From Klebsormidium nitens (lineage: Eukaryota; Plantae; Klebsormidiophyceae): DNA of 64,000 nucleotides. Every line of letters starts with the position of its first letter. Positions within the stretch are counted from its first letter, which is position 1. The notes below the pieces were generated by a model. It was not told where the DNA came from. It saw only the letters and a list, made by a program, of their open reading frames with translations, and searched no databases. Shown piece by piece: positions 1 through 64,000 of this stretch. The DNA is taken from NCBI GenBank assembly GCA_000708835.1, contig DF237398.1:1-64000 (forward strand), written 5' to 3'. Made by a program: the position numbers and the translations under genes.

Positions 1-1128
1 TTCCACGGCTCCATAGCCTATAAACCACCCTCTGCATATATGAATATCCCTAAAAATCCTGCGAGGATCACGCTCCTCGTGCATGCAATCCCATAGCATG
101 TCTTGGAATGCTATCATGCCTGAGCGCCACATATACATCCGGGGCAGCTCGTGTTTGACAGGTGCAAGAACGCCTCGATCGAACATGATCATTCTCATCT
201 TTAGTTCGGAGCCGTGCCTGTAAGACAACCGTCTTCAAGTACATCATTGATCAACTGTCCAGAAACTCTTAGGCCCGCCAACGCACTGAAGCTTCCGCGG
301 TGTAAAACTTTGTTCATCAAGCATGAGTACAACTACATGCCCAAATGCCTGGATATACTGCCAGTGATTGAATGAGAACCTTGTGCACATGGTTCAAAGA
401 ACTTCCTTGGTGAACAGATGTGCAAGATGTTGCAGGTAGATTATTGCACGGACACGCCACAGTCCTGTTCCTGGGTGCAACAAGTTCAGATTGCTTGTGA
501 AACCTCGCGTAAAAATAAAGGACATTTTAAATCATATGGTAACTTTGGTCCGCGAATGTTGTTTGTCAAAGGTCATCACTGGAATCCTGCTGACAGCAGC
601 AATGGTATGACAGTACATAATCAGCCGACGAATGAAAGCAAAGTCTATCTTGCCATTACGAACGAAGCCTTCCGTATGGAGCGGGGAGGGCTTACAAAAG
701 TTTATTGACGATTGCCACTTGTTCATGAGCTGTCCAGATGGTAGTCACACGACTAGCTCTACTAGAGCACTCGTCAGATTGGCAAGAGGAGGAGATTTTC
801 GGAAACTCGACATTTCTGATCAGGTACTCACTTCCTCCGAAGATTCTGTATCTGGCCCTTAATTTCTGGTACTCCTTCCATATCCCCTTATCTCTTTCTA
901 CAGCCTTTCGGTTCCTTAGACTTGCTTTTTCCTGCTTCAAAATCCAGGTCTCGCTAGTCTTATCCTCTCATTCTTAGCTTTCTTGACAAGATGCTCGTTT
1001 ACAGCCGACATCGACACATTTCAGTTTGATGACTAACCACCCACTATCTTCGTGACTTTCTTGTCGCTCGCATCTATTCCTAAGACTGCCACGCACTAGC
1101 TTTAAGGGAGCAGCTATACCTGCTCGCA

Positions 1129-2433
1129 TCACGGGTCCGCTGCACAGAACGCCTTGCACCACTTGCGGACTGTAGCCTCTTCCCCAACAGCGCGCTTACG
1201 AGTTTCCGTGTCGTCCCAGTCAATCCAGGGCGCTTTGTGTGGAAGGATGCAACGAAGCACGGTCACGGAGCACAGGGCCCCGCAACGTTCCCTCCCCTCA
1301 CACCTTTCGTCATCGACAATGAGTATCTTTGATTCGGACGTCCTCATTTTCAAGCCGTGTTCACGAGCAAGGGCTAAGAAATGGCCCCGCCAGATCACTT
1401 CGCCTCGGCTGATTACAAGCTCTTTCAAGTCGGGACACTTTTCCGAGAACTCAGGAAGCTGCAGAATGGGCCTCACAGCTGCGGTGCAGCGGTCCGTAGA
1501 GTGCGGACTGGCGTGAAGGAAAAGCCTCTGCAGATTGGGGCAAGACTGCGCCACCTTCTCGAGCATGGAACCGGAAGAGCGGTGATCCCAAGCGTCGAGG
1601 CGCAGGGTCTGGAGATGCGCCAGGGGTGTGGAAAGAACGTCGAACGGTAATGCGGGCCTCGCTGATCCGGAATTCTCTACATTATACCTATCCTTGCCGC
1701 ACTGGAGCCTCAGACAGCGAAGATCGCGCAGGGAAGCTGGCAGGAAAGACGAAGCATGCGCCAGATCTTCGAAGTCGATGTCGGTAAAGTCCAGACTGGT
1801 AAGACTGTTTGGGTTCTCCATCAGGCGCTCGTAATCTTTTCCAGTGTGGGCCCAGCTCGGTCCTGGGAAGCATCGCTCTCCACGAAGGATCAGGCTCTCT
1901 AGCATCGGAAAGGCTTGCAAGAAGTACAGGATGTCGTAATGGTACCTCCAGCATCCGTCCAATGCAATCTCCAGTCTTCTCAGAGAGTCCCTCGACACCA
2001 AATGGAGCTTGACAAAACCGCTGATGCTTCCCTCCGAGATACTTGCCTCCATGCTGCTCCACCGAACGGCTGAAAGAGCTGGCCAAAGGCGCCCTTCGAC
2101 CTCGCTTCCCGTGACCAGTTTCGACAGGTTTGGTCGAAGTTTAGTCTCTTCCAACAAGGCTGCACTCACATCTGCTTCCGACTCATCATTGCCCCTAAAG
2201 CGAGGGTTAGGAATCACGAGAGTTGTTGTGCACCGCCATGCAGAGTCCCGGAAGGCTTTGTTGACTCGCACCAGATGCTTCAAGCTGATTGGATGCTTTT
2301 TGATGGCCTTCTGCAAGATGCAATCCAGAAGCTCCGGACAGAGCGCCTCAAAGCTGACGCCACCAAAGCTGTCGCTGGATTGGCCTTTCTGCAAGGGCCC
2401 TCCTGAGCGCATACGCGCATTTTTGCTCGCCAT
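1129..2433 (-). CDS. Intronless F-box / leucine-rich-repeat (FBXL/RNI-like) protein, 434 aa
   Basis: Uninterrupted 434-aa ORF. N-terminal F-box-like segment FEALCPELLDCILQKA...LKHLVRVNKAFR is followed by repeated LxxLxL units (FPMLESLILRG, NSLTSLDFTDI, LAHLQTLRLD, CPNLQRLFLH, CPDLKELVIS). Confidence 0.7.
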   Translation of the reverse strand: MASKNARMRSGGPLQKGQSSDSFGGVSFEALCPELLDCILQKAIKKHPISLKHLVRVNKAFRDSAWRCTTTLVIPNPRFRGNDESEADVSAALLEETKLRPNLSKLVTGSEVEGRLWPALSAVRWSSMEASISEGSISGFVKLHLVSRDSLRRLEIALDGCWRYHYDILYFLQAFPMLESLILRGERCFPGPSWAHTGKDYERLMENPNSLTSLDFTDIDFEDLAHASSFLPASLRDLRCLRLQCGKDRYNVENSGSARPALPFDVLSTPLAHLQTLRLDAWDHRSSGSMLEKVAQSCPNLQRLFLHASPHSTDRCTAAVRPILQLPEFSEKCPDLKELVISRGEVIWRGHFLALAREHGLKMRTSESKILIVDDERCEGRERCGALCSVTVLRCILPHKAPWIDWDDTETRKRAVGEEATVRKWCKAFCAADP

Positions 2434-3373
2434 GCGGAAGCTCAGAGGCTGTTCACAAGGATTTGATGTCTTTCACCTCTATCAGACAGAGCGCAACGAT
2501 TTCTTCTTGCTTTCTGGTTGAGCTTGAAATGGAAGCTGATCCCGAAGCTCCTGCAGCGCAGGCGGCATGCGGCATACTTACATTGAGCCTGCATTGCGCC
2601 AACATTTGCATGCAGCATCCGCTATCAGATCGTCGAGAGCTAAGCCGTGTGTCTGCAGGACTTCTGCATTACCAGTCATGCAGGTCGTCAGCTCGTCGTC
2701 AGCTCATCGTAATGTCAGACAGGACGCTTTGTCAACAGTCATGCAGTCGCCAACTCAAGTGCCGCGGCCGCGGCCGCAGTCGACGAGATAAGTCGAATCT
2801 GTTGTCATGTTGACAGCCCGTCAAGTAGTGAATCGCGGTCTCAATTTGACTGTCCAGTCGCTCAGCTAGATTTGCATCGATCAGGAGCCACGGCATCAAC
2901 CTGAACAGAGGTTTGACTCGACTTTGCGCGCGGTTCAGCTTGAGGTAAATCCTTAGCAAACATTTTCTTTGACCAATCTACGGCGGCCTGCAATTGCTGC
3001 TGCCAATCAAAGGCCTGCGAAGCGCTGTAAATGATAAGGATCTATGCATATGTCAAGCTGCTAAGGTTGCATACAGTCATGGCAAACACCGCCTGGCGGG
3101 TCGAAAAAGTTCAGTAAACGTGCAGGGTGGAGCGCATCCAATCTATATGCGTTACTTGGGAAAGTCGGGCCCGAAACATGCATGCCTATCGCTTCACTCA
3201 GTTCCTTCCAATTGATAATCTCTTTGTTATGTTCGATCTAGCCTGTCCCTATAGAGCTATTCGGATATCCGCGGCTGCTTGTCGGTGCCCGAAATCTTGG
3301 CCGGCCATCCCTAAGATTATTTCGACTACGAACTTTCTTGACATCACTGCTCGATCGCGAATTAGGCGTGTTT

Positions 3374-6300
3374 TTACATGTATTCTAGAACGTGTCTAGG
3401 CATCTTAAGGATCTTCGGGAGGGCGTCCAGGTCTATCTTCCTCATGAAGAGGAAGCACGGGCGCAGGCGGCCGTTCCACAGGCACGGCATGGGACCGTAC
3501 TTGGTTAAGTCCTGCAGGGAACAAGTGACCTCATCGAGTCCTATGGAGTGTTTCTTGTTTTTCAATCTTGACGCCAGGGTTCCGTTCCGTTTGAAGCCAT
3601 CATCCGGAAAATATTGGGCGGCCCAAGCTGCGGCGTGCCGAAAAAAGAAACTTTCCCTCCCCTTCTTTTCTATCGTGAAAACCTCTACATCGGCTATGGG
3701 TAGAGACAAAAGCAGCTAACAGAACAAGAGAGGGTGTGTGAAGTTAAGATGGACACTACATTCGAGCTGTGCTTTGAAAACAAATCGTACGCGTCGACGA
3801 TGTTTAGTGAAATGTACGAAGATGGTGTAGGCGCCCCGCCCTGTGGACAGCCTTTAGGGCTGCTGATATGACCCACTCAAACCACTTCTAGCTAGGACCA
3901 TCTTCTTAACGAAGTACAGGTTTACAAGGCGTGCTGCCGCTAGTTCCCGTATACGGTATCCAGCTGGTGCGGGGCGCACCGGCTCACCGACTCTTTGAGA
4001 TTGAAAAGAGAACTCGGACTCTGAGCAAAGAGCATCAATCAACTTTGAACGTGGCTAGTTAAGACAACAGCTGGAACCTTATACGAACCTTTACGGTCTC
4101 GATTACGTCCGCCGTCAAGTGCTCCGAGTGAAAGAGGAATGGGTGCGCCGAGTGTGGGTACCACTTGACGAACGTGGTGCTCCGGTTGGCAATACCAGCA
4201 GGATCCAGCGCCTGTCACCAGTCAATGCATTTAAACGCAACTTAGATCTCCGGTTGGAGAGAGTTTTGAGAATCCCAACAAAGGGTGAGCTCCTCAAGGG
4301 ATTGTTGCTTTGAGGAGAAACACGGATGGGGCTACGTCAGCGAAAGTTTGATACAAGATTGAATCCACTACTCGTTGGTGCAGCATCTACGTCAGTCGAG
4401 CTTCAATCAGATACAAGGAGGCGCGTTTTAGGGCCTCGCGGTTAAGGAGACCTGAGAGACGGAATGCAACTTCCAAAGCTGGCAAGGATTTCATTAGAAT
4501 CCGAATTGGCTCCGCTGATTGGTATGCAGATTCACGGTCGGCGCAGTGCTTGTGTCTGGATCGTACAAGGGCCAGCAACTGCAGATCGGACGGCCGTCGA
4601 TGCCTTACGAGAACGAGGAGTAGAAAACATCCTAATGTGAGGTTCTAAGTGAACCGCGGCACTGAGATTCGGCTTTCAGGAGTATGTCGTACTCACGTTC
4701 ATGAGAGTCGGGAGGTAATGCTCGTCAGGGTAGCAGAAGTTGTGAGCAGGGTCGTTCTGTGCACCGAAACGAAGACACAGTTTGGAACAGAAAGCGCATT
4801 ATCCCGGTTATTGTAAGTAAGTCGGTTTTGGTTGTGATCCGCACTCTAGTAGTTGCTTTTCAGGAAGACTCATCGAAAAAGAGGGCGGCTCGATAAAGGG
4901 CGGAACAAATAGACGCTGGCATTCCGACAAGAAAGTCTCCAACCAGATGTTTCTCAACCTCACGAAATGAAGATGAAATTTTTTGACTCTCTTTTAATCT
5001 GCTATTTCGATGTTGGTGCAAGTACGCGCATGACACAGCGCTGACTCTAGACGCCCGAACAGACCGACGGAGAACAGAGCAAAGATTGGCTTGTTCGTGG
5101 ATTGCGACTCCCATCCATGTCACGTCCTCTGGAACCCAAGCAGAGTAAACAGACGATGCTTAAAAAAGTAAAAGAGGTGACTATGATGGTTGCACTTACC
5201 AGGCAGTGGTCCCGGAACTTTGGATAGTACTTTCTGTCCCGCACGACGATTGACGCGTGCCGTCGAGTGAGCGCGAACCACTGCACACGCACAGATGAAA
5301 ATGAATAGGTAAGGACAAGCGACGATGCGAATCCACTGTTACTCAGATCGAGGATCTGGAGTGATTGAGCGGCGAATCCAACTCTTAGCCTGGCGCGGGG
5401 AGCGCCTTAGGTAGCTACGGCATTGGTTTTCCCTTCTCTGCTTAGAAGAGCAACTTTTGCGCACCGTTCATATGGTTTTGGATATTCTAGCCACTAGAAG
5501 GAAGAGTATGATGAGCCCACCTGCGACCCTTTCCGCCACTCGCACGCGCTGACCTCCGGCGCCATCAACGGCTGGTAGCGCCCCAGTACGACCGGGCCGC
5601 CGTCGATGAAGCTGCAAACCAGCCAGGCAGTTTTCTTAGTCGGTACAAGCCTAACTGGCCGACAAAACAAGCCAGGTTCTTTGGAAGGCGCAGAAACTCC
5701 AAGAACAGCGCAGCTTTTTCTGAAGATACTACCTCAGAGCCGGGCGTCCGAGCACACCTGTCTAGCATACTGACTCCGGTCCCCATGAGGTACTCGTACG
5801 CGTACGGGAAGGTCCACACAGGTATGCACCTAAGAAAAGAGCAGGGTTGGGCGTCGGTATGCTCACTTTCGATCTACGTACCAAGATTCTGTGCTGAGAC
5901 AAGATGAGCAAAGAATCACCATTGGAAAATTACAGAAAGGATGATGGTGAAAGAGCCCAAGGCCGTCTCCTTGAATCAACGCAGATTGATATCTGGAACC
6001 TTGCCATCATGCGCTCTTGCAGTTCGGCCAAATGAGAGTGCAGGAGGGCCGGGAACGTACGTCTCTGATACGAGGACAAATCTTTCGTTGAGGGGGTCCC
6101 GCAGGGCGCGTGCAAGCAATCGCCTCTCTGCGTCGATTACGGTGATACCGCCCCAGAACACCTGACAGATTGGGGCCAATGAATGAGGGAGCCGCCTTTT
6201 GGCAGAAAAGACAACAATATCGTAGACTTGCTTTGAAATTGCCAGAGACACGTGCGTCTAACCGTGTCCTGCATTCTCCAGGTTTCGAAGAAAGTTCGTC

Positions 6301-7753
6301 GAGATCCGCTGCAAGATTTGGGCATGCTTTCTCACCAAAGGAGACTCGTGCAGTCACTGCAGGAGTCGGTCGTGCGGTTTTGATAAAAGTCAGACGAATC
6401 TCTTCAACATGCGTCTTGAGCCGTCTAAAATTGAATCCAACCTCTTGCAGCACACTTGACTTCATGATGTCAGAGGAATAGCAGAGACCGGACTCAGTAC
6501 AAGCGAAGCGCTTCCCCTTATCAGAGACTCCCTCTATTGTTGACCTCTTCCGCAAAGTGGAATATGCCCAGGTGACTTCGACTTGGGCAGGACACTCCTG
6601 TCTTCTTCTGATATTCACAAATTGAGCATTGATCGTTTTGCACCGCTGGCTTCAAAGTTAAGAGTTTGGTCATGCACAGAAGCGCTCAATTGTAACTTTG
6701 CTTTTCCCGTTCGAACTCTGAAGGTGGCCTCAATAAGGGAAAGGCCGGGTTTCAGTATCTGACCTCTTCACTTGGGATGCTGCGGCCCCGGAATACAGTG
6801 CTGTTGCTGGTTGTCTCGTTGAGGGTAAAGCCGGGACGGGAATGTACGTAGATAGAATACAACCATTCGTAACCCTGGAAGACACAAATACGAACTTCGT
6901 TCAGCTCACCATCCAATAAAACATTCTGAAACCCCATGAATTTGTCTTCTAGCTCGATAACACTTATATTGTCAAATATTGTGAAATACTGTGAAAGGTC
7001 ATGAACTCGGGAAGGGACTCTCGCGTGATTTGTGGCGGAATCTCTTGATAGGAAGGGTGCTGACTTTCAGATCAAACGTAAGCAACCTGTTCGTGTTTCT
7101 CACAAGGGAACTGAAAGACGATGTGCTCACCGTTTGAGATGCCAGACATTGTCATTCTGCTGACCAACTCGTCATCGAAGGTGCGCTCGCGCCTGATATA
7201 TACTTGTATCTCTGAGTCCATCCTACAATGTTCAATAACAACTGATGCAACTTTCAAAGCACAACAGCAGCACTTGTGGTACCTACCTCAAGAACGAAAG
7301 AAAAAGTAGAGCTGCATTTACAAGGATTTTTTTCTTGTTTCTTACGAGGCACTCAAGACGAAATCCTGAAATCGGAAGGAGAAGGACAAAACTCAAAGCT
7401 AAGGAGAACGGGAGTTCCTTCGAAACAATCTACAGGTTCACCTGGAAGAAGCGGTCCCAAACGCTTTCTAGCGGGATGGTGCCACGTGTCAGGAACATGA
7501 ACGCTATCTTCGGCGCTCTGGTTGGAGCCGCCGCCGGCATGGGGGCTCCCCCCGGTCCCTGCTCTGCCCCATGCAGCAGCATTTGGATGCGGTCATGACT
7601 TAACCCTTCGCCTACTCTCCACACGTCCGGCTTTCTATCCCACGGCAGGCTGCCAAACCTGAGTTCCGTGTTGACCATTAGGATGGTGACTAACGTGAAG
7701 ACAGCAATGCTTGCCGCACCTATAAAGGTCCACCTGTGGCTGGCAGGTGCCAT
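3374..7753 (-). CDS. Core-2/I-branching beta-1,6-GlcNAc-transferase family (DUF266/GT14-like, BC10-like) type II membrane glycosyltransferase, ~362 aa, 9 exons
   Basis: Frame-consistent GT-AG exons (minus strand): 7753-7442, 6874-6764, 6161-6061, 5829-5758, 5611-5521, 5280-5200, 4756-4697, 4211-4089, 3511-3374 (1089 nt). N-terminal TM helix, then family motifs KIAFMFLTRG, YSIYVH, DAERRLLARAL...NERFVLVSETCIP, WRKGSQWF, CYPDEHYLPT, ANRSTT...HP, CLWNG...CFLFMRK. Additional upstream (UTR or coding) exons cannot be excluded. Confidence 0.92.
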
Positions 7754-8764
7754 TTCTTCTCTTTCAGACAGTGTCTGGTTGGACACAGCGAAGCAGTTCC
7801 CTTAGCTGTCCGAACAATAATCCAGCACATGCACCTAAACTAAGAGCTCAAGCGATTGCGTTCCACGAGCTTCGTTACACGAATTCGAACCTCTGCGACG
7901 AGTGAGCAGCACGGTGCACCATGCGGTCAGTCCTTTCCTGCTGAAGTAAATCTTTTCTTCGAGGGCTTCGTCGGCCTTGACTTCGGAGGAGAATCCCTGC
8001 CAAACCTGATCTCGATGCAAAGATCGATGGCGGCCTTGGTCGAAGTGCGTATCTTCTCCCCTCGGCGGCAGCTTTCATGGCGAGTATGCCCTGCCAGCCT
8101 GCTCCAAGCAGGTCAAACGTTCCCCTTTGCAACAGAGTCTGCGATCTCTTGCAAGGCACACGAGGCTCCACAGAGACATATTTCATCCTTGCGAGTCTCA
8201 GCACCAGCTTCATGAGCTGGCGGACGTTCAACGCAGCATGCACTAGTGCATGCTCAAGGATCGAGAATGTAATGGGACAAGTCTACTTTTTGGTGGAGTG
8301 CGCTTTGTCAGCTTTGCTGGACGGCTTCACGGCTGACGATAGCTTCCTGTACCGCGCGGCTCCTCCTTAACAGAAGCTGACGTTCACATGTGCGCATGCC
8401 TTAGGCTGGTCAATGCCTGCTCCGATGTCATGTTGATGGAGAAACGATCCAGCTTCAAAGGAGCGAGAAGCTAAGATCAGTCTTTGCCACTTTGGTGAGT
8501 GCGAATTGTCTTGCGAACACGTCCCTTCGTGAGAGATGAGATACATCCGATCGTCAACTAGTTGCAACTTAGGCGGGCGGCGGCGCGGCCGGCCCACGCG
8601 GCGCCCGCGCTGCAGGCACTTGCGGCCGCGCGGCAACAGTTGAAGGACGTGCCACGCGAGTAAGCGCGCGCAGCTCAAATGTTGCAGAAAAGCAGGTGCA
8701 GACCTTCTCATTTGAATGCAATGCAGCAGCAAACTTTGCTGCAAAGCTTTGATGGACGGCGATC
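7754..8764. promoter_or_regulatory. Head-to-head intergenic region (candidate bidirectional promoter) between the glycosyltransferase and WASH1
   Basis: Divergent ATGs at 7753 (-) and 8765 (+). A very GC-rich patch at ~8570-8675 ends in a donor-like GTAAGC at 8660, a possible 5' UTR exon of WASH1. Confidence 0.45.
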
Positions 8765-11700
8765 ATGGCCGCCCAAGTTCACGAAGTGCCAGGTGAGCTC
8801 TGGCCGCGGACACCACGTGAGATCTTTTGTCATCCTGAACGAGCTGGGTAAACAGATATTTGATGGCGCTGCTGAGCTGGTTTTTGGACGCCTCCACAAT
8901 CTGATAAAGTCATGATAAAGTCTGATGTGGAGGGGGTGGTGGCAGTCACTCAGTTTAAGGCTGGGGGTGTAGCACTAGGAGTTCTTGGCCTCTTCTGTGT
9001 TAGCCAATGATGTATTGTTCGCTCTGGACATGTGCTCCCCCCTCCTTGCGTTCAGTAAATGTTCAGTCCATCTGTGCTGAGTGTTCATAATTGATTGATA
9101 GACAGACTGGAGCAGATGGTGGTACATAGAAGTCCTGCTTCCAAGTACACATCGTAACAGACCGCCCAACGTCGAATCAAGTACAAGTGGTCCGATAGGA
9201 GGGCTAATGCAGGAAGTAAATCAAAGCGATAGATGTTTGTCTTTTCTGGTGGTGGTGCGATGGTGAATGGTTCGGGCCATCATATTTGCGTCACCACCAG
9301 AAGGGGAACTCTTAAATCTGCTTTACCGACAGAATGAAAGCCCGGTCTCTAGAATGAATTTCAAGGATGTGAATCCAACTTATTGACCATGACCTAACGT
9401 TTCGCTGCTAAGAATGACCCAACGGTCTTCAATTTGAATCAAATGAGACTGACCATAAGAGCATTCTCAAAACGGCCTCCACATACATATGCAGCCTGCT
9501 TCTTTCACGTTTAAGCTGCAGTCTATCTGCTTGCGCAGTGGTGGCCCATGGCCTGAGGCCCGCAGAAACATATGCGCAGCTGTGCCAGGCGCTGCAAGCA
9601 TTACAGTCTACTGCAACAGCCGTCTTCGATCTGGTGGAGAGCAGAGTAGGCACTTCTTAGCTTTGTCTCCCCCACAGAGACCTTGGTTGGAGGTCTCATG
9701 TTAAAGTAAGCCCAATCCATGGATCCAAGACTTGGGGGAGAAATTGATGGTGGTGTTCTTGCATAAGCCCGTTGATGCTAGCCTCAGAACATTGAGTTTG
9801 ACGATTATATAGTGGTGCAACAGATAGCATTCACGGTGAAATGCCAGGTAGGTTTGTCGCAATTTTCCATCATTTCAAACAAGGGAACTTTGTCCCAATG
9901 GTTGCGGTGTCAGCTTCTACGTGAGATTCTGCGAAGCTTCATGCCTCTTCATCACGGGTTTTCTCATATAACTAGCAGGTTGGCTTCTTTTGTCTTCTCG
10001 GAGCTGGGGCCCTTATCAATCACGGGCAATTGCAGGTGGAGTCAGAGCGGGGCCGTCTGCGTGCGATAAGCAGTCGGATCAGGTCTGCGGAGGTAAGGTA
10101 CTCCCTTTCTAAGCCTGCGGCCAAAACAACCAAGTAGTGTGTTGCGGAGGCGGAGAAAATCAGAGTCCCACCTGGTTAATCCTGTGGCAAGATGTTCAGT
10201 GCCCATGGAAGCAGAGGATTCTCAGGAAGAAGCCAGCTTTTCCTAGGACTGAAAAATTGCTAACCCGTCCTGAAGGCAGACGCAGGCAGACCATTCACAA
10301 TATGATAAATTGTTGGAAATGGCAGACCCAGAAGTGAAGGGCGATATGTGGTTTGACGACCGTTTGGCCCTTACAGGCAAAGATTGCATCCCTGACCGGT
10401 TCCACCAAGGCCATCACGATCTATTCAAGCGCCAAGTATCCAGCACAGCACAACATCGACTATGAGCCAGTTTTCGGTATTCGGACTGCTCGCACTGATG
10501 GCCCTCAGCAAGCAATTCCTAGCGCTATCCCATTCAGGGGCGACCGGCAGGTAGGCCGAGCTATCTCAGTCAGGCGTCAGCTTTGACTCCTTTCTAGAAG
10601 AGCACCGACGCCGCTCTTTATTTCAGTTACCATTCCTTTCCACTCTTGATACTTCCTCCCATGCCCAGGTATTTGTGACTCGAATGTGTCGCTTTCAATT
10701 AGATCGAGCTGGCTCTTCCTTGGTTCAAGTCTTCTTCTGTCAAGGAAGCCCTCCCAGTATCCATGCCCGAATTGCCGAGGAAGCCTTACTCACAAGTCTG
10801 TCAGGTTCTCGGGGATGCACTCTGTTGGTACTCAAGCAGGACAAGTGCTGTCCTTGTCATTGACAAAAACGTATTTCGTGACGCCACTTGTCCATGCACT
10901 GAAAGTGACTTTGCTTGCTGGACCAGGCCCGTCCGCAGGGCACTGAGGAGGCGCTGGAGCTCTTCCGCTTTTTCTCAGCAGCCGCCAACCAAGCACCAAT
11001 CAAAGACGAAAAGGTGAGTGTGCAAGCCTCATCCTCGAAACGCGGATACAGTACAATCTCAGAGCTTACTAGATGTCCTGGTTCGGTTACATATCGCATA
11101 TTCATCGAGTGTACGCTTTCGCGCTGGAAGAGCAATCATTGTAGAAGGTGCAGCCAATGGATCCCAGTACTTGCAACATTTAACGTCGCGTTCCAAGAGC
11201 TTTTTGCCGCCCGAAATCGCACCTTCTGTCGTCAAAACGTTTGGATGTTAATCAGCAGATTCTTGGGGTTGCTCACTCAAGGGTCCTTCTTTTGATAAGT
11301 TTTTGAAACAGTAATGATGATTGAAGTGTAGCTTCAAACTAACCCGTCCCGTCCGAGGGGGTGGTCTTGATATTTTGCGCTTGTGAGAATGGGATGATCA
11401 GTACGTTCAGTTTCTTTCGCAGACCGAACGCCCTAGAATCCCGGCAGACCTCCGGTCCACGGCCAACCTCCTCCTGTTTGACACCACCGAAAGTATCTTG
11501 GATAGGTGAGCGCACTTCGAGACCCCACTTCCCGGGCCCTGGGTGCTGTAACGGAGCTTCGAGCATGCCTGAGCATTTTGGGATACGCCTTCACGTCTTG
11601 GATCGCAGTATAAAAATCAGGGGACCTCGTCTCGTGAGGTGCAGAAGCTCGCTGGGCAGCCTCATGTGATTGGAGAAGCGGATGACAGACCTAATTTGCC

Positions 11701-14700
11701 CCCACCACGTTTTCGCCAGGCCCGCTGCTCCTCAGAGTGGACGGTCTCAGCAGGCCTCTCCGCTTCGGGGACAGAAGCCAAAGGAGCCAAAGCCGAAGGC
11801 GTCCCCCAGCAAACCGCCTCGGACCATCATCCAGGGGGATGTGCTGGTCAGTTACCTTATATTCGGCGCCCCACCTCGTTGGTTGCCAAAGATCGCCGAA
11901 ATCTTTCCCATTCAAACCTCCGCTCAGGACCATTCTCCTCGTACACCGTGTGCGGATTCTTGCAATATCTGATCCATACCCATCTATTCCGGCTGAGGAT
12001 GGATCAAGTTGTTCCTCCTCACCCCTCCCCCCCGCAGGCTGTCGACGATTTGGAGCAGTTCGCCTTCCGCCCAACCCTGGAGGCGGTCCCGGCGCTCGAC
12101 TTGCCTTCCGTGCTGCCTGACCTGCCGATGATCGCTGACATCAGCTGGACGGGTAAGCGGGCGGCTGCTGACGTCATCGTGACTCTGCCTTTATTGAAGG
12201 GATTCCAAATCGCATCACGCCTGTTGCGGTCGTGCTGCCTGATTGAAAAGGAGCTGACTTTTTAATCTGCTTGTGTAATGGTGAAATTCATTCCTCCGAG
12301 TCTGATTTCATGTGTTTTCGGATTGTGTTTTTCAGGCGGTGCGGAGGACGAAGATGGCGCCGGGTCCCTTGCAAGCGAACGAAATGCTGGTAAGCGTGGC
12401 ATTTTAATGAGTTGTGCGCACACTTCCGGAATTGGTGCGCTTGTGGGGCGTCGGAGGCTCTAGTCGGTGCGGTTTTGAGTCAAGTCCTCGTCAGCTATAA
12501 GAATCGCAAGGTATACCTGCTCTTCACGATTCGTCACCAACAAATGGCACGGGTAAGGCTGGTAGACAATGCATACCAATATCGGGATGCGAAATTTCAA
12601 GGCACAGAGATAGGCATCGACGCTTCACGCCACGCGTCCTTGAGAATACTAATTCGACGTAGATACACATCGTTCTTCTTGTTTGGAGTGTATCTGCAAC
12701 CCTCTTTGCGTAGGATCGGTGCAAGTGAATCATGTTGGCCTGTGCTAGTATCATAGCCAGTTGAGCCTTGGATCTTGCTCCCGTCGTTCTCATCTGTTGC
12801 CGGTTTGCACAGGTTCTGAACCACCGCCCTCCTCCGCCCCCTCCCCACCTCCCTCCACAAGCGACCGCGCCACTCCTCCCAACCCTCACCCTCCTGTACA
12901 AACTCCACACTCTGACGTCAGCCCGACGTCAGCCTCGTCGTCCTCCAGTGAGCGCACCCGGCCAACCCCTTCCCCGGCGGCGCCGCCCCTGCCCAACGAC
13001 CCCCCTTCCGTTGCCGCTGCCTCTAGTCCACCCCCGGGCGCAACAACGGAAACGACAGGCCGGGCTCCAGGACTCGGTAGAGATGCCGCGTCCGGTAGTC
13101 AGAGGTCTCTGTCGCCGCCTCCCGCGCCACCCCCGCCGCCCCCGCCGCCGCCGAAAGGGGAACCCTCGCCCCCAGTTCCAGCCATCGGTAAGCGGACTGT
13201 GTAAATCTTTCGTCTCCCGTCAGGGAAGCACCAAGTATGTGCACGTACTCTCACGCCGAGGTTCCATGCTTTTTCCATGCGGACAAGTACTTCTGTTCTG
13301 GTTCTTGGGGTGGCGCTGTGAATTTAAATTTTGTAGATTTTCGAGCGTGAATATTATCGTTAAGTCACTCCTATTTTTGCTGTGCGCCTTTGGCAGCTGG
13401 CGATTCCGCCCGACAAGCGCTGCTGGCGTCCATCCGGAGCCCCGGCGTCCGGTTACGGAAGGTGAGACTGTCCCTGGCAGGCAGCCACGTCCAAGTTACT
13501 GTGAAGATCCTGATCTAATCTTACACCCTTCCGTGAGGCGCTTCCCAACACTCACGCCGTTCAAAGGGAAAGACTAGATACCGAGCCTCATGATCGTAAT
13601 CAAGCCGCTCTTTCAGTTGTGGTCAGTCACCGGCAATTACGGACGAATTGAGAAGGCCGGCAATCTTTGTACAGGTTTCCGACGACCGATCCCGTACACC
13701 CAGCCCCCGCAGGGAGATGATGGCCGCACTGAAAGTGAGCTCCTGTGTCCCTGTTTCGCGCCATATTGGTGCCGACCGAAGAACAGCACAGCCGGTTTCG
13801 GTACTAGCAGAAGTAGGCCGGTAACCTGGGGGATTAGAAACTAAAGTAGACTGCCAAGGTGTTTAAAGTGGACATGCGGCCAACGTTCGATCCCTCACGT
13901 GCACGAGTTGGCGCACGAGTCACTCTCGGCAGATATGAGGGGCTTGGGCCCCGTTCTCAATTCTCGTGACTTAGACCTCGAAGAGGTCGGTTGCATCCTA
14001 GAAGCAGCTGCTCTCTACCGCTATATCTAGCGCTGTAGTTCTAAAGAGGCTCTTAAAAGAATCGGGCATGCTTAAGTCAATTCGTGAGTCCCGGCGATCG
14101 TTGCAGGATGCACCTGGAAGTGAAGGAGCAGGCACTCGAGGGCGTAGCGCGAGCTCGCCGCCTCCGATGGTAAGCCCTCGCCAATTAGGTTCCTTGTTTC
14201 TCAGGCAGATTTCGACCATCACGCATAATAATCTGGGCAGCAGACGCAGGTCGGACTGGCCGTTACAAGTTTTAACTTCAGTCAGACTTGGATCAGAAGA
14301 CTGTTGGCACACGCAGTTTGCATTGGCGATTGCATTGATCGAGCAGTGGTGCATAGCTGACGTCAGAGCGTTTCGAAACTGCACTGAAACCACGTGGGCT
14401 GCGTGCAGGGGGATATGTTTGCGGAGATGGCCAGCCACTTGATGAGCCGGCGGCTGTCCATGAAGGGCGGCCTGCAAAGCGCTGGTAAAGAGGTGAGAGG
14501 TCGCCCGATCTTGATACGCTATGTGCAGATAAGAGGCCCGAAAGAGGAGAACGCAAGCTGGTCACAGTGCGAGACTGATCAGGGGTTGCACAGGGCGTGC
14601 GAAAGGGTTCGGAGATCCAGAGTGAACGATCTGGAGGTGTTCTGATGAGTGCCATAGCCTGGACGCAATTGAAATCGTTATGTTTGGAGCTCGTTTGACT

Positions 14701-15539
14701 TGATTGTAAAGCCGTCGAGCTGAATCTGCCAACGGGATACGCGATCGTGAACCCAGTAAAGGTCTCGCCTTCTTCGAACTTGAGTGCCCATGGAAAGTTT
14801 CTTGACCCCTTTCTGCTTCATGATAAAGCTTACTTACTTCGCTGCAGGTGGAGAGAGGTGCAACGGAGACAGCCGTTCGATTTGCGAGTCCGCCTCGCCA
14901 TGTGGAACCCTCACCGTGAGTTGTAGCGTGATCTTTGCTCGTGTGTCGTCCCTTCGACGGCAGAAAATGTAAGGTGGTTCTCTTTATCGACGGGGTGACA
15001 TGGTGGGACAACAATCTTCCACGTACATCGCTCCAGAAAAAGCAAACTCAAGATGCACGGGTGAAGTGTACAGAAGGGCGGCTAGATTTGCTCATGGAAT
15101 ACTGTTGACTGAAGTTGTTTGTCCTCCGCTGTGATCGAAGTTCACTTTGAGTACAATCAAATTCCAAACCCCAAGCATCAAACATCAAGCTTTGTGTGAA
15201 TTCTTTTGAACTTTGACGTCCCTTTGTGCAGGCAACCGCTACCTGTGAAGGTAAGGACTTGCGGAATCGCACATGGTCTGCGATGTTGGTGTGCTCGATT
15301 CCCGCCTTGTTGTCTTGGCATTGGCATTTTCATAGTTCTCGAGTGTGCATCGAAAGTGGTCGGTTCTGCACATCGACCCTCTTAAGCCTCACAAGACGAA
15401 TGCTTGAACGGCAAAATGGGATTGTGAATTTGTAGTTTCTCTTTTCTTGCAGACCCCAGCTCTTGCGGCGCTCGTCGCTCAAAGGAGTACGAGAAAGTCT
15501 ATAGAGAGCGACGAAGAAGATGATGAATGGGACGACTGA
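8765..15539 (+). CDS. WASH1: WASH complex subunit 1 (WASH1/WASHC1), Arp2/3 nucleation-promoting factor, ~570 aa, 18 exons
   Basis: Exons: 8765-8792, 9539-9645, 10036-10092, 10377-10550, 10745-10804 (least certain), 10927-11013, 11423-11505, 11720-11846, 12038-12152, 12336-12389, 12813-13187, 13397-13461, 13675-13734, 14107-14169, 14409-14492, 14848-14915, 15232-15250, 15453-15539 (1713 nt, frame-consistent). WAHD motifs: [88 protein letters not shown]. These are followed by a poly-Pro region, WH2 RQALLASIRSPGVRLRK, central helix GDMFAEMASHLMSRRLSM and acidic tail ESDEEDDEWDD*. Confidence 0.9.
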
Positions 15540-16383
15540 AAACTGCGGTTTCATACAGATCATTGCGCAAGCTACCAGTTTAGGGCTACTTGGCTCCATA
15601 ACTCTTATGTATATATGTCGAACCACATCGTAAAGTCTTCATTGCCATTGGTAGGCAACGTAGCTGATGATATACAGACTACAACGGTGGTACCAAGTGT
15701 TTGCCAATGCTTCAATGATGCAAACTGGTGACTTTGTTGAATGGACAAGGCGTGCTTGAGTAATCACATTTGCAGCGAGCACCATGCTGCTTGAACATGC
15801 TGCAGTAAATGCATAAGTTGGTTTCCTCCAGTAATGATTGCGCACATGTACATGACACGTGAGAAGGATGCAGGCGGTACCTCAAACGGCTTAATCCCAA
15901 CCGCTTTTCGATTTGCACCGGTCCCGAACCACCTCGAACCGGCTGCAATGGAGGGGGGATTTTCCCATATTGCGCCCGGCTTAAGAAAGCGGGGCAAATT
16001 GTTGAACTGGCTCCTCCCGGTAGCCCATACGACTTGGTATCTGCAAGAGCAACAGCAAGATCCCTCTGTCAGAGGCGGTGCAAAGAAAATATCAGGGAAA
16101 GCGGATCAGGTGAAGAGGGCGCCTCTGGCAGGCAGCAGCTCTGGGCTTGTCAGAGCTGAGGACATTGCTTTGCGCTCCTAGAAAGACAGGTTTTCCAGTG
16201 TACGCATCGTTGCGCTGAGGAGCTTTGATTGAAGATTTTAGATTGGTGCAGGCTGTTCCAATCCAGATCCGCCAGCTGACAGATCGAAAGCTGTTTCGGA
16301 TCAGATCTGTGTAGCTTTGGAAGCTCAGAGAGAGCCGGTGGCAGATCAGGGAAGATTTTCATCTTGAGAGAGGAGGTGCGGCC

Positions 16384-19300
16384 ATGGGGGGCGACAACAC
16401 CCCTCTGTCAAACACCCTGGCCTCGGTCCTGGACAACCTTTCGACCACTAGCTCTGGTACGCTGTTTGGTATTGTGGCTGCCACGGGCATTGTTGCTGCC
16501 ACTGGTTTTGCGCTCACATTCGGGCAGGCAGAGGTTAAAGGGAAGGCTGCAACTGAGCTTTTGAAGGGGACGTCCCTAAGGGAAGATGAGGTGAAGGAGC
16601 ACTGGGAGGAGTACGACAAGTATTTCCAGCAGAATGCAGGCGAGGGTGTGGACGAGAAGCAGAAGGCGCCAAAGCTGGTTGATACCTTCTACAACCTTGT
16701 GACAGGTAGGTAATTGTTCGTGTTTACCGTCCTGTTGATGTGCAAAGAGCGAATTAGGATGGATCTGAGTTTCAGATAGCATAGGCATACCAGTTTTGAT
16801 TGTTTTTGAGATCTGATGTGGAGAGGAGGCAATGGCTGGTGCAAGTCTGCGAGTATTACACACAATCTCTAAGATTGCTCCGCTTGGTTGGCATCAGCAT
16901 GGCAATGCTCTTCCGTCTGCCAGCTATGTTAGAAGGCGCTTGCATTTGTCATGATGCAAGTCTTAGTCAGTCAAGAAGTCTGGCGTTGATTGGTGGTTGG
17001 CCTGGCTCATTGCTTTTGGAGCAAAGACGGCCTTGTGGTCTGGAAAATTAGAAGGCAAGTGACTCTGTCTGGATAAGTAGACAGACACTGATCCTACTCA
17101 AGTCCTGCATCTGACAGATATTTACGAGTGGGGCTGGGGCCAGAGCTTCCACTTCTCTCCAGCCATTCCGGGGAAGAGCCATAAAGATGCCACTCGTGCT
17201 CATGAGACCATGATTGCTGATCTGCTGGAGCTCAAGCCAGGCCAGAAGGTGTTGGATGTTGGGTGCGGGGTGGGAGGTCCGATGCGTGCCGTTGCATCCT
17301 ACTCTCAGGCGCACGTCACAGGGATCACAATCAATGACTATCAGGTGAATACAGTGCGCCAAGGACACGCCTTCTGATGCCAAACTCTGCGGGTTGCTTT
17401 GCGTGGGTTCTGGTTGGCCTAAAATCATGTCAAGGCACTTCTGAGAGGTAGTATCTATGCAATGTGTTGCTTCTGCCCGGACCTTTTGTTCGGGCCTTAA
17501 TTGCAATCAAGATGAGCCCTGCGGTACCTTTCAATCATTTGGTTGAGCTGGGGCCCCACTTTTTCAACAGAACCCTAATGCACTTCGCTTCACTGGTGGA
17601 TGGTCTCAGATCTGAGGCACTAAACTGTCTTGCACTTAGAGGACATTGTTCCGGACCATCAATTGCGACCTAGGAATTTTTGAACAGGCGATTGCTGGCT
17701 GGTAGTCTTGCTGCTACATTCTGTATTCAAAGAGGCCCCTTTTCACCATGTTCAACAGTAGCCACAACCTTCCTGAATCTACCTTGTCACCGTTGGCAGC
17801 ATCAACCAATTGGATCGATCCTGACACGCTGGAGCACAATTGGGTGGTTGCTTGTCACCTGGTAAAATAATGCACCTTCTGGGAGGGTGTTCGATGTCAC
17901 CTGGAAACGCAGTGCACTTCAACCAGCTTTTCCGCTTTCTTGCGTTGCAAGCAGGGACCAAGGAGTATTTCTGCCGGCCAGGGGGTCTACGACCTGCCCC
18001 CTGGAGAACTGTGGCCAAGCAATCCCAGTGGCGCGGCCCCTCAAATCAAGTCCTGTGTGCATTGGCCAAGCTTTCGATTGCTAGAATCAGGCCAACCGTC
18101 AATTGCCAACTGACTGCAGGTTAAGCGGGCGCTGCACCACAACGAAAAGGCGGGGCTCAAGGACCTGTGCACAGTGGTTCAGGGGAATTTCCTGCACATG
18201 CCGTTCGAGAAGGAGAGCTTTGACGCCGCCTATTCGTGCGAGGCCACCTGCCACGCCCCAAAGCTGACCGACGTGTACAAGGAGATCTTCGGGTAAGGTG
18301 CCAGGAGTGAATCAGGCAGCTCATTGTTGTTCAAGCTCCAGCATGTGGCTGGTCACAATTTGATTATTTTGATTCCTGGAATCTGAGGTGTTGAGATTGG
18401 CTCTCATATGGTCCTAGCAACAGCGCTCGGCTTATCTTGATGTAAGCAGCAAAACTGCGATTCGGTTACCCATCACTGGCCCGCTGTACATATCATAAAC
18501 TGCTCGAGCTTGGACTCAGTGTTGAGGCATAATGTACAGGCCTCGAAGATGGTTATGGCTGTTGGTCCCAAGCATGTCACTGAGATTGGTAACCAGGCAC
18601 ACATGGCTTCTCTGAAACCACACTTGACAGTATTGTTTCTCCAGAGTCACCCGAAGTTATTGTTTGATCCATACTCAGTATAAAGTCTGTGGACTCTGTC
18701 CGGTGACCCTTTGGCCAATCAATGACCAGCTTGTCCTCGCAAAATCTGTGTCTATTACTCATCAAAGACTCCCAGCCTGACCAAGGTTTCAGTCCGCTTC
18801 CTTAACCAGACCCCCTCATGGTGGCGCTCGCTAGCTTTACAAAAGCTATCCATCTTATGTACTCCTAAAGCTCATCTGCTCCTGCAAATCTTCCCCTGTT
18901 ACACAGGATACTAAAGGTTGGAACGCTGTTCTTGTCACAGGCTTCGATGGGAGCGCTGACGTCCTTTTTCGACACCAATCTATGTTCTTTTGTTCCGATG
19001 CTGATGTCCCCGTTCCAAGTTGTGCTCCTGCAAGACGCGGAATAAGTGGGAGTATACTTCTTCAAGACTCTTTCCTCTCAATGGCGCTCTTCTTTGCTCG
19101 TGCTGACGTTATCTTTCCCCCTGCAGGATGCTCAAGCCTGGTGGCCTCTACGTCTCATACGAGTGGGTCAAGACCCCCAAGTACGACAAGCTGAACCCCG
19201 AGCACGTGCGCATCGTGGACGCGATCTGCTACGGCGACGCGCTTCCCGAGATGCGCACGTACCTGGAGATCGTGGATGCTGCGAAGGAGGTCGGCTTCGA

Positions 19301-20079
19301 GGTGGTGGAAGAGAGGGACCTTGCCCTGCCCCCCGCGGGGCCGTGGTGGAAGCGGCTCAAGATGGGGCGCCTCGCATACTACAGGTGCGGACGACAGTAG
19401 GGCCGCCGCTGGAGCTGCTGTTGCTGAGTTTTGAGCGGAAATGTTTTTGTGAAAGTCGGCCCTCGGCAGACTTCGCTGTCTAGAAGCTTCTGGGCTTGTT
19501 TTGGTATATATCTGCTGAAGACACTGCGGCTGCATAGGGGGAATGGTGTTGGATGTCTCCCTCTGGACTCCACTTCCCTTCCACATGGTTACTTGTCTGC
19601 TCGGGCTGATGGGGCTTGTATCGAAACCTGCCTGTCGTAGATTCGATTGCAAAGTCGAGACTGCTCCAGGAATTGGTAGGTACGGTCGTTGTGGCAGTCT
19701 GAATCATAAGACTGCCATTCGAAAGCAACAGTCTAGGGTCTGTCCGGTACTTGAGAGCATCCAGACAATGCGCTCTTCTCCTTTCCTTAGAAACCCTTGG
19801 ACTTTAGATTATCTTTCACGTGTGACTGAGCAGAGAGTCTCTTTCCTCTATATCTCCGGCTGACTCGACCGTACGTCGTGCAGGAACCACGTGATTGTGA
19901 GCATACTGTCCTTCCTTGGGCTGGCTCCCGCCGGCACGACCGAGGTCCATGAGATGCTCTACAAGACGGCAATCTCCCTGGTGGAGGGAGGCGAGACAGG
20001 GGTCTTCACCCCCATGCACCTATTGCTTTGCCGGAAGCCGGAGACACAAGAAACACCGGCGGTGGCTGCCTCGGCATAG
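16384..20079 (+). CDS. SMT2: SAM-dependent sterol C24-methyltransferase, SMT2-type (24-methylenesterol C-methyltransferase-like), 391 aa, 5 exons
   Basis: Exons 16384-16705, 17118-17344, 18120-18292, 19127-19384, 19884-20079 (1176 nt). Motifs [51 protein letters not shown]. SMT2-diagnostic features are an N-terminal hydrophobic anchor plus KGKAA, PWWKRLKMGRLAY.RNH and GGETGVFTPMH...CRKPE. Confidence 0.93.
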
Positions 20080-21501
20080 ATTGTTGGGATTGCATTGGCG
20101 TGATATGTCCAATGTTTATGGACGCGGCGCACCGATCTGAAAGGCTTTATGTTGGGGACGTCAACTGGTGGACTGGGGCCATTGAGAAGGCAGTAGGTCA
20201 ACTAATGTAGGGAATCGAGATAGGCCGGGTGATAGTTTGTAGGGTATTGTGTTGGCCGCATTTGATTGAGTTTCTTTTTTAGTACGATTTACCTTAAAAC
20301 GTACTTTCGGAATCCAGTGACAGGATCGCGGCAGAGGTTGGCAGGCCCCTCGTTACTTTGCAAAGAGATGTTGCCTATCATGAAGGCAGTTGGGGGCAAG
20401 AGCGGATTCTTATAGAACCATTGACTATTTGTCGAAGAACCAACTTCGCATAGAGGGGAAGAATAGGCTTATATCGCTGCCAGAGAGCACATCTAGATAT
20501 TGCATGTGCATGCGAAACAAGCAGGGTTGTCCTTCAACGATGATCAAAAACCCCTTTGTTGGGCGGGCACTGTCCAAGTAGGCCTGGCTTTCTTGCGCCA
20601 TTGAAGCGGGCTGTGCATCTTGCACAGCAGGTAAACGTCCGTGGGAATCAGCTCGGCGTTGGTGAAATAGCCTACTGCATTCCATGGTCAATCGCGACGG
20701 CGGCCTCAATTTTCACAATGCGCTTGCACAAAATCAACTCAAGATCAGAGCTTGCTTGCACGCACTCTGTTGCATGTGCATCATTACACATCGATGATGG
20801 AGATCGAACGTGCATGTGCGCGTGCGTGATACTAGTACATGCATAAGCGTACGCATGCATGTTTAATATACATCTAGAGAGCTGGTCATGCATACCAACA
20901 TTGCATGTAAGTTCAACCATGTGTATAGCTCGTGGCGCGCGTTTTCCGATGTGCACTTGGGTCAGGCTCGCTAGCTGCCACCAACGATGGCCAGATCATG
21001 GATGGCTGTCGATCATATCCAAATGATCGTCCGCAAGGAGCTAGCCAGAATTGGCGATGATGCAGCTACTGCGCGTTGCCTCAGTGAGCTTATGCAAACG
21101 ACGGAGAATGGAGCAGTCTGCATGGTCCATGCAAGCGCGTGGGTCTAGCTTTAGACGTGCATTGTATTTTGATATGTACAGGATCCTTCGGATGTTTCTG
21201 ATTACTGATTGTCCAGCTGTATAGAGGACAAGTCCCGCTTTGCATGGAGCTTACTAAAGACCCGCCCTGCAACTAATTGTCGACTTGTCTGTACAACAAG
21301 CAAAAGACTGAGCCGCGTTTAATGAATATGATGTCAAGAGTCAAGCGTGGCGACCGTAAAAGCTGAATTCCTTCCCGATAAAGGTTGCCCGGTGAGCTTC
21401 CAGCCATGCAATCCAGGGACTCTCAATTCTGGGAAGCAGAATTAACCTCAAATTCGGATAATTGCGTGCGCATGACTGAGCTATACCCAGATCGAAGCCA
21501 T

Positions 21502-22187
21502 CTAGCACGTGTGCCATACGTTTGCTGTTCGGAAAGCGACAATTCTCTCAACATACACTTCTTCGTGCGCCAGCTTATGGGGGTTCTTTTTGTCAACGTA
21601 TGTACAAGCGGTTGCTCTCAACGCAATAAGCACCCGAGGAGCGTGAAGAAGCTTGCTGCTGGCGGGAAACACGGCCACCTTCGCCTGCAAATGGACACGT
21701 CGAGTTGTAAATAGACACCTTGTTTTACTGATCAACATTATGCATCCAAGAAGAGACCCCTATCCGCACGTGTCGAAGTACTCGTGCTATACTCACTGCA
21801 AAGCTTTGATGTCACAGGTGGAAATCCATAGGTATGCATGAACGATCCAAGTCGCACAAGTGCTCGAAGTACGGAGTATTGGCTTGACATGAGATGTTGC
21901 CATGTCCAGCAGATCGGCGACACGGAACTGCTTCGGTACGGCGACCATTGAGATGCAAACAAAACATTTCGAAGATCATTTTAGCGCACAACGTCGAACG
22001 TACTGAACGCCCAGGGATGGGTACCGACCTCCCGCTCAGTCGCCCACGAAAAGAAGCAGCAGTCCATGGGGACCTTCCCCGGGGTACCTCGCCTGGCGAG
22101 CACCTTGCAGCCCAGCCGGTACTCCGTTTCTCCGTCGAAAATGGAGACAAGCTTCCCATCAATGGCCGCTACTACCTGATAAGACAT
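21502..22187 (-). CDS. Uncharacterised small protein (~113 aa, 2 exons; may have further upstream exons)
   Basis: Exon 22187(ATG; alternative acceptor at 22176)-22029 with donor GAG|GTCGGT, and exon 21684-21502 with acceptor TTTGCAG. Both junctions are phase 0. Joined peptide: MSYQVVAAIDGKLVSIFDGETEYRLG...CCFFSWATERE|AKVAVFPASSKLLHAPRVLIALRA...KLAHEEVYVERIVAF. It reads like a compact globular domain; no family name can be assigned. Confidence 0.6.
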
Positions 22188-23230
22188 CGGAATGGATCAA
22201 CGGTCAAACTTATATTCGTGGGCGGATTAGCAAATGGACGGGTCCGCCTTTTGGCAGCTCATTAGATTGTTGACCAAAACTGAGTGTTTTTCGATTTAGT
22301 GTCGAGCTAAGATGGACCTTGAAATGATGTCAACGATGACGTCTGCTTTTGTCTGGCGGGCAGGCAAAGTAGGACCATTCTGAAACGCCGTGATGAAAGA
22401 AGCCAAATTTCATGAGCACACGAGGATCCGTAGGACTCAGACGTGTATCTGACAAGGAGCTGACTCGGTGATCTGCAACTGGAGCTGATCAGATGCAATG
22501 CAGCTTTCCACTACATATGAATCCATTCGAAGGAGAAGAAATAGAAGCCAAAAGAATGCTTCTCAGAGGTGCTGTTGCAATCGAAAAGGAAAGCGACAGA
22601 TTTTGAACGTACCTTGAAACAAGTGAGCGGCTCGTGGAGGGGGATTTTTCTCCACAGTTGTGGAGGAAATACAAAGCTGCTAGCCTGGCGCCGCTCATGA
22701 GAGCTACAACTTCTTCGATTCTCAAGCTCCTTCCCATGTGATGGGATACTGGGACTTTGACGGGCCATTGTAACACAATTCGGCCACGAACTACGATCGT
22801 AGAGCTGTGGTCCAAGTCAACCGGAGTTACAACGGGCAAGCTACTGATTCAACCAGCTGCCCTTTTGGAATTATAGAGTATACCCTACAGTTGAGCTTCG
22901 TCCCATTCACGAAAGCAAAAGTGGTGCTTGAACATCTTCCCGCTTTATCCTTATACGACGAACCAACCAGATGGGGTGATGTTCCTCATTGGATTATGAG
23001 CAGGAACGCCCACTGTTATATACCGGTAAAGCCTGCGAGGAATGGGCGAGGAATCAGGTTGCAGCGCACCAGCAATTCTCACAACTTTTTGATCCGCCAA
23101 CAGCTTGCTGCTAACAGCATTGACACGATGAGTGTCCGCTTCATGCAATATCTAGTAGCTGGACTACGAGTTCATATTGAAGCCTCACCGCCCAGCTGGC
23201 CAGACTTGCTGTAACTTTGCCGTAGACCTC

Positions 23231-23273
23231 AGAGACAAGGAACTCATTGTAAGAGAGACAAGGAACTCATTGT
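23231..23273 (+). repeat. Direct duplication of a 20-mer (period 23 bp)
   Basis: AGAGACAAGGAACTCATTGT at 23231-23250 and 23254-23273. Confidence 0.9.
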
Positions 23274-24006
23274 CTTATGCTCGAGTCCCTAATTTTGCTG
23301 TATCGATTCTTCACGGATTCGAGAATTGACCGCCCCCATGCAGCATCCAAGCAACTACACAAGCTGCGTTCTTCGTCGACGAGTCACCGATTTGCCGCAA
23401 GCTGAAGCGTGCCCTCAGTCGTTGGATCGACATAGAGCTGATATCGGACGGTTTCAAGCACCTCCGAATGTATCAGCGCGCGCGATGAATGCTAGCTAGT
23501 GGACCCCCGCTTAGATCATGCATTATGTGCATTTTGCTATATAGCCTTAGGTATGCTACAGCCTCAGGAAGCGCACTGATACTGGAAGTTAGTGCATGGT
23601 GCCAAAATCGGATGATGCACCGGCCTGCTCAAAGACCGATGTGCAGGCTCACGCCTGTGCAGGAATGCCCGCCGACCTTTACGTTTCACGTGACCACGAA
23701 CCGCAGTCCTGAGCACAATTGTGTGCCAGAAAGCCTAGGCAAGCAAGGCTGGGCAGCAGAGTCCAGGCGCTAGGTTTCATGGTGGCCAAGTACGGAGCTC
23801 AGCTTGAGAGCTCATTTCTGTGGAAGCTTGAAGTTGGAGTCTGATGTTAAGTCCAGGAGAACAACCTTAGAGTCGCTGCCAGCTGGCAAACCTAGGGAAA
23901 TTCCTAGTGATTGCTCAGCTGCACAGTATGCCGTCAACAGTGCTCTGATCGCCCTTAACAGATTTATTTCCTTCAGCTCCAATATTCACCTTCGAGAGTC
24001 AGCAAA

Positions 24007-27000
24007 ATGGTCGTCATTCTGGTGACCCCAGGCCAGGCCCGCATGTCAGAAGCCTCGGACGGCACTGCAAAGCGGCGGTCCAGCCGCCACCCCAGCTCGG
24101 ACGCCACACTCGCGGACGTCCGGTGCCGCTTCTGGGTCCGGAAGAAACTCGCGCTGATCTCAGCAGAGGCGCTGTGGCGCGACGAGGAGCACGGCCCGGT
24201 GGTTGATGAGCTCATAAGAAGCTCGGGAAGGTTCTTCGCATTTGTTGATGGACAAGGCGCTTTGCGGTGCCAGCTGGAGCCACCTGGTGCATTTTCAGAG
24301 ATGCTGTATTTGGTACGGGAAGGCGCGGGCGAGGTGGCGCATGAGAAGCTGGACGCGCTTGTGCAGTGTGGGGTCATCAGGGGGGACCCGATGGAGTCGC
24401 TTCTGAGCGCAATGCAGGTGCGGGGGCCGAACTGTAGGTTGTGCCTTGGCGCCGGCTGTGACGCTCAGCTTGTGCGCACGCATGAGCACACAGTTGCTGG
24501 CTTGACCACCCCAAACATCAGAAATGCTTTGCTGAACTATATTGACTGTACCTTGGAAAGCAACAATTGTGCATGGCGCCATGGCATTGTGTTACTTTGA
24601 TCGAGCATTTGACTTCTAAAGACCCAAACAACTGTGATGGAGCCAGGCAAGGGGCTCAGACTTTCTGCACCCATCGTATTTATTTGCAGAGCTTGTATGT
24701 GCCCAATCTGCTGGGGAACAAGAGCTGGCCCGACAGTCTCATGAAGGAGTTCTCCAGCCAGCTACACAAGTTCATGGCCACCCTGACCGACGCCCACTTC
24801 CAGGTAGATGCTCGCTACCGCCCATGCTGATGCATATGGAAGATCATTAGATTCAAGCAGCGCATGCTTTCCGCTGGCATGGCACTGTTTGTATGCTAAA
24901 CTCTGCACAATCAGAGATGCATACTGAATGCAGGGCAGTGATTACAGCGGGTAGTTGCAGACGGATTGACAAAGCAGGAGCACTGCATATGCCCGCTTAT
25001 GAAACCACCAACAAAACGATCAGGAATGCTGAGCTTTTCATTGGCGAGTCGGGATTTTCACAATGCCCTTTCGTCCTCCGTTTGACTCTCCCCAACAAGC
25101 CTAGTTAGCAGCTTTCTCGGCAAGCGCTGGGCTTGCGCCAACCCCCTTCTTGCTTAAACAGCGCGCAGAGCACCTTTCAGAAAATGCAGAGAACCTACAG
25201 TAGTCTCATGTGGTTGTGTGGAAGGTTCAGGACTGATCACCCTTTTTGAATTGTGATTTTTGGAGAACCCAGATCCCGGTGTAATTACTGCACGATAGAA
25301 GGATATCGCCTTTCCAAAGATGTAACAAGTGGCAGCGCGGTATAACAAGCTTCCAACCACCCTCTCCCCCGTACCTTCGTTTTGCAGGCCAAGGGCAAGA
25401 CCGTGTTGTACATCCCCACCCGGGGCAAGCTCCCGGGTCCCGGACAGGAGTACACCGACGCGGACGCTAAGGACAAGGACCTCGTCCAGCAACTAGAGTC
25501 GACACTGATCCACTGGACGCGCCAGATCAAAGAGGTGGGCGGGCCCCTCTTCTGTCCGCTCTAGTTTCTTCTCTATAGCGCAGGCTTTGTGGGACTGTGC
25601 GCTCACGTGAAAGCTTCATGACAGCCTCTCGGATAGGACAATCACAGGCGGTCCGAAACTGGCATTGTGAGTGGGCTTTGCACCAGGCATGTGGTGTCTT
25701 TATCGAGTACGGATGCGGAGAAGCAGCAGCAAGCCTTTTCAAGATTTTTAAAGCATGCACGTTCGACCAATCGAGGGTGCTGCCGTTCAGAAGGGCGGAT
25801 TGTGAACCTGGATGGGAATCCTTTTTGAACAGGTGGTAAACAACCAGGACAATTCCGAGATTGGGGAGGACGCGGGGCCGCTCGCAGAGATCGAGTTCTG
25901 GCGCAGCCGCAGCATAGACCTCAGCGGAATCCGTGCACAGCTGGACCAGAAGGTGAGTACCCGGTTGCGTGATGCCTTCTAATTTGCAGGGGTTTCAGCG
26001 TTAAGGATCTTCTTAACTCGTGAAGTTTACTCTTGACTGTGTTTTTTAGCTGCTTGCTGGACGAACACCAGGGCATGAGAGCAGCCCATGTTGCAGGCAG
26101 CTCTTCGGAAGGCAGGTGGAATCACTCGCGGACATTTCCATCGTTCGGGATCAATCCACCATCAGACGTTGTTGTAAGTATGTCTCTCGTTGTGCTTCCT
26201 GACAGACCCTCGTTTTCAAGCCTTGTAAATGGTGGCTCGATTCCATCAACCCAAGGGAGTGTCGCGCCTGATCTCTGACTGTTGTGCTCATTTTAAACTC
26301 GTAGGGCATTCTCTAGGAGCACCTGTCTGAGACCGTACCCCTGATGTCGATGTTAAGAAATCCCCTACACTGAGTCAGTCCCCGGAAACACCTTAGCTCC
26401 TTTCACATCAATTCCCCACCCCTCCAACGCCCATGAAATCCTAGCCCTTGAACCTGATTACTCCCCTGACCCGCCATGCCCTGACGTTTGATATCCAAAC
26501 CTCCGCAGGGCAATCTCTCAGTTGTGGGCATCCTTAAGCAAGCTCGAAGCAACTAATCTAGGCCCGTGCTCAAATCCTTGAGCCTAAAAACTCTCTAAAT
26601 CCCAACCTCTCACTTTCTCATACCCTCAGAACTCTCACACTTTTTGCAGGGCGTTCTCTCGATCGTGGGCATCCTCGAGCAAGCAAAGAGCAGCTATCTA
26701 GGCCCCTATCTCAACCTGTCCGCGCTGATCCAACGAGAAGCGATTGCGGCCGAAGACAACCTCAAGTTTCTCCAGTGCCTGGAAGAGCCGTGCAAGCTGC
26801 TTGCGAAAGCGGCCCCCCGGGACATCCCCGCCCTCATGCCCCGGTTGCTGAACACAATCAGAATGATCTGGAACGTCAGCCGGTTCTACAATACCCCGGA
26901 GAAGGTCATGGGACTGCTGCGCAAGGTGAGGGGTGTGCAGCGGAGAAGTTCTGCTTTTGCCGGAAATTCTGGATGAGCAAAAAGAAGACAGGACGATAAG

Positions 27001-30000
27001 GACTAATGACGGGCATCAAAAAAGTGTTCGTGCCCTTCAGACAAGGCCTCGAGTTTCAAAGAGGATCCGCAAATCCGTAGTAGAAGCTTGCTGAAACTCT
27101 TGATCACCGACTAGAAACACGTTATGTGTTAGTCCCCGTCCTGAACATTGTCTAATCTCCTTAAGATAACTATGGTTAACAAGAAGGATGGACGGGAAAC
27201 GCGGATTGAACCCTCCCGGCTTTGAAACGAGGATTGACGGTGCGGATCGGTCTGATCGAAGCGTCTATTCCCGAGACTTGGCTTGTTCGCAAATGGGCGC
27301 GCACGGGTCACGTTTCCTCTCTTTTTATTGAGGACTCCGAAGCAACTAGACACCTTTTCTTCGCTGCAGGTCAGCAACGAGATCATCGCACGCTGCTGCT
27401 TCACCATTTCCCTCAAAACCCTCTTCGACGGCGGCGTCGACACGTGCCGCGCCGCGCTCCAGGAAAGCATCGCGGCCGGCGAAGCCTGGAAGCGCGCCTT
27501 CCAAACCACCCAAACCCTGATCGCGGCCGCCGTCGCGACCGCCCGCGCGGGGCCATCCCTAGCCGCGCGCGCGCCGATTGCTGGGACGCCGAAGTCGACA
27601 ATCTCCATGGCGGGTTTCGGCGCGCCGTCGCCGAACGGCGCGGCCGCGGCCGCGGCGCTCCAGCCGTGGGACTTCGAGACGAGCGGAATCTTTGCGCACG
27701 TGGACGCGTTTATGCAGCGGTGCCGCGACCTGTTGGAGGTGTGCGACGCGCAGGCGCAGTTTGCGGGGCGGGTGGAGATGCCCGCGTTCGGCGGCACGCG
27801 CGGGCCCGAGATCAGCAAGAGCCTCGTCGACATCCAGGTGGGGGTTTTCAAGTCTCGCGGCATTTTGACAATTGATTTACTTAGTGGCATGGTTTACCAG
27901 CTGAAACTCGGGCTCCGCGTATGTAAGTGGTTCAGACATGTTGAGATTCTGGAGGCCTTGAATCATGTGGAGGTTCCTTTCGCCCCCTAACGTGCGACTG
28001 CCAGGAATGCTTGCGGGATGAACATGTTTTCGATATGCTCCTGCTGGTCGATCTCGAAAGGGTATGCATGCGAACCATTTTGACTTTCTGATTGTTAGCC
28101 GAATTGCGGCAATCCTCGCAACGGCTTTGACGAAAGCGATGGGCGCGGAAGCACTACTTAAGCACTAACATAAGGAGCTTGGACTTCGTCCTACAAAGTA
28201 GCTGCACTTCGCGTTTGCCGTTCACAACACCCAGCACCAAACAACTGCACCTACTCTGTCGCGAACCAGTATCCGAAGGCCCTGTAAATCCAATTTCCAC
28301 GCAACTCCCCGCTTTCAGGCCGCGTTCCAGAAGCTGATTGCCAACCTACGAGGCCTGGATTACAACATCCTGGACGTCAAAGTGACGCGCTGGCACGACG
28401 ACTTCAACGCTTTCAAGGGCGCCGTCAAGGACTTGGAGGTGTTGATGCAAAACGTGATAAACCTCGCGTTCGAGAGCGCGGGGTCGCTGGGCGCGGCCGC
28501 GGAGGCGCTCGACGCGTTCCAAACCCTGGCGAAGCGCGACGCGATCGTCAAGTGCGTGGAGCGCAAGACGAGCGAGGTGAGGCGCGCGCGGCGCTCGAAG
28601 AGTTTCGGGGTTTGAAATCTTGCCAGGAGCGGCAACGAGTTGGACTCCTGGAAGTCGTATCAGATATGGCGCGGGAGAAGCTGCGACTGAAGTTTTTTGG
28701 CCGAGCGAGAGAATCGTTTTTCTTGTGATACAACTCCGTAGAAGAGAAGGCGCTTTGACAAGGATCGGCTGCTGTACATTCTCCTCGTTCTTCGAAAAGT
28801 TGCCAGTTATCAGGACTTGCTCCGACTCCGACATCTTCAGTCAGCCGCATAGTCTGACGTTCTGAATATGTTGCTTCGCCAGGTGTACACTGCCTTTCTT
28901 TCCGAGCTGTCCCTCGTGAAGAAGCAGTTCGACCAGCTCCGCCGCAAACCTCCCGTCGACAAAACCCTGCCGCGCTACGCGGGCGCGGCCATGTGGGCGC
29001 TCGGCCTCCAGCGGCGAATCGCGCGCCCGATGGCGCACTTGAACGAGATTGCGCCCCTGCTCGCGCGCGCGCCCGAGCTCGCGGAGCTCCAGACCCAGCA
29101 AGGCCAGGTCGTGGCGGCCATCGAGCAGGTGCGGTTCGGTAAATGGTCGCCGGTTAAATGCATTTAAGACGAGTATGTACTCGTTGGACACCTCTTAATA
29201 TTTCTTTTTTCGCCCTATCTCCTCAAAACTTGCATGCGGAGATCCAGATCTAGTGCTTAGGATCGGGCGTCAGAAGCGTGGCTGAATATTCAAAAGGGTC
29301 CCGCTAATGTGGACCTCGTCGCTCGTTTCTGCGTCGCATCCAATATCAGTACCTACAATGCGTTGCGGACTGCTGAAACAAATTACCTCAGAGACCCTGA
29401 ACCCTGCCAATTCAGCATCTGACATACGTCTCCGGAAGGCCCTGTTTCTGACGCCATCGTTCCCGTGCGCAGTTCATCAAGAACCAGCACCTGGAGTGGT
29501 TCAACCAGGTGGGCCCCGAGGTGCCGAAGCGGCTGGAGAACACGCTGATCGTGCAGGACGCCGCGGACGGGGGCCTCGTCGTCAACTTCGACCGGACGCT
29601 GCTCAACCTCTTCCACGAGGTGCGGCCGCGCTCGAGCTTGGAACTTTACTTCTGTATGAGTTTCAGATGATTCTTGAACCTCAGAGTTTGTCACGAAGTT
29701 GAAGATTCAATTCTATTGCATCCCCGCATGTGTCAGGTCCGGAGCTCCTGTGGGGCGGATTGCACAGCTTCAAATGTAATCAAGGGTCAAGCTCGACGTC
29801 AATCAGCTCTCTTATGTGTTTCTGATTGTTCCTGCGAGTCTCTGATTGCCGTCTTAAACCCTTTTATCACTCTTACCCAAGGAGGACGATGCTTCATGAT
29901 GATTGATCAAGTCAAGCGTGGCTCAAAAGTAAGCGCCGTTCTGTATCTGAAGGTGCATTACTGGGAGCGGTTGGGGCTGGAGATCCCGTACGTGGCCATG

Positions 30001-33000
30001 GAGATCGCGGGGCAGCGCGAGAAGTACCGCGTGCTGCGCGAGAACGTGCTGCTCGTCGTGCGCGACTACAACAAGGTGAGCGGCACAGATTAGCGAGACG
30101 CAAACTGGCTTAACATCGTGGCAGCTATCGTCCTTTGTACAGCAGGTGATTTGTTGGGAATTTCGATCAGAACAGAGATTGCAAGCTCGGAGAAAGGTGC
30201 TACAGAGGCGCCCAGAGGTGTTACAAACAGCACGGAGGGATAACTGCTAATCAAACCCCGCCAAAAACAGTCAAAGAGCCATCCCCATATCCTCCCTCGT
30301 GCCTTTGTTGTTTCCATCTAAAAAGGAGACGGGTGAGCTGCTTTTCTATCGACGTTTGCTCAACGGCTGAGCCGCTTTGTTGTTGACGTTGGCAGATTCT
30401 GGGCATGCTCAACGGCGAGGAGAAGCGGCTGTTTGTGGACCGGATCCGGTACCTCGACAAGAAGATCAGCCCGGGGTTGAACAAGGTGCGCGCAAGGGCC
30501 ACGATTCTGACCAGATTCGAAATAGAAATGCACGTCCACATCTTCCGAAATTTCAGGAAGTTTCGACAGGCTGCGGTTCAGAAAAGTGCGCAATTCTTGG
30601 AAGGCTTCTTTGAACTTGCTCCTCAAGCCGGGAAACAGTTTTCCTGTAAGGGAGATTATAGAAGCAAGAACCAAGAAACGTTTAGGAGGAATCTGCACTG
30701 GCCGACATCCTGATGCCGCCTCCCCGTTGCGGGCACAGTACCTCACTCTTAGTCTCTGGAACCAGAACCAACTCTAGAGCGCGGCAGTCAAGGACCTCAT
30801 CTAGGAAAGCGAGGCCCCTTTTCCAAGCTTGGTCTCGTGTCCCGTTTTTGTAGCCTTTCGCTCCCCGCTCTGTAGCTGAACTGAATCGCTGCCAAGAACC
30901 ACCTGGAGTACTACGCAAAGAATGCGATGGCGCTTTCCTCGCACTTTGGAGCTAACCCCAGCCCATAAACCCAAAGCTTAACCCTGTGATTTTGCGTGCA
31001 GCTGAACTGGATCGCGGCCAAGAACCATCTGGAGTACTACGTGAAGGAGGCGCGGCGGTTCTGCGCGGAGGTGGAGGCGACGGTGGGCGAGTTCAAGGCG
31101 AGCAGCGCGCGCATCCAGCAGCTGTGCAAGGGCATCGGCGAGACGCTCGTGGTGCACGTCGAGAAGAAGAAGGTCTACGAGAGCGGCGAGTTCGAGGCCA
31201 AGCAGGTGCGCGCGCGGTCCTACTAATCTTAGTAGTTTCTTTTCGTAGGGTTTGCCAAAAGCAAAGGTTTCCGTTTGCGTCTTTGGGGCTTTGGAAGTAC
31301 TCTTATGTCGGAACTTCTGAGGAGATGAAAGTCTCTAAGTCTACGAGAGCGGCGACTCTGAGGCCAAGCAGGTGCGCGCGCGCGGTTTACGGCTGTAGCA
31401 GTCAGGTTTTACTGGGATTTCCAAACCCAGAATTTTCTCGGTCTTGTCTTTGGTCTCGACGTTTTCATGTCGAAGGCTTTGAGATATTGCCGGAAACTTT
31501 ACCTTCTTAGGCAGTCGGATCAGAACGAGGAAGAAGATCTGAAGGTGCATTCGAAGAGCTGCATTTGCCTGTCTCTTGTCTATATGTCCACTGGCCCTTT
31601 GTATGGTTGTGGCTGACATCATCGCTGACGCCTTACATCTCCTGGCTCTTACAGAAAGAGCACCGGCAGGGCGTGCGCGCGCGCTTCGAGGGCGCGATCG
31701 CGGACATCAAGCGGACGATGGAGTCGATGGCGGACGTCTTCGCGGGCGACTCCGACGACGTACACGCCGAGTGGGTCAAGTACACGCACAAGGTGGGCGT
31801 CGCGGCCGCGGGGCGGCGCGCGTGGGGTTTACGATAAGAGCAGTCGCTATGTAAACTCTTGCGGCCACTTGCTGAATCGTCCGGCAGGATCTGCAGCGGA
31901 CGTAATAGAGTACGATTGCGTTGGTCTCAGCGGCATTGGTCATTGATACCCTTACCTTCGTGTCAAGCATCGACTTTTTTCGCCAGCCTTTTGAGCCAAG
32001 CCGTTCTTCTTTCTGTGAGTTGCTTGGAAAACGGAGGTGATGTGATGCTGACGGGAGCGAAAATGTTGACCTGTAACGCACCTCAACGAGAAAGCATCGG
32101 TTCCTTCTTGGAGTCAGTCGAAAAATTTGGATCTTCACCATCTACGAACGCACTCCGGCAGACGATCTTTCTTCGCATCCAATCAAAAGGTGACACGTGT
32201 CGATTTCCGTCCAGGTGGACAAGCTGATGGAGGACGCCCTGCGGCAGACCGTCAAGCGCTCCCTCCAGGAGCTCTCTCGGGCTCTCAACGGCGACGCAAA
32301 GACTGACGTCACGCCCATTTTCAACACTCTGGTCGCCCTCGATCGGTCCACGGGGAAAGTGGAGCTGCGGCCGTCGCTGCCCGATCTAGTTGACATGATC
32401 CACGCCGTCTGCCGGGAGTCGATAACGGTCATCACCGTCATTCCGAGGCTGGCGGAACCGTTACCACAGGATCCGAATGCGGCGGACCTGAGCGGACCCG
32501 GGCCGCTGTCTAGTTTCTACGAGGTGAGAATAGGCCCCGCAATTATTCGCCAAGCTTAAGGTGAAGATTTCAAAAGTTTACGCAAGGAGGATGCTCGTCA
32601 GAATCCATCTTATCGTGCTCAGAGCTTATTTGACATTTTCCCGCTTCTCAATGCGTCGGAAACTCGTCTCGTGTTGGCCATTTGCATCCTCTCGGCTCTC
32701 CCGAAAAGTCATTTGGAAAGGTACATCATCCTTTGAGCAAAGGATGCTCCGCTTTTGAACCCAAAAAGCCTCAAGATTTGCTTTCAGAAGCGTTTTCAAC
32801 ACTATTAACGAGCTCCCCTCCGCACACCCAGACCCCGTTCATTCTGGATTTGAAAATTTATCAATGTTGAAGTCGAGATTGCTTCTCAAATCGTCAATCC
32901 CCGCCCCGCCCCGCGCAGTTGATCTCGACCGACGAGGACACGACGCTGAAAGTGATCGTGGCGATCACGTCCGGGATGTCGGGCGTGGCGGAGAAGGTGC

Positions 33001-36000
33001 AAGGGTACCTGGGGTACTGGGAGAAGAAGTACAAGCACATCTGGGAGCAGGACAAGGAGGCCTACATCCGAAGGTGGGGCCAAAATTATGCGCTGGAATT
33101 GCGACCTTTCAAGAATCTTTGAGGACTTACGTTTCAAGTCGCAATATCCTCACGTTTCTCGAAGACATATCTGTTGACTATAAATCTCGTGGAATTTAAA
33201 GCGAGGGGTGGGCTGAGGGTAACGTTGTGTTTGCTGAGTGATTGGACTAAAAAAGAAACCCTGTGTCTAAGAAACTCGGACTTGCCGTGCTTTGGAACTC
33301 GTGATAAGCTAGGGCACATTACATCGTACTCAAAACGCCGGTTGTCAGCACGCGGTAGAATCATACGATATCACACGGAATGCAACGCCTCAGTTGCGCA
33401 GAGATAACATGTTTCTTTTGCCCCGCTCTTCGCAGATACGAGAAAGCGAAGAAGCCGCTGTCGGCCTTCGAGGCAGATATCCAAAAGTACAAGGACTTGA
33501 CCGACGAAATCGCGGGGGAGGACTCGAGCGCCACCATGCGTTTCCTGCGCGTCGAATGCGGCCCGCTCAAGCAGGCGATGACGCAGCACTGCGAGCAGTG
33601 GACCTCCAAGTTCACGTGAGAAGTGCTGACCGACCTGGCAATCTTTGAAAAGCTCTTCTTCTTTTGCCACGTGCGTCAGCTCTGGTTTTGTTACGTATTC
33701 CCCGTCGAGGTCATGCCGTTTTGCAAAGTTTTCCGTACGGTTTCGAGGGTCGCCCTGCGCATATGAGGAGAAGGTCTGGTCTTCCATCGAACTCAAGGAA
33801 AATAAGAAGTCGAGATAATGATAAGGTAACCGCACTGGGACGGGTAGGGTTAATCTAGTGGTTAGAGTGAATATGGTACGGAGCCGGTATCTTTTTGGGT
33901 TAGGAATTTCAATGTTGGTCGAAATTTACTCCCATCTCGGCTTCTTATTATCGCTTTTCAGTTTCATTAGTCTTTTGCTGCTTTGAGGTGCAACACAAAG
34001 ACCAACTCTTCCTCTGCATAAAACATCAAAATACAGTAGAGCCCCTGTACTTGCTCGGTCTTCCTCTTCTTCTATAAGAAGATATCAAAATTTCTAACAA
34101 GGCCCAGACCGTGCGGGCGCGCAGGGCGCTCCTCAACTCGCTCGCGCGCGCGGAGCTGGAGTCGTTGCAGGCGTACTTCGCGGGCAACACGACAGCCCTG
34201 AGCGCGCCACCTGTCAACCTGGACGTGCTCGCGGAGAGCGTGAACCTGTGGAAGAAGCTGGTGGAGGAGCGCGCGAGCGTGGAGGCGCGCTTCGAGCCGC
34301 TGCAGGACAAATACAAGACGCTCGAAAAGTTCGAGGTGGGTTAGGGGCGGGTTTGCGCAGAACTTCGGGTGGTTAAGGCAGGATTCTGAACTGTAAAGGG
34401 GTAGTTTGGGAGCGTCCGAGTGTGCAGACGGGCTTCAAGCCGCTGCAGGACAAGTAAAAAACGCTGGAAAAGTCCGAAGCGGGTTAGAGAGGGCTTGAGA
34501 AGGGTTTGGGGCACTTATTGAACAATTTTAGGGGTTCAGGGAGGGGTTTGGGAGCAAGAGCGGGGAAGCCCGCTTTGTATCGAGAACCTCAGAAGGTTCA
34601 AGCACTCGCTCTGGAAAGGTTAAGAAAAGATATATGGGGAAGGAAAATCTTGTGAAAGTTTCAGAGGTTGCAGGGAAAGGAAAGCATATTTGCAATGACA
34701 CTAACGGCAGGACCTTGAAAGACACTCACGTGACCGTGGATCTCACATTTCCCAAAAAACCAGACGCTTGCTACAAGTAAGAGTTCCAGAACCCAAAAAC
34801 TCACTTCTTCTTTGCCTCGCAGGTCTCCCTTCCCGAGTCGGAGCTCGCGGCGCTCGCGCGCCTCCCGAGCGAGTGGGCGGCTTTCCAGGCGACCCTGCAA
34901 AGCACCGAACGGGACATCGAGGTCGCCAAGGACAACTTCCGGGAGAAGCTGGTCAAGATCGTCGACGGCTTCGTCAAGGACGTGGCCGAGGCGCGCGCGG
35001 ACTTCGGCGCGCGCCTGCCCACGTCGGCCGACGTCAGCGTGGAGGAGGCGCTGCGGTTCATCGCGGAGGAGAAGGCCAAGGTGCGCGGCTGCGGCGCGGC
35101 TCTGATAATTGCTACACTGATTCTGGGGTTATGCTTGTTATAATGTTCAGTTCAAACAGGATGTGGCGTTCAAGCTGCCACCCCTCTTAAAGTTTCCAGC
35201 TTTAGTTTCGAATGGTCATGCTGAAATGCTGAACGCTCTTACTCGTCATCGTGCTCAGATCGACGCAGCCATCATCCAATGAAATCCGCGCAACTGACTG
35301 TTTGCAGACAGCTCATTCTCTGAAGTTTGTTCCACGAGTCTTTCAATCTTCAAATTTACAGGGCTGGGTTTGGATCTCTCAACCAGGTTTGTCGCTAAAC
35401 CGACCCTCAATCCCGCAGGTTGAGGCGAACCAGCGGCGCGCCAAGGAGCTCAAGTCGGGTATGGACATTTTCGCGATCGAGCAGCCCGCGTACAAGGAGA
35501 CCGCCGCCACGCTGAAAGACCTGGAACTTCTAGAGGGCATCTGGGGCCTAAAGAAGGAGTGGCAGGACTCCTATAGCTCCTGGAAGGACGGCCAGTTTAA
35601 GGCGCTCGACGTGGCGGCCATGGAGGCGGCCGCGCAGCAGTGCAGCAAGCGAGTCACCAAGCTCGGGCGCGACATCAAAACGTGCGCTCGCGCTCCCTTG
35701 TTCTTGCTCGCAATATTGTTTCACATGTGGATCGTTTGAAACTGAAAGAATAGCCTCAGTGTGTTGAATCCGTCTTTCTTAAGGAGCACGCTCCGCTCCT
35801 CGATTGCGGTTAATTAAAGGTTTGATAGTGCAACTGAAATCTGCTGACTCGAAAACTATAGACGTTCACTTGATTTCAAGTTGAAAGCCAGGTTTCCGAG
35901 GATTCTGACCTTCACTCGGAGCGTTTGTTACGCCGACAAAGTCGCACCAGAGTCGAAAGCCTTCGCAAGAGACGCATTGGCAGCTGGGAAAAGCTGAAAG

Positions 36001-39000
36001 TCGACGTCGCTGTCGATGTGGACGCCCGAAATTGACCACCGTCCGCCTTCCTCCCTGTCAAGGTGGTCCGTGTGGAGCGACATCCGCGACACGATCGACG
36101 CGTTCAAGAAGACGATGCCGCTTATCATCGACCTGCGCAACCCCGCCATGCGGCCGCGGCACTGGCAGCAGCTCATGGACGCCGTCGGCGCGCAGTTCGA
36201 CCCCAACTCCGCGGCTTTCACGCTCGCCAAGGTGCGGGGAATGCTCAAACCTGCGCATTCTGTCGAGTCGTGCCAGTACAGTTGTTCAGTCACAGCCTTG
36301 GAGCAAAGGACTGGCTTTGCGGCAGATAGGGATAGTCGCTTCGATTCACAACGCCACAGATGTTCTTCGAGCTCCTAAGTGAGTTTTCCGTCGACTTTGC
36401 GGAATCACTAAGGTCCTGAAATACCCTAAAAACACTTCCCGATCCTGGAGCCGTGGCTTCCGGTCCATCGGAGGCTTTGGAGAAAACGGCCGTCCCAACT
36501 TTCTTCAGAACTACCAGCGAGTCTCCAGCGCGAAACCTTTGCCCGCTTGCACAAGCAACGCGGCTGCGGCTGCACAGCGACGCTCAGACACTTGTACCGA
36601 ATTGAATCATACTCGAACAATCTGATACATGAACCGGCCCGACCCCCGAATCCTGAGCCCTAGACTGTAAATCCCGAACTGTCCGCGCGGCGCAGGTGAC
36701 GGAGCTGCGTCTGGACATGCTCCCGGAGCCGGTGGGCGAGCTAAGCACCAGCAGCAGCAACTCAGATTCCCTCGAATCCAGAATCTGTAAAACCTCCAGA
36801 TCCTTCGCGCGCCCAGGTGACAGGGTTGCGGCTGGACATGCACACGGAGCTGGTGGGCGAGCTTAGCACCAGCAGCAACAACGAGCAAATCTAATTGAGA
36901 AAGAATCCAATTGATATATAAACCTAAAATCGTCCAATTTCGCGCGCGCGCAGGTGACGGAGCTGCGGCTGGACATGCACGCGGAGCTGGTGGGCGAGCT
37001 GAGCACCAACAGCAGCAAGGAGATGGCCATCGAGCAGTCGCTCGCCGCGATCGCGGCCGCGTGGACCGACCTCGTGCTGGATATGGTGCCGTACAAGGAG
37101 ACGCACAAGGGCGTCTACAAGCTGCGGGGCACGGAGGACGTCTTCGCGGCGCTGGAGGTGGGGGGATGACGTCATCCTGGCGTCAGCTCGGGTTTTGCGA
37201 GGTCTTCTTCTTTAGAGCTACTTACCTGCAAGAAGGGCCTTCGGGTTTGAATGATGGAGTAGATGATTGCAAGGAGGAAAGCGTCAAAAGGCGTCGCTAT
37301 GCTGACGGTTCTGGGCGATGATTCAGAGAACGTCAGCAAGGACATCCGATCAGAAGCTGCCATCCAACTTGTGTGGTAATACTTCTTGACCTGAGCAGAA
37401 AATCTCAAGCATCTGTTCTCAAGTTTTGTGCGACAAGCCGAGGCGGACAACCACAGTAGATAGTCCCAGATGTCCGCGGCACAGAGTTCCTTCTTTGCTC
37501 TTTTCGGAACAAGGCCACGTCCCGACAGACTCTTGACAGACAGATTTTTGATACCTCTGGGTTTTTCGCCTCTCATTTGATGCGCATGCGACGTCCGATC
37601 AATTCAGACCATCTCACCGAATTGAGCGAAGCTTCAGAGACTTGTCATGTACCAGAAAACAAAACCACTCCTCTCCCCCCCTCGCAGGACAACACGGTAA
37701 CACTGTCCACCATGAAGGCCAGCCGCTTCTACCTAGCGTTTGAGAAGGAGCTGACGTACTGGGAAAAGTCGCTCGCCCACGTGTCCAACACGATTGAGAT
37801 GATCCTGCAAGTGCAGCGCCAGTGGATGTACCTGGAAAACATCTTTGTGGGCAGTGAGGATATTCGAAAACAGCTGCCCGGAGAGTCGGCCATGTTCGAC
37901 TCCGTTAACACCGCGTTCGTCGAGGCGATGAAGGGCCTGTATGAGACCAAGAACGTGCTCAAAGGTGGGTCGTTAGATTGCTCTTGGTGTTTTGGAGAGA
38001 CGGATTGGTCTTCTTATGGCACTTTGTAATGATGATAGGGGACTTCGTAGAGATCATATTCACTGCTGAAAGAAGCGTTTTACTTGGAAGCGTCAAAGAC
38101 TGGTCTGGATACTCACACGGCTCCTCAATCCTTTCCACATGGTTTCAATCGTTGAAACAAAGGCACTACTGCTTTTCAAGCAAACTGCAAAGGACCCAAA
38201 GCTCCCCTAAACCATGTTGTCCCACGGCTACCGTGGTGCCGAGCGCTGCTGCAAGAAACGCGTCCGTTTTCCGGCCCCGTTCCGGCGGGCTCCGTCACAT
38301 GACACCTGCTTTCACCATCCGCAGGCACGACGGCGCCGGGGCTGCTGGAGGGCCTGAACGACATGGACGGAAAACTAGAGCGGATCCAAAAGTCGCTCGA
38401 GAACTACCTGGAGAAGAAGCGGCAGCAATTCCCGCGCTTCTACTTCCTCTCCTCCGACGACCTGCTGGAGATCCTGGGCCAGGCCAAGGACCCGCTCAAC
38501 GTCCAGGTGCGCGCGCGCGCGCGCGCGTTTTGTGCTCATAAGGCATTCAGGGGACTTGTGCGGTGTGCTGCGCTTTTTGTCTTGTGTGGCTCTGGAAACA
38601 TTTCGCTTGCGAAGCGTAAGGTGTCTTAAGAAGCAGTGCATTCTCTGTGCGAGTCCGGGGACCAGCTTTGATAGTGCTTGACGACTAGGTATCCATTGTA
38701 CTGCCAAATTTTCGTACTTCTGGCAAACGGAGCATACTGAAGACAATGATGGATCCCTGAGCACTGCGGTTCTCAACTCTGAATAACCGGTTTGCAAGAG
38801 CTATTCACTCTTAAAGAGAAAGTCAATTGCCGGTACGCATAACATCAAATCCGAGCGATCGGTCTCCCTTACCTCTGCCCTCTCTTACCGCAGCCGCATC
38901 TCAAGAAATGTTTCGAGGGGATCAAGAAGCTGGAGATGCACACCCCCGGCGCGGACGGGCGGCGCCACACGGAGGCGACCGGCATCTTCTCCCCCGACGG

Positions 39001-42000
39001 CGAGTACCTGCCGTTTTCGTCCCCGGTGATCACCGAGAGTCGCCCGGAGGAGTGGCTCAACAAAGTGGAGGCGGCCATGTTCGCGACGACCAAGAAGCAC
39101 CTGTTTAAAACGTTAGAGGAGAGCCGCGGGAGCAAGAAGGAGAAGTGGCTCAAGGACAACCCGGGCCAGTGCGTTATCACGGCGGGCCAAGTGGGTGCTG
39201 GGACAGAATTCGTGACTTTGTACAGAGGACCTGAAATTAGCATGACACACAAGTTTGAGGTCAATGTGGTGAAAAGCTACAGGTATCTAGACTTTCGAAT
39301 TGATACTGTCGCCGAGCAGCGCAATTTGCTATCACAGAGGGTAATCAGCGTTACGCGGGCGCTTTCTTTGCTGCTTGAGATCAGACGCCTTCTGACTCAT
39401 TCTGTTTTATCCTTTTCAGGGTTCACGATTTTAAAATTTTTGAGCTTTGTGCCCCATCTTTGCCACATGGATGTTAACTCGTGAACTACTGGGTATGAAG
39501 AAGACGGTTCTGTTGCCTTCCCTCCTAGGCTTTTGGATTCGACATCGTCTTATTCTCGTTGTTCGTGCCATGTGCAGATCGTGTGGACTAACGAGTGCGA
39601 GCGCGCGCTCGCGGACCCCGAGAACAGCCGCGCCGCGCTGAAGCTGCTGAAGAAGAAGTGGGTCAGCTACCTCAACAAGCTGACGGCCGTCACGCGCAGC
39701 AAGCTCTCCAAGATCGACCGCCTCAAGGTGGGGAGTCTGACAGACACAAGCCAAGTTTTTCCAACCTGCCTATATTCTGCTTATTTTGGCCTTCAAGTCG
39801 CTGCAAAGCAGAAGAAGCCAGTTCGACATAACACTTTTATGCGCATGTGAAACTCTGGCCAATGCAAAGTCCCCATGACCCGATTCGGGCCCCTAACTTG
39901 GGCTGCGAAGAAGAAGGTTGGGAAACTCTGCAGATCTGTTACGCTGATATCTTGCGTGTAGTGAAGCCGGCAACAGAAGAAGGACTCTAGTAGTACGTTT
40001 AACTTTGCATTAGAATAGAAGTCCAAATTAGAAGCTCACGTCTGCTGACGTGTGCAGACGGTGTCGCTGATCACGATCGAGGTGCACGCGCGCGACGTGA
40101 TCGAAAAGCTGGGCAAGGTGGGCTGCTCCAGCCCCAACGACTTTGAGTGGGCGTCGCAGCTGCGCTTCTACTGGGACAAGGACGCCAACGACTGCATCAT
40201 CAAGCAGGCGAGTTGCCTTGATTCTTTTAAACCCCCAAAGTTGCGGATCCTCCACTGCACCCAAACAACTTAGTCACCAGTTCGAGGAAATTTCGTGTAC
40301 ATAGATCATTCTGGCAGCAATGCCAAGAGGAAGTCAGAAACTGGGACATAGAAAGCGAGCCTCCGTAACACGGCCTTGACTGCATTGCTAAGTAGCCTAG
40401 CATCAAAAATTTGACCGCAACCTTCAGCTCCAACACCAGATCTTGACTCTTATACAGTGTTTGGGCCCTCTGCAAAGCTCCGCGTACACAGCAGGGGTCC
40501 AACCATTTACAGGCTTCATCTTGCAGCCTTACAGCTTTATACAACTTTTTCGAACGTCTTCGGGTTAAAACGCAAATCGCAAGCTGTCTTAACCCATAGT
40601 TTTCTCGCGCAGGTCTTGTCGGTGTTCGTCTACGGTTACGAGTATCAGGGCAACAACGGTCGTCTGGTCATCACCCCCCTGACGGACAGGTGGGAGGCTT
40701 TCCGGTTACCTGAACTGCTTTTTCGTTGCAAAGCAGGGCGCAAAACCTGCTCCTCGGGATCCCCCGATGTCTGTTGCTGTAGATTGTTTCCGTCCGCATC
40801 TTCCATGCTGGCCTAGCCTATAACGACGCCCCAGATCTACTTCGTTCACTGGTTCGTGGACCCTGTTGATGCGTTTGTTGGATATCGGCTTTTTCAATCT
40901 GGGGCGCATGAAGCATGGCCAATGATGATCATTCTGTACCTTCAGGTGTTACATGACACTGGGAGCCGCGCTCTTCACCAGACGAGGCGGCAATCCGCTG
41001 GGCCCCGCCGGAACCGGGAAGACAGAGACCGTCAAGGACTTTGGAAAGGCTCTCGCGAGGTGGGCTGCTACCAGAACTTTATAACTGCTTCTTATGTAAC
41101 ATAGGGGTTTTTGCCCGGGTTTGATGGTCGTACTTAAAAGCTGGTCCTTTCTGTCTGGCTTGAAATTTTCGGTGTTAGCTAGTCAATTGGACCGGGCACG
41201 GCGCGCATATCTGGCGCGCGCGCGAGCGAGCGATCGGGGCCGCCTAATTCTCCCTCTTTTGTTGACCCAGGTACGTGATCGTGTTCAACTGCTCGGACGG
41301 CGTGGACTACAAGATGACGGGCAAGATGTTCTCGGGGCTCGCGCAGACGGGCGCCTGGGCCTGCCTCGACGAATTCAACCGTATTGAGGTCGAGGTGAGC
41401 GCCGACGTTCTGCGTGCTTGTGACCGCGTCTTCCTCTGCAGCCACTGAAATCTTTGCAGCAGAGTTGGGTTAAGTAGGCAGAGCATCACTTTCTTGAGAT
41501 TATATACTGCTACAATAGCTATTCGGCACTCCCTGCCGCAGGCTGTGCGTTTCAATACCGTTGAGAAGGGGCGGTTCTCTGCCAGATTTAGATTGCGGCG
41601 ATCAACGGTTCCCCGTAATAAAACCCTCTAGTAAGTGCACGAGAAAGCTTCCAGTTGCCGCATCGAAAGCCGCGTACAGTCTCTTGATAAAGAGCCGCTT
41701 CTAAAGCGGCCCCCCTCAAACTGAAATTTCCGTTTCCTATGCAGGTGCTCTCCGTGGTGGCTTCTCAGATCTCGTGCGTCATGGGCGCCATCAAGGCCGG
41801 CGTTCCGCGCTTCGTGTTCGAGGGGACGGAAATCCGGCTCATCCCGACGTGCGGAATCTTCGTGACCATGAACCCCGGCTACGCCGGACGGTCCGAGCTG
41901 CCGGACAATTTGAAGGCCATGCTGCGTCCGGTGTCCATGATGGTCCCCGACTTTACGCTGATCGCGGAGATCATGATGTTCTCCGAGGGCTTCCAGTCCG

Positions 42001-45000
42001 CCAAGGTGAGGCCTCTGCGAGGTTTTGCCCTCAGGCTCACATGAAGTTCGTTTTAGAAAGCAGAGAACTAGAAGAGGCGGGGTTTCACTTCTCCAGTGTA
42101 ATTTCAATAGCGGTTCGTTTCGATTGAGCTGCAGCTGATCCATGGTGCCAGAAAAATTCGAAAGTCTCGAAACTCTAGCCTCCACAAATTCTCTCGTGGA
42201 ACAATATTTACCTCTTCGAAACCAATCGACCCCACCGTGAACCCTGACCTTCAGATTCTGGTCAAGACGTTCACTTTCATCCTGGGTATCCAGCCAGCAC
42301 TAGCTGTGTTCAATGCCACTTCTTGTAGGTTTCATCTGATTCCGCCATTGCGCCCACCTTAGAAGCTTCATAATTTCTACTAACCGCTTCCCAAACCCCC
42401 GTTGTCCAGATCTTGGCCAAGAAGATGATTGCGATCATGGAGCTGAGCCAGCAGCAGCTGTCGAAGCAGGACCACTACGACTACGGCCTGCGCTCCTTCG
42501 TCATCCCCATCAGCCGCGCCGCGGGCGCCATGAAGCGGACGGACCCGGACGCGTCCGAAGAGGTGAGAGCGTCCGAACTCAGGACACTTTCCAGGGTGTA
42601 TTTTGCCACGATTTCAGAATTCTGGGGTCTTGGGTCAGAAAGCTATAGAAGGCCTTTCTGATTGCGCGGCTGACTTCCTTGTCGTTGCTAAAGGATCCTA
42701 ACGAGCTTGTGAGAGAAAAGAGACTGAAGTGCGTTTAAGGAGGGTGATCTTTACCGGAGCAGCGAAACCGTGCTATGTGGATATGATGGTAATGCAATGT
42801 GAAAGGAAACAGAATCACTAAAACAAAGGTAGATGCCACCCTAAGAACCGTTACTGGAAGGGGGCGGAAGCGGAAAGCCCTAGACGCGCGTGTCAGCGGT
42901 GTAACTTTTCAAAACGGAAAAGTCAACTTTGTTTTCAGTCGCTTTCAATGAGCGCTCTATTTGCCGCCCCCAGGTGATCATGTACCGCACGATGAAGGAC
43001 CTGATCATGCCCAAGCTGGTGTACACCGACCTGCCGCTCTTCATGAGCTTGCTTTCCGACCTGTTCCCGGGGGTCGAGATCGCCGCTGTGGACGGGGGGG
43101 CACTCCGGAGAGCGCTCGAGGAAGAGCTGCTCGCCGCGGGGCTGCAGGTCGTGCCTGCGTTCGTCACCAAAATCATTCAGGTGCGTCAGCAGAGCTGTTT
43201 GATACCGGACCTCCACATAGGACCATATGCAGGAATAATCGGATCGATGCATAGGGGCGATGATTTGAAGGTCAGAAAAGACTGTAGTGCTTTTTTGACA
43301 GTGGATTCACCGGTCGGAAACTGGTTCTCTGAAGAAGGAAGCCCCCGAACTGCAATGCTGACCAAAACTTGCCTCCAGGGGATAAATTGGTTCCCATAAT
43401 AAATGTTCAGCGTAGCTTTCTATGTCTCTGAGTAGCTCTCACTTATGCGTAAGTAGCGTCTTGGGTTCTCTACTCTGGCTTCGAACAGTATACTCGCCTA
43501 TACATTGCAGTTTTCGGGTTCCATGATTTCGATTTCCCTGCTCGTTGAATACTTCCCTGTAGAAGAAGAGTTGATGGAACAAGTGATCGAAGAATTCCCC
43601 TGAGAGACTACTCTCAGCAAGGAATCTACGTACGTGCCAGCTGCTCACTCTTACCGGCGACCTCCTTTTCCAGATCTACGACTGCAAGGTCGCCCGCCAC
43701 GGCAACATGATCGTGGGCAAGACCGGCTCCGGCAAGTCGGAGGCCTGGAAGTGCCTCACGCGCGCGATGGCGCGCCTCAAAAAAGAAGGCCTCGAAGACT
43801 TCGAGCGCGTCCACGTATACCCCATAAACCCGCTCGCGCTCAGCAACAACGAGCTGTACGGGGCCTTTGACGAGGCGACGCACGAGTGGACGGACGGAAT
43901 CCTCGCGCGCATCATGCGCGAGGTGTGCAAGGACGAGAGCTCGGACCAGAAGTGGATCCTGTTCGACGGGCCGGTGGATACGCTATGGATCGAGAGCATG
44001 AATACGCTGCTGGACGACAACAAGCTGCTGACGCTGCTGAGCGGGGAGCGCATATCCATGCCGGCGCAGGTGGGCAGTCTTTGGAGTTTTAACATTAGGT
44101 CTGGAACAGTCTTGCAGCTCGTTATACTTCCAATGACCCCTGAAGTTCAGGTTTCGTGCGACTTAGTGAAACTTCGTCATCACGCTGGGCAGCTCCAGCG
44201 TTTTGAGATCCCCCAACGACGTACTGTTTCAAGGTTTTACGTCCTGAATTGGGCGGATCCCAGTGTTTCCGCTTCAAACTCCAGTTTCAGATGCAGGGCT
44301 TGGAGAAAACATACAGGGCTTCGCTTTACTAGGATCCAGGACTACGAGAGAATCACGCGGCTTTCTCATCCATGAAATGCTCCAAACTGCTTCTGCACAA
44401 ACACGTCACTTTCCGTCTCGTTGAGCCTTTCCCGATAATTCAACTGCTGACCAACCCATTTGTCACCCGACGCATTCCTCTGGGCAGGTATCCATTCTGT
44501 TCGAGGTGGAGGACTTGTCTCAGGCATCCCCGGCCACAGTCTCCCGGGCGGGCATGATCTACCTCAACGTGGAGGACCTCGGCTGGTGGCCCTACGTGAC
44601 GTCATGGCTCCAGAAGAAGCAGGCCGCCGGCGCGGACCAGGTTCTAGTGGACACGCTCAAGGTGCGCGCGCGCTTACGTTACAAGTTTGGAACCGATTCT
44701 TGTCGAAGCGGATCAGAAACTGTCTATGACCGCGTAGGCAGCTCAAAAAAGCAGTATTAGAAAGCAAGCTTTGTCGGATACTCAAACGTTGCAGCAACGA
44801 AGTTCTCCTTCAAGCGCCCTGAAGTAGGGTGATGGATTCTTATAAGTCGCCTGCGGATGCCGCGATACCGTTGCCACTGAAGCCCACACTTGCTCTCTGA
44901 TGTGCGCGCCTAACCCCTCTGCTAACCACCTCCCTAATCCTCTTCTCACAGCGCATGATGGAGAAGTACGTCGAGGCCACGTCCGAGTTCCGCCGCCGCG

Positions 45001-48000
45001 AGTGCCGCGAAACCGTGCCCATCGATAGGCTCAACGGAGTCGTCTCCCTCTGCACGCTTTTCGACGCGCTCGCGACGGCCGAGAACGGCGTCGCGGCCGT
45101 GGAGGGCGATCACTACGTGCCGATGATCGAGCTGTGGTTCCTGTTCAGTCTCATCTGGAGCTTGGGCGCGAGCGTGGACGAGGACGGGCGCAAAAAGTTC
45201 GACATGTTCCTCAAGGAGCAGGACGCGCGGTGAGGCGGCCGCGGGGTGGCTTCTAATTTAAGCGTTTGAGAAGGGTTTAGGCGTTTGTAACTTGGGGGTT
45301 GTAGATTGCGCGTTCAGGTCAAAGTACCGACCGTCTCAGACGGAGAGAGCTTCCGTTGAAACCTGCTCTGGTACGGTGGGATGCTTGCAGCATGACCTCC
45401 GCATGCGTAATCCAGACGTTGGTGTCATGTTCCGTTTAATAACAGAAGTTCACAAAACTTTGTCCCAGATTGCCTCGAGTGTACCCTTTTATGGAATTCC
45501 AGCACTTCGTAGCAAATGAAATTTACAATTCTTACCACACGCATCAAGTGTTGAGGTCAAAAAACTTTCATCCTTATTAAGACCATGTTCCAAGCGCTAA
45601 GCCCCACAGAATTGAAACCCTAGTTTTCCGCCGTCCGCAGCTTCCCGACGTCCGAGACGGTGTACGAATATTTCGTGGACCCGAAGCGCCACGGGTGGGC
45701 CCCCTGGGAAGAGAAGCTGTCCGCCAACTTCCGGCCCGCGCCCGACGCGCCCTTCTTCAAGATCGTCGTCCCGACGGTCGACACGCGGCGTACGGAATAC
45801 GTCCTGCGCGCGCTCGTGCTCGCGAACAGGCACGCGCTCGTCGTCGGCAACGTGGGCGTCGGCAAAACCCTGATCGTGCAGGGGGTTTTAGGCGCGCTCC
45901 CCGAGGGCCGCGCCGCGATGACGATCAACTTTAGCGCCCAGACTAGTTCAAATAGTCTGCAGGACACGATCGAGGGACGGTTAGAAAAGCGGACGAAGGG
46001 GGTGTTTGCGCCCGCCGGGGGGAAACGGCTAGCGTGCTTTATTGATGATCTGAACATGCCGAAGAAGAGCCAGTTCGGGTTCATGCCGCCGCTGGAGTTG
46101 TTGAAGCTGTGGGTGGACAACGGGTTCTGGTACGACCGGCAGAAGCAGGAGGTGAAGCAGATCAAGGACATGCAGGTGGGCTCGCAGTCTTGACTTCTAC
46201 GTTGAGATCTGATTCCTTTCATGTTTGGGATGTGAAAGTTCTGTAAAACTAAATTTCTGGGCCATCAAGGGTCTACGAAACCTGTCCATCGGACCCTGGA
46301 GTCAATGAACAGAGTCTTACAGGCTGTCTCTGTCGTTCAAGCTCAGTTTGCTAGGCTCTATGCTATGCTTGATACCGTAAGGCAACTACCGGTAGTATTT
46401 ACCGTTGCTAGCCTTGTGATAAAGCAGAGACGAACTTCATGTTCCGTGTCATGTGAAAGCCCACATAGCAGCCAACTTACCAGGCCTTTGTTACGTGTCA
46501 CAAGCCATTGGAGTCGCAAATCAAGGTTGACAGGTTTCTCCCCATTCCTTTCCCCCTGCAGCTCCTGGCGGCGATGGCCCCCCCCGGCGGCGGGCGCAAC
46601 GCGTTCGGCCCTTTTTTCACCGCTCTTGAAGCTGCTACATCCTAGCAAAAACAATCTCCAAACAATTGCAACTCTTCGAAAACCCCCCCTTTTTTCCCCG
46701 CAGCTCCTGGCGGCGATGGCCCCCCCCGGCGGCGGCCGCAACGCGTTCAGCCAGCGCGTGCAGGCGTGCTTCTCGCTCGTAAACGTGACCGCCCCGAGCG
46801 ACGCGCAACTGAAGCGCATCTTTGGGACCATGGTCAACGCCAAGCTCGCCGACTTTGCTGACGACATCAAGCCCATGGGTGACGCACTCACGCAGGCGTC
46901 GATCGAGGTGTACAACACGATCACGGCGGAGCTGCTGCCGACGCCCAGCAAGAGCCACTACCTGTTCAACATCAGGGACCTGGCAAAGGTGGGTAGAATG
47001 AGTGTGACGCGCTAGAAGGTTGCAATGTCAGGAATCTATCCAAGTTTGCCATCACCTTATCGATACGCTTAGAATCGAAATCAGTACTATAGGCAGCTTG
47101 CGGAGTGTGTTGTTTACTGAACTGCTCCCGGAACCGAAATAAAGTCCTTTCAAGTTTCTGCAGCCTTGGAATCGGTCCTTTTGGCGGTGAACTGAATTTG
47201 CACAGAACTGGGTTTCCAGAGTGACTGTCAACTTGATTGGTAAGTTCAATGAGCGCAGAGGCCCTGTAAAACGGAGGCTCAGATTAGAACGCCTCGTATG
47301 TTCGCTTCTCGCAGGTGGTACAGGGCCTCCTGCAGGCCTCGCGCGGCTACTACGACAGCAGGGAGTCCATGCTCCAGCTCTGGTGCCACGAGTGCTTCCG
47401 CATTTTCGGCGACCGCATGTGGGACAAGGGCGACAAAGCATGGCTCCAGAACCAGCTCAACGGTCGCCTCATCGCCGCCTTTTCCACCGACTGGAAGGCG
47501 ATCAACGGGGACGGGGCCATGCAGCCGTTCGTCAGTTTCATGCGACCGGTAGAGAATCCCCCGTACGAACCGGTCGCAGATTTCCCGGCCCTGAAAGAGG
47601 TGCTCCAGACTAAGATGGAAGACTACGGACTAGAGCCCGGGGCGAAAGTTATGGATTTGGTCTTGTTCCGAGACGCGCTGGACCACGTGTGCCGGATCCA
47701 CCGGGTGCTCATGCAGCCACGTGGCAACGCGCTGTTGGTCGGCGTGGGCGGGAGCGGGCGGAAGAGCCTGGCGCGGCTGGCGGCATACGTCGCAGAGCTC
47801 AAGGTGAGCAGAATCGTCCAAAAAAGTTGCTCAATAAGCCAAATACTACATGTTTGGAACGAGGGTGAATCTTCTCAGATTCAGCTTGCCTGGCTAAGTA
47901 CACCCTGTAACCCCGTTAACCCGTAACCCGGTACGGTTAAGGATGTTTCTTTGCGTAGGCGCAGATCCCTCGTCTCTAAGAAAGGGCGTCTCCAGACTTC

Positions 48001-51000
48001 ATATCTCTCCTGAACCGTCTAACATTTCTTGAATAACTTGAATACCGTAATAATGTCAGACCTCTAATCCACCCCAAATAACGGTTACACATTTTCAGAT
48101 GAACTCACCCTAGTTTTTCCAGACCCTGTCGAGAGCCTTCCACCTCTCTGCCAATCGCAGGTGTTCAGCATCGAGATCGTGAAGAACTACCGGGCGACCG
48201 AGTTCCACGAGGACCTCAAGACGCTGTATCGCCAGGCGGGGGCCGGGGACAACCCCCGGCCGACGGTCTTCCTCTTCGACGACACTCAAATTGTAACCGA
48301 GACCTTCCTGGAGGACGTGAATAACATCCTCACCAGTGGCGAGGTGAGCGGCAAATACTACGTGGCCTTGACGCCATTTTAATGGACTTTCGAGGGTTCG
48401 TAGAGGATCTTGGCGACCGTTCCTGCATTTTCCCTGACTGCTCTGAACTCATGAAGCAAGAGCTTTCTTAATTCAGTAGGTTCTCGGCTAGATTCTAAGC
48501 GGGCAGTTAGCTGAAGTTTGAACCTTATTCAGAACCGTTTCACCACCGCCCTCGCGCATCTGAGCGAAGTCATTTGGGGCTCAGAAGTCCAGATGCTGAG
48601 CAAACCTTTCTGGTTTAACATGCGACCCATCCTTGACCAGATCTTCAGAGTCCCAAAAGTCTTTACAGCCCCTGCAGCATGATCACCCTGGACCTATTCA
48701 ACCAGACTTTAGCCAGACCGTAAACACCGGGGACACTTGTCAGAACGAACATCTTGAAGTAAGATTCTTAACCTTTAAACCCCTCGTCCAGGTGCCGAAC
48801 CTGTTCACCAAGGACGAGATCCAGGCGGTGTGCGAGGAGTGCCGCGGCGCGGCCAAGCGCGCGGGCGCGGGCGAGACGGGCGACGCGCTGTACGCGTTCT
48901 TCCTGGAGCGCGTGCGCGCGAACCTGCACGTGGTGCTGTGCCTGAGCCCCGTCGGGGAGGCGTTCCGTAACCGGCTGCGCATGTTCCCCGGCCTCGTCAA
49001 CTGCACCACCATCGACTGGTAAGTGTGCTCGGGGAATAATGCCTGGATTTGGGGTTTGGGGGCATGTTCGAGGATGACTTTGGTGATGGAGTAGGAGCAG
49101 GGACGCAAAACTCTTGGATGAAAGTTTTGTACCATCCCTTAGAACATCAAGACTGCTGGACTTGAGCGCAAAAACGGCTCGCTGAAGGTCTTCGCCGAAT
49201 GGCACAATGTGCCTTATCCACCCGCAAGGACTCTGAACTTTGTCGAGCAGCAAGTCGCTGTACAAGCTTCTCTTCTGGAAGGTTTTGGGTAGCTCAAAGC
49301 CGGTCCTTTTCTTTGTTGTTCTGTTTGCTGGCATCTGTCCTTTGACCTGGTGTCAACCTTTCTGGCGACCAGGTTCATTGAGTGGCCCGCGGACGCGCTG
49401 CTGGAGGTCGCCACGAAGCTGCTGGAGGAGGAGAAGCTGGGCGCGCCCGAGGTGAAGGCCGCCATCTGCCAGGTGTTCGTGACGGCGCACCAATCGGTGC
49501 AGGACACGTCAGCAAAGATGAAGGAGCAGCTCAAGCGGCAGGTCTACGTCACGCCCACCAACTACCTCGAGTTCGCCAAAGGGTGGGTCGCCGCCCCTAG
49601 CTCTTTTGAAAGTGCCTGTGTTTGTTCTGTTAGAACGTTAGAACGTTAAGAACTATCCAGAAAGGCTGTTCTTCTTATGTTGTTCCACAGGCTACCCAGA
49701 CTGCAAACAGTAGATAAGCACACAACTGAGCAACAAAGTAACGCCACTATTGCATCTCCAACGTATTGCAACGACGCCAACCTCTGGTGAAGACGAGGAT
49801 GTGGCGCCTGACTTCACCCGCGCAAAATTGCTAATCTTATCAGAGGGATTCCCGCGTCTCCTTGCAAACTCTCCTGAACTTCAGCCAGTTACGAGTAAAA
49901 GCAAGCGGAGGCTGGGCGAAACAGCAACGTTGAAATGTACACTTCGATCAGGACCCCCGCTTTTCTCTCCAGGTACTGCCAGCTGCTGAAGGAGAAGAAC
50001 GCGGCTCTAAGCGAGAGCGCGGGCAAGCTGCGCGGCGCGGCCGCCAGATCCAAAAGCCCTCTTAAACCCCTCTTACTTTCCCGCCAGGTATCTCCAGCTG
50101 CTGAAGAAGAAGAACGCGGCACTGGGCCTCAACGCCGCAAAGCCGTTAACGCCTATTAACAGATGCAACGCCGTCCATGTCCCCGCAGGTTTTTTACAGA
50201 TTTAAAGCAGCAGACCGGCGGTTAATCCCGGGCGACAGGGCAGCGCCAGGTTCTTAAACCCACCTTTTTTCTCCCAGGTATCGGCAGCTGCTGAAGGAGA
50301 AGAATGCGGCGCTGGGCGAGAGCGCGGGCAAGCTGCGCGGCGGGCTGCAGAAGCTGGACGAGACGCGCGAGCAGGTGGGCGCGATGCAGGTGGTGTGCGT
50401 GGAGAAGAAGGTCGTCGTCGCCAAGGCCAAGAAGGACTGCGAGGAGCTGCTGGTGGAGATCGTCACGGAGAAGCGCGCCGTCGACGAGCAGGAGCGACAG
50501 GTGCGGCCGCGCGCGCGCTTTGAGTTCAAGGGTTTTGGGGCTTCGAGGCTCAGCCCCAAAACTTCGCAGCGGAGGTTTTGGGCAGGATCTTTCGAAAAGT
50601 TGGCTACTGTTTCAGACAATTTTAAACCGCATGATACAGGAAGGGAGCGTCTTGCCCGCGCTGATCTCCAAGATAAGCTTGAAGCTGATCCGGAGGCTTG
50701 GCGTGAGGCGAGGAAGGCTTCTTTAAGACCTTCTCGAGCATGCGCGAGAGAGATACTGCCTGTGCTCTGCGAGACCAAAGGCTTCCGTCAAGCGGTCTTC
50801 TCTGTTGAAAGCCTTCCTGTAGTCGCATCCTCATCTCAACCGTCTGTAGATGCCTCAAAATTTTGATATGCTCACTGATCGCACCCTGCTCCAGGTCAAC
50901 GCGGAGGCCAGCAAGATCGAGAAGGAGGCGGAGGAGTGCAACGCCATCGCCACCGACTGTCAGCGCGACCTGGACAAGGCCCTGCCAGCCCTACAGGTAA

Positions 51001-54000
51001 GACTGAAGATGCACCCGCGAGGGCCTTCAATGAGCAGCAGCAAGGGCTTCGCTTTTCAAACCCACAGCAGAGAATCTGCGTCTGGAAATCACAAAGGTGC
51101 TGGTTCTGAGGGCTATCTACGCTAGCGAGCAGCCGAGAGCTTGCGGAATGGCTCCGGTCATCAGGTTCTATATCATCTTTGGCTCCTCGAGTGCTTTTCA
51201 ACGTTCGCCAGTGAGATTTCACCAACAAAAAGCTTCTGCCATGCCCACCTTGTCCTACAATCCTGAAATTCGTAACTCAAACCCTTCTTACGTCAAGTCC
51301 GCCCTTCTGACTCTCCCCCTGTCAGCCGGCCGACAAAGCTTTGAAAATTCTCGACCACTTCCAGATCGTTTTTCAATCTCTTAACCGGCCTCCCTAACCC
51401 TATCTGCCAGGCGGCCGAGGACGCGCTGAACGTGCTGACGAAGAAGGACTTGAGCGAAGTGAAAGCGTACGCGAAGCCGCCGCCGTTGGTGGAGCTGGCG
51501 CTGGGGGGCGTCATGACCGTGCTGAAGAAACCCACGAGCTGGGACGAGATCAAGAAGGCGCTCGGGGACGCCAACTTCCTGGAGAAGCTGCTCAAGTACG
51601 ACAAGGACCAGCTGGTAGGAGAAAATGTTTGGTTTGGTTATTCTGCTCTCCTACCCGCTTTGAGTTCAGCGGGATTCTATGCTTTTCGTTCAGCATGCGT
51701 CAGACTGCGTTCGGAGACGGCTCAAAGTTTTAGAGAGCTGCTCAAACACAGCAAGGACCAGCTGTTGAGGACGGCGCGTGTTGACGTCTCAAATTCTTGG
51801 GAGCCTTTGGATTATTCAACAGATCGCTCTCAATAAGGAGCTATGCAGGCGGGAGTGCGAGGCATGATGCAGGGGAATGCTGCCAAGAACACAAGATCAA
51901 CTAGGATGAGGCTCTCATGAGGCTCTTCTTTTCTGGAAGCATCGCCTTATCTCAGATCATATCTAGCCAGCCCTGCAGTCCAATCAAGCAGTCTCTTGAT
52001 GCCGGCCTTTCCTCGAAAATCGAATCTTGAAATACCGTTCCTGCAATCAACCCTTGAACGACGCCAAACTCCAAATCCTTTCATTCGGTTCTGAGGCGTC
52101 TTTTGACCCGTCTTCTCAGGTCGACTCGCTGCTCAAGAAGATCTCCAAGTTCACGAGCAACCCGGACTTCACGCCCGAGGCCGTCGGCAAGGTGTCCGCG
52201 GCCGCCAAGGGGTTATGCCTGTGGGTTAGGGCCATGGAAACCTACGGTTACGTCTCCAAGGAAGTGGGCCCCAAGAAGGAGAAGCTCAAGGCCGCGCAGG
52301 CGACGCTCGCCAAGAAGCAGGCCGCGCTGCAGGCCGCGCGCGACCAGCTTGCAGCGGTGAGCCGGGGTTTTGGGGGTTAGGGTTTTGCGAGCGGGTGTTG
52401 AGTGGCGTTGCTTCAAGAATAAACGCTGATGTTGAAGAGTTCGGCACTTATAGCTGGTCGTATAGTTGAGAGTACGGAGGATGGGCTCTACTTTGTACCT
52501 TTGCTGTCGTCCAATGTGAATAGTGAGTACTTGTCTGTATTCGATCCAATTTTTGGAGACTCGTATAACAGAGTAGGAATGCTCTTGGGTACTTCATCTC
52601 ATAACCAGAAGACATGTCACTTGAGCTCGGAGCTATTTGACAATTCCTGCGAGGCTAAGGTCCACCTATGTCCAAGACAAATCAAAAATGAATGTACGTT
52701 ATCCTGAGCCCCTGGAAAAAACCATGAGCCGTCCCGCAATCCCTCTTTTACCTCCACAGGTCCTCGCCAAAGTCGCGGCGCTCAAGGACAAGTACGACAC
52801 GAGCACCGCCAGCAGAGAGGCGCTGCAGCGCGAGGCCGAAGACTTAGAAGGCAAATTACAACGCGCGGAAAAGCTGGTCTTAGGACTGGCCGGGGAAAAG
52901 TCCCGGTGGGAAGCCAGCATCGGAAACCTGGAGCAGCAGATCGGGAGACTGCCCGGGGATTGCCTCGTCGCGGCCGCGTTCCTGAGCTACGCCGGGCCGT
53001 TCCCGAGCGAGTACCGGGAGGAGCTGGTCAAGCGGACGTGGCTGGACCAGGTGGGCTGTCGGGATTTTAGGGTTTGGTTTTTTAAGGGTTTCTTGGGTCC
53101 AGACTTTAGGGGTAAGAGTTTTCGAGCAATGCCCAGGAGCGATTTATGTTTGCTTTCGGTATATTGAGTTCATAGCGAGAGAGCTGGTTGAAGCGGACGT
53201 GGCTGGACCAGGTGGGATATGGTGAACTTCGGATTAACGTCTTCTGAGAGCAATTTGATTTGAAGGAGAGGGTTTGAAGTGATGTGGGGCCAAGTTTTGT
53301 CTCCGAAGGAGCTGGCGAGATCGACCAGGTGCTTGTACGGAAAAAGCTTCGCACGCGGTGTCCGAGCATCTTGCGGTATCGACTTTCAGGATTCCGGGGT
53401 CTGACAAAGTGTTACTTGATTTAGCGAGTCCAAGTCGTTGGCGAGTAAGCGATCCACATTCACGCCAGGCTCTGCGACACGATGGTTTTCTCCGAACTTT
53501 TCCAATCCTCAAAGCTTCTCTCCGATTGCGCGAACCCACGCAAAACCCGAGCAACTCAACGTGTCCGTTTCGTACGCTCTGTTAGGTCCGCAAGCTGAGC
53601 ATCCCGTCGTCCGCGGACTTCGACTTCGCGCTATTTTTGGCGAACCCGAGCGACGTGCGCGACTGGAACATCCAGGGCCTGCCCGCCGACCAGTTCTCCA
53701 CCGAGAACGGCGTCATGGTCACGCGCGGCCGCCGCTGGCCGCTCATGATCGACCCCCAGGTGGGCAGAATTTTTCTATCAATATTTGCCGGGTAAAAGTG
53801 CTCATTCTGACTTGAAAAGCTGCAGCTTTCGCTTCTTCGATCAAGCTCTCAGGGAGCAGGTTGGGAATCCGATGTATTGAAAAATGCAGGTATCATTCTC
53901 TTGACGACTTAAGAGGCACTTGGCTTTGGGAAAGAGTCCAAGAAGCCTCCAATGCAAGAAGAAGAACGATCGAAAGGTTCGCTTTTTGCTCCAATAGGGA

Positions 54001-57000
54001 GAACAAATATCAGCCAACCCCTCTGTTCCAGGAGCCCAGCCAACAAGTGGATCGAAGAGCACGGAGAATTTTTTGGCCGATCAGACCTTTATTGTATCAA
54101 AATGTTAAAGGTTTGGACTCTGCTGAGAATCCAAACCCCTCTTTTCCGCAGGGCCAAGCCAAGCCAAGCCAAGCCAAGCCAAGTGAGGAGGAGGCTTACC
54201 GTCGTACATTCCCCTGAAACCGAATCAAATCAAACCCTTCTCTTCCGCAGGGGCAAGCCAACAAGTGGGTGAAGAGCATGGAGGCGGGCCGTGGGCTGAA
54301 GGTGGTGGACCTGCAGATGTCGGACCTGATGCGCACCATGGAGAACGCCATCCAGTTCGGCAACCCCGTCCTGCTGCAGGACGTGCTCGAGGAGATCGAC
54401 CCCTCGCTGGAGCCCATCCTCGCAAAGTCGTTCATCAAAAAGGGCAACCAGGTGCGTTGACAATACCTTGTTGCGCTATGCTTTTTATATCTTGAGCGGA
54501 ACGATGGCCGAATTCCAAGGGGAGCGAAGCCGACGAGCGCCAAGCCTTTGAATTTTAGAGCGAGTGAATGATGAGCTTGACAGACGCGAGCAAAATTTCT
54601 GACTGGGTGTTGGGTTCGACGTAAGTCGGTGTGGATTCTGGAATTTCAGATACAGTCAAAAGGCGAGCTTCGTCCTTGGCATACAAAGTATAAACGAGCT
54701 CCCCACTCGTGTCGAATGTGATCGAAAGCCCACCAAATGCGGAGGAAACTTTGGAAGACCTTGCCAGGCGACGCCCATACCCAATCTCTGCTCAATGCCG
54801 TTACTCTCCTCTTCCGCCAGGTGCTAATCAAGCTGGGCGATAAAGAGATCGACTACAACCCCGACTTCCGGTTGTACATAACCACCAAGCTCGCTAACCC
54901 GCACTACACCCCGGAGGTCTCCACCAAGGCGACCATCGTTAACTTCGCGGTTAAGGAGCAGGGTTTGGAGGCGCAGCTGCTCAACACCGTGGTGCAGAAG
55001 GAGCGGCCCGACCTGGACAAGCAGAAGAACGAGCTCGTGGTCAAGGTGGGGTTTGCCGCTGACCTCGCTTCTTAACCCTGTTTTTGTTGACCTGGTTGAT
55101 TCGCGAAGCACTAATGGTCCAGATTGCCGTGACTACTTTACGGAGCATGCTTAGCTGACTGAAGTCATGAGCAAACTGGTTTCCGTAAGGAAAAATCGAG
55201 CACTCCCTCTACAAAGCAACACGCTATAGCATTTTTTACATTCGCCGCCGACCAGAAACAAACAGCATTGCTTCCTCTCTAACCATCTCCAGTCCCTTCC
55301 AAGGGAGCAACGCTTTCTCAAAGTGGCACTGAAGCTGGAGGGTATTGCGTCGGTTGATCATCTGAGCTACCGTCTCGGTTAACATCCAAACCCTGTCTAA
55401 CCGGGCGCGGTTCCGCAGGTTGCGACCGGGAAGCGCACCCAGGCGAAGCTGGAGGACGACATTCTGCGGCTGCTCTCGTCTGCGACGGGCAGCCTGCTGG
55501 ACAACCTGGAGCTCATCAACACGCTGGACCAGTCCAAAACCACCTGGGAGGAGGTGCGCAAACTACTCTGTCTGTTTTCTGATTTCGCAGATTCCATTTT
55601 GTCGTGTTCTTTCTAAGTCTCGGTCCCCAATTTATTGGGCCCGACAGAAGCAACATAACGGGAGCCCACAAGCTGACAGAATCAGAGTCACTCCGGAGTG
55701 TTTAGGCGCCTTCATTTGCGTACCTTTCAGGGCAATTCTACAGGCGTGTTTGTTGCAAGTCGATTTATTGCCAATGATGCGGCGTTCAGTAAGCTCACCG
55801 ACTGGCGGCGTAGGTCTGGCTGAGGTCACAGGTCCATTGTGCGCCAGTGAGTTCACCATCGAAAGCTGCTGTACCGCAAAAAGGCGACCATCTTCAAATC
55901 TTTATGCCCGGGCCGCAGGTGAACGAGTCTCTAAAGGTCGCCGAGGAGACCGCCAAAAAGATCGAGACCGCGGCCGCGGCGTACAAGCCGTGCGCGGTGC
56001 GCGCGAGCGCGCTCTACTTCGTGCTGAACGAGTTGGCGACCATCGACCCCATGTACCAGTTCAGTCTGGACGCCTACACGGACCTGTTCCACATCTCCAT
56101 TGCGAAGAGCCCCAAATCTGACCAGCTGCAGACGCGGATCAAGAACCTGAACGACTTCCATACGTACGCGGTAAGGGGCTCCGGCAGATTTGCTTTTCTA
56201 CTGCTCTTTGTTGTGCGCTTGTGATTGCACAGTTGGCGCTACTTCATGCTGAAATAGACAGATTCTTGACGATTTTGCTTGCTGTGTTTGGCAGTACAAA
56301 CGTTACGATCGAGAGGGTTGGTTCCTTCTCCGTATGAAAAATGTTTAAGTAACTTGCTCAGGCCATTGAACAGCAGCCGAGCGCAAGAATCCTTGTCCCA
56401 AGCGCCTTTCGCGCTCCTTTCCTCTTGAGAGACCAAATCTACATAAACTGCCCTGAGGGATGCTCATGCCAGTGCCCTGCTGCATTGCTGCAGACGATAT
56501 TTGGATTCTGGTGTCGTCACGTTCACTTTGCTGACGTACATCTCTTCCGCCCCTTCCCAGGTGTACAAGTACACCGCGCGCGGGCTGTTCGAGCGGCACA
56601 AGCTGCTCCTCTCGCTCCAGATCTGCGCGCGCATCCTGCAGACCGCCGCGCAGATCAACACGGAGGAGTGGCAGTTCTTCCTGCGCGGGGGCACCGTGCT
56701 CGACCGGAGCGCGCAGCCCAAGAATCCCGCGCGCGCGTGGATCAGCGAGCAGGGCTGGGACCACATCAACGAGCTGGAGAAGCTGCCCCACTTCAAGGGG
56801 GTGGTCTCGAGCTTCGACAAAGATACGAGCGACTGGGAGGCGTGGTACCGCCAAGGGTGAGAACTTGAGCTTGTGGCTCTCAGACATGATAGTGGCATTT
56901 TGCAAACGCTTTGGTTTCATTCGGGGCAACGTGCTTGGCTTGTCTGTTCAGCATCGTCGCAGCCAGCAGGAACGCCGTTCAAGTACTCGGGCTAAGTGGT

Positions 57001-60000
57001 CGACCAAAAGTGCAGGACACTTTGTCAACCTGAAGTGTGGCTGTTGCGACATCCCTTCAAGTGCTTGCGGATTGAGCTGAAGCAGAAGCGCGACCTCTAT
57101 TGGAGCAGCTTTCATTATCTCCCTGTCCACTGGAAAGCTGAGGTATCAAACGCGTCGTCATATTCCTTCCAGGGAGCCCGAGACTGCCGAGCTGCCTGGC
57201 GAGTGGGAATCCAAGTGCAACGAGCTGCAGCGCATGGTGAGTGCCCAGTTGTCCTCAGTATTCAATTCGTGAGCTCCTTCATCTGCTTCCTTGCACCTGT
57301 CGGGCCGTGGTTGGCAGCTTCATATTTGTCTATAGCTTCTCGATTACCTCTTGGTACATTCGGGATGTCAAAAAACCGACCATGTCGGGTCTCTGCGGGC
57401 GTACTAAACCGCATAATTAAACAAAAGCCGCTTTGCTTCAACCTCTGCCGGCTTGCACATTCATCTTCGTTATTTCATTTATCGTCGCCAATTTTGAGTT
57501 CCCTCCTCTCGATCGTTTGCGGACCCCTCTTCGAACATGCAAGCGACCTTGGAAGCACTTACAAAAAGATGGTCGTGACCACCGTTTGAAATAATGTCTC
57601 TTTCATCCCCCAGATCTTCGTGCGCTGCCTGCGGCCCGACCGCGTCATCTTCGCGGCCGCGACTTACGTTGCGCACAACCTGGGCCGCAAGTTCGTGGAG
57701 CCGCCGGTTCTAGACCTGGGCGAAACGTACAACGACTCGCTGCCAACCACGCCACTCATCTTCGTGCTCAGCGCGGGGGTGGATCCCACAGCGAACTTGC
57801 GCCAGCTGGCGGCCAACAAGGGCATGGCGGAAAAGTAAGTCGAGCGACCAGTTTCTGCTGTATGTCGTGACACTGTGGTTTCTGTTGCATGATTGCCGTA
57901 GTCAAATAGATTTTCTATAATCAGCGGATTCTTACTCTCATCGAATGCACGGAAAGTGTACAATCATACCGTTTGTACTTCCGTTCAGAGTTCCTGGGCT
58001 GCAGTTTGGAACACGCTTTCCTGACCTGACCGTTTTTTGACGTCAGTTCGAAAGCCTTGTTCAGCACTGGAAAGCAATATGGCACTCAGTATCGTTCCAA
58101 TCTCCGCAGATCTTCTCGTCCTCTGTCTAAAGAGGGCCTTTTATCTCCCTCCAGGTTCCACGCGGTTGCGCTGGGTCAAGGCCAGGCCCCGATCGCGACG
58201 AAACTGATCCAAGAAGCCGTGAAAGAAGGCACCTGGGTCTTCTTGGCAAATTGCCACTTGATGACCAGTTGGCTTCCGACTCTGGACAAAATCATCGAGG
58301 GGCTGGAGGCGCAAAAGCCGCACGAGTCGTTCCGGCTCTGGTTGTCCAGCTCGCCCAATCCCAAGTTCCCCATCTCAATCCTCCAGGTAAAGGATTTTTC
58401 GGTCGGAATTAGTGGATATCAGAAGATACTCCGTTTGGATGTTTCCCCCGAACTCTGCTTCCTATCCTGAATACTCAGGTGATCATAAGGAGCGGAGTCC
58501 GTCCTTGCCTCCGATATTATTGCTGTCTCCAACATATTTTGGTTCGTCTCTCTGCGTGATGCCGCTCTAGACCATACTCGTCTCGTAGTGTAAGCCAAAA
58601 AAGGAAGTTGTCAACACTGTCCTTTAGTCTTTGATTTGGAAAGCTGGGGCAATGGACCTGAAATGCTGCATCTCCTTTTCGCAAAATGGTTGGCCGAAAT
58701 GGGATGGGGGGAAAACGCCACCGCAATCTTTTCCAGCGGAGCCCACATACGAAGGGAGACACTTCGACAGATCCTCCTGGACTCTAGTCTGCTTTTCTCA
58801 CCTTTCAAATTGATCCATTCCGCTGACCCTCCGCTTCCGCCCTCGCAGCGCGGCCTCAAGATGACGACGGAGCCGCCCAAGGGCCTGCGCGCGAACCTGC
58901 TGCGGCTGTACGCGAGCACGAGCGAGGAGAGCTGGGCGGCGTGCCGCGCGCAGGCCAAGTACCAGAAGCTCTTCTTCGCGCTCACCTACTTCCACTCCGT
59001 GCTGCTGGAGCGCAAAAAGTTCGGCAACCTGGGGCTCAACATCCCGTACGATTTCAACGACACCGACTTCCAGGTGCGCGCGCGTTTTGATTTCAGGGGT
59101 GTCTGTCGTGGGTTAAAGATGGAGGAGTTGGGAGTTTCGGGAAGTTTCTGGGGGTTTGAGGGTGTGGGTCGGATTGGGCACCAAGGCTGCCAAAGCCGGG
59201 GCTATGAGAAAGTAATGTTTTCGTACCTGTGGCCTTTTGCATTGAGCTACGGCCAGCCGAGCTGATTTCATTCTAATCAGCGTGTAAGCCCTGGTGTTCG
59301 GGCTCTGGATTGGAATCTTATCAACAAGCGGGATGATGACTCACTCCATGGAAGCTCGCCCACGCGACAAGAAAGACCCATTTCACAGCCGCTGGGCTCC
59401 TCAGGAATCACAGAAGATTCGATTGACTCATTCCGAAGCTCTCCTAAATGACTGCTGGCTTGAAAGCAAATTCATTCTTCTTCTAACCAGGTGTCGGACG
59501 ACCTGCTCAAGACGTACCTGGACGAGTACGACGAGACGCCGTTCGACGCGCTCAAGTACCTCATCGCGGAGGCCAACTACGGCGGCCGCGTCACCGACGA
59601 ACTAGACCGGCGCGTGCTCGCGAGCTACCTGGACCAGTTCTACTGCCCCGAGGCGCTGTCCACGCCCGCGTACCCGCTGTCCTCGCTGCCCAACTACTAC
59701 ATCCCGGATAATGGAACCATGCAGGTAAGGGGCCTGGTTAACGGGAATCCGCGACGGGAGGGTTAGTAAAGTGGGCGAAAAATCCGGGACGAAGACTCTT
59801 TATTCATATGCTTCTTGGAGCATCTAGCAACTCTGACTGCTTAGATTCGGAACGGAACGAGTGAAAGATGGCTGGCTTCTGCAAAGCCAGTGAGTTCACA
59901 TCCTGAATAGACATTGCGAGCATCTGCCAACGCCTGGTCATGATTTCTGTGTCAGCCCCCGGGATAATATGCTCCTTTGGAAACAAGAAGACGCACTCTG

Positions 60001-61421
60001 AACGCTTTTCAAGGTCTTATTCTGAGATCATACCCCGGTTGCCTGACCCTCAACCACGTTCGACGCTCTTCTCCGCAGACGCACAAGGAGTACCTGCAGA
60101 CGCTACCCGTGGTCGACCGTCCGGAAGCGTTCGGACAGCACCCGAACGCGGACATCAGCTTCCAGATCAACGACTCGCGCGTCGTCCTGGAGAGCATCGT
60201 CAGCCTGCAGCCGCGCGCGAGCAGCGCCGCGGGCGGTCTCAGGCGGGAGGACATTGTCATGGCCATTGCAACAGATCTGCTGTCACAGGTCCGTTTTCAA
60301 TTCTTCATAAAGGTTGCCGGGCCTTCAGGAAGACTCAAGTGATGCTTTTGAGCTGACGGCAAAACGAACGGATTGAGATTCTTGTTTAAACGCTAGGTTG
60401 AGGGACAGTGGAAGAGCTGCAGATGATTGGGGCGACAGGCTGGGGCGGTCGTATCGGTGCGAAGAATGCTCGTAGCTGAGTCCACCAGCTTGCCCCTGCA
60501 AATAAACTGCCTCTTCTAGCTGGCAAACGCAGAATATGTTGAAGAGCAGGCACGAATCATAGTTTCTTCGATCCTTTTATCCTTTCTACACCTCAGGAAA
60601 TGCCCATAACCGCCTTTCCTCTGCGCGTGCAGGTCCCGGAGCCCATGAACCTGGAAGACGTCCAGAAGTTCAAGAAGGACGACCCCTCCGCCCTCCACGT
60701 GGTTCTCTTCCAAGAGATCGAGCGTTACAACGCCCTTCTACGTAACGTGCGCGCGAGCTGCGCCAACCTGCAAAAGGGGATCAAGGGTCTGGTCGTCATG
60801 TCCTCCGATTTGGACGACATTTTCGCAGCGCTCTTCGACGCGAAGGTGCCGCCTGCGTGGCTCAAGTGCTATCCCTCGCTTAAGCCCCTCGGCCCCTGGA
60901 CGCGCGACCTGGTCGCGCGCGTCGGCACGCTGCGCGCGTGGGCTGAGGGCACGTACCCCAACGTCTACTGGCTGTCCGGCTTTACGTACCCGACCGGGTT
61001 CCTAACCGCGGTTCTGCAGACCACCGCGCGGCGCAACGCGATCCCGATCGACACGCTGGGGTGGGAGTTCTCGGTCGTCGCGCGGCACGAGAAGGAGATC
61101 ACCGAGCCGCCCAAGGAGGGCGTTTACATCAAGGGCATGTACCTGGAAGGCGCGGGGTGGGACTACGACAGCAACTGCCTGTGTGAACCGGAGCCTATGG
61201 AGCTGATCGTACCCATGCCGATCATGCACTTCAAGCCGGTGGAGAATAAGCGCAAGACGGCCAAGGGAGTGTACGCGTGCCCGCTGTACATGTACCCGCT
61301 GCGGACGGGCACGCGCGAGCGTCCGAGTTATATGATCAGCGTGGATCTGCGGGCCGGGACAGTAGACGCGGATCATTGGATCAAAAGGGGGACGGCGCTG
61401 TTGCTGTCGCTCGCAACGTAG
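24007..61421 (+). CDS. DNAH2: Axonemal inner-arm dynein I1/f beta heavy chain (DNAH2 / Chlamydomonas DHC10-like), ~4524 aa, 59 exons
   Basis: Exons: 24007(or 24043)-24417, 24690-24803, 25388-25534, 25833-25952, 26650-26925, 27370-27837, 28319-28576, 28883-29128, 29473-29619, 29953-30075, 30396-30485, 31002-31205, 31655-31792, 32215-32523, 32919-33073, 33436-33615, 34125-34335, 34823-35080, 35419-35681, 36063-36231, 36954-37157, 37688-37964, 38325-38506, 38894-39190, 39578-39727, 40058-40207, 40613-40689, 40946-41059, 41271-41394, 41745-42005, 42410-42562, 42974-43180, 43674-44069, 44488-44661, 44952-45229, 45641-46175, 46704-46988, 47315-47803, 48161-48343, 48792-49018, 49373-49582, 50278-50500, 50895-50996, 51411-51614, 52120-52356, 52760-53050, 53586-53759, 54251-54451, 54821-55045, 55419-55553, 55919-56170, 56561-56856, 57173-57236, 57614-57834, 58155-58386, 58849-59073, 59491-59724, 60079-60288, 60633-61421 (13575 nt, phase-consistent). 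Contains a long two-headed-type N-terminal tail ([20 protein letters not shown]), four P-loops, stalk/MTBD, and a C-terminus with CPLYMYP...[40 protein letters not shown] and [24 protein letters not shown] match the I1-beta subtype as recalled. Confidence 0.95.
26509..26565 (+). repeat. Intronic decayed copy of dynein exon 5 acceptor and 5' end
   Basis: CCGCAG|GGCAATCTCTCAGTTGTGGGCATCCTTAAGCAAGCTCG...CTAGGCCC versus the true TTGCAG|GGCGTTCTCTCGATCGTGGGCATCCTCGAGCAAGCAAAG...CTAGGCCC at 26650. Confidence 0.8.
30876..30926 (+). repeat. Intronic decayed copy of dynein exon 12 acceptor and 5' end
   Basis: 40/45 nt identical to 31002-31046, preceded by TGTAG; TGG has become TGA. Confidence 0.9.
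31337..31385 (+). repeat. Intronic decayed copy of dynein exon 12 3' end and donor
   Basis: GTCTACGAGAGCGGCGACTCTGAGGCCAAGCAG|GTGCGCGCG versus the true GTCTACGAGAGCGGCGAGTTCGAGGCCAAGCAG|GTGCGCGCG ending at 31205. Confidence 0.9.
34432..34490 (+). repeat. Intronic decayed copy of dynein exon 17 3' end (donor mutated)
   Basis: GCTTCAAGCCGCTGCAGGACAAGTAAAAAACGCTGGAAAAGTCCGAAGCGGGTTAG versus the true GCTTCGAGCCGCTGCAGGACAAATACAAGACGCTCGAAAAGTTCGAG|GTGGGTTAG. Confidence 0.85.
36696..36884 (+). repeat. Two tandem decayed copies of dynein exon 21 acceptor and 5' end
   Basis: Copies start at 36696 and 36817; they are 59/66 and 58/66 nt identical to 36954-37019, each preceded by a CGCG..CAG acceptor. 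Confidence 0.92.
38509..38527 (+). repeat. (GC)9 dinucleotide run directly after a splice donor
   Basis: CAG|GTGCGCGCGCGCGCGCGCGCGTTT after exon 23. Confidence 0.9.
40208..40612 (+). other. Non-canonical GC-AG intron in the dynein gene
   Basis: The exon ends ...ATC AAG CAG|GCGAGT and the next starts CGCGCAG|GTC TTG TCG GTG TTC. Only this junction restores the conserved [17 protein letters not shown] sequence. Confidence 0.85.
41001..47764 (+). other. Dynein AAA1-AAA4 Walker A motifs
   Basis: P1 GPAGTGKT 41001-41024; P2 GKTGSGKS 43716-43739; P3 GNVGVGKT 45846-45869; P4 GVGGSGRK 47741-47764. Confidence 0.95.
46562..46610 (+). repeat. Near-identical intronic copy of dynein exon 37 acceptor and 5' end
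   Basis: 44/45 nt identical to 46704-46748, preceded by TCCCCCTGCAG. Confidence 0.93.
49973..50128 (+). repeat. Two decayed copies of dynein exon 42 acceptor and 5' end
   Basis: The copy at 49973 is 57/64 nt identical to 50278-50341; a shorter copy starts at 50088. Each has a pyrimidine tract plus CAG. Confidence 0.92.
51728..51771 (+). repeat. Intronic decayed copy of dynein exon 44 3' end
   Basis: AGCTGCTCAAACACAGCAAGGACCAGCTGTTGAGG versus the true AGCTGCTCAAGTACGACAAGGACCAGCTG|GTAGG. Confidence 0.75.
53173..53331 (+). repeat. Two decayed copies of dynein exon 46 3' end and donor
   Basis: GAGCTGGTTGAAGCGGACGTGGCTGGACCAG|GTGGG (~53181-53216) and a weaker GGAGCTGG...GACCAG|GTGC (~53308-53332), versus the true GAGCTGGTCAAGCGGACGTGGCTGGACCAG|GTGGG ending at 53050. 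Confidence 0.85.
54032..54192 (+). repeat. Two decayed copies of dynein exon 48 acceptor and 5' end, the second containing a (GCCAA)6 microsatellite at 54153-54182
   Basis: TTCCAG|GAGCCCAGCCAACAAGTGGATCGAAGAGCACGGAG and AAACCCCTCTTTTCCGCAG|GGCCAAGCCAAGCC..., versus the true AAACCCTTCTCTTCCGCAG|GGGCAAGCCAACAAGTGGGTGAAGAGCATGGAG at 54251. Confidence 0.88.
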
Positions 61422-63661
61422 GAAACCTGTACACTAATAGATGAAGTACCTAACGAAGATTTCGGAGTCATTATAAAATGTCGGGGCACACATGGGCGTC
61501 TCTTGATGTAATCCAGAGAAGAGGTACATGCTGGACACGTGCTTAATTAGAAAAGGAGTTAAGTTATAGATAGATGTTGACACTTTTGAAGTGCTCCTAT
61601 AAGTGTGTTTCTTGCCCGGCCGTTGCGAGTTGCAGACATGACAAGGTCGGATGGAAAAACACGGAGAATAGAATCTTTCGAAAAGTCGGCGTTGTATCTT
61701 AGGACGGCGCTTTCAGACGCAACCTAAGAAGTGTCGAAACGATCCTCAAAATGCCTCTCTGAATCATGCATTAGGTACATGATTGAATTGTTTTGTGTTC
61801 TTCTCGAAAGCTGGAAGTTGATGCAGGGATTAAGTGGATGAAGAAGAGCAAGACGCAATCTGCTGGTTGACGCATTTAAGAGGCGCGTCCAAACAGTACG
61901 GCCAACTCAATCGCAATTGGATGGCAGGCATGTCCATTTTTCGAAAATAGCATAGCGCTGGCCCTAAAACTTTAAACTTGTTGTATGCAAGCGCACTAAT
62001 TACCAGCCCAGTTGTGCTACTTATCTTCTGTCCTAATCTGAGTGTTCTGTATGTTGTCGAGGACTTTCACATCGCTCATCGATCCAATTATCCTCACAGC
62101 CGGAGCCCCATATCAAAATACCAATCGACTGACTGTTTTGCTGCATGTGGCCATTCCGCGTGCGTGAAACCTTTGGCAGTGCAGTACTGCACATACTCCA
62201 AGCTGCGCATAATATTTGAGCAATTTCGGCATTAGAAAGCTCCGTTTCGACTCGAGAGCATGAGCTTACTCCGAGCTGGCTCTTTGACTAGCAACTTTGA
62301 CAAGGTTCATGGCAATATCACTTCGCAACTTAAAGGCCGCGTACGAAGTACGCGTCCTCGCTAGATCTAAAAAGCATCGAAAGAAGAGAATTGTACTGCA
62401 AGAGACTCGGGCTGAAATGTCAAAGGGCAGCATACGAAGAGGTGTCAGATACGGCAGGTGCGGGCGGCCGCGGCTGCCTGCTCCATGCCTCAGTGTTTAG
62501 CTATGAAGCTTAGCTGACGCGTCGTATGCAATTTCAAAGACTCTGTGCGGTCTCACCCGAGTGCGTGTCTTCTAAATCGAGGACTGCTGCCGTTCCCTTT
62601 ATGAGGGCTTGTGTCACCTGTGAATGTTAATATTTAGCCTGCTGCATCATGTTCGACCGCTTCGATGGAACTGCAGGAAGCCACAGCTCCCAATCGACGT
62701 GCTAGTCGACGAGTAATCGGACGAGACTCATTCTGCCGACGTTAAAATAATCCTAATGCAGATCGCTGATCAGCGGCAACCACGCACCCCAACCTGAAGC
62801 ATTTCGAGTGACAAGCCCCCTAGCCCCCAGATACGGAAGAGTAACCGACGACGACTCAGCATCTCCGGAATTCTCGGAACTCTCGCTTGTCGTATTGATC
62901 ATAAAATATGATTCGTGTATCATGCCGCCTCGCTTCGAGCGAACACGCTGACGTGGTCATATACGCCAAAGAAAGCATACACTTGGCTTTCTCAGCAGCA
63001 AGGTCAAAAGTCATCTTCTGAAACCTTCAAGCCTATTGTAAGTTCACTACTCTTGCAGTAGCCCTGGAGGACTTCGCACAGACTTTGCATGACCTCTTCC
63101 GATGGGCATCCTCCCCAATTAATGTGTCCTAGGCCAGTCGATCAGACAAGCCAGCATGAAGGCATAACCTCGTCCCCTCGTTTTTCCCCCCATGTATGAC
63201 GCGCAGCTCAGACAGATCCTTCATCTAAGACGCTCCACTTCCCTGTCCGGGGAATGAAACGGGGGTTTTGTGGAGAAGCTGAGTGAAAGGTAGCCTTGGC
63301 ATCGGTCGAAGGATCATCGCTAGAAGCTTTGAAAAGGCAGCGCGTACGTTATTTTCAGAGAACTAAAGTTGCCTCCTTTCGAGACCCCACCAAAGCTCTG
63401 AGCTCCCAAGCGCCCTCCGAGATCAACGATCTCCGCGGGGGGGAATGTAAGACGAGAGGGCAGGAACTACCTTGAAGCTGCTCTGGAGATGCTTCAGTGA
63501 TGAGCTCATGTATCTTTCAGAAAAGACCAGCTGGTTGCGACTGCGAAGGCGGTCCTTTATCTTGGCTGTTAAGCGATCAGCTCTGAAGCTTTGACAGAGC
63601 TTCCGCCAGGACGAAAAGCTCGCTTAAGTTAACAAATGGTCGCATTAGCATGCTTCCACGC

Positions 63662-63766
63662 TTAGCAAGCTTTGCGCATATAGTCAGCCCAGGGTCGTCA
63701 GACCGTGCTTCTTTTTAGCAAGCTTTGCGCATACAGTCAGCCCAGGGTCTTCAAACCGTGCTTCTT
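63662..63766 (+). repeat. 53-bp tandem duplication (2 copies)
   Basis: TTAGCAAGCTTTGCGCATA(T/C)AGTCAGCCCAGGGTC(G/T)TCA(G/A)ACCGTGCTTCTT starting at 63662 and 63715; three substitutions. Confidence 0.9.
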
Positions 63767-64000
63767 GGAGCACGGCTACTCGCTTCAAAGGATGAATCAG
63801 AGCGGCTTGAACAGCTTCAGCATCTTTTACAACGAAAAACAAGGCCTTAATTAGAAAGGGAAGGTTTCCGTCTTCAAGGACCGAAGTTTAGATGTCAAGC
63901 TCAAAAGCAGCTTTTCAGGCTTTTTATCTGTCAGTCTGGAGGCGTCCTAAAACCGCGAAATTGAGCAGTTCGTGCTTTCAAACATCTTACGATGGGGACT

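What the first reader, a model, noticed from the sequence alone, without database searches (positions are those of the whole stretch)
8765..15539. Complete WASH1 (endosomal Arp2/3 activator) in a plant-lineage genome
Seen: an 18-exon gene encoding the full WASH architecture. It has the WAHD N-terminus ([22 protein letters not shown], cf. human [36 protein letters not shown], cf. VPSYLPDLPGIA), poly-Pro, WH2, central amphipathic helix and an acidic tail with the conserved Trp (DEEDDEWDD*). Established: WASH drives Arp2/3 actin on endosomes with retromer/retriever in animals and amoebae, while Arabidopsis relies on SCAR/WAVE as its WASP-family activator. Inference: this alga, identified as Viridiplantae by the flanking DUF266 and SMT2-type genes, retains an ancestral WASH-Arp2/3 endosomal actin system that was later lost or reduced in flowering plants. 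The ORF track misses it because the exons are short. Whether this orthologue is already catalogued could not be checked.
Basis: partly seen in the sequence, partly recalled or inferred. Interest (0 to 1): 0.75.

Follow-up and report, generated by a model that had tools for sequence, protein, structure and literature searches.

The report
WASH actin regulator gene in Klebsormidium
This is an intact, transcribed gene for WASH, the protein that switches on actin branching at endosomes, in a Klebsormidium-type green alga. It is a sound annotation but an ordinary one, because WASH was reported over a decade ago in green algae, mosses, lycophytes and conifers, along with its loss in flowering plants.

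Summary
Window 8765-15539 (+) carries a 17-exon gene, not 18. Every intron is GT-AG, and the 1653-nt reading frame encodes 550 aa.

- **Transcription:** Spliced contigs from four runs in four studies reproduce every junction from exon 2 to exon 17 without a mismatch, including a 19-nt microexon.
- **Family:** Pfam WASH_WAHD matches exons 2, 4 and 8 in collinear order. Exon 4 alone scores 33.7 bits against a cut-off of 24.2. WH2 matches exon 11. A proline-rich linker, a central helix and a ...DEEDDEWDD end complete the WASH layout. No SCAR/WAVE or formin family matched.
- **Novelty:** WASH is published for Ostreococcus, Physcomitrella, Selaginella, Picea and Cycas, with loss in eudicots (PMC3298513, PMC3689024). 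WASH-complex subunits are published for Mesostigma and prasinophytes (PMC8245530).

I could not test for the partner subunits in this genome. One side observation: intron 15 is often retained, which would remove the acidic tail. Interest is low.

The parts
8765..8792 (+). Exon 1: start codon in the context GATCATGG, aa 1-10
   Evidence: GT donor follows and the frame joins exon 2. Exon 2 has no in-frame ATG. This junction was not covered by the laid reads.
9539..9645 (+). Exon 2: first helix of the WAHD domain, aa 10-45
   Evidence: WASH_WAHD model positions 11-43, 13.3 bits; joint 9645->10036 present in 4 runs.
10036..10092 (+). Exon 3: WAHD helix continued, aa 46-64
   Evidence: joints on both sides present in 4 runs.
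10377..10550 (+). Exon 4: WAHD core with the ...[12 protein letters not shown] motif, aa 65-122
   Evidence: WASH_WAHD model positions 63-97, 33.7 bits, E 3.4e-8, above the 24.2 cut-off..
10927..11013 (+). Exon 5, aa 123-151
11423..11505 (+). Exon 6, carrying the NLLLFDTTE motif, aa 152-179
   Evidence: That this resembles the human LLLFNTTE motif is from my memory, not tested.
11720..11846 (+). Exon 7: basic, Pro/Lys-rich stretch, aa 179-221
12038..12152 (+). Exon 8: distal WAHD motif [12 protein letters not shown], aa 222-260
   Evidence: WASH_WAHD model positions 220-248, 21.9 bits, E 1.4e-4..
12336..12389 (+). Exon 9: acidic linker, aa 260-278
12813..13187 (+). Exon 10: proline-rich region, aa 278-403, including a run of nine Pro at 13115-13156
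   Evidence: 42 Pro and 27 Ser in the 147 aa of residues 269-415..
13397..13461 (+). Exon 11: WH2 (V) motif ...ALLASIRSPGVRLRK; its last residue, V, is the first codon of exon 12
   Evidence: Pfam WH2 17.5 bits, E 0.0033, on the 21-aa exon piece (cut-off 23.1)..
13675..13734 (+). Exon 12: end of WH2 and linker, aa 425-444
14107..14169 (+). Exon 13: linker, aa 445-465
14409..14492 (+). Exon 14: central (C) amphipathic helix GDMFAEMASHLMSRRLSMKG, aa 466-493
   Evidence: Read directly from the sequence. No Pfam model covers this element..
14848..14915 (+). Exon 15, aa 494-516
14916..15231 (+). Intron 15, retained in part of the transcripts. Read-through stops one codon into the intron, at aa 516, removing the acidic tail.
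   Evidence: retaining contigs in all 4 runs, at depth 11/68/6/17; translation of the retained form.
15232..15250 (+). Exon 16: 19-nt microexon, aa 516-522
   Evidence: table 5c: the letters found between the two sides of joint 14916->15451 match this exon in X1, X8 and X17. Loose ends in X2 agree.
15453..15539 (+). Exon 17: acidic (A) tail ending ...SDEEDDEWDD, then the stop

Best explanation
This is the single-copy-type WASH (WASHC1) orthologue of a Klebsormidium-type streptophyte alga. It is an intact, expressed gene of 17 exons encoding a 550-aa Arp2/3 nucleation-promoting factor. Shown here: the gene model, its transcription and splicing, the WAHD domain, and the order WAHD - conserved motifs - poly-Pro - WH2 - central helix - acidic Trp tail. 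Inferred from what is established for animal and Dictyostelium WASH: the N-terminal WAHD helices hold the protein in a pentameric regulatory complex with strumpellin, SWIP, CCDC53 and FAM21, which docks on endosomes. The WH2 motif then delivers an actin monomer, and the C helix and the acidic Trp tail bind and activate Arp2/3. The result is small branched-actin patches that help sort and pinch off recycling carriers.
For:: 17 exons, all introns GT-AG, open 1653-nt frame; spliced contigs from 4 runs in 4 studies confirm all junctions from exon 2 to exon 17 with 0 mismatches, so the gene is transcribed and processed. WASH_WAHD hits on exons 2, 4 and 8 in model order (positions 11-43, 63-97, 220-248; 13.3 + 33.7 + 21.9 bits); WH2 hit on exon 11; no hit to a SCAR/WAVE, WASP or formin family at E <= 1; proline-rich linker with a P9 run; LRKV-type WH2; central helix with the RR pair; tail DEEDDEWDD with Trp three residues from the end. 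Literature: WASH with this layout is documented in Ostreococcus, Physcomitrella, Selaginella and Picea (PMC3298513). WASH-complex subunits are documented in the streptophyte alga Mesostigma (PMC8245530). The GO term 'WASH complex' is enriched among gene families shared by charophytes and land plants (PMC6566377).
Against: There is no functional or localisation data for any plant-lineage WASH. I could not check whether strumpellin, SWIP, CCDC53, FAM21, retromer or Arp2/3 genes exist in this genome; Yanagisawa et al. (PMC3689024) say that in 2013 only Ostreococcus lucimarinus was reported to have all five subunits. The WH2 hit is below Pfam's cut-off when scored on the exon fragment alone. The exon 1/2 junction is not confirmed by reads. 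Part of the mRNA retains intron 15 and would encode a protein without the Arp2/3-binding tail.
Confidence: 0.85

Rival explanations
1. It is a true WASH orthologue, but in this walled alga it is used for something other than retromer-linked endosomal sorting. Possibilities include cell-plate or cleavage membrane traffic, zoospore formation, or a leftover of ancestral phagocytosis machinery. It may work without the full five-subunit complex.
For: PMC8245530 treats WASH-complex genes as a hallmark of phagocytosis in green algae. PMC6566377 links the GO term to phragmoplast-related functions. PMC3689024 notes that most plant species had not been reported to hold all five subunits.
Against: The WAHD helices that bind the regulatory complex are the best-conserved part of the protein, which argues that the complex is kept. 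In every organism studied, WASH acts on endolysosomal membranes.
Confidence: 0.1
2. It is a decaying or functionless remnant, like the WASH fragments reported in grasses.
For: Kollmar et al. found only N-terminal WASH fragments in Sorghum and Oryza. Here, intron 15 retention yields a truncated reading frame.
Against: All 17 exons are open. All domains, including the very C-terminal Trp, are intact. Every splice site is canonical. The spliced mRNA is assembled in runs from at least four studies.
Confidence: 0.03
3. The contig is not from the alga but from a contaminating protist or animal that has WASH.
Against: An ORF 6 kb upstream belongs to a tiny family whose only named member is KFL_003660100 of Klebsormidium nitens. 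Twenty runs from 8 studies under two organism labels hold the stretch; the four I laid, three under one label and one under the other, hold it at 100% identity. GC content and intron style are uniform over the 64 kb. Earlier scan notes on other pieces of this genome name K. nitens.
Confidence: 0.02

Closest known systems
WASH / WASHC1 of animals and Dictyostelium (WASP-family Arp2/3 activator of the endosomal WASH regulatory complex)
   Same: The domain order is the same: N-terminal WAHD (Pfam PF11945), conserved mid-region motifs, proline-rich stretch, one WH2, a central helix and an acidic tail with a penultimate-region Trp. Overall size is similar (550 aa).
   Different: The Pro/Ser-rich linker is longer (about 147 aa). 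About 55 residues separate the central helix from the acidic tail. There is no experimental evidence for complex formation, endosomal location or Arp2/3 activation in this lineage.
Plant-lineage WASH homologues described by Kollmar et al. 2012 (Ostreococcus, Physcomitrella patens, Selaginella moellendorffii, Picea glauca)
   Same: Same family, same green lineage, and a regular C-terminal acidic domain as reported for the moss and lycophyte proteins. This gene fills the expected position between chlorophytes and land plants.
   Different: Klebsormidium was not sequenced when that survey was made, so this species is not in it. I did not obtain those sequences, so no alignment or tree was made.
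SCAR/WAVE, the WASP-family activator that land plants rely on
   Same: Proline-rich region plus a C-terminal VCA module. It is regulated inside an analogous five-subunit complex.
   Different: The N-terminus here matches WAHD, not the SCAR/WAVE homology domain, and no SCAR/WAVE family appeared in the Pfam scan.

Membership tests
WASH (WASHC1) family | N-terminal WASH homology domain (WAHD, Pfam PF11945) | tested here: met
   collinear hits on exons 2, 4 and 8 (model positions 11-43, 63-97, 220-248). Exon 4 alone scores 33.7 bits against a cut-off of 24.2. No competing family matched.
WASH (WASHC1) family | Short conserved motifs between the WAHD and the proline-rich region, shared by all WASH proteins (Kollmar 2012, Fig. 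5) | tested here: inconclusive
   [12 protein letters not shown] lies inside the Pfam alignment of exon 8. NLLLFDTTE is present, but I matched it to the human motif only from memory. The paper's sequence logos are not held as text.
WASH (WASHC1) family | Proline-rich region before the VCA | tested here: met
   residues 269-415 hold 42 Pro of 147 residues, including a P9 run.
WASH (WASHC1) family | C-terminal VCA: one WH2, a central amphipathic helix, and an acidic tail with Trp | tested here: met
   Pfam WH2 at E 0.0033 and 17.5 bits on a 21-aa exon piece, which is below the 23.1 cut-off because the motif is split by an intron. The sequence shows LLASIRSPGVRLRKV, MFAEMASHLMSRRL and DEEDDEWDD at the end.
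WASH (WASHC1) family | Orthology shown by phylogeny within the WASP superfamily | not tested
   No full-length homologue could be fetched. The spliced protein has no reference, exon-sized queries cannot reach full-length proteins in the word search, and the exhaustive search was left unused.
WASH regulatory complex (SHRC) | Co-occurrence and assembly with strumpellin, SWIP, CCDC53 and FAM21 | not testable with these tools
   Only this 64-kb window can be read. The scan's notes hold none of these words.
Arp2/3 nucleation-promoting factors | The VCA stimulates Arp2/3-dependent actin assembly | not testable with these tools
   This needs a pyrene-actin assay with the purified C-terminal fragment.

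The most novel reading that the evidence does not exclude
Intron 15, which lies next to a 19-nt microexon, is retained far more often than any other intron of the gene, and in one data set at more than half the depth of the main transcript. The retained mRNA encodes a WASH that keeps the WAHD, WH2 and central helix but lacks the acidic Trp tail. If this mRNA is translated and the retention is regulated, the alga would make a natural isoform uncoupled from Arp2/3 that could occupy the WASH complex and damp endosomal actin assembly.
Probability: 0.07. Interest if true: 0.45.

Novelty: already known. Interest (0 to 1): 0.17.

Why it matters
It confirms that a streptophyte alga close to the land-plant stem keeps a complete, expressed WASH gene. 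This fits the published picture that WASH was present in the ancestor of green plants and was lost only later, in flowering plants. Its practical value is modest: a corrected, RNA-supported gene model, including a 19-nt microexon that automatic predictors tend to miss, in a culturable alga where WASH function in a walled, plant-like cell could be studied. It does not change what is known about the distribution of WASP-family proteins.

Tried and rejected
- **PDB sequence search with exon 4:** no match at E <= 1.
- **ESM Atlas feature search with exon 4:** no usable hit; a 58-aa exon is too short for it.
- **Scan notes:** a word search for WASH-complex, retromer and Arp2/3 terms met none of them, and no notes exist near this window.
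- **Finding the public record of this contig:** I tried two exact products of the neighbouring 434-aa ORF; neither is on record.
- **Papers not held:** Veltman & Insall 2010 and Derivery & Gautreau 2010. Their content is cited only through PMC3689024 and PMC3298513.
- **Bock et al. 2021:** Supplementary Table 2 has no column for Klebsormidium, although the species is in their data set.
- **Literature searches:** Klebsormidium plus 'Arp2/3 complex' found nothing.
- **Full protein searches:** I did not type the spliced 550-aa protein into any tool, as the rules require. Pfam was therefore run exon by exon, and no full-length homologue, alignment, tree or fold was produced.
- **Readings rejected:** SCAR/WAVE or formin identity (no such Pfam hit), pseudogene (open frame, spliced mRNA) and contamination (plus identical RNA contigs from four studies).

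Full report
**What is in the sequence**

Reading 8500-15800, I anchored exon ends on GT-AG sites that keep one frame open. This gave a 17-exon model from the ATG at 8765 to the stop ending at 15539.

- The CDS is 1653 nt and the protein 550 aa.
- The 16 introns are 183-746 nt long, and every one is GT..AG.
- The start codon sits in a good context (GATCATGG).
- Exon 2 has no in-frame ATG, so an upstream exon is required.

**Transcription**

Twenty public runs from eight studies hold 9-42% of the sampled words of the 7-kb stretch. The upper shares are what a spliced mRNA of a gene that is about one quarter exon would give.

I laid contigs of four runs from four studies on 9540-15539, the 6000-letter limit.

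- All four runs carry contigs that skip introns 2 to 14 exactly as predicted, each with GT..AG ends and no differing letter.
- The last joint (14916 to 15451) carries intervening letters that match the 19-nt microexon 15232-15250. Loose ends in X2 show the same exon 16/17 junction.
- These runs are therefore RNA, and the gene is expressed and processed as modelled.
- The exon 1/2 junction lay outside the laid stretch. In X17 the main contig extends 65 letters upstream of 9540. That fits 1 nt of exon 2, 28 nt of exon 1 and 36 nt of leader, but it does not prove the junction.

**Identity**

The spliced protein has no reference, so I scanned Pfam exon by exon.

| Exon | Pfam family | Model positions | Bits | Note |
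|---|---|---|---|---|
| 2 | WASH_WAHD (PF11945) | 11-43 | 13.3 | |
| 4 | WASH_WAHD | 63-97 | 33.7 | E 3.4e-8; above the 24.2 cut-off on its own |
| 8 | WASH_WAHD | 220-248 | 21.9 | |
| 11 | WH2 | | 17.5 | E 0.0033; the motif's last residue is in exon 12 |

The three WAHD hits are in the same order along the gene as along the model. Nothing from SCAR/WAVE, WASP or formin families appeared at E <= 1.

The rest is read directly from the sequence:
- a Pro/Ser-rich linker with 42 Pro in 147 residues, including a run of nine;
- the WH2 motif LLASIRSPGVRLRKV;
- a central helix, MFAEMASHLMSRRL;
- the acidic end SDEEDDEWDD.

This is the layout that Kollmar et al. give as general for WASH proteins: WAHD, conserved motifs, poly-Pro, VCA (PMC3298513).

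**Host organism**

The window is eukaryotic, with about 52% GC throughout. The neighbours are:
- a Branch/DUF266 glycosyltransferase on the minus strand at about 6.0-7.8 kb;
- a sterol C-methyltransferase on the plus strand at about 16.3-20.1 kb (Sterol_MT_C, 78.6 bits);
- a dynein heavy chain gene reaching 61.4 kb.

Better evidence comes from a 434-aa ORF 6 kb upstream. It has only seven relatives among 5.8 billion proteins, and the only named one is KFL_003660100 of Klebsormidium nitens. Earlier notes of this scan on other pieces of the genome also name K. nitens. The RNA contigs are identical to the window under two organism labels. That would fit the old and new names of one laboratory strain, but this is my inference.

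I take the host to be K. nitens or a very close relative, a streptophyte alga.

**What is already known**

- Kollmar et al. 2012 (PMC3298513) found WASH in Ostreococcus, Physcomitrella, Selaginella, Picea and Cycas. They found only fragments in Sorghum and Oryza and loss in eudicots, and concluded that the last eukaryotic common ancestor had WASP, WAVE and WASH.
- Yanagisawa et al. 2013 (PMC3689024) repeat this for plant biologists. They note that only Ostreococcus lucimarinus had been reported to hold all five complex subunits.
- Bock et al. 2021 (PMC8245530) report WASH-complex proteins in Mesostigma viride, Chloropicon and Crustomastix. Their table has columns for many prasinophytes.
- Fitzek et al. 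2019 (PMC6566377) found the GO term 'WASH complex' enriched among gene families shared by charophytes and land plants, in a data set that includes Klebsormidium.

A WASH gene in Klebsormidium is therefore what the published distribution predicts. I found no paper that discusses this particular orthologue. I also could not check whether the public annotation of the genome holds it.

**Mechanism**

Shown here: gene structure, expression and domain content.

Inferred from animal and Dictyostelium work:
- the WAHD helices integrate the protein into the pentameric regulatory complex on endosomes;
- the WH2 motif brings an actin monomer;
- the central helix and acidic Trp tail activate Arp2/3;
- the resulting branched-actin patches support cargo sorting and carrier scission.

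Whether the partner subunits, retromer and Arp2/3 exist in this genome could not be tested here, because only the window is readable and the scan's notes hold none of the terms.

**Side observation**

Intron 15 (14916-15231), just upstream of the microexon, is retained in contigs of all four runs.

| Run | Depth, intron 15 retained | Depth, spliced joint |
|---|---|---|
| X1 | 11 | 63 |
| X2 | 68 | none assembled |
| X8 | 6 | 15 |
| X17 | 17 | 47 |

Contigs lying in other introns have depths of 2-7. Contig depths are crude.

Read-through meets a stop one codon into the intron, at residue 516. The product would keep WH2 and the central helix but lose the acidic tail. Slow splicing next to a microexon, followed by nonsense-mediated decay, is the plain explanation. 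A regulated tail-less isoform is possible but unsupported.

**Verdict**

The evolutionary inference is the established one. This is a good annotation of a known kind of gene in a lineage where it is expected, so interest is low.

Noticed in passing
window 14916-15250: Intron 15 of the WASH gene, next to a 19-nt microexon, is retained much more often than the other introns. In run X2 the retaining contig has depth 68 against 115 for the main contig. Retention puts a stop one codon into the intron, at residue 516, and would delete the acidic Arp2/3-binding tail.
   Followed up: partly
window 1129-2433 (-): A 434-aa single-exon ORF with faint LRR-like Pfam hints. It has only seven relatives in the 5.8-billion-protein search; the only named one is KFL_003660100 of Klebsormidium nitens, at 44% identity over 37% of the query. 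The ORF itself is not on record as a called gene, so it may be an unannotated lineage-specific gene.
   Followed up: partly
window about 43700-61420 (+), probably starting further upstream: A very large multi-exon dynein heavy chain gene: AAA_5, AAA_7 and lid, AAA_lid_11, and Dynein_C at 324 bits. I did not determine whether it is axonemal or cytoplasmic. Either would be worth noting in an alga whose vegetative cells are non-motile.
   Followed up: no
window 5979-7801 (-) and 16315-20076 (+): The WASH gene lies head-to-head with a Branch/DUF266 glycosyltransferase gene. It is followed on the same strand by a sterol C-24 methyltransferase gene (Sterol_MT_C, 78.6 bits). I did not determine whether that gene is the SMT1 or SMT2 type.
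   Followed up: partly
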